Positions 1-64,000 of a stretch of DNA of 64,000 nucleotides are shown piece after piece. Within the stretch, counting starts at the first letter, position 1. The number at the start of each line of letters is the position of its first letter. This DNA is from Candidatus Zambryskibacteria bacterium RIFCSPLOWO2_02_FULL_51_21. Lineage in GTDB: Bacteria > Patescibacteriota > Minisyncoccia > Phycocordibacterales > Zambryskibacteraceae. Below the pieces are notes generated by a model, which made no database searches, was not told the DNA's origin, and saw only the letters and a list, made by a program, of their open reading frames with translations. Location of the stretch: NCBI GenBank assembly GCA_001824255.1, contig MHWQ01000002.1, positions 205,446-269,445 of the forward strand, read 5' to 3'. A program made the translations under genes and the position numbers.

Positions 1-620
1 TTGGCCTTCTGACTTGCTTCGACCACCGTCTTCTGCCCGGTAAGCTCGGTATTGAGACTGGCAATTTGCTTCCTCGCTGCCTCTTTCTTTTTCTTCTCTA
101 GGGAGAGCTCCTGCTTGGTATCGCGAAGAGTCGCTACCTCGTTACCCAAATCGCCGGAGAATCCCTCAAGCTGGCTTCTGTCCCGCCAAGCATCAGTGAA
201 GTTGGTGGAAGCCAGCATGTCTATCCAGAGCGGGCGCGTATCGTAGCCGGAGATGCTTCGGAGTGCCGTTTTAATCGCATTCTGATGGACATTAATCTGC
301 GCTTCTTTGTCCCCTATCGTGTTCTCAAGCGATTTGATGGAGAGGTCAGTCGAGCTTATTTTTGACTGAGTAATCTTGATATCAGTGGCGAGCTTCTTCT
401 TCGTTGCGTCAAGCGATTTCACCGCCGTGCCAAGATTTTGGCTCTCGCGATTTACCGCCTCAAGCTCGGTTTCCAGCCGTCGCTGTTCCGCCACGAGCGT
501 TTCTCTCTCGCGACGTATAACCTCCATTCTGGCGGATATCTGGGAGGGGTCAGTCGCTCTCGCGAAAGAAACAATAGACAAGAAGCAAGAAACGATGATT
601 AGAGCCTTAAATCTTCGCAT
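1..620 (-). CDS. Secreted coiled-coil protein, N-terminal part (runs off window start); EnvC/M23-activator-like coiled coil
   Basis: Manual minus-strand translation: ATG at 618-620, signal peptide MRRFKALIIVSCFLSIVSFARA, then long heptad-rich coiled coil; no stop before position 1; not in ORF track because stop is outside window. Confidence 0.55.
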   Translation of the reverse strand, partial: MRRFKALIIVSCFLSIVSFARATDPSQISARMEVIRRERETLVAEQRRLETELEAVNRESQNLGTAVKSLDATKKKLATDIKITQSKISSTDLSIKSLENTIGDKEAQINVHQNAIKTALRSISGYDTRPLWIDMLASTNFTDAWRDRSQLEGFSGDLGNEVATLRDTKQELSLEKKKKEAARKQIASLNTELTGQKTVVEASQKA

Positions 621-1824
621 TTAGCACCATTATAGCTCTTTCGAGGCGCTTCAGGGACTTCTCTTTACCCAATATTTCCAGCATGGTGAAGGGGTCGGGA
701 GATGCCTCGGCACCCGTCAGGGCGTAACGCACGGGCCAGAGTACATTGCCCTTCCCTTCCCTCTCCGCGTATTCCATCAAATTTCCATTTTCTTCAATAA
801 TCTTCTTCGCTTCTGCCAAGTGCTTCAGCGTTTCTTCTTTCGAAACTTTCTTCCAAGAGATTTTCTCCACGTCCAAATCCGGCTCACCTGCCATGTAGGG
901 CTCGTTCTCAATTTCTTTTAGCAAAATTTTTCTCTGTCCCTCCTTGGGCAAGAGTTTAATATGTTCCTTGTTGACCCATTGGAGTTTTTTCACATCGAAG
1001 AAAGCGCTGCTCTTCTGCACATGAGAGAAATCAAAAACACCTATCAATTCTTGGAGAGTGAATATTTCTTGTTCCGTGCCGGGATTCCAACCCAATAAGG
1101 CCATGTAATTGATTATTGCTTCCGGCAGATAACCCTCATCCTTATAAGTGCTAAGCCAGACAGCTGCACCATGTTTGCGCTTCGAGAGCTTCTTCCTGGA
1201 TTCATCGACAATCACGGGCAAGTGAGCATATATGGGACGCTCCGCGCCAATCGCTTCTTGGATGAGAATCTGCCTCGGCGTATTAGAAATATGCTCCTCG
1301 CCTCTTATAACATGTGTCACTTTCGATTCATGGTCATCGACGACAACAGCCAGATGATACAGCGGTTCTTCCACGCTTTTTGCAATGACAAAATCTCCGA
1401 GTTCCGTAGTGTCGAATTCCACGGAGCCGCGCACCAGGTCATCGAACTGAATTTTCTTATTCGGATTTTTGAAGCGAATTACCTCATCTCTTTGACCTTC
1501 TTCTTTCGGCTCTTCCTTGGACACGTAGGCCAGGCCGTCATCAATCATTTTCTTCAAATATCCTTTGTAAACATCCGTTCTCTCGGATTGTCTGTAAAAT
1601 TCGTCATGCTCAAGGCCGAGCCATTTCAGTCCGTTCAAGATATCGTCTTCGTATTCTTTCTTATTGCGTTCTTTGTCCGTATCTTCGATTCTCAATATAT
1701 ATTTGCCGCCGTTGTGCCTTGCGAAAAGAAAATTAAAAAGCGTGGTGCGTACGCTCCCGATGTGCAGATAACCCGTCGGCGACGGCGCCATGCGCACCAC
1801 TATATTTTCATTTTTCGATTTCAT
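607..1824 (-). CDS. gltX: Glutamate--tRNA ligase (class I)
   Basis: HIGS (PSPTGYLHIGS) and KLSKR motifs, full-length GluRS-like 405 aa. Confidence 0.9.
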   Translation of the reverse strand: MKSKNENIVVRMAPSPTGYLHIGSVRTTLFNFLFARHNGGKYILRIEDTDKERNKKEYEDDILNGLKWLGLEHDEFYRQSERTDVYKGYLKKMIDDGLAYVSKEEPKEEGQRDEVIRFKNPNKKIQFDDLVRGSVEFDTTELGDFVIAKSVEEPLYHLAVVVDDHESKVTHVIRGEEHISNTPRQILIQEAIGAERPIYAHLPVIVDESRKKLSKRKHGAAVWLSTYKDEGYLPEAIINYMALLGWNPGTEQEIFTLQELIGVFDFSHVQKSSAFFDVKKLQWVNKEHIKLLPKEGQRKILLKEIENEPYMAGEPDLDVEKISWKKVSKEETLKHLAEAKKIIEENGNLMEYAEREGKGNVLWPVRYALTGAEASPDPFTMLEILGKEKSLKRLERAIMVLNAKI

Positions 1825-2953
1825 GTTCCAGCGCTATTTTCAAAATTTCTTCCGCCACGAGCTTGGCGGCGTCGGGTTTGTAGAAGGCCTTGGCGGCAGC
1901 TTTCATTTCGTCCCTGACAGGATGGTTCTCAACCAGTCGGTCAATCTCCGCGATTAATATATTAGGAGTGAGATTCATCTCTTCCACTACCGTGCAGGCG
2001 CCCGAACGGGCGTAGGCGAAAGCATTAGAGCGCTGGTCGTGGCTTACTTTCTCGTTTATGGGAATGATGATGGAAGGCGCGCCCCAGGAAGCGATTTCGA
2101 AAATGGTTGAGCCGGCGCGCGAGACCACGACCGAGACCAGGCCCGCGGCCATGCGCAGAGCGAGACTGTTGAGATAATCGAATACTTTGTAACGGTCTTT
2201 GTGCACTGAGCCGTGGAGCACCGCGTCCGCCGTCGCCTTGACCTCGGGAAAGTTGTTCGGGCCCGTCTGATGGATGACGGCATATTTCTCGACCAGAGTC
2301 TTCGCCGCTTCTATGACTGCGCCGTTGATTTTCTGCGAACCCTGCGAGCCGCCGAGAATAAGCACTACGGGGACGTCGGGTTCAAGCTGGAGGAACTCCC
2401 TCGCTCCTTCGAGAATTGGCGTGGCAATCTCCTTCCTCACCGGCTGGCCGGTGTAAGCGGTTTTCTCCGGGGGAAAGAACTGCCCCGCTTCCCGGTATGA
2501 AATCGCTATGCGCTGCGCGAACTTGCCGGCCCAGAGATTCACCCGGCCGGGCACCGAGTCGGACTCATGGATGACAACCGGGATGAAGAGAATGCGCGCC
2601 GCGAGTAGCGCCGGAAAGGAGGCGTAGCCTCCTTTCCCGAACACGACGTCGGGGTAAAGGTTGAAAACCTGCACGACGGAGGTCAGTATCCCCCACCCCG
2701 TTTTGAAAAGGTCGAAGAAGTTCTTGAGGAAATTGAGTCCGTTCTTCGAGCGCCTGAGCTTGCCGGCGCTGTTCTTCCGGTATTCGATGCCGTGTTCAAA
2801 GAGAGCGCCCGGGTTGTACGGCGTCGGCGACATGTAGAAGAGCTCGAGTTCGAGCAAATGCTTGTCTTTGGCAAGCGCCTTGAGCTCGTCGGCAATGGAA
2901 ATAATCGGGTAGAAGTGTCCTCCTGTGCCTCCGCCGGTGAATAGAATTCTCAT
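1808..2953 (-). CDS. murG: UDP-N-acetylglucosamine--N-acetylmuramyl-(pentapeptide) pyrophosphoryl-undecaprenol GlcNAc transferase
   Basis: N-terminal GGGTGGH motif, GT28 architecture, dcw cluster context. Confidence 0.9.
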   Translation of the reverse strand: MRILFTGGGTGGHFYPIISIADELKALAKDKHLLELELFYMSPTPYNPGALFEHGIEYRKNSAGKLRRSKNGLNFLKNFFDLFKTGWGILTSVVQVFNLYPDVVFGKGGYASFPALLAARILFIPVVIHESDSVPGRVNLWAGKFAQRIAISYREAGQFFPPEKTAYTGQPVRKEIATPILEGAREFLQLEPDVPVVLILGGSQGSQKINGAVIEAAKTLVEKYAVIHQTGPNNFPEVKATADAVLHGSVHKDRYKVFDYLNSLALRMAAGLVSVVVSRAGSTIFEIASWGAPSIIIPINEKVSHDQRSNAFAYARSGACTVVEEMNLTPNILIAEIDRLVENHPVRDEMKAAAKAFYKPDAAKLVAEEILKIALEHEIEK

Positions 2954-4053
2954 GAAGATTTTTGGGACTTTGAGATAGAGAGAACGACTCCGATTTCGAA
3001 CACACTCAGGAAAAGCGAGCTGCCGCCGTGCGATACGAAAGGCAGTGTAATACCTGAGAGCGGTATCACTCCGAGCATGGCGCCGATATTGACGAATGCC
3101 TGGGAGATAATCATTATAACAATCCCCGCCGCCGTCAGTCTACCGAAGACGTCCGGCACATTGCCCGCGATTTTGAGCCCTCTCACAGTAAAAAGGGTGA
3201 ATATGGCGATGAGCAAGACCGAACCCACGAAGCCGAATTCTTCCGCCGCCACGGCGAATATCGAATCGCCCACCGGTTCGGGAAGGTAGGTGAATTTCTG
3301 CACGCTCTGGCCGAAGCCCTTGCCGAACAGTTTCCCTGAGCCAATGGCGATGAGCGACTGCTGGATCTGATAGCCAGAACCGAGAGCGTCCGAAGTGGGA
3401 TTGAGGAAGGTGGTGATTCTCTGCATGACGTAGGGCCGGGTGAAGGCGAGGAAGGTGATGCCCGCGAGGCCGGCCAGGGCTATCACGGCTATATGCCGCC
3501 AGCGCCCGCCGGCAGCCACGAACATGCCGAGTCCCGTCGCCACGATAACCATGAAGTTGTCCGTGTCCGGCTGCTTCAGGAGAAGCGCCCCGCAGAGACC
3601 GAGCAAAACAATAAGCGGCAGAAGGCCGCCGGAAAAAGTTTTGATTTTCTCCTTCGCCCCCGCAGCCCAGGCGGCAAAATAAATTATGAAAGCGAATTTG
3701 AGCGCTTCAGACGGCTGGAACGAGAGCTCTCCAACCCTAAGCCAACGCCTGGCTCCTCCGTGTTCGAAGCCGATGGAAGGAATAAGAACCAGAATATTGA
3801 GGACGACGGCGATAACCAGGAGATAGAAGGCCCATTTCTTCCAAACTTTGTAATCGAGCCGGGCGGCCAGAATCATGGCAATCGAACCAAGGAAGAGCCC
3901 GAGCACTGTCTGCGAGAAGGCGACGCTTGAATAGTTGGAAGTCTCCTTGGCTAGGAGCCCGAGCGAGGCGGAAGAGAAGATGAAGAAGCCTGCCACTATC
4001 AAAATCACGGTAATGATTAGAAATGTTTTGTCCGCTCTCATGCCGCGCGCCAT
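2950..4053 (-). CDS. ftsW: SEDS family peptidoglycan polymerase FtsW/RodA
   Basis: 10-TM SEDS-like protein between murG and mraY. Confidence 0.8.
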   Translation of the reverse strand: MARGMRADKTFLIITVILIVAGFFIFSSASLGLLAKETSNYSSVAFSQTVLGLFLGSIAMILAARLDYKVWKKWAFYLLVIAVVLNILVLIPSIGFEHGGARRWLRVGELSFQPSEALKFAFIIYFAAWAAGAKEKIKTFSGGLLPLIVLLGLCGALLLKQPDTDNFMVIVATGLGMFVAAGGRWRHIAVIALAGLAGITFLAFTRPYVMQRITTFLNPTSDALGSGYQIQQSLIAIGSGKLFGKGFGQSVQKFTYLPEPVGDSIFAVAAEEFGFVGSVLLIAIFTLFTVRGLKIAGNVPDVFGRLTAAGIVIMIISQAFVNIGAMLGVIPLSGITLPFVSHGGSSLFLSVFEIGVVLSISKSQKSS

Positions 4054-4101
4054 ATAGAAAAAGATTATAGCATTTATAGACGCGGAACTGCCGTATCAAT
4101 A

Positions 4102-5154
4102 CTACTCTTGAACCCTGTTGTCGGCGTCGAAAGCAATGAAGGAAGTTTCAAGGGCCCGGGTCTGGGAGACGTAGCCGTTGGTGATATGGAGAGCGAGGAT
4201 GACAGCCATGACCACCGCGCCGTTCAAGATGAGGTCGGGATGCTGGTGCTTAATTTTGATGAAGATATTGAAAAGGAGTGCCAGCGTGATGATGCCCAAA
4301 ACGCTATAGAGCATGGCGTCCGTCGCCTGGCGGGGCGAAGCGGCTGCTTCTTTGAAAAATTCCTTGACCGCGTTCTGGGTAACGCGATTAGTGCTCGGAG
4401 ATTTGACTTGAGCTTCGCCGAGAACGTTTGCGGGTTCAGGCGAAGGCGGAGCGTTATTGAGCGAAATCTGGCCATGCTCGCTGGCGGACGAAAGCATGCT
4501 TTCGTCTGAAGATTTCGAGATAGAACGTTCCGCCGCAGCTACTACTGCCGGCCTACCGTAAACCTGCGCCACGAAGACCGTCTGGTTGCCTTTGTAAACT
4601 CCGGTGGCGATGCCGGTGCCCATCTCGGTATAAGCGCCTTTAATTATATTGGCACGGTGTGTCGGAGAATTCATCCAGGCCTCTGTCACGTCCGCCGAAT
4701 CAATGAAATTAACCGCCAGATTTTCTCCGGCATAGACATAAGAATATCCCGCTTTTTGGAACCAGTACCAGGGAGTCTTCCCTTCCGGAGAGGTGTGGGC
4801 GAAGTATGCGTTCCTCGCCATGTCTTCGGCCTTGAGACGCGCTGCTTCATCCAGAAGGGGATTTTCCCTTAGTTCCGGCAAATTATTTTCCAGACGCTCG
4901 GCGTTGGTGAGTGCCGAGAGAACGCCCGGAAGCACCGCCGTGACATTCAGAGTTTGGAGAAAACTGACGAAATTGAGTCCCGGCAGGACAAAGAGTATCA
5001 GCTCGAAGAATAGGATTACGCCTATAAGCTGAGCCGCGTTTTTGCGGTGAAGAATATGGGGCCTATGACCATTTCCCTCGTGCGGTATGAAGTGCTTTTT
5101 GAGCCACTTTTTCATAATTTTATAATGCAGTAAAACCAGCTTAAAGTCAATCAA
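4102..5154 (-). CDS. Membrane-anchored CAP (SCP/PR-1-like) domain protein
   Basis: N-terminal TM, C-terminal CAP domain motifs (GENLA..., HRANI..., YTEMGTG). Confidence 0.65.
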   Translation of the reverse strand: MIDFKLVLLHYKIMKKWLKKHFIPHEGNGHRPHILHRKNAAQLIGVILFFELILFVLPGLNFVSFLQTLNVTAVLPGVLSALTNAERLENNLPELRENPLLDEAARLKAEDMARNAYFAHTSPEGKTPWYWFQKAGYSYVYAGENLAVNFIDSADVTEAWMNSPTHRANIIKGAYTEMGTGIATGVYKGNQTVFVAQVYGRPAVVAAAERSISKSSDESMLSSASEHGQISLNNAPPSPEPANVLGEAQVKSPSTNRVTQNAVKEFFKEAAASPRQATDAMLYSVLGIITLALLFNIFIKIKHQHPDLILNGAVVMAVILALHITNGYVSQTRALETSFIAFDADNRVQE

Positions 5155-6242
5155 CTCTTAACCGAGGCCTTGATAATCGGCATATTGTCCGAGGGAATAA
5201 TTTCGAAACTGATGCGTCCGATAATAAGCCCGTCCGGAGTGGCGACATTTACCCGCCAGAGGCCGGGAGTCAGGTCCGATTTGGCAGAGAAGGTGCGGAA
5301 GCCCTCGCTGCGCCCGCCGGAGAGACGGAGAGGTACTCTGGTCTTCGTCTTCCATTCCCCGTCGCCCTCGTCGTAATACTGCCACTCGTGGACGATGTCG
5401 GTGTTGAGGTCGGCGGGAGAAAAAATAGCGCTGTAAGCGAAGACGGTATTGCCAGGCACGAGATGAATCTTCTGCCTCAAGCTCAAATACTTCGCGAGTC
5501 CACTCTCCTCTTCCTCAAGCACTCTGTAGCCGCCTTGCGGCAGCTTCTCGACATTGTGGTAGATACCGGCGTCTTTGAGCGATAAGGGAATCGGCGGTAT
5601 GAGATTAGTGAAGTAGAGAATATTAAAGAGGATAAAGATGGATGCGACCGAGAGCCAGATGCGCTGCCAGCTTTGTTTGAATCTTTCCCTCGCCACTCTG
5701 TTTAACACAATGATAAAGAACCAAAGCACGACAAGCGAGAGAATCCCGCTTGAGAGGAAGATTATCGCGCCGATTCTGTGGACGAGAAGCGGCAGAAGGA
5801 AAATCATGAAGACAAAAAGCGAGAGGTACAGAAATGCGAGCTGGAAAATTAGTCGTTCGTAATGCTTCTTAAAGACTTCGTTGCCGACGAGCGCAGCCAG
5901 GAGCAGGAGGAGGAACGGCCACGAGACGATGAGTGTTGCCGAGCGGAAATAGAAGATGAAGGAGGCGCCAAGCAGCGCTCCGAAGGAGAATTGCAAGATG
6001 TTCATGAGCCAGAAATATTTCCAGCTTTCCCTGCTATCGCCTGTGTTCTCGGCACGGTTTATGAAGATGATGCAAGCGCCGATAGAAACGAGATTCGCGA
6101 CAAGCCAGAGATTGTCCCAGAGCGAATCTATGCGCTGGAGAGTAAGCGAGTCGAACACGAAGCCGAACATAAGCGAGAAGCTCGAAACTTTCCTCTCGTT
6201 CTCTTCGTACCAACTTTTGAGCTGTGTAAGTTTAGCTAACAA
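5151..6242 (-). CDS. Polytopic membrane protein with C-terminal soluble beta-rich domain (DUF2914-like), hypothetical
   Basis: Multiple TM helices then about 130 aa soluble C-terminal region; 4 nt overlap with downstream gene. Confidence 0.5.
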   Translation of the reverse strand: MLAKLTQLKSWYEENERKVSSFSLMFGFVFDSLTLQRIDSLWDNLWLVANLVSIGACIIFINRAENTGDSRESWKYFWLMNILQFSFGALLGASFIFYFRSATLIVSWPFLLLLLAALVGNEVFKKHYERLIFQLAFLYLSLFVFMIFLLPLLVHRIGAIIFLSSGILSLVVLWFFIIVLNRVARERFKQSWQRIWLSVASIFILFNILYFTNLIPPIPLSLKDAGIYHNVEKLPQGGYRVLEEEESGLAKYLSLRQKIHLVPGNTVFAYSAIFSPADLNTDIVHEWQYYDEGDGEWKTKTRVPLRLSGGRSEGFRTFSAKSDLTPGLWRVNVATPDGLIIGRISFEIIPSDNMPIIKASVKS

Positions 6243-7299
6243 GGTAAAGTATTACGCCCGTTATGGCGCAGACAACCGAGACTATCCAGTAGCGCATGAC
6301 GACTTTCTCGCGCGGCCAGCCCTTCGCCTGGAAGTGGTGATGGAGTGGCGCCACGATAAATACTCTGCGCTTGTGGAAGAATTTGTAAACAAAAATTTGG
6401 ATGATGACAGAAGCGGTCGTCGCCACCAAAGGCAAGGCGATGATGGGCAAGAGCAGGACCGAATCGGTGAGAAAGGCAATAACCGCGAGCGTCACTGTAA
6501 GCGCGAGCATGCCGCTCTCCCCCATGTAGAAACGCGCCGGCGGCACGTTGAACCAGAGGAAGGCCAGTATGCCGCCGGCGATAGCTCCGGAAAGCGCCGA
6601 GATGTCGTATTGAGCGCCAAGGAAGGCAATGGCGGCAAAGGCGGAGAAGCACGAGGCGAGCACCCCGCCCGCCAGGCCGTCGAGCCCGTCTATGACTGAG
6701 GTTGAGAAAGTCCCGAGCACCACTAGGACAAAGAGCGGTATGAACCAGGCGCCAAGCATCCACGGGCCGTCAAAGGGTATATGGATAGAAACGAAATCAA
6801 GCTTGAAGTAGAACCACGAGGCAATGGCCAAGCCGATGAGAGTGACGAAAACGATTTTTACCTTGCGGTAGGCCAGAGCATCCTTGGCATAGCTACCCTG
6901 CCCGAAAATCTGCAGAAGGTCGTCGAAGAGCCCGATAATAGCGGTAAGGAAGAAGGCACCCAGGGGTACTACCGTCTGCGAGCGGCTGAAGAAGTTTACT
7001 TGGTCGAAGATGCTCCGCTCGCCGCCGAAGAGCCCTGCCGGGAAAAATTTCGAGAGTATGAAGATTAAGGCGACGGTAACAAAGACCGAGACCCAGATGA
7101 TGACGCCGCCGACACGCGGGGTCGAGAGTTCATGGTCGGTATTGTGAATCTCTTTGAAAGCGCCCGAGGTATCCGCTTCAGTCCGCGGACTCTTTTTCCA
7201 CATTTTATATTTGTAGAAGTAGCGGGTGAGAATCGGGGTGATGAAAATACCGGTGAAGAAAGTCAGAACTGTAGGAGCAATTATCTTTAAAATATCCAT
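6232..7299 (-). CDS. mraY: Phospho-N-acetylmuramoyl-pentapeptide transferase
   Basis: MraY-like 10-TM protein with conserved DDxxD/HHH regions, dcw context. Confidence 0.9.
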   Translation of the reverse strand: MDILKIIAPTVLTFFTGIFITPILTRYFYKYKMWKKSPRTEADTSGAFKEIHNTDHELSTPRVGGVIIWVSVFVTVALIFILSKFFPAGLFGGERSIFDQVNFFSRSQTVVPLGAFFLTAIIGLFDDLLQIFGQGSYAKDALAYRKVKIVFVTLIGLAIASWFYFKLDFVSIHIPFDGPWMLGAWFIPLFVLVVLGTFSTSVIDGLDGLAGGVLASCFSAFAAIAFLGAQYDISALSGAIAGGILAFLWFNVPPARFYMGESGMLALTVTLAVIAFLTDSVLLLPIIALPLVATTASVIIQIFVYKFFHKRRVFIVAPLHHHFQAKGWPREKVVMRYWIVSVVCAITGVILYLVS

Positions 7300-9086
7300 T
7301 ATTTTATATACACATTGTACCAGAGCGCGAGCATGAGCAGGAGATAAATTTTCCTGGCGTTCTTGCGCGTATTTTCGAAAAGTTTTTCTATCTCACTTTG
7401 GTCAAAATGAGTCTGGATATAACGGCAACTCAAAATTTCTTTGAGCTGTTCAACGCCCAACCATTCCGCAACCGGCACGGGGAATCCCAATTTCTTTCTC
7501 CTTCGCGTCGATTCCGGCAGAATATTCTTGAACGCTTCGCGCAGAATATATTTCGTCGCGCCATTACGCCACTTGAACTTATCTGGAAGCTTAGAAGCGA
7601 GTGTTGCTACGAAACTATCAAGGAACGGCACGCGCAGTTCAAGCGAGTGGGCCATAGTCATCTTGTCAGCCTTGGCCAGGATGTCGCCCACGAGCCAAGT
7701 ATTGATATCTATGTATTGCATCTTGGCCGAATCGCTCAAACTTTTTGCCTCTTCGTACAAATCGCTAAGCTGATATCTTGCCTCGGAGCCGCCCTTCCAT
7801 AATTTCGAAATTTCCGATTGCTTGAAAATTGATGCATTGCCGATATAAGTGTCCTCAATTTTCTGGAGCGCCCTCTCGGCGTAATTTCTCCCACGCAGAG
7901 GAAGCTTCGACAGGAACTTCAATACGCCTTTCGGCAGGAGTGCCAGACGCCGTCGGGCGAATGGCTCTAGGTAAATGTTGTAGCCGCCGAAGAGTTCGTC
8001 GGCGCCTTCGCCTGAGAGCACCACCGTCACGCTCTTCCTCGCTTCGCGCGCAAGGAAGTAGAGCCCTATAGCCGAAGGGTCGGCCACCGGCTCGTCGAAG
8101 TGCCAGACCGCCTTGGGTAAGGTTTCAAAGTACTCTTTCTCCCCCACCGAGATTTCCGTGTGGTCGGTACCTAAGGGTTCGGAAGTTTCTTTCGCTTCAG
8201 CGCCCTCGCTTATAGTTTTGAATCCTACCGTAAATGTTTTTATTTTCTTTTCACCGCGAATCTTTTGCATCAAAGTGGCAATGATGGACGAATCTATGCC
8301 GCCGGAGAGGAAGGAGCCGACCGGCACATCGGCAATCAAGTGGTGCGCTACGGAATCCTTCATGAATTCGAGAATCTCTTTCTTTGTCTCGAGCTCGTCG
8401 AGAGATTTGTCGGGGCTAAATTTGAACTGCCAATATCGCTTCTTCTGCCACTCCCCCGTCATGAGGTCAATAGTCAGATAGTGAGCCGGAGGTAATTTGA
8501 AAACATTTTTGAAAAAAGTTTCTTCGAGCGGATTGTACTGATATGAAAGATAATTATATACGGCTATGTCGTTCACTTCCGCTTTGAAGTCCGGCAATTC
8601 GAGGAAAGACTTGATTTCAGACGAATACGCAAGGATTCGTCCGTCCTGTTTCAAATAGTACAGCGGTTTGATGCCGAAGAAGTCTCGGGCGAGGAAAACT
8701 TTTTTCTCTATAGTATCGTAAACGCAAAAGGCAAACATACCGCGAAGCTTCTTCAAAACGTCCGGGCCCCATTTCACGAATCCAGCCAGAATTACTTCCG
8801 TATCACTGTCCGTTTTCCAAAGATAATCACTTAGCTCTTTCTTAATCTCCTTGTAGTTATAAATTTCGCCGTTGAAAAATATTAGATATCTTCCGTCATC
8901 CGATGATATCGGCTGGTCGCCCTTCACCAGGTCGATGATGGCAAGCCGACGCATGCCAAGCGCCACGTACTCATCGGTATAGAACCCGTCATCATCAGGG
9001 CCCCGGTGTGCGATAACAGCCGTCATCTTCCCTATGAGTTCCTGCTTCGCTAGCTTTTTATTTGTAATTCCTGCTATTCCGCACAT
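7299..9086 (-). CDS. asnB: Asparagine synthetase (glutamine-hydrolysing)
   Basis: N-terminal MCGIAG Ntn amidotransferase, SGGIDSS PP-loop. Confidence 0.9.
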   Translation of the reverse strand: MCGIAGITNKKLAKQELIGKMTAVIAHRGPDDDGFYTDEYVALGMRRLAIIDLVKGDQPISSDDGRYLIFFNGEIYNYKEIKKELSDYLWKTDSDTEVILAGFVKWGPDVLKKLRGMFAFCVYDTIEKKVFLARDFFGIKPLYYLKQDGRILAYSSEIKSFLELPDFKAEVNDIAVYNYLSYQYNPLEETFFKNVFKLPPAHYLTIDLMTGEWQKKRYWQFKFSPDKSLDELETKKEILEFMKDSVAHHLIADVPVGSFLSGGIDSSIIATLMQKIRGEKKIKTFTVGFKTISEGAEAKETSEPLGTDHTEISVGEKEYFETLPKAVWHFDEPVADPSAIGLYFLAREARKSVTVVLSGEGADELFGGYNIYLEPFARRRLALLPKGVLKFLSKLPLRGRNYAERALQKIEDTYIGNASIFKQSEISKLWKGGSEARYQLSDLYEEAKSLSDSAKMQYIDINTWLVGDILAKADKMTMAHSLELRVPFLDSFVATLASKLPDKFKWRNGATKYILREAFKNILPESTRRRKKLGFPVPVAEWLGVEQLKEILSCRYIQTHFDQSEIEKLFENTRKNARKIYLLLMLALWYNVYIK

Positions 9087-9088
9087 GG

Positions 9089-10012
9089 TTAGTTTTGATT
9101 AAGGCTCTTGAAAACCGCGTCGATAAGCATCGCCGCGTCTTCGAAGCGGCCTTTCTCGGTCGAGCCGAGCACAGTCACGATGACCGGACGCCCGAGCTCC
9201 GGGTCGAAGATAAGAGACAGATTGCCGCCGGCCGTCGCGGTGAAGCCGGTTTTAGACGCGAGGAGACCGGGGATGTCCCCCGCCAGAGCATTGGTATTTG
9301 TCGCCTTGTGGCTCTGCTTGTCGAGGGAAGAGAAGACGGCTGAGATTTCCCTCGTCGCCTCGAGATAGTCCGGGTGATGGATGAGAAGATATTCCATGAG
9401 CGCCGTCACGTCCCTCGCGGTACCGTAGGCGCCGCCCTTGAACTCTGTCTCGTCGAGGCCGGTCTCATTCTTGAAATAAGTGTTCCTGAGGTCAAGCGCC
9501 GCGGCTTTCTCATTCATCCTCATCACGAAATCGCCGATAATCTCATCCTCGGACGCTTCCGACTTACTCATTGCGCCGAGTGAGAGAGCCGCGGCACGGA
9601 TGCCGTCGTTCGAGGAGGAAATGAGCGAGAAATCAAGCAGGTCGCCGAGATTCCACTTTTCCCCCGGTTTGAGCCCGCTGTCTCCCTCGGCGGCGAGAGC
9701 CCGGCCGTCAATCGCCACCTCCGCGTAATCCGGGGAGAGCTCGCGCGCCACGAGTGCCGACATAACCTTGGTGAGAGAAGCAAGCGGCAGGCGGAGATTC
9801 TCGTTCTTGGCGTAGAGCACTTCTCCGGTGCGGACGTCATAGACGTAAACAGCCTTGGCCTTGAGCTCGATTTTTTCGAACGGGTTTTGAACCAATTCGG
9901 TTGGCACCGAATTGGTTCTGCGCTCAGCCCGGGAACCGATGAGATAAGAGCCGAGCATGAGAACCGTGAGCCCGGCTGAAAGAAGAACCAGGAATTTTAT
10001 TTCATCAGTCAT
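9089..10012 (-). CDS. Serine-type D-Ala-D-Ala carboxypeptidase (peptidase S11, PBP5-like)
   Basis: SxxK motif (ASLTKVM), SxN (SSN), KTG; N-terminal TM. Confidence 0.8.
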   Translation of the reverse strand: MTDEIKFLVLLSAGLTVLMLGSYLIGSRAERRTNSVPTELVQNPFEKIELKAKAVYVYDVRTGEVLYAKNENLRLPLASLTKVMSALVARELSPDYAEVAIDGRALAAEGDSGLKPGEKWNLGDLLDFSLISSSNDGIRAAALSLGAMSKSEASEDEIIGDFVMRMNEKAAALDLRNTYFKNETGLDETEFKGGAYGTARDVTALMEYLLIHHPDYLEATREISAVFSSLDKQSHKATNTNALAGDIPGLLASKTGFTATAGGNLSLIFDPELGRPVIVTVLGSTEKGRFEDAAMLIDAVFKSLNQN

Positions 10013-10553
10013 TTTTTTCTTCTGGTTCGCCGGATTTTATAAATTCCTCCATTTTTTTGAACGCCGTCTCATAATCCGGCAATTCCTCGCGGCGGGGAGT
10101 GCCCAGATGTTCAAGGAGCTTGAGGGTAGGTTTATAACTGTAACTGCGTTCCCCTTCTATATCTGTCCTCTCGATAAGCCCTCTAATCATTAATGCGCGC
10201 AAAATGTAGCCGCAATTTACCCCCCTGATATGGTCAATTTCGCGCCTTGAAACCGGTCCACGATAAAGAATAATGGCTAGAGTCTCGAGTCCGGCCCGGC
10301 CAAGCTCGCGGGAAAATTCTTCTTTTTGAATCTCTTCTATTAATCCCGAATTGTCTGGGTGAGTGCCGAAGCTATAATTCTCCCCGTCGGTAACGATAAC
10401 TATCCCTCTTTCTTTATAAAATTCCTGCAAATTTTTCAAAACATCTTTTATCTCAAGCTGTGAAGCTCCAAGAAGCTTATGAAGCTCCGAAGCTGTAATT
10501 GGTTCGTTCCGGAAGAAAAGCACTGATTCAATTTTCTTCTCCAGGTCAGGCAT
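10005..10553 (-). CDS. scpB: Segregation and condensation protein B
   Basis: ScpB winged-helix repeats, adjacent to scpA. Confidence 0.85.
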   Translation of the reverse strand: MPDLEKKIESVLFFRNEPITASELHKLLGASQLEIKDVLKNLQEFYKERGIVIVTDGENYSFGTHPDNSGLIEEIQKEEFSRELGRAGLETLAIILYRGPVSRREIDHIRGVNCGYILRALMIRGLIERTDIEGERSYSYKPTLKLLEHLGTPRREELPDYETAFKKMEEFIKSGEPEEKND

Positions 10554-11244
10554 GGCTTATTTCTATTTCACCCCCGGCTTCCTGTGTGGCGAGAATTGCT
10601 CCGCGCTTCACAAGCTCTAGCATGGCGAGGAAGCCCACGATGGTCGAGATTTTGTCCTGGTGCTTCAAGTCGCGGAAGTGGAGCTTGCCCGCCTTGGCAA
10701 TCCGCTCCGCCAGTTTGTCTATCATCTCCTCGAGACTTATGACCTTCTTGACCGTGACCTGCGGCAAAGATTCTTTCTTCGGCAATGCCGCAATGAGTTC
10801 GCCCAGAGCAAGACGCAAGTTTTCTAGATTAGTTTTGGAATCAGGGGCGAAAACGACCACGTCGTTTTTACTCGGAGTCTTCTCGAAGATGATATTCTTG
10901 CCGAAGATGAGTTTGAGATTCGCCGCAAGCTCCTTAGTTTTTGCGTAGAGAACCAGCCTGTCTTCCAGGTCATGTATGCTCGCCTCTTCCTCTTCCGTAA
11001 GTTCGAGCGTCGGCAGGAGCGAGCGCGATTTGATAAGCATCAGAGTCGAAGCGACAAGGATGAATTCCGCGCTCTCCGCCAGAGAGTAATCCTCTTTTCC
11101 AGAGATGTATTTGATGAAATCGTCCGTAACCTGCGCGAGCGAAACGTCGTTCACGAAGAGTTTCCGCTTGCTTACGAGCTCCAGAAGCAAGTCTAGAGGA
11201 CCCTCGAAAACACGCGTCTTGACGGTATATGAGCTTACAGCCAT
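10546..11244 (-). CDS. scpA: Segregation and condensation protein A
   Basis: ScpA N-terminal motif (LELVSKRKL), overlaps scpB start. Confidence 0.85.
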   Translation of the reverse strand: MAVSSYTVKTRVFEGPLDLLLELVSKRKLFVNDVSLAQVTDDFIKYISGKEDYSLAESAEFILVASTLMLIKSRSLLPTLELTEEEEASIHDLEDRLVLYAKTKELAANLKLIFGKNIIFEKTPSKNDVVVFAPDSKTNLENLRLALGELIAALPKKESLPQVTVKKVISLEEMIDKLAERIAKAGKLHFRDLKHQDKISTIVGFLAMLELVKRGAILATQEAGGEIEISHA

Positions 11245-11263
11245 TACGGCCTATTATAGCCCT

Positions 11264-12085
11264 TTATTTGGCTTCTTTGAAGAGGGTGGCGGTGGCGATG
11301 ACTTTGTAGGGATAGCCCGAGGAGTCGTCGTTGAGTTTCCTCGTCAGAGTCTTGACCGCCGAACTCGAGAGAAGCTCGTGGATGGTGAGATGGTGCTTAT
11401 CGGCGTAAGCGCGGATGGCGGCCGGGTCTTTGACGCCAGGAAGGGTGACTCCGTGCTTCGCCTTCGCGTAAAGCTGGACGGCCTTGGCGACATTACCCTC
11501 GCCCGCGTGATAAGCCCAGGTGGCAAGTCCCCAGTCGCCGAAGCGGTAGTAGTTAAGCGCGAGATAGCGCATGCCGGCGTCTATATTCTTCTCCGGTATC
11601 TTGCGTTCATCAACTTTCTTATTGACGGTAAGGCCGAGGCTTCTTGCCGTGCCAGGCATAAGCTGGAAGACACCGAGAGCCCCGGCAGAAGAGACTGCTG
11701 TGTCCGAACCGCCGTTCTCAAGAAGGCCCACGCCGATAGCCACATCTTCGGGTACGCCATATTTCCTGGCCTTCTCCCTGATGATTTTCTCGTGCTTCTG
11801 AATGACGGCAAGCGAAGCCGGATAAGCATTGCGCGAGCTTACGAAGCCGACTTGCTTATCTATGACCTTCTTGGTCTCTTGTGCGGATGCATCAGCTCCG
11901 AAGAATACTTCCGTTATCGGAAGCGTCTCGCGGCTCGAAATGACTTCCCCGACGACCACCTTGGATACAGGGAGAACAACGGGCATCTTTACTGGGAACT
12001 GAAAGAGGCCGAAGAGGAATGCTCCCGGCACTATTACCGCCGCGAACCTGTAGAACTTTTCCGCTAGAGATGTGATCTTATTCAT
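11264..12085 (-). CDS. Lytic transglycosylase (SLT domain) with N-terminal TM
   Basis: SLT catalytic motif region (GALGVFQLMPGTA), Y-rich C-terminal segment. Confidence 0.75.
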   Translation of the reverse strand: MNKITSLAEKFYRFAAVIVPGAFLFGLFQFPVKMPVVLPVSKVVVGEVISSRETLPITEVFFGADASAQETKKVIDKQVGFVSSRNAYPASLAVIQKHEKIIREKARKYGVPEDVAIGVGLLENGGSDTAVSSAGALGVFQLMPGTARSLGLTVNKKVDERKIPEKNIDAGMRYLALNYYRFGDWGLATWAYHAGEGNVAKAVQLYAKAKHGVTLPGVKDPAAIRAYADKHHLTIHELLSSSAVKTLTRKLNDDSSGYPYKVIATATLFKEAK

Positions 12086-12102
12086 GGTTTTTTATTTTTG
12101 GC

Positions 12103-12128
12103 ACAAAAGAAAAACGCCTGTGGGCGTG
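12103..12128 (-). terminator. Rho-independent terminator after Asp/Asn-tRNA ligase gene
   Basis: Hairpin ACGCC-CACA-GGCGT followed by UUUUUCUUUU on minus strand. Confidence 0.6.
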
Positions 12129-12240
12129 CACGTATCCGTATGATTTACAACAAAAATCTTATCAAAAATGCGGGCTTGAAATCAATCGAAAACCGATGTG
12201 AAGAAGCGCCCAAACAAGGCCAGATTAACCGCGGCAGGAA

Positions 12241-13632
12241 TTATTTTCTGTCAATTTTAATGCCGAGCTCTTTGAGCTGTTTCTCGGAAACTTCCGAAGG
12301 CGCGTTCATCATGAGGTCTCTGCCCTCGCCCGTCTTAGGGAACGCTATCACCTCGCGGATGTTGGGCTCGTTCTGGAGAATCATCACTATGCGGTCGATG
12401 CCGGGAGCGAAACCGCCGTGCGGGGGTGCACCGTAGGTGAAGGCCTCAAGCATGTGGCCGAACTTCCTCTGTTGTTCTTCTTCGCTGATGCCCAAAAGGT
12501 CAAAAACCTGTTTCTGCTCCGTCCGCTCGTGTATGCGGATTGAACCGGAAGAGAGTTCGTAACCGTTGAGTACCAGGTCGTAAGAGTTGGCCCGGATATT
12601 GAATAAGTCCTCGCCCTTCATAAACTTCTCCTTGTCTTCCGGCTTGATAGAGCAGAAGGGGTGATGGGCCGCCTGAATCTCGCCTTCATCATTTTTCTCA
12701 AACATCGGGAAGTCCAGTATCCAGGCAAAAGCCAGTTCATTTGGATTATTTTTATCCTCGCGGAGATCCGGCTTGTCGGTACCGTACTTTTCCATCGCTT
12801 CCTTGTACGTCAGTCTCGGAAACGGAGTCTCGGAAATTTTCTTTTCCGGATAGAGAGTGCCGACCAGTTCTATAAACATTTTCTCGGTATAGGCGAGCAC
12901 GTTTTCCTGCTTGACGAAAGACATTTCGAAATCGAGCTGGGTAAATTCCGGCTGGCGGTCCCCTCTCGTATCCTCATCCCTCATGCAGCGGGCAATCTGG
13001 AAATATCTTTCGAATCCGGCCACCATTGAGAGTTGTTTGAACTGCTGCGGCGATTGAGGCAGAGCGTAGAAATGCCCGGGGAAAAGGCGGGCGGGCACGA
13101 TGTACTCGCGTGACCCTTCCGGCGTGCCCTTCATAAGCATAGGGGTCTCGATTTCGACAAAATCGTTTTTGTGCATGTATTCCCTGAAAAACGTTATGAC
13201 CTTGTCTCGCATGCGGATATTCTTCTGCATGCGCTCGGTCCTGAGGTCGAGATAGCGGTATTTCATCCTCGCTTCCTCGCCGACCGGCATAGTGTCGATA
13301 TTTATTTCGAAAGGCGGCGTTTCGGATTTGTTGAGCACTTCGATGTTTAAGACCTCAAGCTCGATGTCTCCGTTCAGGATTCCGGCATTGATATTCTTCT
13401 CCGGACGGGCATTCACTTTCCCTTCAATTTTCAGAACCCATTCCGGCCGGATTTCCTTGGCCAGGGCGATGGCGGGAGAATTCGGAAGAACGACGCATTG
13501 CACCTTGCCGAAGCCGTCACGGAAGTCGAAGAAAACCATCTTCCCCTGGTCGCGGCGCACGTCCACCCAGCCGGAAATACTGGCTTCAGAGCCAGTCTTC
13601 GACTTCAAATCCTTAATGAAAGTTCTCTCCAT
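12241..13632 (-). CDS. Class IIb aminoacyl-tRNA ligase: aspartate--tRNA ligase (type 2/non-discriminating) or asparagine--tRNA ligase
   Basis: N-terminal OB anticodon-binding domain, class II motifs 1-3 (C-terminal GGFAPGIDRIVM); cannot separate AspRS2 from AsnRS by eye. Confidence 0.8.
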   Translation of the reverse strand: MERTFIKDLKSKTGSEASISGWVDVRRDQGKMVFFDFRDGFGKVQCVVLPNSPAIALAKEIRPEWVLKIEGKVNARPEKNINAGILNGDIELEVLNIEVLNKSETPPFEINIDTMPVGEEARMKYRYLDLRTERMQKNIRMRDKVITFFREYMHKNDFVEIETPMLMKGTPEGSREYIVPARLFPGHFYALPQSPQQFKQLSMVAGFERYFQIARCMRDEDTRGDRQPEFTQLDFEMSFVKQENVLAYTEKMFIELVGTLYPEKKISETPFPRLTYKEAMEKYGTDKPDLREDKNNPNELAFAWILDFPMFEKNDEGEIQAAHHPFCSIKPEDKEKFMKGEDLFNIRANSYDLVLNGYELSSGSIRIHERTEQKQVFDLLGISEEEQQRKFGHMLEAFTYGAPPHGGFAPGIDRIVMILQNEPNIREVIAFPKTGEGRDLMMNAPSEVSEKQLKELGIKIDRK

Positions 13633-13633
13633 T

Positions 13634-14614
13634 TTAATAAAGCTTAAGGCCGACTAATTTTCTCACCTCTTCCATCTTCTTCTCAGCCCGCTCGCGCGCC
13701 GTCTTGCCGCCGGATTTCAGAACTTCGAGTACCGCTTGCTTGTCTTCCTCCAGGGCCTGCCTTCTCTCGCGCATGGGAGTGATAACTTTCTTGATGTTTT
13801 TTATGAGGATTTCCTTCGACTCCTTGTAGCCGATTTTGCCCGCTTCGTAGCGGTCGCGAAGCTCGGCAAATTCCGGCCCTTCGGTGAAGAGTTTGTGCAG
13901 AGCGAAGACATTGTCTTTCTCCGGGTCCTTGGGCTCATCCGGCAACTTGGAATCCGTGACAATGCTCATGACCGCCTTCTCAATCTCTTCGTCTGTGGCG
14001 AAAAGCGGAATGGTGTTGCCGTAGCTCTTGCTCATCTTCCGGCCGTCGGTGCCGGGAACTGTCGCTACCTGGTCGAGTATGAGAACATCCGGCAGTTTGA
14101 ATGTCTCGCCGAAAGCGTTGTTGAACTTCTGCGCCGTGTCGCGGGCAATTTCGACATGTTGTTTCTGGTCCTGGCCCACGGGCACCACATCCGTATCTTG
14201 AATTAAAATATCCGCCGCCATGAGTATCGGGTAGTCGAAGAGGCCGACGTTCGGCTCTTTCTTATTGGCGATGGCGTCTTTGTAAGCATGCGCTCTTTCG
14301 AGATACGGCACCGTCGTGAGACAGTTGAAAATCCATGCCAGCTCGGCCACTTGCGGCACGTCGGATTGTTTGTAAATGGTGACATTCTTCGGGTCGAGAC
14401 CTATGGCCATATAGTCGAGAAGCACTCCGGCCGTATTCTCCTCAAGCTCCTCCTTGTTCTGCACGGTCGTCAGGGCATGGAGGTCGGCGATGAAGATGTA
14501 GCTCTCGAACTCATTCTGAAGCTCCACGAACTGCTTCATGGCGCCGAAATAGTTGCCGACATGCGGCCTCCCCGTCGGCTTCACCCCTGAAAGCAGTATC
14601 TTTTTAGATGCCAT
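13634..14614 (-). CDS. trpS: Tryptophan--tRNA ligase
   Basis: Class I HIGH-like (TGRPHVGN) and KMSKS motifs, about 326 aa. Confidence 0.9.
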   Translation of the reverse strand: MASKKILLSGVKPTGRPHVGNYFGAMKQFVELQNEFESYIFIADLHALTTVQNKEELEENTAGVLLDYMAIGLDPKNVTIYKQSDVPQVAELAWIFNCLTTVPYLERAHAYKDAIANKKEPNVGLFDYPILMAADILIQDTDVVPVGQDQKQHVEIARDTAQKFNNAFGETFKLPDVLILDQVATVPGTDGRKMSKSYGNTIPLFATDEEIEKAVMSIVTDSKLPDEPKDPEKDNVFALHKLFTEGPEFAELRDRYEAGKIGYKESKEILIKNIKKVITPMRERRQALEEDKQAVLEVLKSGGKTARERAEKKMEEVRKLVGLKLY

Positions 14615-14639
14615 ATGAAGCTATAATACCAGAGAAAAT

Positions 14640-16403
14640 TTAGGCTGTCAGGAAACCGCCGGCCTGGTGAGCCCAGAGTTCAGCGTAGACGCCGCCAAGT
14701 TTAAGCAGCTCATCATGAGTGCCATCTTCAATAACTTTGCCATCGTCCATTACCACCAAGCGATCCATGGATCTGAGGGTTGAGAGACGATGAGCAATGG
14801 CGATAACGGTTTTGTTTTCCATCAATTTCTTGAGCGCTTCCTGAATCATTACCTCGCTCTCGCTATCGAGGGCACTGGTCGCTTCGTCGAGCAGCAATAT
14901 TTTTGCATCTTTTAAGAATGCTCTGGCGATGGCCACTCTTTGGCGCTCGCCTCCCGAGAGCTTGATGCCGCGCTCCCCAACCAGAGTGTCGTATTTCTTG
15001 GGCAATGTGTCGATAAACTGATGTGCCTGAGCATGCGTTGCCGCCAGGATTATTTCCTCATCGGTGGATGGTATTTTGCCATACCCGATATTCTCCTTAA
15101 GCGAACGGTGGAAAAGAAGCGGATCTTGAGGCACCACAGCTATAGAACCGCGCAAGCTCTCCTGCTTAACCATGGCAATATCCTGCCCGTCAATTAGAAT
15201 CTTACCGCCCGAAAGATCGTACTGACGCATCAAAAGCTTCATCAAGGTGGACTTGCCGGCGCCGCTTCGACCAATCAAGCCAACGCGCTGGCCGGGCTCA
15301 ATGCACAGATTGAGTCTGTCGAAAATCTTTCGCGATTCATATTCGAAAGAAACGTCTTCCAATCTTATTTCTCCACGAGAAACCTCGAGATCTTTGGATA
15401 AGGGATGGTCGATAATATCGTGTTCGTGGAGAATATCGATCAAGCCCTCTCTGGCCTGGCTGATAGTCTCGGCGAAATTGTCGAAATTGCGGCCAATCCT
15501 GGCCAAATCTCCCCTAATGGACACAACGAGTGTTAGCACCAAGATCACGTCTCCAGCCGTAACAATACCTATGCTCCAAAGATAAGCGGCAAACAAAATC
15601 ATTCCTCCCGAGAAAATACTCTCGAGCACGTTGTTGAGAGTCATGGACCATTCGGAATAAGTCCAGTTTCTTAACCCCGCCCTGCGGCGGATGTCGATGA
15701 GATTCCTAATGCGGGCAAGTTCGAATCCCCGGCGCGCATAGTCGTGCATGGCGTTTATGTTGGTCAGCACATCGATAGTCTGAGCGCGCAATTCCGTTTC
15801 TCTTTCGTTGGCCGCAATGCTAAGAGGCATCTTTTTTCTCACCAGAGCTATGTTTATGGGAGCGATAACCAAAACCCAAAATACGAAGATCCAACCAACA
15901 TACAGATTGGTACGGAAAACAAGAATAAGACTGACCACCAGCGAGAGTAGAAAGCCCATCCATTCCCACAAGATTTCTTGGATAATATTTTTTACTCCGT
16001 CGCTTGCGTTGGTAATTTTGCTTCCCAGCGCTCCAGCGAATCTGCTGGAGAAGTAACCGTAACCATGACTGGTGACATATTCGGTTAATGTCTCTCTCAC
16101 CGTCGCCCGTACTCCTGTGACCCAGCGCGAACCGGCGAAACCGCTTGAGCGCCAACCCAAGGCCTCGGCGAAGGTAAAAACGATATAAATTAATGCCCAA
16201 AACAACACGCTTTCCGGGCCGAACCCGGCCGCACCATTAACGCTGTCAACCACGCGTTTGAAAACGTAGGGTACAAGAGAACCCAAGGTAGAGGCAAAAA
16301 TGACCGAAAAGACAGCCAAAAAGGCCGCCACTCGATAAGGCTTGGAGCTATAAAGCAAGAAACTGAATGGCCCTTTCGGGAGTTGTGGTACTTTTGCAGT
16401 CAT
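14640..16403 (-). CDS. ABC transporter permease/ATP-binding fusion (MsbA-like exporter)
   Basis: 6-TM domain plus Walker A (GRSGAGKST), signature LSGGERQ, Walker B. Confidence 0.85.
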   Translation of the reverse strand: MTAKVPQLPKGPFSFLLYSSKPYRVAAFLAVFSVIFASTLGSLVPYVFKRVVDSVNGAAGFGPESVLFWALIYIVFTFAEALGWRSSGFAGSRWVTGVRATVRETLTEYVTSHGYGYFSSRFAGALGSKITNASDGVKNIIQEILWEWMGFLLSLVVSLILVFRTNLYVGWIFVFWVLVIAPINIALVRKKMPLSIAANERETELRAQTIDVLTNINAMHDYARRGFELARIRNLIDIRRRAGLRNWTYSEWSMTLNNVLESIFSGGMILFAAYLWSIGIVTAGDVILVLTLVVSIRGDLARIGRNFDNFAETISQAREGLIDILHEHDIIDHPLSKDLEVSRGEIRLEDVSFEYESRKIFDRLNLCIEPGQRVGLIGRSGAGKSTLMKLLMRQYDLSGGKILIDGQDIAMVKQESLRGSIAVVPQDPLLFHRSLKENIGYGKIPSTDEEIILAATHAQAHQFIDTLPKKYDTLVGERGIKLSGGERQRVAIARAFLKDAKILLLDEATSALDSESEVMIQEALKKLMENKTVIAIAHRLSTLRSMDRLVVMDDGKVIEDGTHDELLKLGGVYAELWAHQAGGFLTA

Positions 16404-16467
16404 AAATTTAGACGCAAGAAATTACTATACCACAAATTCTATATTTTTGGAGGATACTGCTGATTAT

Positions 16468-17325
16468 TTATAACCCCTGCTTTTTTAATTCCTCAACGAG
16501 TTTCTTTTGCTCCTTGGAGAGTTTCTCTGGAATATCAATAAGGATGCGGACATAGAGGTCGCCGCGCTTTGAACCGCCCATGGGCACGCCCTTGCCCTTC
16601 ACGCGGAGAATCGTGCCGTGCTTGGTGCCGGCGGGCACTTTCAAAATTATTTCGCCGTCGAGCGTGCCGATTTTCTTCTCCGCGCCGAGCAGCGCGTCGG
16701 AGAGAACCACGTGAAGGTCCATGATGAGGTTGTAACCCTCTTTCCTCAAATACGGATGCCTTCTCACATGAACCTTCACATACAGGTCGCCGGGCAAGCC
16801 GCCCTCGAGCGTCTCACCCATGCCCGAGAGGCGTATCATCTGGCCGTCGTCGATGCCGGGCGGCACGGAGATGGAAACTTCTTTCTGCTTGATAAATTTG
16901 GAATTGACGACAACCTTCCTCTCCGCGCCGAAGATGGCTTCCTGGAAAGAAAGTTCGATATCGACAGCAATGTCTCTGCCTCGGCGCACCCGTCTGCCGC
17001 CGAAAATGGAGGAGAGAATGTCGCCGAGGTCTCCCGCGTCGAATCCTCCTTGGCCGAAACCGGAAAAGTCGAAACCGAAGTCAGAAGGATTGAAACCTCC
17101 TTGATAATTGAACCCGCCGGTTCCTGCGTTGCCGAATTGGTCGTATTGAGAGCGTTTCTTCCTGTCCGAAAGCACGCTATACGCTTCGTTCGCTTCTTTG
17201 AACTTTGCTTCGTCGCCGCCGGATTTGTCGGGGTGGTACTGATGCGCGAGCTTTCTGAAAGCCTTCTTTATTTCCTCCTCGCTCGCGTCCTTCTTGACTC
17301 CTAGAATTTTGTAATAATCCTTCAT
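16468..17325 (-). CDS. dnaJ: DnaJ-class co-chaperone, type II (J domain, G/F region, no zinc finger)
   Basis: J domain with HPD motif (YHPDK), G/F-rich linker, C-terminal substrate-binding domains; follows dnaK. Confidence 0.85.
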
Positions 17326-19193
17326 TACTTGGTTTCAGCGTCCTTGATATCCGGCCCTTCTTCTTTGGGCGGCTGTTGGTTGTCAGTGGTAGTCTGTTGT
17401 TTGTTCATGTGTTCCCCAATCTTCTGCATTTCCGCAGAGAGAGCTTCTGTCGCCGATTTGATTGATTCGAGCGTGCCGGAATCTTTTTCTTTCTTGAGAG
17501 CATCAATTTTGGCATTCACGCCGGTCTTTATGTCCTCGGGTACGGATGGTGCATCTTTCAGCGCCTTTTCGGCGGTATAAATGAGCTGCTCGGCGGTATT
17601 CCTTTGGTCCACGAGCTCTTTCTTCTTCGCGTCTTCGGCGGCGTTCGCCTCGGCATCTTTCTGCATCTTCTCGATGTCTTCCTTAGAGAGACCGCTGGCC
17701 GCTTCTATCCTGATGGACTGCTCTTTGTTGGTCGCCTTGTCCTTGGCTTTGACATTCAGGATGCCATTGGCGTCAATGTCGAAGGTAACTTCGACCTGCG
17801 GCATACCTCGAGGTGAAGGCGGTATGCCGTCGAGGATGAAGCGCCCAAGCGACTTGTTGTCGGCAGCCATGGCGCGTTCGCCTTGGACAACGTGAATCTC
17901 AACGGAAGTCTGGTTATCGGCCGCGGTGGAGAAAATCTGCGAGCGCGCCGAAGGGATGGTGGTGTTCTTCTCGATGAGCTTGGTCGCCACGCCGCCCATG
18001 GTCTCGATGCCGAGTGATAGCGGGATGACGTCGAGAAGCAAAACATCTTTGACATCGCCCGCGAGAATGCCTCCCTGGATGGCGGCGCCCATAGCCACCA
18101 CTTCGTCCGGGTTGATGGATTTGTTGGGCTCTTTGCCGAAGAAGCTCTTTACCGCCTCGGCAATCATGGGCATCCTGGTCTGTCCGCCCACCAAGAGCAC
18201 TTCATTGATATCTCCCGTTTTGAAAGGAGATGCTTCGACCGCCCGCTTGGTAATCTCCATGGCCCGGTCCACGAACTCGCGGGCAAGCTCCTCGAGCTTG
18301 GCGCGCGAAATCTTCATCAGGAGATGCCTCGGGCCGGAAGCGTCGGAAGTGATGAATGGAATATTCACTTCCGTATCGGTGGCGGTACTGAGCTCAATCT
18401 TCGCCTTCTCGGCCGCTTCATCGAGACGCTGGAGAGCCAGAGCGTCGCTTCGCACATCGATGCCGGACTCCTTCTTAAATTCCTCGGCGATGTAATTCAA
18501 AATTTTCTGGTCGATGTCCTTGCCACCGAGGTGGCTATCGCCGTCGGTCGATTTCACCTCCACTACATCGTCGCCCACTTCGAGAATGGAGATGTCGAAA
18601 GTGCCTCCGCCAAAGTCGAAGACCGCAATTTTTTCATTTTTCTTTTTATTGAGACCGTAAGCGAGCGCGGCGGCCGTCGGCTCGTTGATGATGCGCTTGA
18701 CCTCAAGACCGGCAATCTGCCCGGCATCCTTGGTGGCCTGTCTCTGAGAATCGTTGAAGTAGGCAGGCACGGTGATGATGGCTTCCGTTACTTTCTCGCC
18801 GAGGCGCGCTTCGGCATCGGCCTTCAGCTTCTGGAGAATCATGGCGGAAATTTCTTCCGGCCTGTAATCCTTGTCGGACATCTTCACCAATACGCCGCCG
18901 TTCGGAGCCTCTTTGAGCTCATACGGCACGGTAAGTTTGTCCTTCTGCACGGCCGGGTCGGAGAAAGTGTGCCCGATGAAGCGCTTGATGCCGAAGACGG
19001 TGTTCCTGGGATTCGTCACCGCCTGGCGTTTGGCCAGAAGCCCCACCAGGCGCTCGCCCGTCTTCGAAATAGCGACAATCGAGGGCGTGGTGCGCGCGCC
19101 TTCGGAGTTCTCGAGAATCTTCGGAGCGCCGGCTTCCATCACCGACACCGCGGAAAACGTCGTACCCAGGTCAATTCCGATTATTTTTGCCAT
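17325..19193 (-). CDS. dnaK: Chaperone Hsp70
   Basis: Canonical Hsp70 signatures ([16 protein letters not shown]). Confidence 0.95.
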
Positions 19194-19202
19194 AGTGGTT
19201 AT

Positions 19203-19733
19203 TTAATTCTTAAATTCGCCAATCTTTACCTTGGCGGGTCTGATAATTTTCCCCGATAGTATATAACCTTTAAGTACAACTTCAAGAATCTTGTGGTCGT
19301 CCTCTTTGTTACCGGTAGGAATTGTTCCCGCCGACTCGTGGAGACGCGGGTCGAACTTCTCCCCCACGGGATTCGATTCCTCAAGGCCGTTGGTCTTGAG
19401 GGTAGACAGAAGCTGACGGTATATGGCCTCCAATTCTTTATTCCCGTGAGGCAAGGACAATTCGAAGCTGTCGAGAACGGGGATAAGCTGGTAAACGAGG
19501 TCCGCGTTGGCGAACTTCAGGAATTCGACCTTGGCATCCTCGTCCCGCTTCCTCATATTGACGAAGTCGGCCTGCGCTCTCTGCCAGCTATCAAGATACT
19601 CCTTGGCCTTTGCCTCGCACTCTTTGAGCTTCTCTTTAAGCTTCTTTACCATATCTCCGGCATGCTCTTCGGCGAGGACGGAGTCGTCTACACCTTCTTT
19701 GTCCAACTCAATATCCTGTTCTTGTTCGTCCAT
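19203..19733 (-). CDS. grpE: Nucleotide exchange factor GrpE
   Basis: GrpE coiled-coil plus beta domain; grpE-dnaK-dnaJ operon. Confidence 0.85.
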   Translation of the reverse strand: MDEQEQDIELDKEGVDDSVLAEEHAGDMVKKLKEKLKECEAKAKEYLDSWQRAQADFVNMRKRDEDAKVEFLKFANADLVYQLIPVLDSFELSLPHGNKELEAIYRQLLSTLKTNGLEESNPVGEKFDPRLHESAGTIPTGNKEDDHKILEVVLKGYILSGKIIRPAKVKIGEFKN

Positions 19734-19780
19734 GGTAAAAGCTAATTTACCTTAATAAACAGCCGAAATCAAGGCCGTAT

Positions 19781-19809
19781 TTGACAAAATTATTAAACAG
19801 GTTTATAAT
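19781..19809 (+). promoter_or_regulatory. Consensus sigma70-type promoter TTGACA-N17-TATAAT
   Basis: TTGACA 19781-19786, 17 nt spacer, TATAAT 19804-19809; RBS GAGGTG and ATG 19834 downstream. Confidence 0.65.
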
Positions 19810-19833
19810 TGCAAAAGACTGATAGAGGTGCTT

Positions 19834-20109
19834 ATGCTCGAAAATGGAAAGAAGACTCAACTGAAAAGTGGTGACCTCCTGGTCCTGGAGAAGTCCAGCG
19901 GACGCATCCAGGTCTTGCGTCAAACAGCGTTCCCGGATGAGCGGCTTTTCTGGGATGACGGTGTCAATCCAGACAACAAGAGCCCTTTCGTAGTGGAGGA
20001 AGAGGACTTCTACTCCATAGCTCGAATGCTCGCCAATGTGGTGGGTCTCGGGCTGAGAGAGTACGAACCGGACAACCGACATGCATACGTCGGCTTCAAG
20101 CTCGTCTAG
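19834..20109 (+). CDS. Small hypothetical protein (91 aa), monocistronic, GC3-rich
   Basis: ORF track (19828 alt start; ATG at 19834 after RBS), perfect promoter upstream, terminator downstream. Confidence 0.55.
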   Translation: MLENGKKTQLKSGDLLVLEKSSGRIQVLRQTAFPDERLFWDDGVNPDNKSPFVVEEEDFYSIARMLANVVGLGLREYEPDNRHAYVGFKLV

Positions 20110-20117
20110 ATACGTGC

Positions 20118-20155
20118 ACAAAGGGCGGCTTGCGAGCCGCCCTTTCGATTTTTAT
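20118..20155. terminator. Bidirectional rho-independent terminator between small ORF and rpsI
   Basis: AAAGGGCGGCU-UGCG-AGCCGCCCUUU hairpin flanked by A-run and UUUUUAU. Confidence 0.7.
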
Positions 20156-20156
20156 A

Positions 20157-20549
20157 TTAACGCTTGGACCACTTTGGAGCTTTTCTGGCTTTCTTGAGGC
20201 CGAATTTGCGGCGTTCTTTGGCGCGGGGGTCGCGCTTCAAGAATCCTTTCACTTTGAGCTTGCCGCGGAGATTGATGTCGTATTCGAGAAGAGCGCGGGC
20301 AATACCGTGGCGAAGGGCTACCGCCTGGCCAGCTATTCCGCCGCCGATAAGCTTGGCCGAGACGTGGAATTTCTCCGGCACATCGTTGAAAACGGAGAGG
20401 ATGGTGCGGCGGAGTTCCTGAGTCGGGAAATATACTTCAAATTCTTTGCCGTTGGCAGTGATAGCAACCTTCGTGGCAGGAGTAATACGCACGCGGGCGA
20501 TAGCGGTCTTTCTCCTCCCTACTGCTTCTAGATATTTTTCTTTACTCAT
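20157..20549 (-). CDS. rpsI: 30S ribosomal protein S9
   Basis: C-terminal KKARKAPKWSKR signature. Confidence 0.9.
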   Translation of the reverse strand: MSKEKYLEAVGRRKTAIARVRITPATKVAITANGKEFEVYFPTQELRRTILSVFNDVPEKFHVSAKLIGGGIAGQAVALRHGIARALLEYDINLRGKLKVKGFLKRDPRAKERRKFGLKKARKAPKWSKR

Positions 20550-20886
20550 TGATTTTCAAATTTTTCATCATCCTCGGGCGCAATTTGTTCTTGGGGAGCA
20601 TACCATAAACGGCCCGGCGGAGCACCTCCCTCGCGCCCTTCTTCTCGACCACGTGCGACATAGATTCGAGCGTAAGGCCGCCCGGGTAGAGTGAGTGGCG
20701 GGAGTAGCGCTTGTCTCTCATTTTCTTCGCGTCAAGCGACATGGCGCCAGCATTCGACACTTCCACTTCGATATCGGGAATTTTGTTCCTGGCGAAGTCG
20801 GTTCTGTTTTTCCCCATCAGAAGCACCGCCACTTCGGTGGCTATTCTGCCGGGCACTTTTCCTTTTGCATCTATAGAATATTTCAT
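20542..20886 (-). CDS. rplM: 50S ribosomal protein L13 (compact)
   Basis: L13-like sequence, upstream of rpsI as in rplM-rpsI operons. Confidence 0.8.
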   Translation of the reverse strand: MKYSIDAKGKVPGRIATEVAVLLMGKNRTDFARNKIPDIEVEVSNAGAMSLDAKKMRDKRYSRHSLYPGGLTLESMSHVVEKKGAREVLRRAVYGMLPKNKLRPRMMKNLKINE

Positions 20887-21230
20887 ACGAATTCGATTAC
20901 GGCCATCTGGGCGCCATCCGACTTCCTTCTCACCATCTTGGTGATGCGAAGGTATCCGCCGGAGCGGCTCTTGTAGGTTTGTGAGATGTCGGCTGCGATT
21001 TTCTTCGCGGCCTGCACTCCGACTCGGGAAGTGAGCAGCCTCTTGGAAGCGGGAGTTTCTTTCTTGCCGAGCGTGACGAGCTTCTCCATGAAGGGGCGAA
21101 GTTCCTTGGCCTTGGCCTCGGTCGTCTTGATCTTCCCCTTGAGCGCAAGCGAATGCGCGAGAGATTTCATCAGAGCCCTTCTCTGGTTTGTCTTCCGGCC
21201 GAATTTTCTGTGGGCTCTGTGGAATGCCAT
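20883..21230 (-). CDS. rplQ: 50S ribosomal protein L17
   Basis: N-terminal HRKFGRKTNQRRAL motif typical of L17. Confidence 0.9.
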   Translation of the reverse strand: MAFHRAHRKFGRKTNQRRALMKSLAHSLALKGKIKTTEAKAKELRPFMEKLVTLGKKETPASKRLLTSRVGVQAAKKIAADISQTYKSRSGGYLRITKMVRRKSDGAQMAVIEFV

Positions 21231-21231
21231 G

Positions 21232-22194
21232 TTATTTCAAAGTAATGCCGTATTCACCGAGCGCTTTCCTGATTTCCTGGATGCCCTTGGCGCCAAGACC
21301 CTCTATCTCGAGAAGGTCTTTCTCCTTCTTCCTGGCAAGACCCCCGACGGTCCTGATGTTCGCGTCCGCGAGAGCATGCTGGGCTCTGGAGCTGATGTCG
21401 AGAGACTCGACTCTGGTCTTAAGCACTTCTGGGTCAACTTCCGAACGGGCCGCCACGGGCGCGCTGATTGTCGCCTTCGGTTCCTCTTCCGAAGGCAGCT
21501 CTTCCTTGAAGCCGACAACCGCCTTGAGCTGGTTAATCATAACCTCGATAGCATAGGTAAGAGCCTCGGTCGGAGTGATGGTGCCGTCCGTCTCGATCGA
21601 GATGCGGAGTTTGTTGAAGTCGGTCCTGTCGCCGACGCGCATGTTCTCGACTTCGTAGCTCGCGCGGCGGATGGGAGTGAAGATGCCGTCAAGCGCTATA
21701 GTGCCGATATCGACGCGGGACTTGTCGATCATTTCCTTCGGCATGAAGCCGAGGCCCTTCTCGGCCCTAATCTCCATATCAATCGAAGCCGATTTGGAAG
21801 TGAGAGTGGCCAAGCTCACATTCGGAGTGAGAATCTCCACCTGTCCGGGCACCTCGAGGTCCTTGGCGGTGAGCGCCTTCTCACCCTTGGCCTTGAGATA
21901 AAGCGTCTGCGGTTCGTCAGTGGTGAAGCGCATGCGAACCTTTTTAAGATTAAGGAGGATGGTTACCACATCCTCCTTGACTCCGTCGAGCGTCGAGAAT
22001 TCGTGAGAAACGCCGGCAATCTTGACCGAGGTAATGGCCACTCCGGGAAGCGAGGAGAGAATGATGCGCCTCAGACTGTTGCCGAGCGTGTGGCCGTAGC
22101 CCGGGTAAAGGCCCTCAATTTCGAAGATTCCACTTTCTCCCTCTTCTGAAACCACTCGGGGCTTCGAGGGCAGATGTATTGTGTAGTCGGCCAT
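21232..22194 (-). CDS. rpoA: DNA-directed RNA polymerase subunit alpha
   Basis: NTD dimerisation motifs and CTD helix-hairpin-helix; position between rpsD and rplQ. Confidence 0.9.
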   Translation of the reverse strand: MADYTIHLPSKPRVVSEEGESGIFEIEGLYPGYGHTLGNSLRRIILSSLPGVAITSVKIAGVSHEFSTLDGVKEDVVTILLNLKKVRMRFTTDEPQTLYLKAKGEKALTAKDLEVPGQVEILTPNVSLATLTSKSASIDMEIRAEKGLGFMPKEMIDKSRVDIGTIALDGIFTPIRRASYEVENMRVGDRTDFNKLRISIETDGTITPTEALTYAIEVMINQLKAVVGFKEELPSEEEPKATISAPVAARSEVDPEVLKTRVESLDISSRAQHALADANIRTVGGLARKKEKDLLEIEGLGAKGIQEIRKALGEYGITLK

Positions 22195-22218
22195 AAAATA
22201 TTGAAATTTAATGTTAAT

Positions 22219-22824
22219 TTACCTGTTATAGAACTCGATTACCACTCCCAGGTCGAAGAGATGCTCCGACGGCAGGTACACCGGCTCTCCCGCGACTGCG
22301 ACTGTCTTCTTCTCGGGGTCTGCCGTGAGCCACTCCGGGACGGTGAGAGCCTTCATTCTCTCCACTGCTTCGCCGAACAATGGCGAATCCGCGGAGCCGG
22401 CGCGCAAAGACACGACATCTCCGGCTGTAAGATGGATGGACGGAATAGTGACTTTCTTCCCGTTCACCAGCGTGTGCCCGTGGCTTGCCATCTGTCTCGC
22501 GCCGGCCCGCGTCTTGGCGAGGCCCGCGCGGTAGAGCACGTTGTCGAGACGCGTCTCGAGGAGAGCAAAGAGTTTCTGCACTGGCGTTGCTGAGGAAAGC
22601 GCCTTGTCCACATACACACGAAACTGTCTCTCGGTCAGACCGTAAGACAGCCTGGCCTTCTGCTTCTCGATGAGCGCCGTGCCGTACTCGCTCTTCTGCC
22701 GGCCGCGGCGCGGACCAGTCTTCTCTTTGCGCGAAAGAGAGAGAGCGTACTTGGCCGTCTGAGTCTTCTCGAAAATGGGAGCTCCAAGGCGGCGGGCTAT
22801 TTTGTATTTCGGTCCTATTTTCAT
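22219..22824 (-). CDS. rpsD: 30S ribosomal protein S4
   Basis: N-terminal MKIGPKYKIARRLG; S4 domain. Confidence 0.9.
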   Translation of the reverse strand: MKIGPKYKIARRLGAPIFEKTQTAKYALSLSRKEKTGPRRGRQKSEYGTALIEKQKARLSYGLTERQFRVYVDKALSSATPVQKLFALLETRLDNVLYRAGLAKTRAGARQMASHGHTLVNGKKVTIPSIHLTAGDVVSLRAGSADSPLFGEAVERMKALTVPEWLTADPEKKTVAVAGEPVYLPSEHLFDLGVVIEFYNR

Positions 22825-22825
22825 A

Positions 22826-23281
22826 TTAATTTCTTCGGGGCTTAGGCGGCTTGGGGCCGTTGTGAGGCACCGGTGTCATATCCTGGATGGAAGTGAGATT
22901 GATACCCTTGGAAATGAAGCCTCTGATAGCCGACTCCCGGCCCGAACCGACCCCTTTGACCACGACTCTCACTTCCTTCACCCCCAGAGTGGCAGCCACG
23001 GCAGCGAGTGTCTCCCCCACCTTGGCGGCGGCGAAGGGTGTGCCCTTCTTTGCCCCCTTGAAACCAAGCGCCCCGGAGGAAGACCAGGCGAGCGTCCCGC
23101 CCTTATTGTCGGTGAGAGCGAGCTTGGTATTGTTATAAGTCGATTCTACGCAGAGAACGCCTGAGTCAACTCGACGCTTGGAAGATTTCTTGGCTTCGGC
23201 GGCGGGCGCGGCTCCTGCCACAACCTCTCCAGTTGTCTTGTCGGGGACCTCTTCTGCTGTAACGATTTTTTTCTTACCCAT
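22826..23281 (-). CDS. rpsK: 30S ribosomal protein S11
   Basis: S11 core motifs; operon position. Confidence 0.9.
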   Translation of the reverse strand: MGKKKIVTAEEVPDKTTGEVVAGAAPAAEAKKSSKRRVDSGVLCVESTYNNTKLALTDNKGGTLAWSSSGALGFKGAKKGTPFAAAKVGETLAAVAATLGVKEVRVVVKGVGSGRESAIRGFISKGINLTSIQDMTPVPHNGPKPPKPRRN

Positions 23282-23292
23282 GCGTATTTAAA

Positions 23293-23676
23293 TTACTTCT
23301 TTTCCGCAATCTTCCTGCCCGTGCCCATGGTCTTCCTGCCGCGGTAAGGACGAGTGGTGCGGGAGTTCGACTTGGTGCGCTGTCCTTTGGTCGGAAGATT
23401 TCTTTGGTGTCTAACGCCGCGGTAGGCCTTGATGTCCTTCAAGCGCTTGACGTTCGCGGCCACTTCGCGCTTCAGGTCTCCTTCGAGCTGGAGCGATTCG
23501 ATGATGGCGCGGATTTTGTTCTCTTGTTCGACTGTAGTTTCCTTTCCTTTGGTGGCGTAAGGGACCTTGGCTTCATCAAGAACCTTCCTTGCGCGGGAAC
23601 GCCCGACTCCGTATAGGGTGGTCAGGCCGATTTCAAGACGCTTTTCCTCTGGAATGGTGATGCCGAGTAATCTCAT
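23293..23676 (-). CDS. rpsM: 30S ribosomal protein S13
   Basis: MRLLGITIP... N-terminus, R/K-rich tail. Confidence 0.9.
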   Translation of the reverse strand: MRLLGITIPEEKRLEIGLTTLYGVGRSRARKVLDEAKVPYATKGKETTVEQENKIRAIIESLQLEGDLKREVAANVKRLKDIKAYRGVRHQRNLPTKGQRTKSNSRTTRPYRGRKTMGTGRKIAEKK

Positions 23677-23792
23677 TAACCTTGTCTTTGTTTATGGCGG
23701 GGGTTGCCCTTGCAAACAACGTAAACATAGCCCTTCCTGCGGACTATCTGGCACTTTGAACACAATTTTCTTACCGCCGCCTTTACTTTCAT
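23676..23792 (-). CDS. rpmJ: 50S ribosomal protein L36 (38 aa; below ORF-track size cut-off)
   Basis: Manual translation [38 protein letters not shown] with C-x2-C...C-x4-H zinc ribbon; stop TAA overlaps rpsM ATG (TAATG). Confidence 0.85.
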
Positions 23793-23841
23793 GACGAATA
23801 GGCATTGTAACCCAACCTCGAAATTTTGGCAAGGTTTTGGC

Positions 23842-24060
23842 CTATAGTCGCTTAGTTATGCGGGCTTTACCGCCATATGGGTCCATTTCCATGATGACTT
23901 TGTCGCCCACCAGGACGCGGATTCTGTGCAGACGCATTTTGCCGGAGAGGTAAGCGAGAATCGGCTCGCCACCCTCTTCCAACTGCACTCGAAACATGAT
24001 GTTCGGGAGCGATTCCGTCACGACACCGGTCTTTTCTATCGGCTGATTATTATTTGCCAT
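23842..24060 (-). CDS. infA: Translation initiation factor IF-1
   Basis: S1-like OB fold, 72 aa, typical IF-1 sequence. Confidence 0.9.
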
Positions 24061-25374
24061 TTACTGGGCAGGGAGTTTAACGACCTTTATCTTATCCGGT
24101 TTGTCGGGAAGCGAACTTTTCCAGAAAGGTCTGACCGTAATATTGGCGGCGGCAATGGTCGGGTAATTGTTGAGAATGCCCTGCACTTCGCTTTTGTTAT
24201 GACCGGCAAGGTCAGCTTTGAGCGCCACTTCGTCCGTAAGCCATACCACTTGCGCGGCGCCAGTAATCTTGAAGGAAATATCGCTCGATGAGAGAAGGTC
24301 CTCGGGCACCGCGGAGGCGAACGAGATATTGAGCGGAGAGTAGTCCGTAATTCCCACCGGTTCGGCCGGGCCTATGCCGAGTTTCTTCACGGCAAGGAAG
24401 CTCGCGAGGTCGCTTCTCTTGAACATTACCCCGTAGAAATGTCCTCTCATGTTCAAAACAACGCTCGCACCGGAGCCGGCTGTCTGCGGCAAGTCTTCGA
24501 AATCGAAGGTAGAGAGCGAGCGGAAAAGGACGAAGTCTTCCGGCACTTCCGCCTCGGCCTCGGTGTAGAGTTCCTCTTTGAGTGAAGCTTGGAGTGAAGA
24601 TTTGGCCACGACCAAATCTTCCGATTTGACCACTTTCTCCTTGCCTATGAAGCCGGCGGCGATAGGCGTCTTCGACCTGGCGTAGACGGACTCGAAGCGC
24701 GGAGTGCCCTTAAGACCTGGCACGGTGAAGTCGGTCGGAGCGCTGTTGTATGCTTCGCCTGCTTGGTCAGCGTACACCGTCGCTTCGACGCTGCCCGGCT
24801 GTGCCGAACCGCTGACCGTTTTCTTGGCTGGCACGGTTATGGGCTTATCTATGCGGTAAATTTTCCCGGCCGAAGATTCGAAACGCGTATTCACCACCAG
24901 GCGCTGAGCTTCCGCGCTGTCGTTATAAACGATGATGACGCCCGAGGCCTTCCTGCTCACGTCCTGCTCTCCGCCGGCGGCGGCGGCCATGCCCTTATCC
25001 CGGGAAAGTTTGACTACGCTGTAGAAAAGGCCGTTCGTTCCGGACTTGTGCGCGGTGTAAACATCTTCCTTGAAAGCGAGTGCGGCTGACTTGGGCGTGT
25101 AGCTCAAGGTCGCGCCGTTGAAGAAAGACAGGGCGGCAAAAACAAGTATAAGAAAGGCCACAATACTAGCCCAAAAGATTCTTTTCCTCGACCCTCTTCT
25201 GTGTCTAGGTATAGGGGTACGGACGGGCGGCAGTCCCGGTTCCGATTCTTCTTCCGGCCTTTTTGTATCTTGTATCTTGGTTCTTGCTTCCTTTCTCCTG
25301 CTTTCCGGAACAGGAATATCCCGGATGCTCCTTTTTCTGTCCGGAATGACAATATCCTCGATTTTTTTCGGCAT
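24061..25374 (-). CDS. Hypothetical membrane-anchored protein with disordered basic N-terminus and large extracytoplasmic domain
   Basis: ORF track; about 70 aa charged/Pro-rich N-terminus, single TM (IFWASIVAFLILVFAALSFF), 350 aa beta-rich region. Confidence 0.6.
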   Translation of the reverse strand: MPKKIEDIVIPDRKRSIRDIPVPESRRKEARTKIQDTKRPEEESEPGLPPVRTPIPRHRRGSRKRIFWASIVAFLILVFAALSFFNGATLSYTPKSAALAFKEDVYTAHKSGTNGLFYSVVKLSRDKGMAAAAGGEQDVSRKASGVIIVYNDSAEAQRLVVNTRFESSAGKIYRIDKPITVPAKKTVSGSAQPGSVEATVYADQAGEAYNSAPTDFTVPGLKGTPRFESVYARSKTPIAAGFIGKEKVVKSEDLVVAKSSLQASLKEELYTEAEAEVPEDFVLFRSLSTFDFEDLPQTAGSGASVVLNMRGHFYGVMFKRSDLASFLAVKKLGIGPAEPVGITDYSPLNISFASAVPEDLLSSSDISFKITGAAQVVWLTDEVALKADLAGHNKSEVQGILNNYPTIAAANITVRPFWKSSLPDKPDKIKVVKLPAQ

Positions 25375-25378
25375 AAGA

Positions 25379-26914
25379 CTATTCTAACACAGCTTTTATG
25401 CGACGCACGCCGGCGGAGGAGGATTCTTCGTTGGTAATGCGGAAATGTCCAAGCTCGGCGGTAGAATTCACGTGCGGCCCGCCGCAGAATTCTTTCGAGT
25501 AATCACCGATAGAATAGACGCTTACCTCCTCCGGATACTTCTGGTCGAAGAAGTGCCGGGCGCCGATTTTTTCTGCCTCAGCTTTCGGCATGACAGCCTT
25601 ATTCACAGGTAGAGCTTCGGAAATCTTCTCGTTCACAATCTCTTCGACCTTCTTCTTTTCTTCTTCCGTCAGTTTGCGTTGGAAGGAAAAGTCGAATCGC
25701 AGCCGCTCCGGCGTAATGTTGCTGCCTTTTTGCATCACTTCATCTCCGAGCACATCGTGAAGCGCCTGGTGCAAGAGGTGTGTGGCGGTATGAAGCTTAA
25801 CCTCCATCTCCCCGTGCCCCGCAAGCCCGCCTTTGAATTTTTGCTCTGCACCTGCACGGGAGATTTCCTTATGTTGTTTGAATTTTTCCGCAAAATCTTT
25901 TTCATCGACTTCCACGCCAAGTTCTTTGATTAATTCGACCGGAAATCCATAGGAAGTAAACAATACGAAGGGGTCTTCTCCTTCTTTCAACTTCTTCAAA
26001 CCGGCTTCCAGAGTCTCGTCAAACTTGTTTGATTCTTGTTTAAAGACTTCGGACTCAACCGGTATTTCGAGCTGGTAACGATTTTTATACAAAAGGACGC
26101 GTCGCATGAGCCTGCGCAGAACATAACCCTGGTCTTTGTTGGAAGGAATTAGACCTTCTTCAAGCAGGGCATTGATGGCGCGGGAGTGGTCAGCCACAAT
26201 TCCCTCTTCGCGAGTTTTAGGGTGGGAGGGGAAAAGATCGGTTTCGAAAAGATTGGAAACATTTTGCGAAACCATTGTGAGGCGTTCCAGGCCCATGCCC
26301 GTATCAATGCCTTTTATATCGAGCGGCTTGAGTGATTTGTCGCGGTTGCAATAAAACTCGTTGAAAACAATGTTCCAAATCTCAATGCCGTTCACGTAAA
26401 TCTCGGTCGTCGGACCGCAAGGTCCCTCCTCTCCCGTTGGGCCCCAGAAATTATCTTCTCTGCCGGCTTTTCTTATTTCCAGACTTGAATCAATCGATTT
26501 CCAAATCTCCGCCGATTCTTTGTCTTCCGGCACGCCCGGTTCGCCGGCAAAAACAGAGACGTAATCAATCTTTAATCCCATCTCTCTCGTAATAAATTCG
26601 TGCGCGTACTCAATCGCCTCCTTCTTCCAGTATCCGCCGAAGGAGAAGTTGCCGAGCATCTCGAAGAAGGTCAGGTGGCTTTCATCCCCCACCTCGTCAA
26701 TATCAGAGGTGCGAACGCATTTCTGGACCGAAGCGACGTTTTTGCCATACGGCGATTCCTTGCCGAGATAGTAGGGCTTGAACTGCTGCATCCCGGCCGT
26801 AGTGAAGAGCACGGACGAATCCCCTTCCGGCACAAGCGGAGACGACGGCACTACTTTGTGCCCCTTGCTTTCGAAAAATTTTAGAAATTTATCCCGTATT
26901 TCAGAAGACAACAT
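25379..26914 (-). CDS. alaS: Alanine--tRNA ligase, compact form (catalytic, partial tRNA-recognition and editing domains; no C-Ala domain)
   Basis: N-terminal AlaRS signature, editing HxxxH...CxxxH (HTATHLLHQALH...CGGPHV); only 511 aa. Confidence 0.85.
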   Translation of the reverse strand: MLSSEIRDKFLKFFESKGHKVVPSSPLVPEGDSSVLFTTAGMQQFKPYYLGKESPYGKNVASVQKCVRTSDIDEVGDESHLTFFEMLGNFSFGGYWKKEAIEYAHEFITREMGLKIDYVSVFAGEPGVPEDKESAEIWKSIDSSLEIRKAGREDNFWGPTGEEGPCGPTTEIYVNGIEIWNIVFNEFYCNRDKSLKPLDIKGIDTGMGLERLTMVSQNVSNLFETDLFPSHPKTREEGIVADHSRAINALLEEGLIPSNKDQGYVLRRLMRRVLLYKNRYQLEIPVESEVFKQESNKFDETLEAGLKKLKEGEDPFVLFTSYGFPVELIKELGVEVDEKDFAEKFKQHKEISRAGAEQKFKGGLAGHGEMEVKLHTATHLLHQALHDVLGDEVMQKGSNITPERLRFDFSFQRKLTEEEKKKVEEIVNEKISEALPVNKAVMPKAEAEKIGARHFFDQKYPEEVSVYSIGDYSKEFCGGPHVNSTAELGHFRITNEESSSAGVRRIKAVLE

Positions 26915-27157
26915 GGAAAGAATATACCATATTTATAAACGAAACGGCCCCTCACCATCGGGTGAAGGGCCAGGGAGCTATGCCAGGACGGAACGTGGCG
27001 AGCCGCGTGACGTAGCGGCCCCAGTCACCCCCGAGTTCCTGCAAGAACCGACGAAGACGATGCAGCCGATAACGAACGGGCGCGCGCCGGATCGTATAGT
27101 CCATGCGGTCTCCTTTGTAATCTTTCCCTATTATCCCACAACCCTACAAATTTGCAA
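26915..27157 (-). promoter_or_regulatory. alaS 5' leader: promoter (TTGCAA-N16-GATAAT) plus about 200 nt GC-rich structured region with alternative antiterminator pairing; candidate T-box-like or attenuator riboswitch
   Basis: -35 at 27152-27157, -10 at 27130-27135 on minus strand; upstream GGGUGA-CU-GGGGCC is complementary to the 5' arm of the terminator. Confidence 0.4.
26933..26971 (-). terminator. Intrinsic terminator/attenuator hairpin in alaS leader, about 20 nt before start codon
   Basis: 11 bp stem GGCCCUUCACC-CGAU-GGUGAGGGGCC followed by GUUUCGUUUAU on minus strand. Confidence 0.55.
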
Positions 27158-27725
27158 GCGCTTTGAAATCCTCCTTGAGAGTACTCATGAGATGCTGGTT
27201 ATAGATAGCCGCCGCGGGGTGGTAAAGAGGAATGAATTTAAATCCTTCCGCCTGGAAAACTTGGCCGTGAAGTTTTGAAATAGTGTCGAGTTCGAAGTCG
27301 AGACCGTAGTGGGTCATGACGTAAGCCATGGAAAATCGCCCGAGCGTGGCAATAATTTTCGGCTGAATTATTTTGATTTGCCTGTCGAGAAACGGCGCGT
27401 ACGCCGCGATTTCATCCGGCAAGGGGTCGCGGTTGCCCGGCGGGCGGTCTTTTACAATATTGGTGACATACACATCTTTCCTCTCGATGCCGACACTCTG
27501 TAGAAGGTCGTCCAGCACTTTTCCAGCCCTTCCGCAGAAGGGCCGGCCGGTCTTGGCCTCATTCTCTCCCGGCGCCTCGCCCACGAACATGATGTCCGCC
27601 CTATGATTCCCTTCGCCAATGACCGGAAAATATTTATTCTCCACCCTCTCGGCATAAAGCGGCGAGGAAACGAGATTCAAAATTTCGTTTTTTATTTTCT
27701 TAAGCTCCTCTTCCCTTTCATCCAT
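27144..27725 (-). CDS. Uracil-DNA glycosylase, family 4
   Basis: GEAPGENEAKTGRPFCGRAGKVLD motif. Confidence 0.85.
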   Translation of the reverse strand: MDEREEELKKIKNEILNLVSSPLYAERVENKYFPVIGEGNHRADIMFVGEAPGENEAKTGRPFCGRAGKVLDDLLQSVGIERKDVYVTNIVKDRPPGNRDPLPDEIAAYAPFLDRQIKIIQPKIIATLGRFSMAYVMTHYGLDFELDTISKLHGQVFQAEGFKFIPLYHPAAAIYNQHLMSTLKEDFKALANL

Positions 27726-28137
27726 CGCGCCTGTTTGGAATTAATTTGTGTTCTATGAACCAGAATAGCGTGAAGGCGATAAGTGTGGCGAGAGTGGCGA
27801 AAACCGCGAGCGAGATAAGTCCGTAGCCCGCCGCCATGCCGATGCCGGCCGCCACCCAGAGCCCGGCCGCCGTAGTGAGCCCCTGCAGAGTCGAGTCTTT
27901 GAAAACAATCACTCCGCCGCAGAGGAAGCCGATGCCCATGACAACGCCCGCCGCAATACGCATAGGGTCGTAGTTGAAAGTCTCAACGGTCGGGATGATG
28001 TATTTCGCAATAGTAATAAAGAGGGCCGAACCCATCGAGACGAGGCCAAAGGTTCTCACCCCCGCGCTCTTGTGGGCGATGGAGCGTTCGAGGCCGAGAA
28101 GCGAACCGAGCATGAGCGCCAGCAGAAGATTTATCAT
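27718..28137 (-). CDS. mgtC: MgtC/SapB family membrane protein
   Basis: MgtC N-terminal domain signature, 4 TM. Confidence 0.75.
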   Translation of the reverse strand: MINLLLALMLGSLLGLERSIAHKSAGVRTFGLVSMGSALFITIAKYIIPTVETFNYDPMRIAAGVVMGIGFLCGGVIVFKDSTLQGLTTAAGLWVAAGIGMAAGYGLISLAVFATLATLIAFTLFWFIEHKLIPNRRDG

Positions 28138-29009
28138 TTAAGTTCGTTTATTTCATTAATAACCTGTTCCGGCGCGAAGCCGGGACCTAAAATTTTGCCA
28201 AGCATTTCCGGATGCTCCTTAATCTTCGAGCAGAGCACTACTCCGCCGGCGAGTAATTGTGTCTTCTCGGTGTCGGAAAGAGTGGTAAGACAAGTCACGG
28301 GGTGGAGACCTTCTTCTTCTATCATATCCTGGAGATTGCCCTTCTCCGGATAATTCCAGCCGATAAGGGTCATCGAATTGCATTCCGCGTAGTGTATGGC
28401 GGTCGAGGAAAACTTGGTGTTGGTGACAAGCCAGCCGTCGCTTATTTTCCTGTTCCTGCCGCCGTAATCGTAGACATTGTCCTTGAGGTCGTCGAAGCGC
28501 GCCTTGACATAAAGCACCACCTTGAGGTCGGACTTGGTGCCGAGCTCGTTGTGGAACTTGGCTTCAATCATGATGAGCTTCTTCTCGTTCCAGGCCACCA
28601 CATCCACTTCGTGCGGCACACAGCCGCCGATAACCGTCTGGCGGGTGGCGCACTCATAGCCCTTGGCTCGGAGAACTTCCGCCACGAAATCTTCGAACGG
28701 AAAGCCGGAAGGCCCCAAGTCCATGACCGCGCGGCGGAGCGAATAGCTTCTCGCCGCGTGGCGGGAGAGACCGGCGAGAATCTTGAAGGCATGGCGATAG
28801 ATGTCGTGCGTCGACATGCCGCTTTTGAGTTCCGGCACAAGGTGAGTTAGAACCTTTTCGGCCTCTTCGACGGACGCGCCAGAATTAAGAAGCGAGAAAC
28901 GCAGTTTCTCGGGGTCGAAAGCTTCGTGCTTACCGCTCGCCTTAACGATGGTTATCGTATTGGCGCCGAGCACCTTCTCTTCTTTCTCCAATTCCGCCGT
29001 ATTTGGCAT
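28134..29009 (-). CDS. ATP-cone domain fused to Mrr-like PD-(D/E)xK nuclease domain protein
   Basis: ATP-cone consensus (ITIVKASGKHEAFDPEKL...), then nuclease core with D-x-D...E-A-K motif (EVDVVAW...IEAKF). Confidence 0.6.
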   Translation of the reverse strand: MPNTAELEKEEKVLGANTITIVKASGKHEAFDPEKLRFSLLNSGASVEEAEKVLTHLVPELKSGMSTHDIYRHAFKILAGLSRHAARSYSLRRAVMDLGPSGFPFEDFVAEVLRAKGYECATRQTVIGGCVPHEVDVVAWNEKKLIMIEAKFHNELGTKSDLKVVLYVKARFDDLKDNVYDYGGRNRKISDGWLVTNTKFSSTAIHYAECNSMTLIGWNYPEKGNLQDMIEEEGLHPVTCLTTLSDTEKTQLLAGGVVLCSKIKEHPEMLGKILGPGFAPEQVINEINELK

Positions 29010-29021
29010 GAAAATATTATA

Positions 29022-30101
29022 TCAGGAAATAATTTTATCCATTATTCCGCCGCCGAGGAGGTTGCCGTTCTCATAAAAGACCAGCGATTGGCCGAGGGAA
29101 AGACCCCGAACAGGGGTCTTGAATTCCACAGACAACCTGCGACCGACAACTGACAACCTTATCGGCAGTTTTTCGCCGCGATAACGGACTTGACCTGTGA
29201 GCTCGGGCGATTCGGGCTCCCTAATCCAGTTCACGTTTTTCAGAATAATTTTTCTCGGGGAGAATTCGAGAATCTCCGACTCTTCGTCCGAAACGACGAG
29301 AGTGTTCGTGTCCGCATCCTTCGCCACTATGTAGAACGGCCCGTTGTCGGCTCCTTTCTGTGTCACTTCGAATCCTTTGCGCTCGCCCACGGTGTAGTAA
29401 GGAAGCCCGTCGTGCCGGCCGATTACCGCTCCTTCCGTATTCATAACCTTGCCTCTCTTCGCTTTTACATAATGCGAGAGAAATTCTTCCATGGAAACAT
29501 TGCCCATGAAGCAGATGCCCTGGCTGTCCTTCTTCTCGGCGACCGGCAGGTTGTATTTCTTGGCTAATTTTCTCACTTCCGATTTTTCCATGTGGCCAAC
29601 CGGAAAAATAGTGTGGGAAAAATCGTCCGGAGTAAGCATCCAGAGGAAATACGATTGGTCTTTCTCGCCGGAGAGATAATGCCCAGTCGCGATGAAGTCC
29701 GCACCAAGCTCCTTCGCTTTATTCCAGAAGACGCCGAACTTAATCTCCTTGTTGCAAAGTACGTCCGGGTTGGGCGTACGGCCGGCTTTGTACTCGGCAA
29801 TCATCTTATCCACGACATCTTTCTTGTATTCCGCTTCCGCGTCGAGGAAAAGGAATGGTATACCGAGAGTGAGGCATATTTTCATCGCATCCCTTCTCTC
29901 CTCTCTCCAGGTGCAAGAAAGCCACTCCGGCTGCCAGGCGCGTATAAAGACTCCCGTCACGTCGTAACCCTGCTCCTTGAGCAGAGCCGCCGAAACGGCG
30001 GAATCCACGCCACCGGAAAGTCCGACGAAAACCCTCGGGCGTAGCCCTATGGGCAAGTCCTTAGTTCGAGAGATATTTCGCGATATTGGCTTTGTGTTCA
30101 T
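29022..30101 (-). CDS. mnmA: tRNA-specific 2-thiouridylase
   Basis: PP-loop SGGVDS, conserved Cys residues, full length. Confidence 0.9.
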   Translation of the reverse strand: MNTKPISRNISRTKDLPIGLRPRVFVGLSGGVDSAVSAALLKEQGYDVTGVFIRAWQPEWLSCTWREERRDAMKICLTLGIPFLFLDAEAEYKKDVVDKMIAEYKAGRTPNPDVLCNKEIKFGVFWNKAKELGADFIATGHYLSGEKDQSYFLWMLTPDDFSHTIFPVGHMEKSEVRKLAKKYNLPVAEKKDSQGICFMGNVSMEEFLSHYVKAKRGKVMNTEGAVIGRHDGLPYYTVGERKGFEVTQKGADNGPFYIVAKDADTNTLVVSDEESEILEFSPRKIILKNVNWIREPESPELTGQVRYRGEKLPIRLSVVGRRLSVEFKTPVRGLSLGQSLVFYENGNLLGGGIMDKIIS

Positions 30102-30942
30102 CGAAGGTCTTGGAATAATGCATCTTGCCGTCCTTGCCCGTCAAATAATAGAGATAGGGCGTCGAAGTCGGATGTATGGCGGCACGGATAGAGGCTAATC
30201 CTGGATTATTTATGGGCGCTTCGGGCAGGCCGGGGAATTCGTAAGTTTTCGCCTCCACATCGACCTGCAAGGCCATGCCGAGTTTGAGGCGCTTCCAGAG
30301 AATGCCGGAGACAATTTCGCGGTCTATCTGATTGTTCGTCTCCCCTTCTATGAGCGAGGCCATGGCGATGATGTCCTCAAGCTCTTTGCCGGAAGCTTCA
30401 ATCTCCGGCATAACCGGGAAAATTTTCCTGATGAAATTGTCACGCATAATCTTCATCGTCGAGGTGGCGGTAGATGTCACCGGCATGAAGTACGTGTCAG
30501 GGAATAGGTATCCCTCTGGCGCCGTTTTCTTGAACAATGAGTTGTCGAAGAACGGAAAGCGGTCATCGAAAAGGGCCGAAATTTTCTCCACCGTGAATCC
30601 TTCCGGCACGGTAATCTTCATCGATTCGATGCCGTAGCTGCCGCGCCTAATCCTCCAGGCAATAATGAAAGGGCTCTGCGGGCGTTCGAAATAATACTGG
30701 CCCGCCTTCATGTCCCGCTCGCCACCAAGAAATATGGCGGCTGTGCGGAACCAGAAGGGTGAGCGGATGACATTCTGCTTTTCTAAATCAAGAGAAAGAG
30801 TCTGGAGGCCTAAACCTTCAGCCACGTTAATGATCGAACCGGCAGGAAAATTGCCCGGCGGAGTTAGAAAACTGGCCGCGCCTATAACGACAGCAATCCC
30901 CAAGAAAAATAGAAGAATCTTTACGGTCTGTGATTCTTGCAT
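30061..30942 (-). CDS. mltG: Endolytic murein transglycosylase MltG (YceG-like)
   Basis: YceG motifs (EGYLFPDTY, GLP..PI..PG); ORF-track N-terminal extension rejected, start at internal ATG 30942 next to upstream stop. Confidence 0.75.
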   Translation of the reverse strand: MQESQTVKILLFFLGIAVVIGAASFLTPPGNFPAGSIINVAEGLGLQTLSLDLEKQNVIRSPFWFRTAAIFLGGERDMKAGQYYFERPQSPFIIAWRIRRGSYGIESMKITVPEGFTVEKISALFDDRFPFFDNSLFKKTAPEGYLFPDTYFMPVTSTATSTMKIMRDNFIRKIFPVMPEIEASGKELEDIIAMASLIEGETNNQIDREIVSGILWKRLKLGMALQVDVEAKTYEFPGLPEAPINNPGLASIRAAIHPTSTPYLYYLTGKDGKMHYSKTFDEHKANIAKYLSN

Positions 30943-30944
30943 CG

Positions 30945-32204
30945 CTAGACTGGAAGATTGGCCGGCGCTTCGGCCTTCTTGCTCGGTGCCCTCACAAGCG
31001 AAGGCGTGGTGGCGACTGAGCCGGGCAAATGGAAGAGGCTGGCCACTTCTTCGACGGTGAGTATGTAGGGTTCGGAAAAGAGATGGTAATGGAGCGGCCC
31101 GTGGTAGGCCCGGCGCTTGTAGGAGTCGATGAAACTTGTCAGCCGTTCGTTCTTCCTGATATCGTTCCAATCCTGCCATGAGTGCGTCAGGGCGAAGAAA
31201 ATTGGTTTGATGCCGTTTAGCATCGTGGCCGAACCGAACTGACGCATGGAACCGATGATGCCCATGCCGCGAGTCTTGTCGAACTCATCCTTGGGAGCGA
31301 TGTACATAAGGCGAATCATGGTGTCAAAGGCGAGCTTGCCGGCATTTCTCTGGATGGACGCGACAGTATCGGTCTGCGCCTTGGTCAAGTTAAGGAAACG
31401 GAAGGTCTGGGCTTCGCCTTCTTTCGGCTTGAGCAGAGATTCTTCCTCAACCATCTTTTCTATCTCCTTCTTGATACCGGCGCGCCAGTCCGGCTTGGCG
31501 ATGAGGCGGCCATAGAGATAACTCTCTTTGGCATGGGCGCGGATGAGAATCTGTATGCCGGCCACTTCGCCGGGCTTCAGCGTGCCCAGATATTCTATGA
31601 CCGGTGTTATGGGGTCGACAATCTTCGCTTGTTCTTCCTGGTCGCCGGCTTTTTTATCAAGTTCGAATTCAATGTAGGTCTTGATGGGATACGCGTCGGG
31701 TTTGACGAGACCGGTGTTGACGCCGAAGACTTTCACCTTCTCCGGGTCGTAACGCAGGTCTAGCGCGTAGTCCCTGACCTCGAAGACTTCCGCCTCCGGG
31801 TATTGGGCGTAAATTCTTGACTCGATGATTTTCTTCCACCTCGGGAAGGCCCAGATGAAGAATCTCACCTGCCCGCCGATGGAAACGATTTCGAGCGAGA
31901 ACCATTCGCGCATTTTGCCCTCCCAAAAAGCGTCGGCCGGAGTGGAAATGTTGGCGTTCTCCCAGATGCCCTGGAGCACGAGCTCCATGGCCGCCGGGGA
32001 CTTCGTCACCTCCTTCGGCAGTCTTATCTCGAGTAGAATCGAGCCCTGCTGGCTGACCCAGAGCCGGCGGATGTACCTGAGCCAGGTGGTCCAGGCGAGA
32101 CTTATGAGAATCAGCGGCACCCAGACCGGCCAAGCGGAGAAAAAGAAACCAATAGCCCGCGAGAGCACCTCCTGATTGAAAGGGTTGGCTAAGTCTTCGA
32201 ACAT
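30945..32204 (-). CDS. Conserved hypothetical membrane-associated protein (419 aa)
   Basis: ORF track; N-terminal TM pair then large soluble domain; tightly packed with mltG. Confidence 0.6.
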   Translation of the reverse strand: MFEDLANPFNQEVLSRAIGFFFSAWPVWVPLILISLAWTTWLRYIRRLWVSQQGSILLEIRLPKEVTKSPAAMELVLQGIWENANISTPADAFWEGKMREWFSLEIVSIGGQVRFFIWAFPRWKKIIESRIYAQYPEAEVFEVRDYALDLRYDPEKVKVFGVNTGLVKPDAYPIKTYIEFELDKKAGDQEEQAKIVDPITPVIEYLGTLKPGEVAGIQILIRAHAKESYLYGRLIAKPDWRAGIKKEIEKMVEEESLLKPKEGEAQTFRFLNLTKAQTDTVASIQRNAGKLAFDTMIRLMYIAPKDEFDKTRGMGIIGSMRQFGSATMLNGIKPIFFALTHSWQDWNDIRKNERLTSFIDSYKRRAYHGPLHYHLFSEPYILTVEEVASLFHLPGSVATTPSLVRAPSKKAEAPANLPV

Positions 32205-32225
32205 TAACTATATTCTAACCCGAGA

Positions 32226-33260
32226 CTACACGTTTGAGTAGCGTCCGTCTTTGTCCTTCTTGAAATATTTGGAATTCTGGAGGTTGACGAGGATGGTGTT
32301 CTCTTTGACATAGCGCTCCTTCAAAACTTTTTTGACTATTTCCTCGCGGCTAAGCGGGCCCTCCTTGGCAAGAATACTCTTGATGACATCCTTGACGACG
32401 CCCGACATATAACCCCACTCGGCAAGCGCATAGAGTCCGCGTCCAACGAGAACGAAACGCTTGTCCTTGATAAGCTCGTTGTGCGTGGTGGCGACGTGAG
32501 CCTTCTTGTTGAAATACTGGGTGATGGCCTTAGCCACTTCCTTGAAATGGATGGGCGAACCATGCTTCCTGATAACGAGGAAGGCATAGTCGCGCATACC
32601 CTTGGCATTGACGTTGGGAGAAGAGGCCCGGCCCCATTCGCCGAGAGGATTCTTGCCTATCTTATGCGAAATGCCGAGCCAGCGCTTGATAATCTCATCG
32701 TCCTTATACTTCTCGTTGAGGTCCTTCACCTCCTCGAGGAAAGAGGAAATGAGGTCGCCTTCGACCACGAGCTCGTCATCGGAAAGCTTGGCATAGAGTT
32801 TCCTCAAAGTATTCTGAATCTTATCAGCCAGCTGTTGGTCGACGTGCCAGCGGTGGCGGAATTCTTCGTCCTCCTTATCGCGCTTGAACTCCTCGCCGAT
32901 GATGAGAAGAAAGTGGTAATGATTCTGGGTTGAAGGCTCTTTGGCCAGATGTTTCAAGAGGTCTTTCTCTGACACAATGCCTCCCAACGCCGTGACGATA
33001 TCCTTGAGTTCGGCAAAGACGGCCTCAGCTTCCTTGTAGGACTTCGACTTCCTGATGGCAGCGATGGAATGGTTCTCAATCTGGCGGACGCGCTCGCGGG
33101 TGATGCCGTACTTCTTGCCGATGGCATCGAGAGTGAGCTTCTGAGCCTTGGCGCCCAGGCCGTAGCGAGAAACGATTACGTCCTGGCCGCGCTTGGTGAG
33201 AACCGACAAAAGTTTCTTGGTGGCTTCCTTGGGCTTAAAGCTGGTTGCTATCTTTTCCAT
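32226..33260 (-). CDS. Protein with N-terminal sigma-70 region-4-like HTH followed by about 250 aa uncharacterised domain
   Basis: Region 4 signature (LTLDAIGKKYGITRERVRQIENHSIAAIRK) at N-terminus, not C-terminus. Confidence 0.6.
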   Translation of the reverse strand: MEKIATSFKPKEATKKLLSVLTKRGQDVIVSRYGLGAKAQKLTLDAIGKKYGITRERVRQIENHSIAAIRKSKSYKEAEAVFAELKDIVTALGGIVSEKDLLKHLAKEPSTQNHYHFLLIIGEEFKRDKEDEEFRHRWHVDQQLADKIQNTLRKLYAKLSDDELVVEGDLISSFLEEVKDLNEKYKDDEIIKRWLGISHKIGKNPLGEWGRASSPNVNAKGMRDYAFLVIRKHGSPIHFKEVAKAITQYFNKKAHVATTHNELIKDKRFVLVGRGLYALAEWGYMSGVVKDVIKSILAKEGPLSREEIVKKVLKERYVKENTILVNLQNSKYFKKDKDGRYSNV

Positions 33261-33281
33261 TTGATTGTGTTATTTCTATCA

Positions 33282-33302
33282 CTTGACACCTCTAGTGTCA
33301 AG
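33282..33302. promoter_or_regulatory. Perfect palindrome CTTGACAC-CTCTA-GTGTCAAG between leuS stop and the sigma-region-4 gene start; putative operator overlapping a -35-like TTGACA
   Basis: 8 nt inverted repeat arms with 5 nt spacer, 20 nt upstream of the ATG at 33260. Confidence 0.45.
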
Positions 33303-33307
33303 CATCA

Positions 33308-36067
33308 TCAAGAAGTCACGATATTTACCAGTTTTCTAGGGACATAAATCCTATTCTTGACTGCCTTATCCCCAACCCACTTTTGCGTTTCGGGGAGATT
33401 CTCTGCAAGCTCGAAAGCTTCCGCCTCATCGAGCGCTCTCAGCGCTTCGAATTTGCCGCGCACGCGGCCGTTGACCTGAACCACAATTGTAACAACTTCG
33501 CTCACAAGCTTCGTTTCATCGTACCCGGGCCAGCTCTGTGAATGAATTGAATCGCTGTGTCCGAGCGAGTGCCACAACTCTTCCGCCATATGCGGCGCGA
33601 ATGGTGCTAAGAGCTTTAGTAATGTTTCGTATTCTTCTTTGGAGATTTTCTCTTTCTTCTCCAAATCATTTACAAAAATCATCAGGGTTGAAATCGCAGT
33701 ATTGAAACGCATGTGCTCGATATCGCCGGTCACCTTTTTTATCGTTTGATGAGCGGAAGATGAAACTTCATCGAGCGAAGTCTGGCCATGCTTGCCGGAG
33801 GCAACATCCGAAGACTTTGTGAGAGGAAGTTTCGTCTGAAGTCTCCATATTTTCTCCAAAAATCTCCGCGGCCCGACCAGAGAACTCTCACTCCAGGCAA
33901 TTGCCTGTTCGAAGGGGCCCATGAACATCTCGTAGAGGCGCAGAGTGTCGGCGCCGAAACGTTCAACGATAGAATCGGGATTTATGACATTGCCTTTCGA
34001 CTTACTCATCTTCTCTCCCCCTTCGGCCAAGATAAGCCCGTGAGAAGTGCGCTTCTTGTAGGGTTCACTTACGGGCACAAGGCCTATGTCATATAGAAAC
34101 TTATTCCAGAAACGGGAATAGAGAAGATGAAGAACTGTGTGCTCCATACCGCCGTTGTACCAGTCCACGGGCATGAAATATTTGAAATTTTCAATTTGCA
34201 ATTTCCAATTTTCAGTAGAAACCGGATTCTCAAATCCTTTCTTATCGAATAGGTAGGCGAGAAAATACCAGGAGGAGCCGGCCCAATTGGGCATAGTATC
34301 TGTCTCGCGCTTGGCAGGACCGTCGCATTTCGGGCAAGTTATATTGACCCACTCATCTATCGCCGCGAGCGGCGACTCGCCGGTGTCGGTGGGCATATAA
34401 TTCTTTACCTCTGGGAGAAGGACCGGCAAATCTTTCTCCGGCACGGGCACTATGCCGCATTTATCGCAGTGCACAACCGGAATCGGTTCACCCCAGTATC
34501 TCTGCCTCGAGAAAACCCAATCACGAAGTTTGTATTTGACGACCTTCTTGCCGAATTTCTCCGTAATTTTCTCTCTGGCTTCTCCCGATTCAAGACCATC
34601 GAATTCATTGGAATTCGCAATGATTCCTTCTCCTGTATAGAAATCTTTGCCAGTCTCAATACGCTGTCTGATAATTTCTATTTCCGAGTGATTTATACGA
34701 ATAGTTTTGAATTCCTCTTTGGATATCCATTCGACTTCATGCTTTTCAAGCTCTTCTTCTGTTACGGTTTGACGGGCATTACTCTTTAATTCAAAAAACA
34801 GCAAGACATCATGAGCGATGCGATTAACTCCTTTATGAGCTGCATAAAATTCCGCTTGAGTATCCCCGCCAAGCCTTCTAATTAATTCGATATCTGTGTA
34901 TCCGGTTTCTTCCGTTATTTCTCTCTTGGCCGATTCTACGGCATTCTCTCCTTCTTCTATGCCTCCTGTTACAAAAGTTCTCCATGGAACTTTTTTCCAT
35001 TTCAGAGTGAGATACTTCTCCGTTTTTGGATCATAAACAATGCTTAAGGTGACTTTTCGCGCCACAATATCTTTGCCGTTTTGATGCGGATTGGTGGAAT
35101 CCGGCAGGCGCGGCGTTATCACGTGCTTAATCGGCAAATCGTGCTTCTTGGCGAACTCATAGTCGCGCTCGTCGTGCGCGGGCACCCCCATAATGGCTCC
35201 GGTGCCGTAGTCGAAGTAAACATATTCCGCTTCCCAGACGGGAATTTTTTCCCTGGTCGCGGGATTAATTGCGTAATCTCCAGTAAATTTGTCTTCTTTA
35301 CCCGCCTTGACCAAGAAAGTAGCACCGAAGATTGTGTCCGGCCGAGTCGTGAATACTTCTATATCATCAAATTTGATAAGCGCGCCTTCCGACTTCCCTA
35401 TCCAGTTCTTCTGCTGAACTTTGACCCGCTCCGGATAATCCACGGTGTCGAGGTCAGCCAGAAGTTTGTCGGCATACTTAGTGATGGCGAGCATCCATTG
35501 CTCTTTTTCCCGCTGTTCCACCGGCGTGCCACAGCGCTCGCACTTGCCGTCCACCACTTCTTCGTTGGCGAGGCCAATCTTATCCTTCGGACACCAGTTG
35601 ATGGGAATCTTCGCCTTGTACGCGAGTCCATGCTCAAGAAACTTCAAGAAGAGCCATTGAGTCCATTTGTAATACTTGGGGTCAGTCGTGTTAATCTCGC
35701 GCGACCAGTCGAAGGAGATGCCGAGCGACTGAATCTGCCTGCGAAAAGTGTCTGTGTTTTCCTTCGTAATTTCTGCGGGCGGACGGCCTGTTTTGATAGC
35801 GTAATTCTCCGTCGGCAAACCGAAAGCGTCCCAGCCGATGGGATAGAGTACATTCTTGCCTTCCATCCTTTTCTTCCTCGCAATGATATCCATGCCGATG
35901 TACGGGCGAGGATGTCCCACATGAAGACCGTCTCCGGATGGATACGGAAATTCTATAAGCGCGTAATATTTTTGCTTAGAAGAATTATCTTCTGCATTGT
36001 ATAGGCCATCTTTCTCCCATTCCTTCTGCCACTTAGACTCTATCTGTTTCGGGTCGTATTCTGTCAT
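33308..36067 (-). CDS. leuS: Leucine--tRNA ligase with reduced CP1/editing region and an inserted Nudix hydrolase domain
   Basis: HVGH and KMSKS motifs; TTRPDT...GTGA spacing only about 45 aa; canonical Nudix box GGIEEGENAVESAKREITEETGY at aa 368-390. Confidence 0.85.
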   Translation of the reverse strand: MTEYDPKQIESKWQKEWEKDGLYNAEDNSSKQKYYALIEFPYPSGDGLHVGHPRPYIGMDIIARKKRMEGKNVLYPIGWDAFGLPTENYAIKTGRPPAEITKENTDTFRRQIQSLGISFDWSREINTTDPKYYKWTQWLFLKFLEHGLAYKAKIPINWCPKDKIGLANEEVVDGKCERCGTPVEQREKEQWMLAITKYADKLLADLDTVDYPERVKVQQKNWIGKSEGALIKFDDIEVFTTRPDTIFGATFLVKAGKEDKFTGDYAINPATREKIPVWEAEYVYFDYGTGAIMGVPAHDERDYEFAKKHDLPIKHVITPRLPDSTNPHQNGKDIVARKVTLSIVYDPKTEKYLTLKWKKVPWRTFVTGGIEEGENAVESAKREITEETGYTDIELIRRLGGDTQAEFYAAHKGVNRIAHDVLLFFELKSNARQTVTEEELEKHEVEWISKEEFKTIRINHSEIEIIRQRIETGKDFYTGEGIIANSNEFDGLESGEAREKITEKFGKKVVKYKLRDWVFSRQRYWGEPIPVVHCDKCGIVPVPEKDLPVLLPEVKNYMPTDTGESPLAAIDEWVNITCPKCDGPAKRETDTMPNWAGSSWYFLAYLFDKKGFENPVSTENWKLQIENFKYFMPVDWYNGGMEHTVLHLLYSRFWNKFLYDIGLVPVSEPYKKRTSHGLILAEGGEKMSKSKGNVINPDSIVERFGADTLRLYEMFMGPFEQAIAWSESSLVGPRRFLEKIWRLQTKLPLTKSSDVASGKHGQTSLDEVSSSAHQTIKKVTGDIEHMRFNTAISTLMIFVNDLEKKEKISKEEYETLLKLLAPFAPHMAEELWHSLGHSDSIHSQSWPGYDETKLVSEVVTIVVQVNGRVRGKFEALRALDEAEAFELAENLPETQKWVGDKAVKNRIYVPRKLVNIVTS

Positions 36068-36596
36068 TGAATTTTTTCATCGCTATCCAGAAGAGGATGC
36101 TCAGCGCGATGGCGAGTATTACAACTCTCGCCCAATTGTCCGCCGAGCCCCAGTAGCGCACGGATGCGACGAGAAATGAGAGAAGACCTGCAAGCGAGAG
36201 ACCGCCCGTGATCACTGTATTACCTGCGAAGAAGTTGCCTGCCGCTACCGAGAACGCACCGAGCACCACGAGCACTATGAAGACATTTCTGTTGTAACTT
36301 TTGTTAGCCGCGTCAAACTCTTGTCGGCAAGAGTACTGTAGGTCGCAATAACCGCGCGGTTCTGTAAATCCGGCCGGGACGGGCTTGCCATATCCGGGAT
36401 TGGTCGTCCACTGGCCACCTTGTGCTACACAAGTACTCTGAGTCTCGGGAATATTCACCACTTGTTCGCTCTTGCAGAAGTTCTCGTACTGGGGGCTCTT
36501 GTAAGCGAGCGAGAGCGCATAGTTGAAGAAGAGATTGAGCACAATCATGATGCCCAAAATGACCGACCAGCGCCCGATGCGATTGGATGTATTCAT
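36033..36596 (-). CDS. Small integral membrane protein, hypothetical
   Basis: ORF track; 3-4 TM helices, Cys/Tyr-rich loop. Confidence 0.55.
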   Translation of the reverse strand: MNTSNRIGRWSVILGIMIVLNLFFNYALSLAYKSPQYENFCKSEQVVNIPETQSTCVAQGGQWTTNPGYGKPVPAGFTEPRGYCDLQYSCRQEFDAANKSYNRNVFIVLVVLGAFSVAAGNFFAGNTVITGGLSLAGLLSFLVASVRYWGSADNWARVVILAIALSILFWIAMKKFNDRIRPETDRV

Positions 36597-36619
36597 ATAG
36601 CTATTCTAGCAGAATTGAG

Positions 36620-37438
36620 CTAAATCAAAAACTCCAAGACGTCGCCGTCTTGGACGATGTATTCTTTGCCTTCGATACGTACCCAGCCCTTGGCGCGGGC
36701 GGCAGCGTAAGAGCCGGCTTCCAGAAGCTTGTCCCAATGAATCACTTCGGCCCTGATGAACTTCTCCATGAAGTCGGTATGTATTGATTTTCCGGCAAAA
36801 GGCGCTGTGGCTCCCCTCTTCGTTGTCCAGGCGCGGGACTCTTTTTCTCCGGTGGTAAAGAAAGTGATAAGGTCGAGCAGTTTGTAGGCCTCTGTAATGA
36901 GTTTGTCAAGACCGGTGCCGAAAATGGGATCAATCTCCACATACGGCCCGGGAATCTGGTCGAGCACGTCGCGCTTGTTCTCGGAGGCCTCGGAAGTATT
37001 CACTACATAAAGAATCGGCTTATCGATGCCCGCGGCCTTGAGCTCCAGATTGATAATTTCTATATCGAAGAGCGGGTCAATTTTGTCGTGAACGTGAATG
37101 ATTTCTTTGTCTTCAAATATTCTCACCACCTCGATAATGGCATCAACCTCGCGGATATGAGAAAGGAATTTATTGCCCAGTCCCTCGCCTTCCGACGCGC
37201 CCCTGACAAGACCGGCGATATCGACAAATTCGACAACCGCGGGAATAGTTTTTTTAGACTTAGAGAGCGCCGAGAGTTTATCAAGTCGCTCGTCTGGCAC
37301 CGGCACAATGCCGACCGAGGGGTCGATAGTGCAAAAAGGATAATTCTCCGCCGGCACGCCCTTCTTCGTCAGCGCGTTAAACAACGTTGATTTGCCAACA
37401 TTGGGTAGACCTACAATACCGACAGACAGCTTGGACAT
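36620..37438 (-). CDS. ychF: Ribosome-binding ATPase YchF (Obg family, with C-terminal TGS domain)
   Basis: G1 motif [15 protein letters not shown]-like C-terminus ([16 protein letters not shown]); start set at MSKLSVG. Confidence 0.85.
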
Positions 37439-37462
37439 TAGAAAATTAGAATAGCTTAAATA

Positions 37463-37500
37463 CCGAAACAAAACAAAAGCGCCACGATGTTCCGTGGCGC
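37463..37500 (-). terminator. Rho-independent terminator after small ORF 37521-37769
   Basis: GCGCCACG-GAACAU-CGUGGCGC hairpin followed by UUUUGUUUUGUUU on minus strand. Confidence 0.65.
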
Positions 37501-37520
37501 CCTGCTTCGTGAATGGGTAA

Positions 37521-37769
37521 CTAAAGTCCAGTCACCCAGGCGCGCTCGAACCACTCACCCGCAAGATCCTGCCTCGTCCCGTTTGGAACTTCGACAGTTA
37601 CCATGTAGGGAGCGACCGACGGCTTGCCGATGTCGCTGGTCCAGAGTCTGAGACCGACCACTTTGAATGGCCCTTCTCCATACCTCTGGATCATGTCGGG
37701 CAGGATAGATGGGTAGACCTCTCGATCCCACACCACCATTTCGCCCAACTTCAGGTCGTTCAGCACCAT
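37521..37769 (-). CDS. Small hypothetical protein (82 aa), monocistronic, GC3-rich
   Basis: RBS GGAGGT 4 nt before ATG 37769; own promoter and terminator; ORF-track alt start rejected. Confidence 0.6.
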   Translation of the reverse strand: MVLNDLKLGEMVVWDREVYPSILPDMIQRYGEGPFKVVGLRLWTSDIGKPSVAPYMVTVEVPNGTRQDLAGEWFERAWVTGL

Positions 37770-37786
37770 GTGTACCTCCAATTACT

Positions 37787-37815
37787 ATCTTAGCACAAAG
37801 TGCTTGATTTGTCAA
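37787..37815 (-). promoter_or_regulatory. Promoter TTGACA-N17-TAAGAT with extended -10 (TGCTAAGATAGTA)
   Basis: -35 37810-37815, -10 37787-37792 on minus strand; same 13 nt motif TGCTAAGATAGTA as promoter at 54061. Confidence 0.55.
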
Positions 37816-37848
37816 ACGGCGTATGGTGAACTTGCCGAACTATAAGGC

Positions 37849-37873
37849 GAGGCCCCGCAAAATGCGGGGCCTG
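37849..37873 (-). terminator. Hairpin GGCCCCGC-AAAAU-GCGGGGCC after ORF 37880-38137 (weak U tract)
   Basis: 8 bp GC stem immediately 3' of stop codon. Confidence 0.4.
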
Positions 37874-37879
37874 ATTCCG

Positions 37880-38137
37880 TTACTGTATGTGCTGGATGAA
37901 CAGAAGCGAAGGGTCTTCCGGCTGGGGAAGCGCGACGAGCTTCCGCATACCGAGAGCGGAGTCGAGCGAGTCGAGCATCTGGTCCAGGGTGTAAGACTCG
38001 CCTTCCTCCTCTCCCGCGAACTTTACCCTCACAAGTTCGCCGGCACCTGGCAAGAATGCATCCAGCCAGTATTTCTTCTCCTTCTTACCGTTCTCCGAGC
38101 ACGAAACGACAATTAACTGCCCAGCCTGGAATTCCAT
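37880..38137 (-). CDS. Small hypothetical acidic protein (85 aa)
   Basis: ORF track; GC3-rich coding signal; last gene of exonuclease/flavodoxin operon. Confidence 0.55.
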   Translation of the reverse strand: MEFQAGQLIVVSCSENGKKEKKYWLDAFLPGAGELVRVKFAGEEEGESYTLDQMLDSLDSALGMRKLVALPQPEDPSLLFIQHIQ

Positions 38138-38164
38138 ATTTCCTCCACTGCAAGGCGTAAAGGT

Positions 38165-38737
38165 CTAATTCGCTTTCCAGCCGAAATTATACACCTTTCT
38201 CTTGATGCGCTCGCGACGACCGGTCGAGCCAAAGTGTTTGAGGTATCCGAATTTCTTAACTCTGACCTTAAATCCGGCGAACCAGAGAATCGCCCGGGCG
38301 ATTTCGTTCGAGGTGTCGCCGAAGAGGATGTAGGCGGCGAAGGGAATATTGTCAGAAGTGATTACGACTCTCGCTGTCTTGCCTTTGTGGAGCTTCTTCC
38401 AGGTGAAGCTCGATGTAAATTTGTACGCAAATCCCGGCAGCCACGCACGGTCGAAAATACCTTTGAGAAGTGCCGGCATAGTGGACCACCAAGTGGGATA
38501 GAAGATAACGAAATGTTCGCACCAAGCCACGTTCTCCTGAAACGCCTTGAGGTCCGGCTCAAGCTCTTGGATGCTTCTGTAGCCGTGGCGAAGAATCGGG
38601 TCGAACTGCATTTCGCCCAGATTCATCCTCCGCACTTCGTGCCCCACCTCCTCCGCCCCGCGCTGATACTCATCGGCCAGAGTGCAGTTGAAGCTGTCAG
38701 CATCCGGATGTCCCAAGAGAATGAAAATTTTTTTCAT
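38165..38737 (-). CDS. Flavodoxin-like fold NAD(P)H-dependent oxidoreductase (NQO1/MdaB-like)
   Basis: N-terminal flavodoxin-like motif LLGHPDADSFNC and conserved C-terminal region. Confidence 0.7.
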   Translation of the reverse strand: MKKIFILLGHPDADSFNCTLADEYQRGAEEVGHEVRRMNLGEMQFDPILRHGYRSIQELEPDLKAFQENVAWCEHFVIFYPTWWSTMPALLKGIFDRAWLPGFAYKFTSSFTWKKLHKGKTARVVITSDNIPFAAYILFGDTSNEIARAILWFAGFKVRVKKFGYLKHFGSTGRRERIKRKVYNFGWKAN

Positions 38738-38964
38738 TGGCGGAGAAGTTTCTGCAGTTCCGCCTGATTCTCCCGCATCACGGCCATAGTCGCGGCCATT
38801 TCGCTCTCGCCCCGCTTGGTGCGCGCCTTAATCTCATCACCTATTCTTTTGAAAAAATCTGGATTCTTCTCCATCGCGCCCATGAGCATGTCGCGCTGAG
38901 CCTCCGGCACATCCTTTAATTTGTGCTTCAGAGCCTGCTTTAGAAAGAAATCTTTTATTCCCAT
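38734..38964 (-). CDS. Small hypothetical helical protein (76 aa)
   Basis: ORF track; ATGA overlap with downstream gene. Confidence 0.5.
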   Translation of the reverse strand: MGIKDFFLKQALKHKLKDVPEAQRDMLMGAMEKNPDFFKRIGDEIKARTKRGESEMAATMAVMRENQAELQKLLRQ

Positions 38965-38971
38965 GGCGGTA

Positions 38972-39664
38972 TTATACCTTCAAATAATGTTTCAGAGTAA
39001 ATATCCAGTCTTCGTCGGTATCCTGACCCGCTGAGAGCATCGTATTCAATAGCCATTCCATGTACCTTCTGTCAGTTTGAAGCACCTCCGCGACTGGTTT
39101 GCCCTTGTACTTGCCGAAGATAAAGTTCTTGAAAAGGGTCGGGCGGGAAGAAATCTTTATCAGCTCTTCAATATCCGGCAGCTTTTTATAAAGACGCTGG
39201 AAAACCGCTTCCAAGACTCTTACGTCCTCCTCGGCGTCATGCGCTCCGCCGTCTATCTCAAGGTCGAGATAGTAGCGCAGGAATTGCAGATTGTATTCGG
39301 GAATTTTATTCTCGCCATCCAAGTGCCGCGCGACCCGCAGAGTGTCGATGAAGCGCGGCACTTCCAAGCCCTCCGCCTTGAGCATGGCAATGTCGAAGAG
39401 AGCGTTGTGAGCGACCATGACGCCGTTTTTTAAAAGTTCCGCCAACTCCTTCTTCATCTCGCTGTCTTCGAACGCCGGCTTGTCATCAAGCATCTTGTTG
39501 GTGATATGGGTAACACTCATCGCTTTGACCGATATGGGAACAGGCGGCTTGAAATATGCCGTCCCAACTCCACCCTTCTCGGTTTTATAGGAAACTTGAA
39601 CGAGCCGGTCTTTCGCCGGCTCGTTCCCGGTAGCTTCGGTATCGAGAAAAATCAGTTTGTCCAT
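38972..39664 (-). CDS. DEDDh 3'-5' exonuclease (DnaQ-like) with C-terminal extension
   Basis: Exo I (FLDTEATG), Exo II (VAHNALFD), Exo III (HDAEED) motifs. Confidence 0.75.
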   Translation of the reverse strand: MDKLIFLDTEATGNEPAKDRLVQVSYKTEKGGVGTAYFKPPVPISVKAMSVTHITNKMLDDKPAFEDSEMKKELAELLKNGVMVAHNALFDIAMLKAEGLEVPRFIDTLRVARHLDGENKIPEYNLQFLRYYLDLEIDGGAHDAEEDVRVLEAVFQRLYKKLPDIEELIKISSRPTLFKNFIFGKYKGKPVAEVLQTDRRYMEWLLNTMLSAGQDTDEDWIFTLKHYLKV

Positions 39665-39705
39665 TGCTACTAGCTTACAGCTTTTAGCTTATAGCTTCTA
39701 GCGAT

Positions 39706-39732
39706 TTGACACACACGTAAAAATATTATAAT
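39706..39732 (+). promoter_or_regulatory. Promoter TTGACA-N15-TATAAT for small ORF 39759
   Basis: TTGACA 39706-39711, TATAAT 39727-39732, RBS GGGAG 8 nt before ATG. Confidence 0.5.
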
Positions 39733-39758
39733 TTATCCAACGGAAGGGAGCTGAATCC

Positions 39759-40064
39759 ATGGCTGAAGAAAAGCGTCCGTGCCACGAAGTCCTCTCGTCA
39801 ATGCTCAGTTTGATGGCTAACAATGCCTACAACGAGAAAGACGAGGTGAAAACCGTCCTCATCGTACTGCAGCAGAGCAGGTTCAAGGCTGCCGATGCCC
39901 ACAAGATCGCCGAAGATCACGCTGGGCTGCCTGGCATGCTGAGATCCATCCGCATGAGTGGTCTCGCCGAGTTCGCCGAGGAAGTCCTCGCCGACCTGCG
40001 CGGCCGCAAGGACGAGAAGAAGCCGGGGGTCAGCGCGGCGACGGCTTCAAACGTCGACGGATAG
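39759..40064 (+). CDS. Small hypothetical protein (101 aa), monocistronic, GC3-rich
   Basis: Promoter, RBS and strong terminator. Confidence 0.6.
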   Translation: MAEEKRPCHEVLSSMLSLMANNAYNEKDEVKTVLIVLQQSRFKAADAHKIAEDHAGLPGMLRSIRMSGLAEFAEEVLADLRGRKDEKKPGVSAATASNVDG

Positions 40065-40075
40065 GTCGAGGTCCC

Positions 40076-40120
40076 GAGCCCGCGAAGAGCCTGCGCTCTT
40101 CGCGGGCTCTTCTATTTTTG
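40076..40120 (+). terminator. Rho-independent terminator
   Basis: 15 bp stem GAGCCCGCGAAGAGC-CUGC-GCUCUUCGCGGGCUC then UUCUAUUUUUG. Confidence 0.75.
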
Positions 40121-40933
40121 GTTACACAAAGTTTCGAGCGCTTGGAGGTCGGCAGGGGTGGCGCGGAGGAAGTCGGCGTTGTTTATTTTATACATGATGG
40201 CCAAGGGGTCCGAGACGTGTTCGAGGCCGAGCGCGTGACCGAACTCGTGCGCGAGGAGCCGCACCAGCTTCGTCCGGCTGTCGAATTCGTAAATATTTAT
40301 CCCCTCCCCTTCCGGCCCGTTGTAATAAATGCCGCCCTCGAAAGTCTCGCCGCGCGCGGCGCCGACGGCGTTGTATTGGCTGACGTTCAGATTGAGACTC
40401 TTCGCCAGCTTATTCAATCTATCGGCAAGAGCGTTGAGTTCGGTCGCCTTGCCGTTGAGTTCATCTTCCAGAGACCTCAGAGCTTCAATTTCGGCATTGG
40501 TTACTCTCCTTTTGGATTGGAATTCCGCTACTTGCCTGTCATAAGCGCTTTTAAGCGAATTGTATTCGCTCTCAAGTCTTTTGTAAGAAGCCTCGAGCGA
40601 GTCGTAGCTTGTCTCGTTCGTCTTGAGATTGCTTTCTATAGACCCCAGCTCCTCCGTCGTCTCTTGGCGGTAGTCGTAAACCAGGTTTACCGGCAAGGCA
40701 CCACCCTCCGTCTTGTAAACAAAAAGGTCTCGGCCAGAAGGTCTCTCCCAAATCGCTTCGGCTTCGCTCAAAGCGGAGAGGAAATCTGTCCGGCTTACGT
40801 CAAAGCGCTGGTCGAAAGCGCCTATTTCATACGCAATAGGCCTAGTACAGGGAGGAACCGCGCCGCCGGGACCAACGGTGAACCACCAGGCTGCGGCGAC
40901 GAGAACCAGAAGGAAGCTTAGGGCCTTGAGCAT
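40112..40933 (-). CDS. Secreted zinc metalloprotease (zincin HExxHxxGxxH, matrixin/M10-like) with coiled-coil region
   Basis: Signal peptide, HEFGHALGLEH motif. Confidence 0.75.
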   Translation of the reverse strand: MLKALSFLLVLVAAAWWFTVGPGGAVPPCTRPIAYEIGAFDQRFDVSRTDFLSALSEAEAIWERPSGRDLFVYKTEGGALPVNLVYDYRQETTEELGSIESNLKTNETSYDSLEASYKRLESEYNSLKSAYDRQVAEFQSKRRVTNAEIEALRSLEDELNGKATELNALADRLNKLAKSLNLNVSQYNAVGAARGETFEGGIYYNGPEGEGINIYEFDSRTKLVRLLAHEFGHALGLEHVSDPLAIMYKINNADFLRATPADLQALETLCNQK

Positions 40934-41025
40934 TTACTTAATTATCTATGGTATAATCCCCTTGTCCAGCCGGAGAGACTTCTTAGGCCGGTATTAGGGA
41001 CTTAATTACCAATTACATTTAAATT

Positions 41026-41283
41026 ATGGCAAGAACTGCGAATCCGGCACTCCTTAGGCCCATGACCCTGTCTTCGGAACTCGAGGCAGTAGTGGGCAAA
41101 GGACCGATGCCCAGGGGCCAAGTGGTGAAGAAGATGTGGGAGTACATCAAGAAGAACGACCTCCAGAATCCTTCCAACAAGAGGAACATCTTCTCTGATG
41201 AGAAGCTTAAGCCCATCTTCGGCGGCAAGAGCGAAGTGACGATGTTTGAGATGACCAAGCTTGCTTCCGGACACATGAAGTAA
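41026..41283 (+). CDS. SWIB/MDM2 domain protein (85 aa)
   Basis: SWIB-like conserved pattern (..VVKKMWEYIKKNDLQNP..KR.I..DEKLK.IFG...V.MFEM.KL...H); extended -10 TGGTATAAT at 40949-40957. Confidence 0.6.
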   Translation: MARTANPALLRPMTLSSELEAVVGKGPMPRGQVVKKMWEYIKKNDLQNPSNKRNIFSDEKLKPIFGGKSEVTMFEMTKLASGHMK

Positions 41284-41310
41284 TTCGGGCTTGGGTCTGA
41301 GAGGAGAAAA

Positions 41311-41346
41311 CCAGCCCCGCCGCTCTGCGGCGGGGCTGGTTTTGAT
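41311..41346 (+). terminator. Rho-independent terminator after SWIB gene
   Basis: 13 bp GC-rich stem CCAGCCCCGCCGC...GCGGCGGGGCUGG followed by UUUUGAU. Confidence 0.75.
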
Positions 41347-41381
41347 AAAGAACGGCATCAGGTAGATTCTTTTTATCACAC

Positions 41382-41411
41382 TTGACATAGTGTCCTTTTT
41401 TGTATTAAGAT
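41382..41411 (+). promoter_or_regulatory. Promoter TTGACA-N18-TAAGAT upstream of sulfatase-like gene
   Basis: TTGACA 41382-41387; TAAGAT 41406-41411; partial inverted repeat GACA-TAG-TGTC overlaps the -35. Confidence 0.45.
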
Positions 41412-41491
41412 AATGAATAGAAGTTCGTTGGAATTCAGCACGCCAAGCCCAAACTTGGCCCACACAACCCCACACAGGAAGAAGGTAGACA

Positions 41492-43186
41492 ATGCGGAAA
41501 AGACTTGGATTCGCCGTGCTGGTCGCTATTCTCACGGGGGCCATCCTAACCCCCGCTCAGACGAAATCGAATGTCGTCGTCATCATGGCGGACGACATTC
41601 CCATGAGCGACATCACCACCATGGTGGCTCAAAGCCAGCTCCCCAACATCAAGGGGCTACTGGACACCGGAATCGAGTTCACCCAAGCCATTTCTAGCGG
41701 CTCGGTCGGCTCGACGGCGCGCATCTCTGTCCTCACAGGACAATACGCGCAGAACCACAAGGAGTTTGGAGCGGACCTCTTCTACGGAGGCCCGGTCCGA
41801 CACAACGAGGCGACCCTCTTGCCAAACTGGCTGCGGCCCGCCGGCTATATTACCGCGAAGGTCGGACGCACCATCCCAGGCTACGGCGCTGGTGATCTCA
41901 CCACTGAAGAGCTCCAGGGAATCGCCGCAATGCATCCGACCGTGACAGCTGAGCAGCTTCGTCTGTTCTACTCCACTTTCCCGAAGTGTTCGTACATGCC
42001 GCCGGGTTGGTCCATTTGGTTCGTTTTTTGCGAGCCGTGGACCTGGAGCGTCCACAAGTACAAGGCCTCTATCAGCGGGACCAAGATGGACTTCAGTTCA
42101 TACAACACCCCGGTGGAAAGGTGGCACCAGACCGACTTCGTAGCTGATGTCGGAGACTGGTTCATCAGGACAGCCGCAACTTTGGGAGCACCATGGTTTC
42201 TGGAGCTCGCTCCAGTCGCCTACAACCGCGAGTTATGGCCCGGGCCGGACGTTTACAACGTCTGTCCGGACCCCACGCAGCCACAAGCATGGTGGTACGG
42301 TGGACGATACTCGGGCGTCTCAGAAAGGCCGCCACTGCGCCACATAAACACCATCTGGAACGCGAATGACCCGAACGGCGTGGCACTAGCGTCGCTCGAC
42401 TTCTCGTTCCCCACGCCACCCTCATTCGACGAAGAGGATGTTTCAGACAAACCCACGTGGGTTCAGAACCTCCCGAGAATCTCTGCAGAGGACTTCGATT
42501 GCCTCCAGAAACGTTACTGGCGCCGGCTCGAGACGGTCAAGTCCATCGACGACCTGGTGGGCAAGGTGATGAAGGCGCTCGCGGAGACGGGCCAGCTCGA
42601 CAACACTTACGTGGTGTTCATGGCCGACAACGGAAACAACGACGGCCATCACCGCTACAACGAGAAGCTGTCGGCGTATGAGAATTCCCTACGGATCCCC
42701 CTCATCATCCGGCGGCCAGGCACGACTACTCCGGTCAAAGTGGACAAGCTGGTGCTGGGCGTCGATATCGCCCCGACCATCGCGGCCATCGCTGGAGCTA
42801 CGCCGAATATCGTGGTGGATGGCAGGTCTCTCCTGCCACTCATGGACAACCCCAGTTTGCCTTGGCGCAAGATGGGGCTCATCCAGCACACGCTCGGTGT
42901 CTGGGACGCAGGGGAAGCCACTACTGCTCCCCGTGAGTACTACGGGCTCCGGATCGGCAACGGTAACCCGCGCTTGTTCCTGAACTACCCCAAGGTGCAA
43001 ACCGGCGTCCGAGGGGAGTACTACAAGATGGCGACGGACCCGTATCAGCTCAATAACCTGTACGGGATGGCGACCACGGAGATAACCAACATCTCCCCAT
43101 GGCTCAACGCCATGAAGGTGTGTAGGGGCAACAACCCCACCACCGTGGGAAGCTGTGCGTGGTTGGAGAACAACTTCAACCGCTGA
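41492..43186 (+). CDS. Secreted sulfatase-fold hydrolase (alkaline phosphatase superfamily); canonical C/S-x-P-x-R formylglycine motif not evident
   Basis: Signal peptide, VVVIMADD metal-binding start, ...GSTARISVLTGQY where sulfatases have CxPxR...LTGRY; GC about 58-60%, GC3-rich. Confidence 0.65.
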   Translation: MRKRLGFAVLVAILTGAILTPAQTKSNVVVIMADDIPMSDITTMVAQSQLPNIKGLLDTGIEFTQAISSGSVGSTARISVLTGQYAQNHKEFGADLFYGGPVRHNEATLLPNWLRPAGYITAKVGRTIPGYGAGDLTTEELQGIAAMHPTVTAEQLRLFYSTFPKCSYMPPGWSIWFVFCEPWTWSVHKYKASISGTKMDFSSYNTPVERWHQTDFVADVGDWFIRTAATLGAPWFLELAPVAYNRELWPGPDVYNVCPDPTQPQAWWYGGRYSGVSERPPLRHINTIWNANDPNGVALASLDFSFPTPPSFDEEDVSDKPTWVQNLPRISAEDFDCLQKRYWRRLETVKSIDDLVGKVMKALAETGQLDNTYVVFMADNGNNDGHHRYNEKLSAYENSLRIPLIIRRPGTTTPVKVDKLVLGVDIAPTIAAIAGATPNIVVDGRSLLPLMDNPSLPWRKMGLIQHTLGVWDAGEATTAPREYYGLRIGNGNPRLFLNYPKVQTGVRGEYYKMATDPYQLNNLYGMATTEITNISPWLNAMKVCRGNNPTTVGSCAWLENNFNR

Positions 43187-43195
43187 AGACCATTC

Positions 43196-43252
43196 GCAAG
43201 GCGTGTCATGACTCTGCTTTCGCAGAAGCATGACACGCCTTGATTTATTTTG
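43196..43252 (+). terminator. Rho-independent terminator after sulfatase-like gene
   Basis: AAGGCGUGUCAUG...CAUGACACGCCUU stem with structured loop, then AUUUAUUUUGG. Confidence 0.7.
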
Positions 43253-43324
43253 GTGGACCTAGGCGGAATCGGACCGCCGTTTCGGCAATGCGAATGCCGT
43301 GTTCTGCCACTAAACTATAGGCCC
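43251..43324 (-). tRNA. tRNA-Ala (anticodon CGC), CCA encoded
   Basis: Manual cloverleaf: acceptor GGGCCUA/UAGGUCC with G3:U70, D-loop AGUGGCA, anticodon loop UUCGCAU, T-stem GGCGG/CCGCC; T-loop UCCGAUU has C at position 55; 5' end overlaps DedA stop codon. Confidence 0.6.
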
Positions 43325-43905
43325 TTTTTCCCCTTAAAATATTGGATAACCGGCGGAATCAAGGATACCACAACGATAAGCCCCACGATAGGCAAAACAT
43401 AGCGGTCCGCATCGGGAATCGACTGGCCGAAGAAATATCCCGCCGAGGTAAGGCCGACCGCCCAGATAAGAGCCCCGAAGAAGTTATAGAAAGTAAAAAT
43501 TTTGTACTTCATCTCCCCCACTCCGGCCATTACGGGGATAAAAGTGCGCACTATTGGAACGAAGCGTGCGAGCACTATCGCTTTCTTGCCATGCTGGTCG
43601 AAAAAGCTCCTGGTCTTCTCGATATTTTCCGGGCTGAACCAGAATGATTTGGGCCGAGAGAAAATTCTTGGGCCGATTTTCCTTCCAATCCAGTAACCGG
43701 TCGCGTCTCCGGCAAAAGCCGCGAGGAAAAACATGGGCAAGAGAAACTCTATGCGCAAGTACCCCTGCGACGCGAGAAATCCGGCGGTGAAAAGAAGCGA
43801 ATCCCCCGGCAGGAAAAAACCGACGAATATGCCCGATTCGGCATAAATGATGCCGAAAAGGCCGAGATATCCGGCTGTTTGAATCAAAGAGACGAGGTCG
43901 AACAT
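43315..43905 (-). CDS. DedA/SNARE-associated (TVP38/TMEM64) family membrane protein
   Basis: DedA signature region (GIFVGFFLPGDSLLFTAG...), multiple TM. Confidence 0.75.
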   Translation of the reverse strand: MFDLVSLIQTAGYLGLFGIIYAESGIFVGFFLPGDSLLFTAGFLASQGYLRIEFLLPMFFLAAFAGDATGYWIGRKIGPRIFSRPKSFWFSPENIEKTRSFFDQHGKKAIVLARFVPIVRTFIPVMAGVGEMKYKIFTFYNFFGALIWAVGLTSAGYFFGQSIPDADRYVLPIVGLIVVVSLIPPVIQYFKGKKGL

Positions 43906-43928
43906 TGACCCACTATATCATCGAAATA

Positions 43929-44189
43929 TTATTCGAGGAAAACCTGCGCGCCCTCCTTGGCTCTCTGCGAGAGCTTCACCGCCGCGTCGGCTCCTTTCTT
44001 CGCCTTATCCGCGTCGGCGTGGTCAATCTGGAGGGAGGAAACAGTCTCTTCGAACTCCTCATCCCCTTTCTTTATCTTTATCCTGTCGCCCTTCCCGAGC
44101 GGACCGGTGAGCTTTATCACGGCTACGCCGATCTTGTCGTACCAATGGGTAACGGTGCCTATCTGCTTGGCCATGCCTGTATTATACAC
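43929..44189 (-). CDS. Small hypothetical protein (about 81-86 aa), beta-rich N-terminal half and Lys/Ala-rich tail
   Basis: ORF track; likely start at internal MAKQIG (44174) with TATAAT 7 nt upstream (possibly leaderless). Confidence 0.5.
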   Translation of the reverse strand: MYNTGMAKQIGTVTHWYDKIGVAVIKLTGPLGKGDRIKIKKGDEEFEETVSSLQIDHADADKAKKGADAAVKLSQRAKEGAQVFLE

Positions 44190-44206
44190 CCGGGAGAATA
44201 TACCAG

Positions 44207-44280
44207 TGGACGATACAGGATTCGAACCTGTGACCTTACGAATGTGAATCGTACGCTCTAACCAGCTGAGCTAATCGTCC
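44207..44280 (-). tRNA. tRNA-Val (anticodon CAC)
   Basis: Canonical cloverleaf: GGACGAU/AUCGUCC acceptor, D-arm GCUC-AGCUGGUUA-GAGC, anticodon loop UUCACAU, T-arm ACAGG-UUCGAAU-CCUGU. Confidence 0.85.
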
Positions 44281-44284
44281 CTTG

Positions 44285-44355
44285 TGGACCCACGGGGAGT
44301 CGCACCCCGGACTCGTCCATGCCATGGACGCGTGTTACTGCTATACCATGGGCCC
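44285..44355 (-). tRNA. tRNA-Ala-like (anticodon GGC), degenerate D-arm and T-loop; possibly pseudo-tRNA
   Basis: Acceptor GGGCCCA/UGGGUCC with G3:U70, anticodon stem CGUCC/GGACG, loop AUGGCAU; T-loop UGCGACU (G55) and weak D-stem. Confidence 0.4.
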
Positions 44356-44410
44356 ATTTGCGGCTTTATTTTGCTTCATTTTTAAGATAGAATCAAGTTC
44401 GTTACTTTTC

Positions 44411-44435
44411 AAAAATGAGCCCCCGGCTCATTTTT
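44411..44435. terminator. Bidirectional terminator-like element AAAAA-UGAGCC-CCC-GGCUCA-UUUUU abutting tRNA-Ala(TGC) 5' end
   Basis: 6 bp stem, 3 nt loop, symmetric A and T runs. Confidence 0.5.
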
Positions 44436-44508
44436 GGGCCCTTAGCTTAGTTGGTAGAGCGCCTCATTTGCAATGAGGAGGTCAGCGGTTCGAATCCGCT
44501 AGGGTCCA
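44436..44508 (+). tRNA. tRNA-Ala (anticodon TGC)
   Basis: GGGCCCU/AGGGUCC acceptor with G3:U70, D-arm GCUU-AGUUGGUA-GAGC, anticodon loop UUUGCAA, T-arm AGCGG-UUCGAAU-CCGCU. Confidence 0.85.
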
Positions 44509-44512
44509 CAAA

Positions 44513-44555
44513 AGACACAAATGTCCCGCCTGCGCGGGACTTTGTGCTTTTGTGG
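44513..44555 (+). terminator. Rho-independent terminator after tRNA-Ala(TGC)
   Basis: Extended hairpin ACAAAUGUCCCGC-CUG-GCGGGACUUUGU followed by GCUUUUGUGG. Confidence 0.6.
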
Positions 44556-44807
44556 ATGGCGCAGGTATATCGAGGATGCCAATCCGAGATACCGAGCCGG
44601 GGTCGAGAAATTTTGTGAGCGACGGCGAACAAAATATTCGTGACCACAATAAATCTGCATGCGAAGCATACAAAATAAAATAACCCATGATGGGTTCTTT
44701 GTGCTCCACTCGGGCAGAGTGAAAGGTCGAAATTACCTCTAGAGAGTGCTTATAGTCCAGTATGATACCCGTATTCTAAACGTCTAATCTTGCATTAGTA
44801 GGGCATT

Positions 44808-45794
44808 TTGTATATGAAAAATATAATACTCATAGGATTTATTATTTTAACTCTCGGACTGTCTAGTATTGGCCACGCGGCTACCACTCCTACCTTATCG
44901 GACAGTTCGACGTATGCGATTCTTTCCAGTACCTATACCGATACGTCTGGCGCAACGACAATCAATGGAGACGTCGGCTTCACCACTCCCCCGGCAACCC
45001 CGCCACTTGGCACACAAACGAATTATGGAAGTGGAGCGCCATACTCTGTGGCTGGTACTGACCAAGCGGCCGTATTAGCTCTCTTGAATGCCCAGCCGTG
45101 CGATTTTACCTTCGGGGCTGCCACTGATTTGAGCCTGGAGACCCAGCCTCTCCAGCCGGGTGTTTATTGCATTACGGGAGCGCAATCTGTTGGGACAGCA
45201 GGGATCACATTGCTTTCTGGAACGTATATATTTAGATCAACGGGTGCTCTCAATACAGTGGCGAACTCCGTGGTTTCTGGTGGTAATGCCTGCGATGTTT
45301 TCTGGACACCAACGGCTACCACATTGGGAGCCAACTCTACTTTTTTCGGAACAGTGATTGATGACGCTGGAATCACAGTCGGAGCCGTAACTACATGGCT
45401 TGGCCGGGCGCTTGCTTTTGGGGGCACGGTTACGACAGACACTAATACCATCACAGTGCCTAATTGTGCTCCTGTGGTCCCCACACCACCCTCGCCTCCA
45501 GTCCCAACCCCTTCTTCTGGCTCATCGCATTCTGGAGGAACGAAGAGATGTGATACTTCTACCACACTTAGTTGCGAAGAATATTTCAGAAGCCCGGCAG
45601 TTAGCCCAGCAGTAAGTACGGTAGTTGCGGTACCTGAAGTGCTTGGAGTTTCAGTGTCTCCATATTCATATCCGACTCCATCGATGCCTAGTACAGGAGG
45701 GAGTCGTGATTACATGATCCATCTACTTCAACTTGCGAGCATTCTAATTGTTTCTGGAGGACTATCAATGTTCGTAGCAAGAAAAAGTAGATAA
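44808..45794 (+). CDS. Secreted DUF3494 (ice-binding-like beta-helix) family protein with C-terminal sortase-type sorting signal (MPSTGG-TM-RKSR)
   Basis: Signal peptide; N-terminal ...YAILSSTYTDTSGATTINGDVGFTTP... and C-terminal ...GRALAFGGTVTTDTNTITVP resemble DUF3494; Pro/Ser-rich stalk; lower GC about 45%. Confidence 0.5.
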   Translation: MYMKNIILIGFIILTLGLSSIGHAATTPTLSDSSTYAILSSTYTDTSGATTINGDVGFTTPPATPPLGTQTNYGSGAPYSVAGTDQAAVLALLNAQPCDFTFGAATDLSLETQPLQPGVYCITGAQSVGTAGITLLSGTYIFRSTGALNTVANSVVSGGNACDVFWTPTATTLGANSTFFGTVIDDAGITVGAVTTWLGRALAFGGTVTTDTNTITVPNCAPVVPTPPSPPVPTPSSGSSHSGGTKRCDTSTTLSCEEYFRSPAVSPAVSTVVAVPEVLGVSVSPYSYPTPSMPSTGGSRDYMIHLLQLASILIVSGGLSMFVARKSR

Positions 45795-46046
45795 TACATT
45801 TTGAAAATAAAATAATAGCCTCGGGCTGAAGACAAAAGGTTTTACATTGTTCCCGTAGGGCTCCACCCCTTGAGTGCTTTCTATAATCTGTTAATGTAAG
45901 AGCTAGAGTTTGCCCCGAGAGGAGGGGCCCACATGGGAGGCGGCCTCCTCTCGGAGGCGCCACGGCGCAGAACGGAAGAGTGGGATCGCCAGATCCCGCT
46001 TACTTCGCGCCGAAGCGCCCGATGTCGCACCCGCTCCCATTACACC

Positions 46047-46086
46047 GAGCCGGCCAGGCGATCCTGGCCGGCTTTTTCTATTTCTT
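46047..46086 (+). terminator. Rho-independent terminator in 45795-46094 intergenic region
   Basis: AGCCGGCCAGG-CGAU-CCUGGCCGGCU then UUUUUCUAUUUCUUC. Confidence 0.6.
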
Positions 46087-46094
46087 CTGCGAAA

Positions 46095-46292
46095 CTATTT
46101 TCTTCTGCCGAAGACCCCGTAGAGCACCACTCCGAGAATCGGGAAGACGAAGCAAGCCAATATCCAGAGAGTTTTCCATAAAACGCTCTTTCTCGTACCC
46201 AGGATGTCCATCATGGCCCATACAAACAATATAAGCCAAATGATAAACAGGACAGTCTTGAATGCCATGATGCCTGCGAAAGCTTCAACCAT
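46095..46292 (-). CDS. Small two-TM membrane protein, PLD-nuclease N-terminal (PLDc_N)-like
   Basis: 65 aa, two TM helices, C-terminal ...PILGVVLYGVFGRRK typical of PLDc_N family. Confidence 0.5.
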   Translation of the reverse strand: MVEAFAGIMAFKTVLFIIWLILFVWAMMDILGTRKSVLWKTLWILACFVFPILGVVLYGVFGRRK

Positions 46293-46376
46293 TTTTTTAA
46301 TTTTTATCTTTTAAAATCGGATTCGTTATCTACTCTTATAAATTATACTAGAAAATATAAAAAGTGAAACGTACAA

Positions 46377-47279
46377 CTATCCGTTTCGGCTGAGGACAAG
46401 ACTTATGCAATGGTCCACGAAGTCATGCGGCTTAATACCGGTTGAGAGAAGCGAGTCATACAGGCGCGAATCTTCGTGCAGAACCGGCTGAGAATCTGTT
46501 TCGAGGATATAAATTTTACCTCTCGGCGTGATAATGAAATCCGAACTCGAATAGTGCCTTAGACCAAGCGCTTCGTGCGCTCGCTTGCTTATCTCGATAA
46601 TCTTCGCGTTTTCTTCCTGAGTGGTATTGCCGTATGGAATCAGGGCATAAGTCTTCTCCCCCCTCAGACCCTCGACCACTCCGCAGGTCGCTTCCCTGCC
46701 CTGTACGAATTCCTCGACCAGAACTTTTCTCGAATGAGAGAAAGCGTTCTTTATCGCCTCTTTGAGTTCGATGATACCGTGTGCCAGACGGACACCGACG
46801 GAGGAACCGGCGGAAGCGGGCTTCACTATAACCGGATGGATGTAATTCCTCACCACATAAACCAGTTTTTCTTCCGTTAAGGTCTCGGGGGTAAAGAGCT
46901 CATGCCGCGGCATGAGAAGTCCGGCATTCTGGTAAGCGAGCTTGGCGACCTCCTTGTCGTAAGCGCGAGCCGAGGCGTGCATACCGGAGCCGGTGTAAGG
47001 AATTTTCAGATTCTCGAGCTGTTTCTGCACTTGTCCGTCCTCGCCATAGTGTCCGTGCATGGCATTCCAGACCACATCGGCGTCTCCCAGAGCTTCGTAA
47101 GGCTCGCGCACGATGCCGTCGCGATGCCATTCGCCGTCTTTTGATATGAAAATATCCACCGGCTCGTATCTACCCTCCCATTTGCGGAGAAGCGAGAGGA
47201 TATTTGCACCGGTTTTGAGTGACACGTCGTACTCGGGCGAAGGACCGCCCCGGAGAACCGCGACTCTGATGCTCGACAT
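46377..47279 (-). CDS. ddl: D-alanine--D-alanine ligase
   Basis: ATP-grasp Ddl; N-terminal VAVLRGGPSPEYDVSL. Confidence 0.85.
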   Translation of the reverse strand: MSSIRVAVLRGGPSPEYDVSLKTGANILSLLRKWEGRYEPVDIFISKDGEWHRDGIVREPYEALGDADVVWNAMHGHYGEDGQVQKQLENLKIPYTGSGMHASARAYDKEVAKLAYQNAGLLMPRHELFTPETLTEEKLVYVVRNYIHPVIVKPASAGSSVGVRLAHGIIELKEAIKNAFSHSRKVLVEEFVQGREATCGVVEGLRGEKTYALIPYGNTTQEENAKIIEISKRAHEALGLRHYSSSDFIITPRGKIYILETDSQPVLHEDSRLYDSLLSTGIKPHDFVDHCISLVLSRNG

Positions 47280-47291
47280 ACTAATATTATA

Positions 47292-48491
47292 TCAAATCCT
47301 GAATCCTTTGTTCCTCAAAAGACGGTGATAATTTATGGCGAAGCGGTGCGCTTCGGAGTTCGCTAGGAGAATCTCTTTTTCTTTTGTTTCTTGCTTCTTG
47401 ATTCTTGCTTCTTGCCAAAGTATGGCTCTGGCCCTATGCCTTTCATCCTTCACTACAGACACAACCCCAATCATTTCGAGGCCCATCTTGTCGAGTTCGG
47501 AGCGGGCGGCATTGAGTTGCCCCTTGCCGCCGTCCACCACAACCAGGTTCGGGAAACGCCATTCCGGATGGCCGAATCGCCTGGAGATTATTTCCCTGAG
47601 ATTCTTCGTATCATCGTTCTTATCCTCACGAATTTTGAACTTCCTATACTGGCTCTTGTTCACTTCCCCATCCTCAACGACAGTCATTACTCCCACGGCA
47701 TTTGTGCCGGAAATATGCGCAATGTCGTATGCCTCAATACGAAAACTGGGTGTTAAGGACTTGGTGCTAGGTGCTAGGTCTTGCTTTATTAACACAACAT
47801 CATGAATATGCTGTAGGGCAAAAATCTGCCTTTTCGCAATCTCTGCGTTCTCGAACTCATGCTTTTTCGCATAAGATTTCATTTCCCTCTCGAGAGATTT
47901 TATGAGAGTTTCCTTCTTGCCTTCAAAAAATAATTTTATCTTTCTGATTTGCTTCCGGTAGTCAGTCTTCGAAATCTTGCCGGCACACGGGCCGGGACAG
48001 AGGCCGATCTGCGCGTTGAAACAAGGTTTGCCCGAGAGTTTGCACCTGTCATCGCGATACGGGAAAATTTTCCGAATAATTTTCAAAGCTTCCTTCAATT
48101 CTCCAGAATGCGGAAATGGGCCGTACGTGCCCGAGCCTCTTGTGATTACCACTTTCGGAAACTCCTCTCTCGTAACTGTAACGAAGTTGTAGCTCTTGTC
48201 ATCCTTCTCGCGCGAGTTGTATATGGGCTGATGCTTCTTAATCTCATTGGCTTCGAGAATTAAAGCTTCCAGTACTGAATCAGTCTGCGCATACTCGACT
48301 GATTCTGCTTCTTCGAGCATCTTCACTATTTTCGGCCCGCGGGATAGGAAAATATCTTTCGAAAAATAGCTCCTCACCCTGTCGGCAAGCGAAGTGGCCT
48401 TGCCGATATACAGAATCCCCTTCCCCTTCTTGAAGAAATAGACCCCGGGCGCATCAGGGAGATTGAACTTTTTTAGCTCTTGACTTTTCAT
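47292..48491 (-). CDS. uvrC: Excinuclease ABC subunit C, short form (GIY-YIG, Cys-rich/UvrB-binding, RNase H-like endonuclease domain; no C-terminal HhH)
   Basis: GIY-YIG (GVYFFK...ILYIGKA), only 399 aa. Confidence 0.8.
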   Translation of the reverse strand: MKSQELKKFNLPDAPGVYFFKKGKGILYIGKATSLADRVRSYFSKDIFLSRGPKIVKMLEEAESVEYAQTDSVLEALILEANEIKKHQPIYNSREKDDKSYNFVTVTREEFPKVVITRGSGTYGPFPHSGELKEALKIIRKIFPYRDDRCKLSGKPCFNAQIGLCPGPCAGKISKTDYRKQIRKIKLFFEGKKETLIKSLEREMKSYAKKHEFENAEIAKRQIFALQHIHDVVLIKQDLAPSTKSLTPSFRIEAYDIAHISGTNAVGVMTVVEDGEVNKSQYRKFKIREDKNDDTKNLREIISRRFGHPEWRFPNLVVVDGGKGQLNAARSELDKMGLEMIGVVSVVKDERHRARAILWQEARIKKQETKEKEILLANSEAHRFAINYHRLLRNKGFRI

Positions 48492-48524
48492 TTTATAGTT
48501 GTATTATAGTACTTGGAGGTTTCC

Positions 48525-48743
48525 ATGTTCATAACTGTAGACATTCTGTACCTGAAGAACAAGAAAACGGTTCCTGCCCCCGCCGGCTTCCCGAGCCAGG
48601 TGACGGTCGAGCTGGCGGATGCCAGACAGCTCACAGACAAGGTGGTCGAGGAAGCGGTGTGCCGCCGCCTCGCCTACCACAACATCACCGCCCGGCAGGG
48701 AGTTGGAGCGGTGGAATTCGGGTACATCCCCGTAGACCGCTAG
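48525..48743 (+). CDS. Small hypothetical protein (72 aa), GC3-rich, between uvrC and uvrA on opposite strand
   Basis: RBS GGAGGT 4 nt before ATG 48525, -10 TATAGT upstream, terminator downstream; ORF-track TTG start rejected. Confidence 0.45.
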   Translation: MFITVDILYLKNKKTVPAPAGFPSQVTVELADARQLTDKVVEEAVCRRLAYHNITARQGVGAVEFGYIPVDR

Positions 48744-48750
48744 TGCCCTC

Positions 48751-48789
48751 AAGGCCGCCCATGTTGGGCGGCCTTAATTTATTTCTTCC
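48751..48789. terminator. Terminator hairpin shared by small ORF (+) and uvrA (-)
   Basis: AAGGCCGCCC-AUGUU-GGGCGGCCUU followed by AAUUUAUUUCUUCC on + strand. Confidence 0.65.
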
Positions 48790-51331
48790 TCAGTGCCTTA
48801 CGCAGATACTTGCCCGTGTAAGTATCGGTATTGGCGACCTCTTCCGGCGTGCCTTCGGCCACCAGCTCGCCTCCGCCGTCACCCCCCTCCGGCCCGATGT
48901 CGAGGATGTAGTCGGCGGACTTGATGAAGTCGAGATTGTGCTCGATGACAATGACCGTATTGCCCTTATCCACAAGCTTCTGGAGAATCTCGATTAATTT
49001 CTTTACATCAGCATAGTGGAGACCGATTGTCGGCTCATCGAGAAGATAAATCGTTTTCTCGAGATGTGGGCGGTAAAGTTCCGAAGCAATCTTTACCCTC
49101 TGCGCTTCTCCGCCGGAAAGAGTCGTCGCCGATTGCCCCAGAGCAAGATAGCCGAGCCCCACGTCATTCATACTCTTCAATCTGTCATAAATGGCCGGAA
49201 TATCCTCGAAGAACTTGAGCGCCTCCTCGACCGTCATCTCAAGGACTTGGAAAATATTTTTGCCCTTATACTTCACTTCCAGAGTCTCTTTCATAAATCT
49301 CTTGCCGCCGCAGACATCGCAAGGCACATAGACGGTCGGTAGGAAATGCATCTCGACCTCTATCATGCCGTTCCCCTGGCAAGTCTCGCAGCGGCCGCCC
49401 TTCACGTTGAAGGAGAACCTGTTCGCCTTCCAGCCGCGGGCCCTGGCCTCGGCCGACTCGGCGAATAACTCGCGTATGAAAGTGAATGCACCTGTATAAG
49501 TGGCCGGGTTACTCCTCGGCGTGCGGCCTATGGGCGACTGGTCGATGAGAATGGAGCGGCCGAGATACTCCGACCCTTCAAATGATTGGCAGTTGTAAGT
49601 ATTGGCGTTCCTGTAACGGCGGTCGAGGCGGACCTCAAGATTCTTGTGCAAGATTTCATAGACGAAAGAGGATTTGCCCGAACCGGAGACTCCCGTGACC
49701 GCTATGAGCCGGTGGAGCGGGACATCAACGTTCAAATGTTTGATGTTGAAAATCTTGCCGCCGCGAATTCTTATAACTCCCCTCTCACTTTCTCTCCTCT
49801 TCTCGGGCTTCTCTATTTTCTCTTCGCCACGAAGATAAGAGAGGGTGAGAGAACCGGATTTATTCTTGGGGCTGGTGAGAAGTTCGTCGAGGTCTCCTGA
49901 CACAACCACTTCTCCGCCGTGCACTCCCGCGCCGGGACCGATATCCACTATGTAGTCGGATGAGTAAATAGTTTCTTCGTCATGCTCGACTATGAGAATG
50001 GTGTTGCCGAGGTCTCGCAAATTTATAAGCGTCTTGATAAGGCGCTCGTTGTCGCGGGCGTGAAGCCCGATAGTCGGCTCATCGAGCACATAGAGCGCGC
50101 CGACAAGGCCGGAGCCAAGCTGGGAGGCGAGGCGTATGCGCTGCGCCTCGCCGCCGGAGAGCGTGTGCGCCCGGCGGTCAAGCGAGAGATATTCGATACC
50201 GACGTTTAACATGAAGGAGAGACGTGCTTCAATCTCCTTGGTCACCACCTTTGAAATATTTTTCTCGCGGACCGTCAGCTTCAACTTCTTGAAGAATTCG
50301 TCACAATCTTTGATAGACATCTTCGTCAGTTCAAGAATATTCTTGCCGCCGATTAAAACATGGAGGGCTTCCTTCCTAAGCCTGGCTCCGCCGCAATCTT
50401 CACAGGGTTCAGAGCCAAATAAATATTTTGTCCCCAAACCATTACAAGTCGGGCAGGCGCCGTAAGGCGAGTTGAAGGAGAAAAGGCGCGGCTCGATTTC
50501 TGGGAAGGAGAAGCCGTCCTTTGGGCAAGCCCACTTGGCGGAGAGTAAATGTTCTTCGGAGCCGAGGCGGAGCACCAGAAGCCCGTCGGATTCGTGTATC
50601 GCCTTCTCTATCGCCTCGCTTAGCCTCTCGCCGGAGCTCTTCTCGTCGAATTTAAACTCTTTCGGATTGATGAAGTCGACCAGGACAGAAATTTCGTGCT
50701 TCTTGGTCTTGGTGAGCTCGATTCGCTCCCTTAGAGACTTCTTCTTGCCGTCCACCATGACGGTGGTATAGCCCTTACCGAGCAAATCATACAGCAGCTG
50801 GTAATATTCCCCCTTCCGCCCGCGGACGATGGGGCTCCATATCTCGACGTCTGCCGAGGATTTCGCTACTTTCTCCAGCACGAAGTTCTTTATCTCTTCA
50901 TTCGACAATTTTTTAATCTCGGTGCCACAAACCAGGCAGTGCGGGTGACCGACGCGCGCGTACAAAATTCTCAAATAATCATAAATCTCGGTAATGGTCG
51001 CTACCGTCGATCGCGGATTGTTGGAGCGACTTTTCTGGTCTATGGAAATGGCGGGTGAAAGGCCGATAATCTCGTCCACATCCGGCTTCTGCATCTGGCG
51101 CAGGAACTGTCGCGCGTAGGAAGAAAGCGATTCCACATAGCGCCTCTGCCCCTCTGCGAAAATGGTGTCGAAGGCAAGCGATGATTTGCCGGAACCAGAG
51201 AGGCCGGTGAAGACAATCATCTTGTTCCGCGGCATCTCAACCGTAATATTCTTAAGGTTATGGGTGCGGGCACCTTTTACAATGATTTTGTCGCCCGGAG
51301 CTACCGATGTTTTGGTCTTTTTCTCTGACAT
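48779..51331 (-). CDS. uvrA: Excinuclease ABC subunit A
   Basis: Two ABC ATPase modules with Walker [10 protein letters not shown] / GVSGSGKSS, zinc-finger Cys clusters; 850 aa. Confidence 0.9.
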
Positions 51332-51393
51332 ATAGCAATTCGCCCATGGGCTGGCCCATAGGGGTATAACGGAACAATCCTAACATATCCATC

Positions 51394-51972
51394 TTACTTT
51401 TTCTCGCGCTCAAACCTGAGCACACTACCTGTAAAGTTCTTACCTGAGTCCTCAAAGCAGACTTCATAATCAACAGAATATTTTTCTGCTTCAGGAATAT
51501 GATTCTTTTTTATAAACCGGAATTCTCGAATCAGTCCCGTTGATTTCTTGAGAGGACAATCCTTAAGATGTTCCACGAGGTATTTTGCAAACATGAGCCA
51601 AGGAGGAATATTTGTTATATCGGAAGGAAGCCCAAACTGCTCAAGCATATTGTAGAGATTCCCCCTTAGATCTCCAAGAGAGAAGAACTGGTGATTGAAA
51701 TCTGAGTGATGAAATTTATCTTCAGGATGCTCAATGATAAATTTCTCCATTTCTTCCAGTGTTCCTCTGGCAAATTCCTTATTAGTGAGATTTGTGTGCA
51801 CAGCCCAATTGCACCAATGTTTAACTCTATCCCATTCAGGAAGACTGCTTCCATTTTCTTCTTCCATTTTATCTACCAGTCTTCTCAACTCGACCATTAT
51901 GTACACGACTCGCTCTTTTTCGATTGGTTTTTGTAAGGCTGACCTTAAGTTTTCTATTATTTCTTGTCTCAT
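51394..51972 (-). CDS. Hypothetical protein (192 aa), AT-rich (about 38% GC), start overlaps uvrB stop (TAATG)
   Basis: ORF track; strong compositional contrast with flanking uvrA/uvrB; His/Cys/Trp-containing, no recognisable domain. Confidence 0.6.
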   Translation of the reverse strand: MRQEIIENLRSALQKPIEKERVVYIMVELRRLVDKMEEENGSSLPEWDRVKHWCNWAVHTNLTNKEFARGTLEEMEKFIIEHPEDKFHHSDFNHQFFSLGDLRGNLYNMLEQFGLPSDITNIPPWLMFAKYLVEHLKDCPLKKSTGLIREFRFIKKNHIPEAEKYSVDYEVCFEDSGKNFTGSVLRFEREKK

Positions 51973-53996
51973 TATTTCTTCTTGGGTAATCTGGCTTCCA
52001 ATGCCCTAATCTCATCTCTGATAATAGCGGCGGATTCGAAGTCGAGGTTTTTGACGGCTTCTTCCATCTCCTTCATCTTCTGCTTGATGACTTTCTTCGG
52101 CGACTTCTTGAAGAGCGCGGCGTCGGTTTCAAGAAGCATATCGACGGCATGGTGATGCTCGCGCTCGAGCGTGTCGGTGATGTCCTTAATCTTCTTCACA
52201 ATGGTCTTGGGCGTTATGCCATGCTTGGTGTTGTAGGCAGTCTGAAGCTTCCTCCGGCGGGCGGTCTCATCTATGGCGTACTTCATCGAGCCCGTGACTG
52301 AGTCGGCGTAGAGGATAACTCGGCCAAGAACGTTCCTCGCCGCCCGGCCGATAATCTGGATGAGCGAAGTCTCGCTCCGCAAAAAACCTTCTTTATCAGC
52401 ATCGAGAATACCGATAAGGGTTATTTCGGGAAGGTCTATACCTTCCCTCAATAGATTCACTCCCACGATGCAGTCGAACTCGCCCTTGCGCAGACGGGTC
52501 AGTATCTCTATGCGCTCGATGGTCTTGATATCGCTGTGCAAGTATTCCGCCTTTATCCCCTTCTCTTTCAAATATTCACTCAAGTCCTCGGCCATCTTTT
52601 TGGTCAGCGTTGTCGCCATGACCCGGCCGCCCTTCCCTATCGCCTTCTCCGCTTCGGCGATGAAGTCTTGCACCTGGCCAGGATAAGACCCTTTTTGAAG
52701 TATCGGCTTCACCGATACTTCTGGGTCTATGAGGCCTGTCGGGCGGATAATCTGCTCGACCACCTTCTCACTCACCTCTTTCTCATACTTGGCCGGCGTG
52801 GCGCTCGTATATATGACCTGCCCCACGCGCTCGGAGAACTCTTCGAACTTCAAAGGCCGGTTGTCGCGGGCCGAAGGCAGCCGGAAGCCGTGCTCGATGA
52901 GCGTGTTCTTCCTCGACCTGTCTCCCGCGAACATGCCCCCAATCTGCGGCACGGTGACGTGGCTCTCGTCGATAATAGTCAAGAAACCTGCCTCGCCGGT
53001 AGGCAGGTCTTTAGGAAAATAATCCAGAAGCGTGTAAGGCGCTTCGCCCACCTTCTTCCCGGTAAAATGTCTCGAATAATTCTCGATGCCGTTGGTGTAG
53101 CCGACTTCGCGAAGCATGGCGAGGTCATAGGAGGTGCGGCGCTTCAGGCGCTCGGCTTCGAGCACTTTGCCGTCCTTCTTTAATTCCTCGAGCCGGTCTT
53201 CAAGCTCGCTCTTGATGCTTTCGAGTGCGCGCTTGTTGGCATCGTCCGCAGTGATGAAGTGCTTGGCCGGGAAGAGGAAAAAGACTTCCGGCTCGGAGAT
53301 TATCGTCCGCGAGACTGCGTCTATCTTTTGTATCTTCTCTACCCTCTCGCCTTTAAACTCGACCCTGTATATGACCCGCTCTGAGATGGGCATGATTTCG
53401 ACCGCGTTACCCAGAGCGCGGAACACACCCGGCTTCACGTCCGCGTTGGTGCGTTTGTAATGGATATCGATGAGATTCCTGACAAGATCTCCCCTGGAGA
53501 TCTTGTCCCCGTTCGAAAGTTTCAGATTTACCTTTTCATATTCCTCCGGGTCGCCCAAACCATAGATGCAAGAGACGGAGGCGACGATAATGACGTCCTT
53601 CCTCGTGAGCAGGGCTTGGGTCGAGGCGTGGCGCAGGCGCTCAATCTCTTCGTTAATCATCGCCTCCTTCTCGATGTAAGTATCCGTCACCGGCAGATAC
53701 GCTTCCGGCTGGTAGAAGTCATAATAGGAAACGAAGTAGTGCACGGCGTTGTCCGGGAAAAATTCCCGGTACTCCTGCGCGAGTTGGGCAGCCAGGGTCT
53801 TGTTGTGCGCGATGACAAGCGTGGGCTTCCCAATTTTCTCTATGACATTGGCGACGGTGAAGGTTTTGCCGGAACCGGTCACGCCAAGCAAGGTTTGATG
53901 TCTCAAACCTTGCTTAATACCTGCCACCAGCTCCTTTATGGCCTGAGGCTGGTCGCCGGCCGGCTTGAAATCGTTCTTTATCTTAAAGGCGGTCAT
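51972..53996 (-). CDS. uvrB: Excinuclease ABC subunit B
   Basis: Helicase motifs GVTGSGKT, DESH, C-terminal UVR domain. Confidence 0.9.
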   Translation of the reverse strand: MTAFKIKNDFKPAGDQPQAIKELVAGIKQGLRHQTLLGVTGSGKTFTVANVIEKIGKPTLVIAHNKTLAAQLAQEYREFFPDNAVHYFVSYYDFYQPEAYLPVTDTYIEKEAMINEEIERLRHASTQALLTRKDVIIVASVSCIYGLGDPEEYEKVNLKLSNGDKISRGDLVRNLIDIHYKRTNADVKPGVFRALGNAVEIMPISERVIYRVEFKGERVEKIQKIDAVSRTIISEPEVFFLFPAKHFITADDANKRALESIKSELEDRLEELKKDGKVLEAERLKRRTSYDLAMLREVGYTNGIENYSRHFTGKKVGEAPYTLLDYFPKDLPTGEAGFLTIIDESHVTVPQIGGMFAGDRSRKNTLIEHGFRLPSARDNRPLKFEEFSERVGQVIYTSATPAKYEKEVSEKVVEQIIRPTGLIDPEVSVKPILQKGSYPGQVQDFIAEAEKAIGKGGRVMATTLTKKMAEDLSEYLKEKGIKAEYLHSDIKTIERIEILTRLRKGEFDCIVGVNLLREGIDLPEITLIGILDADKEGFLRSETSLIQIIGRAARNVLGRVILYADSVTGSMKYAIDETARRRKLQTAYNTKHGITPKTIVKKIKDITDTLEREHHHAVDMLLETDAALFKKSPKKVIKQKMKEMEEAVKNLDFESAAIIRDEIRALEARLPKKK

Positions 53997-54040
53997 TTCG
54001 GGGCTATATTACAACATTTTTTAAGCTATGCCAAATCATG

Positions 54041-54069
54041 CTTGACAAATATACTATAGTATGCTAAGA
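54041..54069 (+). promoter_or_regulatory. Promoter TTGACA-N17-TAAGAT with extended -10 (TGCTAAGATAGTA)
   Basis: TTGACA 54041-54046, TAAGAT 54064-54069; 13 nt identical to promoter at 37787-37799. Confidence 0.55.
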
Positions 54070-54099
54070 TAGTACAAGACTCCCCCAGGAGACGGGACA

Positions 54100-54243
54100 T
54101 GAAGAGCATCGCGGGACTTCTCGGATTTCTGGTGTTCATGGTCATCATGGTCGTACTTGCCGGCAACTGGATCGAGGCAAGAAAGGCCGCGATGAGCAAG
54201 TGCACCGACACCCGAGCCCAGCTCGGACTCTGCGTGAAGTAAG
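54100..54243 (+). CDS. Small membrane protein (47 aa; below ORF-track cut-off)
   Basis: Manual translation MKSIAGLLGFLVFMVIMVVLAGNWIEARKAAMSKCTDTRAQLGLCVK; RBS AGGAGA, promoter upstream, strong terminator downstream; GC3-rich. Confidence 0.45.
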
Positions 54244-54245
54244 AC

Positions 54246-54280
54246 GAAGGCGGCCTCATCGGAGGCCGCCTTTTTGTTTG
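54246..54280 (+). terminator. Rho-independent terminator
   Basis: AAGGCGGCCUC-AUCG-GAGGCCGCCUU then UUUUGUUUGG. Confidence 0.75.
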
Positions 54281-54293
54281 GCAGGGTGCACAG

Positions 54294-54476
54294 TCAGATG
54301 CGACGGTCGGTGTAGCCGTGCGGATTGCGGACGAAATACGGTCCGCGTTCGCTCCGGGTTTTCTCTGAATCCGGGTGGCCGAGGCCGTAGCGCTCGGCGA
54401 GGTCGTCGTCATTGGGTTCTGGGCCAACGGCGTCGTGCTGCGGCTTCTCTTCATCAGACCGGGTCTTCTCACTCAT
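54294..54476 (-). CDS. Small acidic hypothetical protein (60 aa)
   Basis: RBS AGGGAGGG 5 nt before internal ATG of ORF 54294-54590. Confidence 0.4.
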   Translation of the reverse strand: MSEKTRSDEEKPQHDAVGPEPNDDDLAERYGLGHPDSEKTRSERGPYFVRNPHGYTDRRI

Positions 54477-54531
54477 ACACCCTCCCTGTTGCAGACAGAA
54501 CGAGATTTTGAAACGCCTTTGGATAAAGTTA

Positions 54532-55740
54532 CTACTCTTTCCGATACTTGGCAAGGAACTCATTTTTAAATTGTGGAAAGCGGTTTTCAAGAATAGCCCG
54601 CCTCATATTCTTTACCAGATTGATGATGAAGTAGAGATTGTGGATGGAACCAAGCGTGCCGCCAAGCATCTCGTGCGCGCGATAGAGATGGCAGAGATAC
54701 GCTCTCGAATAATTTTTGCAAACAGAGCACTCGCATTCTTCGTCCACCGGACCCTGGTCTTCTCGATACTCCGCGTTCTTGATATTTATTTTGCCTCTCG
54801 AAGTATAGAGCGTACCTCCCCTGCCATTCCGCGTGGGAGCAACACAGTCGAAGAGGTCCACCCCGTTCTCGACACCCATAAACAAATCTTCCGGCTCGCC
54901 GATACCCAGGAGATGTCTCGGTTTATCTTTCGGCAATATTTCATTGACCCATTTCACCGCCGTTTCCATGTCCTCCTTGGCGAAACTGCCGCCGATACCG
55001 AAACCGTCGAAATCGAGCGAACCGATAAACTCCGCCGAACGTCTGCGCAAAGACTCTTCGCGCCCGCCTTGGACAATACCAAACAAAGCTTGAAACTCGG
55101 CATTGGGCTTAGATTTGTGATAGTCGAGACTGCGTTGTGCCCATCTATGCGTCCTTTCTAAGGCTTCTTCCTGATACCTGTAACCCTCCGAGGGCGAGGT
55201 GCATTCGTCGAAGGCGAAAATAATGTCCGCGCCTAAGTTGTGCTGAATTTCGATACTCTTCTCCGGCGTAATGTAGTGGAGTGAGCCGTCGTGGTGGGAA
55301 CGGAAGGAGACGCCGTCCTGCCCGACGCGCGCCAAGCGCGGCGCCTCGCCGTCGAGCGAGCGCTCCACGAGAAGCTGGGAAGGGTCGGTAATCTTTGTGA
55401 TTTTCGACAATTCCTTGCCATACGCCGCGCCGAGGGAGAAGACCTGGAAGCCGCCTGAGTCCGTCATCATCGGCCCCTGCCAATTCATGAATTTATGAAG
55501 GCCTCCAAAATTTTTTACCCTCTCGTCTCCCGGTTCGAGATACAAGTGATAAGTGTTGGCAAGCACTACCTGCGCGCCCGTCTCTAAGATTTGCTCCGGC
55601 GTAAGCGCCTTAACGCTCGCTTTCGTCCCCACAGCCACAAACGTCGGTGTCTCTATGACTCCGTGCGGCGTCTCAATCTTCCCCGCCCTGCCCATCTGTC
55701 CGGGGATTTCTTTTTCTATTTCAAATTTAATCGGCGCCAC
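54532..55740 (-). CDS. tgt: Queuine tRNA-ribosyltransferase
   Basis: TIM-barrel TGT with zinc site CxCxxC...H (CECSVCKNYSRAYLCH). Confidence 0.9.
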   Translation of the reverse strand: MAPIKFEIEKEIPGQMGRAGKIETPHGVIETPTFVAVGTKASVKALTPEQILETGAQVVLANTYHLYLEPGDERVKNFGGLHKFMNWQGPMMTDSGGFQVFSLGAAYGKELSKITKITDPSQLLVERSLDGEAPRLARVGQDGVSFRSHHDGSLHYITPEKSIEIQHNLGADIIFAFDECTSPSEGYRYQEEALERTHRWAQRSLDYHKSKPNAEFQALFGIVQGGREESLRRRSAEFIGSLDFDGFGIGGSFAKEDMETAVKWVNEILPKDKPRHLLGIGEPEDLFMGVENGVDLFDCVAPTRNGRGGTLYTSRGKINIKNAEYREDQGPVDEECECSVCKNYSRAYLCHLYRAHEMLGGTLGSIHNLYFIINLVKNMRRAILENRFPQFKNEFLAKYRKE

Positions 55741-56744
55741 TAGCGTTTCGCGATTATGCTCTTTTTATAAGTATCCAAATGTTCGAGGGCAACACCGGTG
55801 CCCTTGGCCACGCAGAAGTAGGCGTCTTTGGCCATGACGGCTTTCACTCCAGTGCGGCGATACATAAGTTCCGGGAAATTACGAAGCTGTGAGGAACCGC
55901 CAGTCATGATGATTCCCCTATCGATGATATCCGATGCCAGTTCCGGCGGCGTCTCCTGCAAGACTTCCTTGACCGCCTTAATCATTTCTCGAAGTTCCTT
56001 CGAAATCGCTTTGACCACCTCATTGGTCTTGAGCTCTATAGTCCTCGGCAAACCGAGAATGAAGTCGCGGCCCTTGACCGACATGGTAAGCTCTTCGTCG
56101 AGAGGAATGGCGCTTCCAATTTTAATCTTCACATCCTCAGCCATCTTGTCGCCGATAATTAGATTGAAATTCTTCTTAAGGTAATCAGCGATGGCCGCAT
56201 CCATCTTGTTGCCGGCGACCTTCACGGAAGTGGAGGCGACGATGCCGCCGAGAGAGATGACAGCCACGTCGGTGGTGCCGCCGCCTATGTCCACAATCAT
56301 GTGTCCAGCCGCCTCCTGAATGGGTATGCCCGCACCAATGGCGGCAAGAATCGGCTCTTTGACCACATAGGCATTCTTGGCACCGGCTTTCATGGCCGCC
56401 TCCACGACGGCACGCCGCTCGGTAGAGGTAATACCCGCGGGTACGGAGATAAGCACATCAGGCTTCCAAATGTTCCACTTGCCGAGCGTCTTGTCGATGT
56501 AGTAGCGGAGCATCGCTTCCGTCACTCGGTAGTCGGCGATGACGCCGTCCTTCATCGGGCGGTAAGCGGAGATGCCTCCCGGAGTTCTACCTATCATTGT
56601 CTTGGCTTCGGAACCGATGGCGAGAATCTTGTTGTCGGACTCCGAGACCGCCACGACCGAAGGCTCGTTCAAAACAATACCCTTGCCTGGTACGAAGACC
56701 AGGATATTGGTGGTGCCGAGGTCGATGCCGAGTTTTTTCGCCAT
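55740..56744 (-). CDS. mreB: Rod shape-determining protein MreB
   Basis: Actin-like ATPase (GIDLGTTN...), 334 aa. Confidence 0.9.
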   Translation of the reverse strand: MAKKLGIDLGTTNILVFVPGKGIVLNEPSVVAVSESDNKILAIGSEAKTMIGRTPGGISAYRPMKDGVIADYRVTEAMLRYYIDKTLGKWNIWKPDVLISVPAGITSTERRAVVEAAMKAGAKNAYVVKEPILAAIGAGIPIQEAAGHMIVDIGGGTTDVAVISLGGIVASTSVKVAGNKMDAAIADYLKKNFNLIIGDKMAEDVKIKIGSAIPLDEELTMSVKGRDFILGLPRTIELKTNEVVKAISKELREMIKAVKEVLQETPPELASDIIDRGIIMTGGSSQLRNFPELMYRRTGVKAVMAKDAYFCVAKGTGVALEHLDTYKKSIIAKR

Positions 56745-56768
56745 TTGCCCACATGATACTATAACTAT

Positions 56769-58622
56769 ATGAGTGACGGAAAGCAGGCTGGCGCGTATCT
56801 GGTGGAAGCAATTCCCCTGGCTAAATCCGCCTCAAGAAATCTTTCTTATTTCTCCTCTGTCCGTTTGGTACCCGGAACTTTGGTGCGAGCGCCTCTGCGA
56901 AAAGGATTTATCCTCGCCGTAGCGACAAGCTGCCGGAGCGCCGCGGCTGCCAAGACCGCAATACGCCGAGCCGAATTCCCTCTTCGGAAAATCGCGAGAA
57001 AAGACATTTACGAAGCCGGCTTCGCGCCGGAGTTTCTCTCTGCAGTGGAAAAAGCTTCACTCTACTACGCCTGCAGCGCCGGAGCGCTCCTCTTCTCCCT
57101 CCTGCCCAAAATACTTCTTGAGAATCCTGAGAAATTCTTCCCGCCGCCGCAGAAAAGAAGCCGCGCCGCCGGTCCCAAGGAAGTACTACTTCTCCAGATG
57201 GAGGACGAGGAGCGCTTCGGACAATACCGCGCGCAGGTGCGCCAGTGCTTCGCCAGAGGAAAGTCGGCCATGTTCGTATCGCCGACGCACGTTGATGCGG
57301 TGAAAGCCGCGACGCGGCTTTCACAAGGCATAGGGCCATACGTCTTCGTCTTTACCCTCAAGGCGAAGGCCGCTGAAGCGAGGAGAATCTGGCAGGCGGC
57401 GCTTGGCGAAGAACATCCCATACTCTTCATCACAACCGCGGCCGGAGCGGCCTTCGACCGCCCTGACATCGACACTATTATCATCGAGAGAGAGAACTCC
57501 CGCGCTTACTGCTCTCTATCGAGGCCATACCTACACCTCAAGGTTTTTCTCGAATATCTGGCCAGAGATACTTCGCGCCAGCTCATACTCGGAGACTCAG
57601 TCCTCTCGCTTGAATCATTGAGGAAAGAGAAGCAGGGCGAGTGCGCCGAGCTATCGCTTGTGAGGTGGCGACTGCCAGCAGCACTCTCCCGCCTGGTTGA
57701 CGCCAGAGAAAAACCCGATGGCAAAGGGAAATTCGAAATCTTCTCACCCGAACTTAAAACACTTATCTCCAAAGCCCTTGAGGAAAAGGAAAAAATATTT
57801 CTCTTCGGCGCCAGGAAGGGTCTTGCTCCCACTACCGTTTGTGGCGACTGCGGTTATATCCTCCCCTGTCTCAACTGCGGCGCGCCTGTCGTGCTTCACC
57901 GGCAGAAAGCGGGCGGAAATGTCTATGTCTGCCACGCCTGCGGCGAGAAGCGAGATTCGAAAACAGTCTGCGGATATTGCGGCAGCTGGAAACTCGTGCC
58001 TCTCGGCATAGGTATTGAGAGGATAGTGGCGGAGGCGAGAGACCTTTTCCCTTCCGCTACAGTCGAAATACTCGACAAGGACCACGCGCCGACGGACGCG
58101 AAAGCGCGAATCATCGTGAAGAAATTCGAGGAGACCGGCGGTATCCTCGTCGGCACGGAGTTCGCCTTCTTCCACCTTGAGAAGGTCCCGTATGCCGCTC
58201 TCGTCTCGGCGGACTCGCTCTTCTCCATCCCCGACTTCGGGATAAACGAGCGCATCTTCTACCTGGTCTCCCGCCTGCGCGAGATGACGCAGAAAGAATC
58301 TCTCATCCAGACCAGGAACATCGGCAAACAGGTCCTCGCTTGGGCGGCGCAAGGCAATATCATCGACTTCTATCTGAGTGAAATCGCGGAGAGAAAAAGT
58401 CTTTCTTATCCGCCGTTTGCAATTTTTATCAAAATTGAAGACGCAAGAAACAAGATGCAAGAGACAAAAGATAAATTATTGAAATGGCATCCAGAGAGTT
58501 ATAAGAATTCGCTCATTATAAGAATACCTAAGGAGAAGTGGCCAGACGAAGAACTCTCGCGCGAACTCTCATGGCTTTCACCGCAATTTTCCATTAAAGT
58601 AGACCCTGAGAGTATCATATGA
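56769..58622 (+). CDS. priA: Primosomal protein N' (PriA)-like with degenerate helicase ATPase motifs
   Basis: N-terminal 3'-DNA-binding domain, PriA Cys4/Cys4 zinc module (CGDCGY...CLNCG...CHACG...CGYCG) and helicase C region; Walker A reduced to ARGKS, DExH replaced by EREN. Confidence 0.6.
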   Translation: MSDGKQAGAYLVEAIPLAKSASRNLSYFSSVRLVPGTLVRAPLRKGFILAVATSCRSAAAAKTAIRRAEFPLRKIARKDIYEAGFAPEFLSAVEKASLYYACSAGALLFSLLPKILLENPEKFFPPPQKRSRAAGPKEVLLLQMEDEERFGQYRAQVRQCFARGKSAMFVSPTHVDAVKAATRLSQGIGPYVFVFTLKAKAAEARRIWQAALGEEHPILFITTAAGAAFDRPDIDTIIIERENSRAYCSLSRPYLHLKVFLEYLARDTSRQLILGDSVLSLESLRKEKQGECAELSLVRWRLPAALSRLVDAREKPDGKGKFEIFSPELKTLISKALEEKEKIFLFGARKGLAPTTVCGDCGYILPCLNCGAPVVLHRQKAGGNVYVCHACGEKRDSKTVCGYCGSWKLVPLGIGIERIVAEARDLFPSATVEILDKDHAPTDAKARIIVKKFEETGGILVGTEFAFFHLEKVPYAALVSADSLFSIPDFGINERIFYLVSRLREMTQKESLIQTRNIGKQVLAWAAQGNIIDFYLSEIAERKSLSYPPFAIFIKIEDARNKMQETKDKLLKWHPESYKNSLIIRIPKEKWPDEELSRELSWLSPQFSIKVDPESII

Positions 58623-59134
58623 AAAACGAGAAATTAATACTCAATAGAAGCGCCAAAGTCCTGCGGCAGAAGGCCTTGCCCGTGCCGCTCAAAGACATTG
58701 GTACCAAGAAGCTTGGCGACATCATCGCCAAGATGAAGAATGCTGTCCGCGCCGAGGAGGACGGCGTGGCTATAGCCGCGCCGCAGGTGGGAGCGGGCCT
58801 CCGACTCTTCATCGTCAAGGGCGGAGTCCTCCCGCGCTACGAGAACGACCGGGTGTTCATCAATCCCGAGATTGTGAAAATTTCGAGGAAGAAACAAAAG
58901 GTTGAGGAGGGCTGTCTCTCGGTGCGCTGGCTCTACGGAGTGGTGGAGAGACATGAGAAAATAACTATAACAGCCTGGGATGAGAAGGGTAGAAAGCAGA
59001 CTATTGGCGCCTCGGGTCTTCTATCGCAAATTTTCCAGCATGAGATAGACCATTTGGACGGCATCCTCTTCACCGACAAGGCGGAAAACGTGCGCGACCT
59101 GCCGCCGTTAGAAAACAAAGATGCAGAAAATTAA
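58619..59134 (+). CDS. def: Peptide deformylase
   Basis: GVAIAAPQVG, EGCLS and HEIDHLDG motifs. Confidence 0.9.
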   Translation: MKNEKLILNRSAKVLRQKALPVPLKDIGTKKLGDIIAKMKNAVRAEEDGVAIAAPQVGAGLRLFIVKGGVLPRYENDRVFINPEIVKISRKKQKVEEGCLSVRWLYGVVERHEKITITAWDEKGRKQTIGASGLLSQIFQHEIDHLDGILFTDKAENVRDLPPLENKDAEN

Positions 59135-59861
59135 ATTCGCTTTTTTCGGGAGTTCGAAATTTTCTGAATATGTTTTGGACGAACTTGAGAAAGCCGGATA
59201 TTCTCCGATTCTTAAAGTTACGGATGCCAAAGAAGCACTGCCGGAACTCCCGGCGGAAATAGATTTGTGCGTCGTGGCTTCTTTTGGCAGAATTCTGCCA
59301 AAAGAATACCTGGAAATTCCGAAAGAGGGATTCATAAACGTCCACCCCTCCCTCCTGCCTGACTTGCGCGGACCATCACCTATTCAAAATTTGATACTCC
59401 AGAACAAAGAGCCCGGGATTACAGTCATAAAGATGGATGAGAAAATGGACCACGGACCGATACTGGCGCAGGAAAAAGTTGGTATAGAACCCTGGCCCGA
59501 CCATTATGCGATAGCGGAAGAAAAACTGGGACGGGCCGGCGGAAAACTTTTGCTAAGAATTTTTGAGGGAGAAGCGCTTGAAAGAGAGCAGGACCACGAC
59601 GATGCCACTTACGTAAAAATGGTAAAAAAAGAAGACGGCTTGCTTGATTTGAAAGATAATCCGGAAACAAATCTGAGAAAAGTTCTCGCCTATTCGACTT
59701 GGCCCGGGGCTCACATATTTTTCAAAAGAAAAACCGGGGAAGAAATTCGGGTAGTCGTCAGAAACGCGAAAATTATCGATAACCAATTCATCCCCACCCG
59801 CGTCATCCCCGCCGGCAAGAAAGAAATGGACTGGCAGGATTTCCTCCGCGGCAACGTTTGA
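59121..59861 (+). CDS. fmt: Methionyl-tRNA formyltransferase (short, formyltransferase core)
   Basis: def-fmt operon; formyl-transferase N-domain (INVHPSLLPDLRG). Confidence 0.8.
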   Translation: MQKIKFAFFGSSKFSEYVLDELEKAGYSPILKVTDAKEALPELPAEIDLCVVASFGRILPKEYLEIPKEGFINVHPSLLPDLRGPSPIQNLILQNKEPGITVIKMDEKMDHGPILAQEKVGIEPWPDHYAIAEEKLGRAGGKLLLRIFEGEALEREQDHDDATYVKMVKKEDGLLDLKDNPETNLRKVLAYSTWPGAHIFFKRKTGEEIRVVVRNAKIIDNQFIPTRVIPAGKKEMDWQDFLRGNV

Positions 59862-59863
59862 TT

Positions 59864-60020
59864 ATAAAGATTCCTCGTAACCCGCGAAGTTGTCTGAGGC
59901 CTGGAGACGGTTCTCCATCCTTACGAGCCAGAAAAGAAGGACGGAAGAAGCGAGACCGCCGGCAAGAACCGCAATAGAAACCCAAGGAGCCGCTTTCTGG
60001 TGCCAGTACCCTCCGTTCAT
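59864..60020 (-). CDS. Putative small membrane protein (52 aa) translationally coupled to hpf (ATGA overlap)
   Basis: Manual translation MNGGYWHQKAAPWVSIAVLAGGLASSVLLFWLVRMENRLQASDNFAGYEESL; no independent SD. Confidence 0.25.
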
Positions 60021-60391
60021 GAGCGCTTTTTAAAAATATTCATGCCTCTGGCCAGATCCTTCACCTTCCTCGCACCTCTTCTCAAAAGCGTTTCTCTCCT
60101 CCCCTTCTCCTGAAGCAAAGTTTCTTTGACCTCGTCCTTGACCAAATCGATGGCGGCATAAAGGTCGGAGTGTTCGGCAACGGCGTAGAGGTCAAGCCCG
60201 GCGCCGGTGAGATGCACCTCGGCCATAAATACTTCTCCGGTCTTGTGATGCTGCGTGCTCCGGCCCACCTCGACCGAAGCCACCGCGTCCGCGTTCTTCA
60301 CGTACTTCTCAAGCGCGCCCACTTTCTTATTCACGTATTCCGAAATAGCCGGAGTAAGCTCTATCCCAGTCGCTTTGATGTTTATCTTCAT
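60017..60391 (-). CDS. hpf: Ribosome hibernation promoting factor (short HPF/RaiA)
   Basis: S30AE-family sequence (MKINIKATGIELTPAI...). Confidence 0.85.
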   Translation of the reverse strand: MKINIKATGIELTPAISEYVNKKVGALEKYVKNADAVASVEVGRSTQHHKTGEVFMAEVHLTGAGLDLYAVAEHSDLYAAIDLVKDEVKETLLQEKGRRETLLRRGARKVKDLARGMNIFKKRS

Positions 60392-60467
60392 AACTTAAGT
60401 ATATCAAATGATGATAATTGAAAGAGGCGGACCACATGTGGTCCGCCCCGTTCACACTTCCAAGCGG

Positions 60468-60947
60468 TTAACGAATGGCCGCCAGCCGAACCTTCTCGCC
60501 GGCGATCTCCGCATCGAACTCGCTTGACTCCATCATCATCTTGACGGCGGAGCTGTAGTACTTGCCCGCCTGCGCGAGCGCGAGGACCCGGTCGAGGCGC
60601 TTGTTGACGTCCTCCATCGACGCGCCAGCTCTTCGAGCATCCTCGAGCATCGGCAGAAAACTGTCGGAGTACGAGCCGATGAACCGCACTTCCCGCCCGG
60701 CCTCCACGAGATCGAGGTTGTTGTCGATAAGGGTGAAGGCCATCTGCGGATTCTTCTCGACCACCGCCGCAAATCGGTTTTCGTTCTCGTACACCCGGCT
60801 CGCGAGGTCATGATGGCGATCCTCGAGACCGCTGATTATCTCGCCCGCCTCTTGTGCCCGCTTCTCAAGCTGATGCACCCGATAGAGAAGCGTGACGTTC
60901 GACACGATGAGTCCTAGGATAACGATGCCGAGCAACACTTTCTTCAT
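60468..60947 (-). CDS. Hypothetical membrane-anchored protein
   Basis: ORF track; N-terminal TM then helical domain. Confidence 0.55.
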   Translation of the reverse strand: MKKVLLGIVILGLIVSNVTLLYRVHQLEKRAQEAGEIISGLEDRHHDLASRVYENENRFAAVVEKNPQMAFTLIDNNLDLVEAGREVRFIGSYSDSFLPMLEDARRAGASMEDVNKRLDRVLALAQAGKYYSSAVKMMMESSEFDAEIAGEKVRLAAIR

Positions 60948-61084
60948 CTGGAAATCCTCTCTGAAGAAAAGGGTTTGTGTGCCCTGTTTCTAATCCTTTT
61001 CCATCCTAGCATATTTATACTTAAATGTCAAGTATAATATGCTTCCTCAATATAAATTAAACTCTTGTTGAGCTATTTTTAGGC

Positions 61085-61936
61085 CTAGTCGAAAAGGTTC
61101 ACGAGATACTTGTCAATTTCTCTCTGGTCCAGATCATAGAAAAACTTGTTCTCGTCGTGGAGCTTCGTTGCCAGTTCTATGCCGACGTAGCGCCAGTGCC
61201 AGGGCTCGTACTGATAATACGCATTGTTTTTGGGATAAGAAAGAATGAAGCCGTATTTATGCGCGTTCTCCTGGAGCCATTTGTAAGCCGGCTCCGATGC
61301 GAAGGCCGAGAAGCCAGTGCCTAGCTTATTAGTAGTGAAGTCCACCGCTGTGCCAAGCTGATGCTCGGAATAACCCTGGTCAGCTGAGAAGCGGTTGGCG
61401 CCCGAGCCATAAGATACGGTATAAGCTGACTTCAGCGCCGATTGGGTGCCAAAAGAGCGATAGGCGGAAGCGATGAGAAGGTTCTGTCCTGCGGAATGCG
61501 CCGCTTCAAGCAGGTCCCGCAAATGCGGCCAGACCTTGCCGTATATCATAAAATTTTTCGACCCTGGCAGAAGATATTTCTCGTCGATGTCGAACAGAGT
61601 CGCCGGGATGTAATTCTCGTTCAGGAAATAAACTTTCGAATATTTCTTCAGAAGCTCTTCGTCGGTATGCGCAAGTTTGTCGAGCACTCCCACGGTGACG
61701 CCAAGCTCTTCCAACTGACTTGAGAAAGAATCCACGATTCTCTCCTTCTCCCGCACATCGAGAAGTAATTCGTAATTCCAGTCCTGCGCAGCTGTAAGCT
61801 CAGTAAGCAGCCACGCTCTCTCCCCCTCAAAGTTCCTGTAAGTATAAAAACCGTAACCGGCGATGCCGACGAGCACTACCGCCCCGATAATAGCCGCCGG
61901 CGTCCCGTCGAACTTCTTGAAAATATCTTTATTCAC
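61085..61936 (-). CDS. Peptidase M15B (VanY-like) D-alanyl-D-alanine carboxypeptidase with N-terminal TM
   Basis: SxHxxGxAxD motif (SEHQLGTAVD) and C-terminal EPWHWRY. Confidence 0.75.
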   Translation of the reverse strand: MNKDIFKKFDGTPAAIIGAVVLVGIAGYGFYTYRNFEGERAWLLTELTAAQDWNYELLLDVREKERIVDSFSSQLEELGVTVGVLDKLAHTDEELLKKYSKVYFLNENYIPATLFDIDEKYLLPGSKNFMIYGKVWPHLRDLLEAAHSAGQNLLIASAYRSFGTQSALKSAYTVSYGSGANRFSADQGYSEHQLGTAVDFTTNKLGTGFSAFASEPAYKWLQENAHKYGFILSYPKNNAYYQYEPWHWRYVGIELATKLHDENKFFYDLDQREIDKYLVNLFD

Positions 61937-61961
61937 TATTTAAGTTTAATACAACTCTCGG

Positions 61962-62034
61962 CTCCGCGACCAGGGATCGAACCTGGGACATCCTCGTTAA
62001 CAGCGAGGCGCTCTACCGGCTGAGCTATCGCGGA
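61962..62034 (-). tRNA. tRNA-Asn (anticodon GTT)
   Basis: UCCGCGA/UCGCGGA acceptor, D-arm GCUC-AGCCGGUA-GAGC, anticodon loop CUGUUAA, T-arm CCAGG-UUCGAUC-CCUGG. Confidence 0.85.
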
Positions 62035-62112
62035 ATTAAGGCAAATAATAACAGAAAAAGCTACTTAATCAAGATAAAAAGGCTTTTTACTTACTCTGTG
62101 GTCTAAAGAAAA

Positions 62113-64000
62113 TTACTTATTCAATTCACTCCTAGTGAGCGGACCAACTGAACCAACTGGCTCTAGACCCCGGGCACTCTGGAAGGCAGTCACAGCGGCT
62201 TTGGTCAGTTCACCGAAGTAGCCGGTAATTGGCCCCAAGTAATAGCCTAAGCTCTTCAGTGTTTCTTGAAGTAGAGTCACCTCTGGGTCTCTTACTCCCA
62301 CATAAAGAGTTTCGGTAAACTTGTCGGAAGAGAAAGTTTGGTTACCAGTATTAGCCACCACCTGGAGCTGGTTAAGCTCATCGGCGATGGCCTGCAATTC
62401 CACTATGTAAGAGGTTAGGTTTACCAACCCAGGATCAGCGGCAATTCTCTGAGAGAGTAAGGCAAGTTTGTTTTGGACAGGCACAAGACGAGAGGGGTCA
62501 ATTGGCTTTAGCGCTTGATTATTGATAACGCCACCGGTACCCCCTCTATTGTTTGGGCTCGGAGAATCCCCAGGAGTCGTAGGAGGGTTAGTCGGTGGTG
62601 GCGAAGGCGGTGGAGGTGAGACACTGTATACAGATAAGAAGTCTTCTGCGGAATAACCATCAGCTCCAGTGTCATAGTTAATCTGCCACCAGTTGAATGA
62701 GTCTGCGGTCACTGGTCCGGATGTGACGGTGCCTAGACTACCGAGTGTTTGAGTACCGAGGAGTGTGCCTGTGGTATCTGCTGTGGCTCTGACGTTTATA
62801 TTAGTTGTTGCTTGGACTCTTTGACCTATGGTGAATTTGGCTGATGGGGTTGGAGGAGGGGGGGGTGGAGGTACTGGTGGAGGAGTAGTTTGGGTACCGC
62901 TAAATTCATAAGCTCCGATGTCCCAGGCGGGGCCTTGGGGGCGGGAGACGTTCCCAATGTCATACCGTATGCTTTGTCCCGGATACCTTGTTTCAAAAGC
63001 CGCCATAGCCGCAGATAATCCGCCCGTATCTATAGCGGGAGAACCAGCCTGAAGTTTAAAATCACCGCCCGCTGGATTAACAAGGAGTGGGTTAACATTC
63101 CTTGTGTTTATTGACTGAGCAGGAAATGCAGAATTAAACCCGGCAACATCGTATATTGAAGTCGTGCCCCACTGAATTCTTGCCGGAGAATTGAATATTA
63201 TATTGTTCTTCATGCTTCCCCCTGCAGAAATACTTGTATCAAAAAGCCAGATATCTCTTCCCTGAGAGTCATTTCTGTTGCCCAAAATATTATTTTCAAT
63301 AATTATTGACCCTGGAGCAGGAGTTTGTATTCCTGCCGAATAATTCCAAAAAGTATTATTCAGAATATACTTGGTGCCGGAATGCCGTAAACTCATAGCC
63401 GCATCAAGATGCGGATTATCCATTGAGCTTCCGTCACTATTGGTAACGTTCATAATGACATTGCCGATGAAAAATCCGTTAGGAACATTGGCGCTTCCGG
63501 TGCCTATCCCCACTTCACAATCAAGCATGTAATTGCCTATAAACCATATATAATCCGGATAATCACCTTGCATACCCATACAAGCACCCCCCGATGAGTT
63601 GCTGGGCCTAAAGCTTTGCAGTAAGTTCTGAGAAAATATCACATCAGTTGCGTCTTTCGTCCATAGACCAGTCTGCTTGTTGTTATGTGAATAGTTGCGT
63701 CCAATATATATTTTGTAAGGCCTGGCCCCGACGGCAGATGGTGAGTTCCCCACCTGCACTCCATCACCGCTGCAACGCGCCAGCTCGTTATCAAGCACCC
63801 AAACATTATTAGCCGCGCCCTCCATTTTTATGCAATGGATATCCTGATCATAAGTAGCATAAATATCACCCGCATCATGAATATAATTTTTATAAATTAC
63901 TATATACGCGGAGCTCCCAAACCCGATACCTCCTGAAGTTAAACTTCCGACGAGCTCATTATTACGGATTGATATGGCATAATTTGCCCCGATCTCAATT
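62113..64000 (-). CDS. Large secreted right-handed beta-helix (pectate-lyase-fold) protein with poly-Pro linkers, SH3-like domain and C-terminal peptidoglycan-binding (PG_binding_1) domain; N-terminus beyond window
   Basis: PbH1-like repeats (NNIIFNS..., GNVIMNV...), PPPVPPPPPPP and PPPPSPPPTNPP linkers, C-terminal LQETLKSLGYYLGPITGYFGELTKAAVTAFQ; reading frame open from 63825 to 64000. Confidence 0.7.
   Translation of the reverse strand, partial: IEIGANYAISIRNNELVGSLTSGGIGFGSSAYIVIYKNYIHDAGDIYATYDQDIHCIKMEGAANNVWVLDNELARCSGDGVQVGNSPSAVGARPYKIYIGRNYSHNNKQTGLWTKDATDVIFSQNLLQSFRPSNSSGGACMGMQGDYPDYIWFIGNYMLDCEVGIGTGSANVPNGFFIGNVIMNVTNSDGSSMDNPHLDAAMSLRHSGTKYILNNTFWNYSAGIQTPAPGSIIIENNILGNRNDSQGRDIWLFDTSISAGGSMKNNIIFNSPARIQWGTTSIYDVAGFNSAFPAQSINTRNVNPLLVNPAGGDFKLQAGSPAIDTGGLSAAMAAFETRYPGQSIRYDIGNVSRPQGPAWDIGAYEFSGTQTTPPPVPPPPPPPTPSAKFTIGQRVQATTNINVRATADTTGTLLGTQTLGSLGTVTSGPVTADSFNWWQINYDTGADGYSAEDFLSVYSVSPPPPSPPPTNPPTTPGDSPSPNNRGGTGGVINNQALKPIDPSRLVPVQNKLALLSQRIAADPGLVNLTSYIVELQAIADELNQLQVVANTGNQTFSSDKFTETLYVGVRDPEVTLLQETLKSLGYYLGPITGYFGELTKAAVTAFQSARGLEPVGSVGPLTRSELNK

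Follow-up and report, generated by a model that had tools for sequence, protein, structure and literature searches.

Single genes slotted into a conserved tRNA-bearing neighbourhood of Candidatus Zambryskibacteria, two of them probably of foreign ancestry

A 6.2-kb locus from groundwater Candidatus Zambryskibacteria (approximately 40.1-46.3 kb of the 64-kb stretch of DNA analysed here, hereafter the window) is probably best understood as a conserved neighbourhood in which single genes have been slotted between core genes, two of these, encoding a sulfatase-like protein and a DUF3494 surface protein, being of foreign ancestry. An earlier note on this DNA regarded the entire segment as one genomic island, inserted at a tRNA cluster and carrying surface-interaction cargo. 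Its observations are in large part confirmed and its interpretation is partly supported: lateral acquisition would apply to single genes and not to one region, the core order being kept in relatives.

Results

Pfam assigns M10, SWIB, Sulfatase, DedA/VTT and Ice_binding/DUF3494 domains, all above gathering score, in agreement with the gene content first proposed from reading the sequence. The four tRNA genes reported then, three of them for alanine, are likewise found by both ARAGORN and Rfam (Table 1).

Table 1. Features of the locus in window coordinates.
Feature	Position	Strand	Evidence or remark
101-aa ORF, lineage-specific	39759-40064	+	GC 59%, GC3 0.755; just beyond the left border of the earlier note
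Hairpin, perfect 15 bp, GC-rich, T tracts	40076-40109	.	Bidirectional terminator between convergent 101-aa ORF and M10
M10/matrixin-type zinc protease, membrane-anchored, coiled-coil	40112-40933	-	PF00413, 34.7 bits (cut-off 24)
SWIB/MDM2-domain protein, 85 aa, lineage-specific	41026-41283	+	PF02201, E=1e-29
Hairpin, perfect 17 bp, flanking A and T tracts	41307-41343	.	Terminator after SWIB
Promoter-like site TTGACA-18-TAAGAT, upstream of sulfatase-like gene	41382-41411	+	Consensus match only
Sulfatase-fold (alkaline-phosphatase superfamily) protein, predicted secreted	41492-43186	+	PF00884, PF16347
Hairpin, 21-bp arms	43197-43242	.	3' of sulfatase-like gene
tRNA-Ala(CGC), encoded CCA	43251-43324	-	ARAGORN, Rfam
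DedA-family membrane protein, core	43315-43905	-	PF09335 (DedA/VTT); NCBIfam DedA, E=1e-48
Small beta-barrel protein, 86 aa, lineage-specific	43929-44189	-	Weak EF-Tu domain-2 similarity, PF03144 below cut-off
tRNA-Val(CAC)	44206-44280	-	ARAGORN, Rfam
tRNA-Ala(GGC), atypical	44284-44355	-	ARAGORN, Rfam (47 bits)
tRNA-Ala(UGC), ancestral to locus	44436-44509	+	ARAGORN, Rfam (73 bits)
Terminator hairpin after tRNA-Ala(UGC)	44516-44547	+	Within flank conserved with L013
DUF3494/Ice_binding beta-helix surface protein	44808-45794	+	PF11999, 63 bits
Hairpin, 12 bp	46047-46074	.	Between convergent DUF3494 and PLDc_N genes
PLDc_N small membrane protein, 65 aa, lineage-specific	46095-46292	-	PF13396

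Independent assemblies from NCBI, ENA and JGI samples match the window at 99.5-100% identity and represent one Candidatus Zambryskibacteria population, the name under which NCBI lists the proteins. Every junction is spanned, short contigs running from DedA through the DUF3494 gene to PLDc_N and longer ones from SWIB through the sulfatase-like gene to DedA. Since the same region recurs in independent assemblies, it is no artefact. A chimera of fragments from different organisms, joined in assembly or binning, might be suspected from the metagenomic derivation of the sequence and the GC shifts between genes; given these junctions, and the presence of the sulfatase-like gene between M10 and DedA on two other contigs, it is scarcely conceivable.

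Synteny was compared over +/-10 kb in three related Zambryskibacteria loci with long flanks (L013, L014 and L015), their proteins being 47-87% identical to those of the window. All three keep the backbone order UvrB-UvrA-UvrC-Ddl, tRNA-Ala(UGC), DedA, M10 protease, ExoX, Flavodoxin_2, YchF and LeuRS, with orthologues found for M10, DedA, Ddl, UvrA/B/C, ExoX, YchF and LeuRS. Because they have syntenic counterparts in relatives, the M10 protease, DedA, tRNA-Ala(UGC) and tRNA-Ala(GGC) belong to the inherited core of the neighbourhood, which contradicts the proposal of a single island. Placed singly among the core genes sit those for SWIB, the sulfatase-like protein, the 86-aa barrel protein and PLDc_N, together with the 101-aa ORF, none of which has a counterpart in the L013-L015 +/-10 kb loci (by tblastn for the 101-aa ORF). 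In relatives, the slot between DedA and M10 holds a response-regulator and/or a DUF5679 gene; the latter, encoding a zinc ribbon and adjoining M10 there, has the position that SWIB occupies here. M10 and ExoX are directly adjacent in L013-L015, with no 101-aa ORF between them, and this ORF has no Pfam or NCBIfam match. The cargo of the slot beside tRNA-Ala(UGC) differs from relative to relative.

DedA is 63-68% identical to its orthologues, found in the same place in L013-L015, and M10 is 47-51% identical to its own. The M10 translation shows HEFGHALGLEH and a Met-turn, and many of its 523 homologues are named Zambryskibacteria or Parcubacteria, in which it is a widespread core gene. It is like the matrixins in its HExxHxxGxxH motif, Met-turn and above-cut-off PF00413 match; however, the model is matched in the C-terminal third only, and ahead of this match the protein has a membrane anchor at its N terminus together with a long coiled coil, a form typical of Parcubacteria.

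The tRNA genes differ in their conservation. Each of L013, L014 and L015 holds a tRNA-Ala(UGC), 95-97% identical, between Ddl and DedA, and the surrounding flank has 84% nucleotide identity with L013 over 209 nt, the downstream part being conserved for approximately 100 nt, to 44610. The divergent tRNA-Ala(GGC)/(UGC) pair adjoining DedA is present in L014 as well. There the tRNA-Ala(GGC) orthologue, next to DedA, is 82% identical and has canonical loops; the window copy has a D-loop without GG, the T-loop TGCGACT and one D-stem mismatch. This is the gene that had been called degenerate: it is indeed the weakest of the four (47 bits versus 62-73 for the others), but it passes the Rfam gathering score of 29 bits and retains G3:U70. 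Neither tRNA-Ala(CGC) after DedA nor tRNA-Val(CAC) was found in the L013-L015 loci. The overlap of a tRNA with the DedA stop codon, also reported before, amounts to 10 nt (43315-43324) and involves tRNA-Ala(CGC). The order and orientation of the tRNA-DUF3494 block are inverted relative to L013, so that the description of the region as rearranged holds locally.

Several features would sit comfortably with a single island, namely three centrally placed tRNA genes with a fourth adjoining the sulfatase-like gene, a number of secreted or membrane proteins, composition differing from gene to gene, and strong hairpins at both segment ends, which had been read as its boundaries. These end hairpins exist (40076-40109 and 46047-46074), but equally strong ones lie within the segment (41307-41343 and 43197-43242). 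As all strong hairpins are 3' of convergent genes, they are ordinary terminators and mark no special borders. Consistent with the earlier reading, Pfam and NCBIfam reveal no integrase-type protein in any gene-sized ORF between 36 and 47.3 kb. Direct repeats of tRNA 3' ends, suggested as a possible trace of insertion, and att-like repeats were looked for at the locus and none was found. Furthermore, the sulfatase-like and DUF3494 genes deviate oppositely in composition (GC 0.59 versus GC3 0.40) and point to separate sources. Together with the synteny described above, this makes a single island very unlikely.

Relative to 12 syntenic core genes (GC 0.511 +/- 0.023, GC3 0.631 +/- 0.051), the sulfatase-like gene lies at +3.5 sd in GC (0.592) and the DUF3494 gene at -4.5 sd in GC3. 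The former, at 59.2% against 51.8% for the whole window, agrees with the earlier estimates of 58-60% for the gene and about 52% for the backbone; the DUF3494 gene, put at about 45%, measures 49.4%, its deviation residing in GC3 (0.40). The segment overall shows no unusual heterogeneity: approximately 20% of same-length windows equal or exceed its 500-bp GC variance. Equally extreme composition also occurs in genes elsewhere in the window, and the per-gene GC spread is wide (sd 0.039). Since ScpB, a core gene of the window, has low GC3 too (0.44), composition alone is weak evidence.

These same figures, and the occurrence of the sulfatase-like gene in the same slot in three lineages, could be accommodated if every gene were inherited vertically, with losses in relatives and with composition set by amino-acid content, expression level or patchy genome GC. 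The affinities of the two deviating genes render this unlikely. Two other Zambryskibacteria contigs carry the sulfatase-like gene between DedA and M10, at 83% and 77% identity and in the order M10-DUF5679-sulfatase-DedA. The next-closest homologues, outside these lineages, are non-CPR (55-60% identity; 68% GC where contig DNA was examined). Gene context was viewed for three of the nearest five outside Zambryskibacteria, whose neighbours are genes for a sigma-54 activator, citrate synthase, PQQ dehydrogenase and cytochrome c. In a neighbour-joining tree, drawn without support values, the three CPR sequences group together as a single clade inside the non-CPR homologues. Moreover, on the contig with the 83% identical sulfatase, M10 is 51% identical to the window M10 and 61% identical to that of L013, whose locus carries no sulfatase. 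These relationships argue that the sulfatase-like gene was acquired horizontally, the likely source being unrelated high-GC non-CPR soil bacteria.

The DUF3494 gene tells a similar story. Residues 8-221 of its product are 81% identical (76% at the nucleotide level) to P0257 on contig L017, which encodes a DnaD-like loader (E=1e-56), NinG and an endolysin-like neighbour. Identity is 76% to P0265 on L018, which has HNH, NinB, NinG, SSB-like and Phage_rep_org_N genes, and 70% to P0258 on L019, the KRCDT..C.EYF stalk included. Conversely, it is 30% to the syntenic L013 gene, although the stalk motif and MPSTGGS occur in both. By their gene content these three contigs appear to be phage-like; they have no match in IMG/VR or INPHARED, and neither a capsid nor a terminase gene could be recognised on them. 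GC3 is 0.29-0.35 in the phage-like copies and 0.40 in the window gene. The identities suggest that DUF3494 is a mobile cassette common to the locus and phage-like elements.

Discussion

The sulfatase-like protein has much in common with family S1 formylglycine-dependent sulfatases such as GlcNAc-6-sulfatase and mucin-desulfating sulfatase: it shares the Pfam Sulfatase and SGSH_C domains and a signal peptide, conserves DD near the N terminus and, further on, the DNG, K and R positions, and has 7P24 and 5G2V as its best PDB matches. It departs from them at the nucleophile motif C/S-x-P-x-R, where CCPSR is replaced by GSTAR (Gly at the formylglycine position, Thr for Pro), with G[SAG][TPS][ATS]R across its clade; inspection of the sequence suggests that the GKWH-type His has been substituted as well (K-V-G-R). 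Loss of the nucleophile is common to the whole monophyletic clade, and a protein of this sequence cannot be expected to use the classical formylglycine mechanism. If catalytic at all, it would be a metal-dependent hydrolase of the alkaline-phosphatase superfamily; alternatively it may be a binder, and no maturation enzyme would be needed.

The DUF3494 protein consists of a signal peptide, the PF11999 beta-helix, a Pro/Ser/Thr stalk, MPSTGG, a hydrophobic stretch and RKSR. Among the 120 homologues listed, most have LPxTG or a closely similar motif at the C-terminal end, as a rule ahead of a hydrophobic stretch and basic tail; the first motif position is Leu in 74. In domain layout and sorting signal the window protein thus resembles the LPXTG sortase substrates with a DUF3494 beta-helix that are common in CPR/Patescibacteria; it differs, as does the syntenic L013 protein, in having MPSTG (Met for Leu) where most homologues have LPNTG or LPKTG. 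The 64-kb window contains no sortase gene; sortase is encoded by more than half of CPR genomes (PMC6744442), and the protein is presumably sortase-anchored. Its PF11999 match does not imply ice binding.

As in tRNA-associated islands and prophage insertion sites, variable cargo adjoins a tRNA gene, here tRNA-Ala(UGC), and phage-like contigs carry close relatives of one of the cargo genes. Those systems possess an integrase and att direct repeats; the present locus has neither an integrase nor a duplicated tRNA 3' end, and in it core genes alternate with insertions of only one or two genes each. We therefore favor gene-by-gene insertion between core genes, in which short variable slots would be filled one gene at a time, each with its own terminator and with no single integrative element.

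In the slot between DedA and M10, this lineage carries SWIB and a secreted sulfatase-fold gene in place of the response-regulator and/or DUF5679 genes. Drawn from a clade devoid of the formylglycine nucleophile, the sulfatase-fold gene probably passed from a high-GC non-CPR bacterium to a Zambryskibacteria ancestor; it now occurs in the same place in at least three lineages, its composition partly ameliorated. The slot beside tRNA-Ala(UGC) houses a predicted Sec-exported DUF3494 beta-helix protein from a family widespread in CPR. Low-GC phage-like elements probably take part in exchange of its cassette, and the tRNA-DUF3494 block is inverted relative to one relative. The locus is, in short, an instance of ordinary genome plasticity.

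Gene content and authenticity of the segment

The genes that the earlier note had listed between 40112 and 46300 are borne out by the ORF list, Pfam and NCBIfam scans, ARAGORN and Rfam, as compiled in the table. The M10 protein fits the matrixins: its translation carries the zinc site HExxHxxGxxH followed by a Met-turn, AIMY, and it scores 34.7 bits against PF00413 (cut-off 24), the match covering profile positions 103-152 only. DedA reaches 80 bits against PF09335 (VTT/DedA; threshold 33.9) and E=1e-48 against the NCBIfam DedA model, under that equivalog's own cut-off. Each of the four tRNAs scores above the Rfam threshold, the three Ala genes with 47-73 bits against 29, and in each of these three the acceptor pair 3:70 is g+t, the G3:U70 identity pair.

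One of the tRNAs had been called degenerate. tRNA-Ala(GGC) is indeed atypical (47 bits): the D-loop GG is missing, the T-loop reads TGCGACT rather than TTCGACT and there is one D-stem mismatch. Both partners of a conserved tertiary contact therefore appear changed, the assignment to positions 18 and 55 being our own. Nevertheless, the gene passes the Rfam threshold and keeps G3:U70, so that "degenerate" overstates a real peculiarity. Its orthologue in L014, a related Zambryskibacteria locus, is canonical; the gene in the window is either decaying or carrying compensated changes. Five GC-rich hairpins all lie 3' of gene ends, mostly between convergent genes.

Table. Features of the segment and of the loci compared with it (positions in the window unless a locus is named)
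Feature	Position	Strand	Basis
101-aa ORF	39759-40064
M10/matrixin protease, HEFGHALGLEH	40112-40933	-	ORF list, Pfam
SWIB protein, 85 aa	41026-41283	+
Sulfatase-domain protein, 564 aa, with signal peptide	41492-43186	+
tRNA-Ala(CGC), 10-nt overlap with DedA stop codon	43251-43324	-	ARAGORN, Rfam
DedA	43315-43905	-
Beta-barrel ORF, 86 aa	43929-44189	-
tRNA-Val(CAC)	44206-44280	-	ARAGORN, Rfam
tRNA-Ala(GGC)	44284-44355	-	ARAGORN, Rfam
tRNA-Ala(UGC)	44436-44509	+	ARAGORN, Rfam
DUF3494/ice-binding-like protein; C-terminus MPSTGG, hydrophobic stretch, RKSR	44808-45794	+
PLDc_N protein, 65 aa	46095-46292	-
GC-rich hairpin	40076-40109
GC-rich hairpin	41307-41343
GC-rich hairpin	43197-43242
GC-rich hairpin	44523-44540
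GC-rich hairpin	46047-46074
LeuRS, 919 aa	33308-36067	-
192-aa ORF	51394-51972	-
570-aa beta-helix protein	62113-63825	-
DUF5679 gene, L013	9770-9931
DUF5679 gene, L014	1779-1940
DUF5679 gene, L015	9841-9999
Restriction-modification cassette, L015	12703-15178
DUF3494 gene, L017	10001-10972
DUF3494 gene, L018	804-1691
DUF3494 gene, L019	636-1589

The arrangement is authentic. The DedA protein is matched on 23 contigs, and those retrieved agree with the window at 99.5-100% identity; they were assembled independently (NCBI, ENA and JGI) and cover every junction at that identity, which excludes a chimera. NCBI names the proteins as those of Candidatus Zambryskibacteria bacterium. Differences in gene content among the first ten contigs (L001-L010, 99.5-100% identical and from the same population) are apparent only, being due to N gaps. 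The only match to DedA in a search of genome contigs was archaeal (43% identity) and uninformative for synteny.

A conserved backbone with variable slots

M10 homologues are abundant in Zambryskibacteria and Parcubacteria, and three of them on long contigs (L013-L015), none close to the window, formed the base for synteny. The fullest order, in L013 and L015, runs UvrB-UvrA-UvrC-Ddl, tRNA-Ala(UGC), a variable stretch, DedA, a response regulator and/or DUF5679, M10, ExoX (missing in L015), a 76-aa ORF, Flavodoxin_2, YchF, LeuRS and sigma-70; L014 covers this backbone from the tRNAs onward. Orthologue identity to the window is 87% for UvrA, 82-86% for sigma-70, 80-82% for YchF, 63-72% for LeuRS, 63-68% for DedA, 55-60% for Ddl and 47-51% for M10. 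tRNA-Ala(UGC) occupies the same location in all three relatives (95-97% identity), and the divergent tRNA-Ala(GGC)/(UGC) pair adjoining DedA is common to the window and L014. No match was found in the L013-L015 loci for SWIB, the sulfatase-like gene, the 86-aa ORF, PLDc_N, the 101-aa ORF and the small ORFs further left, nor for tRNA-Ala(CGC) and tRNA-Val(CAC).

A laterally acquired or rearranged surface-interaction region, as first proposed, is only partly right: single-gene import is likely and a local inversion is seen, but the core M10, DedA and tRNA-Ala genes are kept in relatives. Absence of the whole block with joined flanks was not seen; single genes differ while the backbone is kept, and we therefore recognize a conserved backbone with variable slots of one or two genes and no block. 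The lack of an integrase, already remarked upon, holds for the gene-sized ORFs scanned (36.0-47.3 kb; Pfam and/or NCBIfam), which include no integrase or recombinase. Direct repeats of tRNA 3' ends, which might have been expected, are wanting: a repeat search of 38.5-47.5 kb yielded no att-like copy, only short repeats at chance level and the likeness between two Ala tRNAs. Three of the four features that define a tRNA-associated island (integrase, att repeats, whole-block absence) are thus lacking, and the segment is an instance of ordinary gene-wise plasticity upon a conserved backbone. The earlier observation was largely correct, its interpretation only partly so.

Other slots in the same backbone accept cargo too, as the L015 restriction-modification cassette (DNA methylase, NgoFVII-type endonuclease, Vsr) between Flavodoxin_2 and YchF illustrates. 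SWIB takes, on the opposite strand, the position of the relatives' DUF5679 zinc-ribbon gene beside M10. SWIB and DUF5679 domains are each found fused to topoisomerases elsewhere, so SWIB may be a non-orthologous replacement of DUF5679, one small DNA-associated protein having taken the place of another.

In the backbone LeuRS a NUDIX hydrolase domain (PF00293, residues 341-463, motif GGIEEGENAVESAKREITEETGY) is inserted at the editing (CP1) domain. This insertion recurs in L013 (902 aa) and L015 (909 aa) and is absent in L014 (716 aa); a literature search found no paper on Nudix-bearing LeuRS in CPR bacteria.

Composition

Window GC is 51.8%, and the genes scatter widely around a mean of 0.523 (sd 0.039, n=58). 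Against 12 core genes with syntenic orthologues in relatives (GC 0.511 +/- 0.023, GC3 0.631 +/- 0.051), two genes stand out clearly, and in opposite directions: the sulfatase-like gene (GC 0.592, GC3 0.763) and the DUF3494 gene (GC 0.494, GC3 0.401); the figure of about 45% GC first given for the latter was too low. The internal GC variance of the segment is unexceptional, being equalled or exceeded in about 20% of same-length windows, and the core gene scpB is also low in GC3 (0.44).

Genes of unusual composition occur elsewhere in the window. Between uvrB and uvrA lies a 192-aa ORF without Pfam match (GC 38.5%, GC3 0.37); the two genes are adjacent in L013, which has no counterpart, making the ORF another single-gene insertion. 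The 570-aa protein, with a right-handed beta-helix, a C-terminal PG_binding_1 domain and GC3 of 0.43, is another exported, wall-associated protein of atypical composition.

A probably imported sulfatase-fold gene without the formylglycine motif

The sulfatase-like protein scores 109 bits against PF00884 (cut-off 25). Its two top matches (83% and 77% identity) come from short contigs ordered M10-DUF5679-sulfatase-DedA, that is, from the same slot. The next matches (55-60%) have neighbours unusual for CPR bacteria, namely genes for a sigma-54 activator, citrate synthase, PQQ dehydrogenase, cytochrome c and peptidase S10. In a neighbour-joining tree, computed without support values, the three CPR sequences form one clade nested inside these homologues. 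GC is 68% in two contigs bearing 55-60% homologues, 59% in the gene itself, 52% in the window and 44-46% in L013-L015, which fits import from a high-GC donor followed by partial amelioration. The M10 protein adjoining the 83% homologue is 51% identical to that of the window and 61% to that of L013, which has no sulfatase; the gene was either lost in several lineages or moved again between Zambryskibacteria into the homologous slot. Metagenome searches with the sulfatase, as a single sequence and as an alignment, gave no match. Co-transfer of tRNA-Val(CAC) was considered and rejected: L011, the contig with a 60% homologue, carries a tRNA-Val(CAC) directly upstream of that gene, yet the two tRNAs are 75% alike, which is background.

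Where canonical homologues have the formylglycine motif CCPSR, the window protein (residues ~70-83) has GSTAR; the motif is replaced by G[SAG][TPS][ATS]R throughout the clade, non-CPR members included, among matches down to ~35% identity. Alignment with PDB 7P24 places GSTAR opposite SGPSR, with Gly on the nucleophile position. Judged by these alignments and the tree, the motif loss is monophyletic and marks a putative formylglycine-less branch of the sulfatase family. Across the eight closest sequences D34, D35, D379 and N380, assigned as metal ligands by homology, are invariant, as are a downstream Lys and Arg. The window protein thus shares with S1 sulfatases the domain and the Asp-Asp/Asp-Asn metal positions but not the C/S-x-P-x-R motif, and with the nucleophile motif missing it lacks one of their defining features. 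It is best described as a predicted sulfatase-fold, formylglycine-independent hydrolase or binding protein.

A surface-protein slot beside tRNA-Ala(UGC)

The DUF3494 protein matches PF11999 over profile positions 1-208 of 208 (63.2 bits; threshold 28.7) and ends in a hydrophobic segment and a positively charged end, ...LLQLASILIVSGGLSMFVARKSR. Among its best 120 homologues, several of them annotated as Gracilibacteria, Nomurabacteria, Uhrbacteria or Patescibacteria, the first motif position is Leu in 74 (LPNTG, LPKTG and similar) and Phe in ~15, typically followed by a hydrophobic stretch and basic tail; MPSTG would thus be a Leu-to-Met variant of a sortase signal. Apart from this first residue, the protein fits the LPXTG-anchored DUF3494 proteins of CPR bacteria. 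[quoted passage not shown] Our literature search returned no paper linking DUF3494 with CPR bacteria, and the one paper that mentions DUF3494 together with phage is unrelated.

In L013 a DUF3494 gene also lies directly 3' of tRNA-Ala(UGC); its product is only 30% identical to that of the window, and both proteins carry the stalk KRCDT..C.EYF and MPSTGGS. The same slot in L015 holds two unrelated Cys-rich membrane proteins. Taking DedA and Ddl as the reference, the tRNA-DUF3494 block is inverted with respect to L013. tRNA-Ala(UGC) and ~130 nt of flank are 84% identical in DNA (window 44408-44610, L013 7070-7277), in genomes whose protein identity is 50-87%, and the alignment contains more conserved patches downstream. 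The conserved flank comprises a hairpin ~30 nt upstream and ~100 nt downstream that include a long terminator stem. A structured RNA 3' of the tRNA was rejected: a permissive scan of the downstream region matched no Rfam family, and a terminator hairpin and a shared leader account for the conservation with L013.

Residues 8-221 of the window protein are 81% identical (DNA 76%) to a product of L017 and 76% to one of L018, contigs of 42% and 38% GC that look like phage genomes by gene content. L017 encodes, in order, large unannotated proteins, DUF3494, a papain-like/PG-binding endolysin-like protein, small membrane proteins, NinG and a DnaD-like loader (E=1e-56); L018 carries HNH, NinB, NinG, SSB-like and Phage_rep_org_N genes. 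A third contig, L019 (GC 44%), has the same order and a DUF3494 copy 70% identical to the window protein, with the stalk motif and an IPNTG anchor. DNA similarity to the window gene ends at the domain borders. GC3 is 0.29-0.35 in the phage-like copies and 0.40 in the chromosomal gene (0.24-0.27 at its 3' end), against 0.63 for its own genome. The phage-like copies keep the signal peptide and are therefore exported and not virion parts. Holin-like and PG-binding endolysin-like genes follow closely downstream of them; the L019 copy ends in the sortase-type anchor, others in another domain terminating in ...IDP.

Scans of IMG/VR and INPHARED with the DUF3494 protein, as a single sequence or an alignment, gave no match, INPHARED tblastn was equally negative, a large L017 protein had no IMG/VR match and the L017 endolysin-like protein matched viral contigs through its PG-binding domain only. 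The viral nature of L017-L019 therefore rests upon their PHROG and Pfam content. We conclude that the slot beside the ancestral tRNA is a variable surface-protein slot whose present cassette is shared with phage-like elements.

Possible function and implications

By homology, the core genes serve envelope and housekeeping functions, with a zinc protease anchored in the membrane, a membrane transporter of the DedA type that is akin to undecaprenyl-phosphate flippases, a full Ala isoacceptor set and Val(CAC). The putatively imported genes appear to have a terminator each, the sulfatase-like gene also a promoter-like site, and would supply a sulfatase-fold protein that is exported and a beta-helix protein that is anchored to the wall. 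For both, a plausible role is to bind, or act on, polymers that are extracellular or belong to partner cells.

It is tempting to read more into these observations, in two ways that we regard as possible rather than probable. Phage-like DUF3494 cassettes of Zambryskibacteria, Sec-exported, encoded beside lysis genes and in one case LPXTG-type anchored, would recombine with the chromosomal slot after tRNA-Ala(UGC). Independently of this, the sulfatase-like gene would belong to a formylglycine-free branch with a new activity or pure binding, its recipient probably being unable to mature classical sulfatases.

Two leads emerge. One is a monophyletic clade of sulfatase-fold proteins that lack the formylglycine nucleophile, a member of which a CPR lineage has probably taken up; the other is a surface beta-helix domain shared at high identity by a CPR chromosome and phage-like contigs. 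Neither shifts current concepts without experimental follow-up. Our findings nonetheless document that a CPR lineage likely received a gene from ordinary bacteria of soil or sediment, and they correct the island reading: these streamlined genomes vary gene by gene in a stable backbone, not via classical integrative islands. Were the proposed recombination of DUF3494 cassettes real, phages would remodel the surface of ultra-small, probably host-attached bacteria, be it by lysogenic conversion, by superinfection exclusion or by the swapping of adhesins.

Follow-up and report, generated by a model that had tools for sequence, protein, structure and literature searches.

Type I (S1) sulfatases require a formylglycine derived from Cys or Ser, and their S site has been described as invariant (PMC10154612; bioRxiv 10.1101/2021.07.23.453482). 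Their Ca2+ is held by three Asp residues plus an Asn or Gln, and the S1_11 members share a recognition triad Asp/Arg/His (D361, R363 and H445 in BT3177) which is present in 91% of this subfamily (bioRxiv 10.1101/2021.07.23.453482). In the sulfatase pattern [CS]-[STACGMV]-[PA] a small residue at the +1 position is normal and Ser is common there among true sulfatases, while an Arg at the S-site Lys position of the second signature occurs in only 61 of 4058 sulfatases (PMC5066984). The closest described structures to the protein reported here are those of two GlcNAc-6-sulfatases, BT3177 (PDB 7p24) and BT4656 (5g2v), both in SulfAtlas subfamily S1_11. The Ser/Thr-nucleophile NPP (PF01663), LtaS, phosphoethanolamine (PEtN) transferase and YejM/PbgA families share with it the superfamily core and the D-x-G metal motif. 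A precedent is YejM/PbgA, whose sulfatase-like periplasmic domain serves mainly to bind or regulate. Sulfatases deprived of their nucleophile have also been engineered. According to their PDB titles, 6ptk (PsS1_NC C84A, with sulfate), 6pt6 (C84S, with substrate) and 7pth (choline sulfatase C54S, with choline) all hold a ligand.

The protein encoded at 41492-43186 of the window (the whole 64-kb stretch of DNA that was analysed) is a real, secreted protein of the type I (S1) sulfatase fold (Table 1). Its database entries, from Candidatus Zambryskibacteria, are both annotated as "hypothetical protein". The first-pass annotation had classed it as a secreted hydrolase of sulfatase fold from two segments, VVVIMADD (residues 28-35) and LTGQY (residues 81-85), and had proposed an alignment with PF00884. 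Both fold and export signal are borne out. The PF00884 match reaches 3.6e-31 (109 bits against a cut-off of 25) and is accompanied by an SGSH_C match of 47.9 bits. The AlphaFold model (pLDDT 94.4, pTM 0.93) shows an alkaline-phosphatase-like alpha/beta/alpha N-terminal domain and a small C-terminal subdomain, the fold by which S1 members are recognised, and the first 50 Foldseek matches in the PDB are all S1 sulfatases or phosphonate monoester hydrolases, 7p24 and 5g2v being the best (E 4e-27 and 7e-27, probability 1.00). The signal peptide has a basic n-region, a hydrophobic h-region and a c-region of small residues. It is modelled as a low-pLDDT helix (residues 2-16), is the sole hydrophobic segment of the protein, which carries no N-terminal membrane domain, and has an equivalent in 30/30 aligned members of the clade described below. 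Twenty contigs from ENA, JGI and NCBI samples encode the identical protein, which is therefore not a sequencing artefact.

Table 1. Features of the sulfatase-fold gene and its flanks; nucleotide positions are those of the window, residue numbers those of the protein.
Feature	Position	Strand	Observation
Promoter candidate, sigma-70-like, TTGACA-18-TAAGAT	41382..41411	+	about 80 nt upstream of the start codon; 10/12 consensus positions
RBS-like purine-rich stretch AGGAAGAAGG	41476..41485	+	6 nt before the ATG
Open reading frame, 564 aa, ATG start	41492..43186	+	secreted S1-sulfatase-fold protein without formylglycine nucleophile; NCBI OHA92140.1 / OHB11213.1
Signal peptide, residues 1-22	41492..41557	+	inferred cleavage MRKRLGFAVLVAILTGAILTPA-QT, no lipobox Cys; sequence features
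D34-D35	41591..41596	+	first two Asp ligands of the sulfatase Ca2+ site, retained
G73-S-T-A-R77	41708..41722	+	replaces C/S-x-P-x-R; formylglycine position is Gly, R77 kept; alignments and model helix start
G125-R126-T-I-P129-G-Y-G	41864..41887	+	second signature G-K-Y-L-N-G-Y-G; S-site Lys to Arg, Asn to Pro
29-residue insertion, residues 134-162	41891..41977	+	only in the subclade of this protein (with P0002-P0008, about 560 aa)
N245	42224..42226	+	replaces the S-site (catalytic-acid) His of A-P-H; alignment
Loop R246-P261 (NRExWPGPxxYNVCPDP)	42227..42274	+	clade-specific, gaps in canonical homologs; holds invariant C258
C337	42500..42502	+	invariant in the clade; opens basic helix D-C-LQKRYWRRLE; alignment
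D379-N380-G-N-N-D384-G-H386-H387-R-Y-N-E-K392	42626..42667	+	third Asp and Asn metal ligands and S-site K392 retained
C544...C555	43121..43156	+	Cys pair conserved in the clade and in canonical relatives
Interrupted hairpin, 19 bp, then U-rich tract	43197..43252	.	between the ORF and the convergent DedA/VTT gene; intrinsic-terminator-like

The modified residue of sulfatases is absent from this protein. The observation of the first-pass annotation that G-S-T-A-R stands in place of C/S-x-P-x-R, with the formylglycine precursor and the Pro both missing (Gly73, Thr75), is upheld by three independent alignments and by the model. HMMER against PDB sulfatases sets the segment "svGstaR" opposite "slSgpsR" of 7p24 and "alSgpsR" of 5g2v, MAFFT places G73-S-T-A-R77 in the motif column of 86 canonical Cys-type homologs (L-C-C-P-S-R), and a profile search against the PDB returns the same register. 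In the model, the helix formed by residues 73-82 begins at residue 73, the site of formylglycine in S1 sulfatases, and the register is thus correctly set. The rest of the ORF has no C/S-x-P/A-x-R...T-G motif, which disposes of the mis-registration that the first-pass annotation had named as its own possible error. Of the catalytic signature [CS]-x-[PA]-x-R only the Arg is retained. G73 excludes a canonical formylglycine sulfatase and agrees with the earlier statement that this is not a true sulfatase. The absence of a formylglycine-generating enzyme nearby was likewise confirmed: among the approximately 43 proteins of the window neither such an enzyme nor a radical-SAM maturase was found, and no ORF with CxxxCxxC. 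With a Gly at the modified position, however, the question of a maturase is moot. Pattern searches of the window also returned two irrelevant matches, a "CxPxR" at 57664-58008 in an out-of-frame ORF inside the 56769-58622 gene and a "GFRC" which belongs to UvrB.

The protein belongs to a clade of about 34 clusters (90% identity) that is monophyletic in a neighbor-joining tree and nested inside canonical Cys-type sulfatases. Position 73 is Gly or Ala in 33/34 members, and the loss extends to much of the S site. Position 126 is R in 33/34 members (K in 84/86 canonical homologs), position 245 is N in all 34 (H in 85/86) and position 129 is T or P (N in 84/86); N94 has been lost as well as N129. 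The second S1 signature, G-Y-x-[ST]-x(3)-G-K-...-[HLGN], is replaced in our protein by G118-Y-I-T-A-K-V-G125-R126-T-I-P129, and the S-site His of the P-H motif by N245. This last register is anchored by the profile search, in which the canonical "aph" aligns to PH/iH of 5g2v, 7p24 and 9s03. D34, D35, R77, D379, H387 and the second S-site Lys, K392, are retained. D34 is invariant, and D35 is found in 32/34 clade members and 84/86 canonical homologs. At the sequence level, D34, D35, D379 and N380 would provide the full Ca2+ ligand set in our protein; ten other members have A, S or H in place of N380. D384 is clade-specific, and the canonical Glu386 has become H in our protein and Q in most of the clade.

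Compared with BT3177 and BT4656, the protein has the same two-domain fold and the same PF00884 and SGSH_C matches, but only 18-19% identity. The Asp/Asp/Asp/Asn Ca2+ ligands, R77, K392, and the LTGQY and DNG...H-R...K...YE blocks are common to all three. It differs by the replacements Cys/Ser to Gly, Pro to Thr, S-site Lys to Arg and His to Asn, and by the extra Cys-stapled loop after N245. Nor is S1_11 sugar recognition kept, since D361, R363 and H445 of BT3177 fall opposite E391, L393 and T477 (HMMER, 7p24 chain numbering +4; the third position is approximate, in a stretch of low identity). The nearest relatives by sequence are canonical Cys-type proteins from soil and freshwater (P0035-P0120; 28-35% identity, E 1e-84 to 1e-48), the closest sister being L010:11814-13409. 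They carry the motifs L-C-C-P-S-R, G-K-Y-L-N-G-Y-G and A-P-H, and resemble the clade in length, signal peptide, C544/C555 and most of some 60 conserved columns. However, they keep C73, P75, N94, K126, N129, H245, N380 and E386, all of which the clade replaces or relaxes.

Every clade member has a signal peptide and conserved Cys pairs. C258, present in 34/34, and C337 probably form a disulfide that staples the inserted loop; in the helix opened by C337, K340, R341 and R344 are clade-specific. C544 and C555 probably form a second disulfide, consistent with export.

Judged from the sequences, the clade arose stepwise from canonical Cys-type sulfatases. The tree places next to it the canonical sister L010_11814 and intermediates of G/K/N type (residues 73/126/245). 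As read from this series, the earliest changes were C to G and H to N, followed by K to R at 126, L384 to D and E386 to Q jointly. Fisher tests on the joint change of 126, 384 and 386 are descriptive only, because the residue counts come from sequences forming one clade and not from independent events. G/A73, R126 and N245 are near-fixed although pairwise identity within the clade falls to 37%, which argues for selection and against decay. Sixty columns are invariant across 30 aligned members. Pseudoenzymes are recognised by a fold and a sequence that stay conserved between species although residues essential for catalysis have been lost, and this combination appears to characterise the clade. 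The L011 relative, with 61% amino-acid identity to our protein, is saturated for dN/dS. A profile scan of genome contigs with the clade alignment gave at least 600 matches; among the matches listed there are canonical relatives only, with at most 33% identity. A limited literature search, which is not proof of absence, found neither a description of a natural formylglycine-less S1 clade nor one of sulfatase-like genes as components of polyketide synthase (PKS) clusters.

Soil relatives are 39-48% identical to our protein, and their formylglycine-less genes occur as one or two copies per locus. Of the seven soil members examined, six are embedded in type I PKS clusters that also encode secreted beta-helix proteins. 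PKS contigs include DASSPH010000032.1 of GCA_035699745.1, Scaff04604085 of ERZ1758453 and Ga0502594_02463071 of JGI 3300048539. One PKS locus also encodes a canonical Cys-type paralog, which suggests that a sulfated metabolite is present, and in one locus the canonical paralog, the G/K/N intermediate and the G/R/N form stand side by side. No sulfotransferase domain was found in two PKS megasynthases, a methyltransferase and a condensation-domain protein of locus L005. The window itself encodes a beta-helix protein (62113-63825). It has no BLASTP match among the beta-helix proteins of the PKS loci, so nothing points to co-transfer.

The explanation that we favour, with a probability of roughly 0.45, is an exported pseudo-sulfatase that would have lost the machinery of covalent catalysis and kept a Ca2+ site in a selected, remodelled pocket, where it may bind an anionic ligand non-hydrolytically. 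This ligand would probably bear a sulfate ester. An oxyanion could still be held in what was the S site by R77, R126, K392 and the Ca2+ on its three Asp ligands, Asn245 would hydrogen-bond where the His once protonated the leaving group, and the new D384 may position R126. So equipped, the pocket would behave like the Cys-to-Ala/Ser substrate-trapping mutants, a functional analogy on which the proposed binding role draws. In the engineered traps a single residue was mutated in the laboratory and the S site is otherwise unchanged; in the clade, by contrast, the loss is natural and fixed, and is accompanied by four or five further changes in the site and by the loop. The gene would be expressed from its own promoter-to-terminator unit and the product would act outside the cell. 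Three observations speak against a binding protein. A new catalytic site would account equally well for the strong conservation of the substituted residues, the soil genes lie within PKS clusters, where tailoring enzymes are usually expected, and the complete Ca2+ ligand set of our protein would be needless in a pure scaffold.

These same observations lend some weight to an alternative that we consider possible but rather unlikely, an active enzyme without a protein nucleophile. A metal-bound water or hydroxide in the formylglycine cavity would hydrolyse an ester of sulfate or phosphate in a single-step reaction, or the site would promote C-O cleavage (elimination or cyclisation) of a lipid- or polyketide-like substrate, with sulfate as the leaving group. 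Purifying selection on the remodelled site appears to be strong, and the charge-compensating change of 126, 384 and 386 looks like re-tuning and not decay; a canonical Cys-type paralog also accompanies one of the six PKS-borne soil members. However, every catalytic member of the alkaline-phosphatase superfamily known to us uses Ser, Thr or formylglycine as its nucleophile. The general-acid His has given way to Asn and N380 is relaxed in ten members, two changes that are detrimental to catalysis and to the binding of the metal. No sulfotransferase domain was found in the two PKS proteins scanned, and the copy of the Candidate Phyla Radiation (CPR) has no PKS or pathway context. A more specific scenario, which we hold to be doubtful, would make the clade a new kind of alkaline-phosphatase-superfamily enzyme, with a Ca2+/Arg126/Asn245/Asp384 site acting extracellularly on a sulfated or phosphorylated lipid or polyketide, either by metal-hydroxide hydrolysis or by sulfate-leaving elimination or cyclisation. 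The clade would have evolved within PKS clusters of Acidobacteria, from which a CPR episymbiont would later have captured it.

The first-pass annotation had favoured a Ser/Thr nucleophile of alkaline-phosphatase type, which would here be Ser74 or Thr75, and the chemistry of a phosphodiesterase, a phosphonate hydrolase or a phosphoethanolamine-transferase-like enzyme. This is improbable. In the subclade of our protein and P0002-P0008, Ser74 is invariant and position 75 is Thr or Ser, and there are weak matches to PF01663 (26.7 bits, 5e-6, residues 345-387), YejM (2e-10) and LtaS (6e-4). However, these matches are confined to the stretch around D379 and lie far below the family cut-offs, with LtaS at 18 bits against 970 and YejM at 39 against 825, that is 20- to 50-fold under the NCBIfam values. 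The structure prediction which the annotation had suggested as a means to find the nucleophile puts Gly73 at the helix N-terminus; by alignment with PDB sulfatases this is the nucleophile-equivalent position, which thus holds neither Ser nor Thr. Across the 34 members position 74 is S16/A12/G5/V1 and position 75 P19/T12/S3, so that neither is a conserved nucleophile, and a Ser at +1 is shared with true sulfatases, as noted above. Unlike the multi-pass LtaS, EptA and YejM, our protein has no membrane anchor, and its structural neighbours are S1 sulfatases and phosphonate monoester hydrolases. Since K to R126, H to N245 and N to P129 were also replaced, a simple swap of nucleophile does not describe the clade. 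Finally, a canonical formylglycine sulfatase with a mis-registered motif, or a decaying relic or assembly artefact, is highly implausible: the Pfam match and the automatic names of relatives are all that speak for it, against three concordant alignment methods with no alternative C/S-x-P/A-x-R, an intact ORF seen in independent samples, syntenic orthologs at 77-83% identity, the invariant columns and a very confident fold.

Returning to the putative pseudo-sulfatase, the clade would represent a rare, undescribed lineage of "sulfatases that cannot be sulfatases", a whole selected lineage in which two rules of S1 sulfatase reviews, the invariant S site and the obligatory formylglycine, are broken together. 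JGI pipelines name its relatives "N-acetylglucosamine-6-sulfatase" or "arylsulfatase A-like enzyme". Such automatic names are wrong here and inflate sulfatase counts in soil and groundwater metagenomes. The series from canonical paralog through G/K/N intermediate to G/R/N form offers a traceable path from an enzyme to a non-canonical protein. For natural-product researchers, its recurrence with secreted beta-helix proteins may serve as a marker of an uncharacterised family of type I PKS clusters, and this link yields a testable hypothesis, the extracellular handling of a possibly sulfated metabolite. For CPR biology it provides an example of a probably horizontally acquired and retained secreted protein that may mediate interaction with a host or the environment.

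The gene has the highest GC content in the window and forms a monocistronic unit, so that it looks horizontally acquired; the Zambryskibacteria copy probably came from soil bacteria. No PKS or pathway context surrounds it in the window. Orthologs with 83% and 77% identity occur on related CPR contigs in the same M10-peptidase / sulfatase-like / DedA context. The promoter candidate is weak evidence, because one such site is expected by chance in the region. The terminator-like hairpin downstream has a predicted energy of -35.2 kcal/mol (z-score -7.7), and 0/200 shuffled sequences fold as well.

The open reading frame proposed by the first-pass annotation is borne out exactly (41492..43186, + strand, ATG start, 564 aa). 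Its product, hereafter the query, has the sulfatase fold claimed for it: the Pfam Sulfatase profile PF00884 matches at 3.6e-31 (109 bits, where the cut-off is 25) and SGSH_C, a family of the sulfatase C-terminal region, at 2.1e-12, the Phosphodiest and DUF229 matches in Pfam being short and weak only. None of the NCBIfam equivalogs comes near its own cut-off, the top one being arylsulfatase PRK13759 (106 bits vs 481). The GlcNAc-6-sulfatase-like enzymes 7p24 and 5g2v rank first in a HMMER search of all PDB sequences. AlphaFold2 models the protein with very high confidence (pLDDT 94.4, pTM 0.93), and the top 50 Foldseek matches of the model in PDB are S1 sulfatases and phosphonate monoester hydrolases, nothing else. 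The exact sequence is deposited at NCBI as a "hypothetical protein" of Candidatus Zambryskibacteria (OHA92140.1 / OHB11213.1; Parcubacteria, CPR). Gene calls on 20 contigs, taken from independent ENA/JGI/NCBI samples, give the identical protein, which rules out both a sequencing error and a private mutation.

A glycine occupies the formylglycine position. HMMER comparison with PDB places the query segment s-v-G-s-t-a-R-isvlTGqy on s-l-S-g-p-s-R-acmiTGkh, where the Ser is the formylglycine position. The register is unchanged when the query is aligned by MAFFT with 120 homologs from the database (V-G-S-T-A-R in the query, L-C-C-P-S-R in 86 canonical, Cys-type homologs), and it is also confirmed against PDB by a profile from 86 family members. 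In the model a helix begins at residue 73, the place of the canonical sulfatase nucleophile. With all three alignments in one register, the loss of both the precursor Cys/Ser and the Pro, first read from the sequence, holds. That the query is a true sulfatase read in the wrong register, a relic or an artefact is all but excluded. As the first-pass annotation had reported, no formylglycine-generating enzyme lies nearby: neither this enzyme nor a radical-SAM protein was found among the ~43 window proteins, a question without bearing on the conclusion, Gly being a residue that both maturases are unable to convert. S1 membership in SulfAtlas is defined by the Cys/Ser signature (PMC5066984). Of the features that define S1 sulfatases, three are missing from the query, namely the C/S-x-P/A-x-R motif, the G-K signature and the S-site His, and it is therefore not filed as a formylglycine sulfatase. 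The sugar-recognition triad of SulfAtlas S1_11 is absent as well, so that the "N-acetylglucosamine-6-sulfatase" names carried by relatives at JGI are unsupported.

The Cys is absent from 34 homolog clusters (the query cluster and P0002-P0034, 35-99% identity to the query) and present in all more distant homologs. Between this formylglycine-less clade and the canonical homologs, the states at the site positions are tightly coupled. Position 73 is G29, A4, S1 in the clade and Cys in 86/86 canonical homologs; position 126 is Arg (33/34) instead of Lys (84/86) and position 245 is Asn (34/34) instead of His (85/86). At three positions where 84/86 canonical homologs carry Asn, the clade has Thr or Pro (129), a variable residue (94) or N24, A5, S4, H1 (380). 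The metal- and anion-holding residues D34, D35, R77, D379, H387, R388 and K392 are kept. Directly after N245 the clade carries a specific loop, N-R-E-x-W-P-G-P-x-x-Y-N-V-C-P-D-P, where canonical homologs are gapped. Cys258 in this loop is invariant in the clade, as is Cys337, which heads a helix with gained K340, R341 and R344. Pairwise identity within the clade falls to 37% and the substitutions are nevertheless kept, so the substituted residues are maintained by selection. The clade is rare: when 1.84 billion representatives (50% identity) were searched exhaustively with a profile, its members among the best 150 matches were P0123, P0003, the fragment P0009 and P0131 only, and 122 of these matches are canonical (Cys, Lys and His at 73, 126 and 245). 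Pseudoenzymes in general are a common phenomenon. The searchable literature yielded no account of an S1 lineage in which formylglycine is naturally and consistently absent.

Among the same 150 matches, P0146 (530 aa, from a 39-kb JGI/Logan contig) stands among otherwise canonical relatives: it reads G-C-P-S-R and retains the His but has Arg in place of the Lys. Its formylglycine motif may have been altered independently or in a shifted register.

Neighbour-joining (BLOSUM62 distances over 491 columns, without bootstrap) unites the formylglycine-less proteins in a single group that branches from within the canonical sulfatases. The motifs of these canonical relatives (CCPSR, GKYLN-Y) may resemble those of animal GNS (SulfAtlas S1_6). 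The closest canonical sequence, L010:11814-13409, shares a polyketide synthase (PKS) locus with two formylglycine-less paralogs. Between it and the core clade are placed "intermediate" forms, P0028 and L010:8382-9956, which have Gly73 and Asn245 but retain Lys126 and Glu386 along with a hydrophobic residue at 384. In the core clade, Arg126, Asp384 and Gln386 occur in combination. This three-way co-variation suggests that the residues are in contact, the new Asp positioning the Arg. The subclade of the query (query and P0002-P0008) is nested in the derived clade and carries a private 29-residue insertion (residues 134-162). The three tandem paralogs of L010 correspond to three evolutionary states, and the route from enzyme to formylglycine-less protein is preserved there at a single locus.

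P0005 and P0008, members of the query subclade outside CPR, are stand-alone genes with unrelated neighbours, as is P0010. Six of the seven other members examined are enclosed in modular type I PKS clusters (KS-AT-DH-ER-KR-ACP type): P0017 (Vicinamibacterales MAG GCA_035699745.1), P0012/P0028, P0019, P0021, P0029 and P0123. These soil relatives share 39-48% identity with the query. Each locus has one or two formylglycine-less copies, L010 adding the canonical Cys-type paralog beside its two. Secreted beta-helix/NosD-like proteins of ~520 aa, 44-62% mutually identical, occur in four loci (L005, L007, L008, L093), with one or two per locus in several of the PKS loci, and L008 and L093 include a secreted protein of 393-397 aa without Pfam match. 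This recurrent family of PKS clusters with sulfatase-like genes is apparently undescribed. The CPR window has no PKS-cluster setting, and its own beta-helix protein shows no homology to those of the PKS loci in BLASTP.

Coordinates of features in the PKS loci of relatives and in the window
Location	Feature	Details
L010:8382-9956	sulfatase-like paralog	Gly/Lys/Asn at 73/126/245; LGTPSR, GKYLSGYG, AINME
L010:10001-11584	sulfatase-like paralog (P0021)	Gly/Arg/Asn
L010:11814-13409	canonical sulfatase	Cys/Lys/His; LCCPSR, GKYLNGYG, APH
L005:8406-11581; L007:3180-6419; L008:10001-11575; L010:8382-13409; L093:1269-4563	sulfatase-like genes in PKS loci	
L008:11772-13331, 13573-15135, 15221-16402; L007:959-2518; L093:4807-9419; L005:20892-21581	beta-helix/NosD-like and 393-397-aa protein genes	
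window 40112-43905	M10 peptidase to DedA/VTT gene order	
window 41382-41411	promoter-like site	weak evidence
6 nt before ATG	purine-rich ribosome-binding site	
window 43197-43252	hairpin and U tract	-35.2 kcal/mol, z -7.7; between convergent sulfatase-like and DedA genes
window 20986-22149 (+)	387-aa ORF	no Pfam family at E <= 1e-4
window 56769-58622 (+)	617-aa ORF	no Pfam family at E <= 1e-4
window 60468-60947 (-)	159-aa ORF	no Pfam family at E <= 1e-4
window 30945-32204	DUF8128 ORF	419 aa
window 33308-36067 (-)	leucyl-tRNA-synthetase-like protein	919 aa
window 44808-45794 (+)	ice-binding-like protein	
window 62113-63825 (-)	beta-helix protein	570 aa

By ancestry, and in its likened mode of working, the query belongs with S1 sulfatases of the GlcNAc-6-sulfatase-like kind. 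The canonical S1 mechanism requires a formylglycine gem-diol nucleophile, Ca2+, an invariant S site and a Lys or His catalytic acid (PMC10154612; bioRxiv 10.1101/2021.07.23.453482). Since the nucleophile position holds Gly and the His is replaced by Asn, this mechanism is impossible for the query. The parts left in the site (three Asp and an Asn for Ca2+, R77, K392 and the Arg replacing Lys) would be those that hold a sulfate or phosphate oxyanion, a property on which crystallographers rely in substrate-trap sulfatases with Cys-to-Ala or Cys-to-Ser changes (6ptk, 6pt6, 7pth). By this analogy, we tentatively read the query as an exported, non-hydrolytic, ligand-binding pseudo-sulfatase (probability roughly 0.45). 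The main rival, favoured by the strict conservation of the new residues and by the location of relatives in PKS clusters, is a re-tuned enzyme that would dispense with a protein nucleophile and proceed by metal-hydroxide hydrolysis or a sulfate-leaving-group reaction. However, the acid His is lost, N380 is relaxed and precedent is lacking, which leave this enzyme somewhat unlikely; that a nucleophile-free member of the alkaline phosphatase superfamily is tied to polyketide metabolism is doubtful. The Ser/Thr nucleophile placed in G-S-T by the first-pass annotation is highly improbable: conservation of S74 and T75 is confined to the query subclade, the rest of the clade having mostly Ala/Gly and Pro there with all other site changes shared, genuine sulfatases ordinarily tolerate Ser at +1 (PMC5066984), and no other feature resembles NPP, LtaS or EptA.

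The window has typical small-genome content (aminoacyl-tRNA synthetases, MurG, FtsW, DnaK/DnaJ, UvrABC, Ddl, MreB and similar). The query gene lies downstream of a matrixin-like M10 peptidase and a SWIB protein and is followed by a convergent DedA/VTT gene; none of these immediate neighbours offers a functional link to sulfate metabolism. With its promoter-like site, ribosome-binding site and hairpin, the gene has the look of a self-contained unit. The highly stable hairpin that follows it, missed by a simple terminator scan because its stem is interrupted, probably acts as a bidirectional terminator. Three related CPR contigs share the order M10 peptidase, small gene (SWIB or DUF5679), sulfatase-like gene and convergent DedA/VTT. 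Since P0002 (83% identity) and P0003 (77%) show the M10-peptidase / sulfatase-like / DedA order on other metagenomic contigs, the gene has been retained in this CPR lineage. Among 30 window genes the query gene ranks first in both GC (0.592) and GC3 (0.763), the other 29 averaging 0.517 +/- 0.030 and 0.623 +/- 0.078, a composition that hints at horizontal acquisition by the CPR lineage.

Several other window genes deserve mention. The DUF8128 assignment is a precomputed one, the Pfam scan giving no match. The beta-helix protein combines a weak right-handed beta-helix match with a C-terminal peptidoglycan-binding domain and a low GC3 (0.43). The leucyl-tRNA-synthetase-like protein has a precomputed NUDIX match (PF00293) between synthetase segments, an unusual insertion if real. 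The ice-binding-like protein (PF11999, 3.5e-17) carries a signal peptide, a stalk rich in Pro, Ser and Thr, and a hydrophobic anchor at its C-terminus; with an unusually low GC3 of 0.40, its gene is a further compositional outlier near the sulfatase-like gene.
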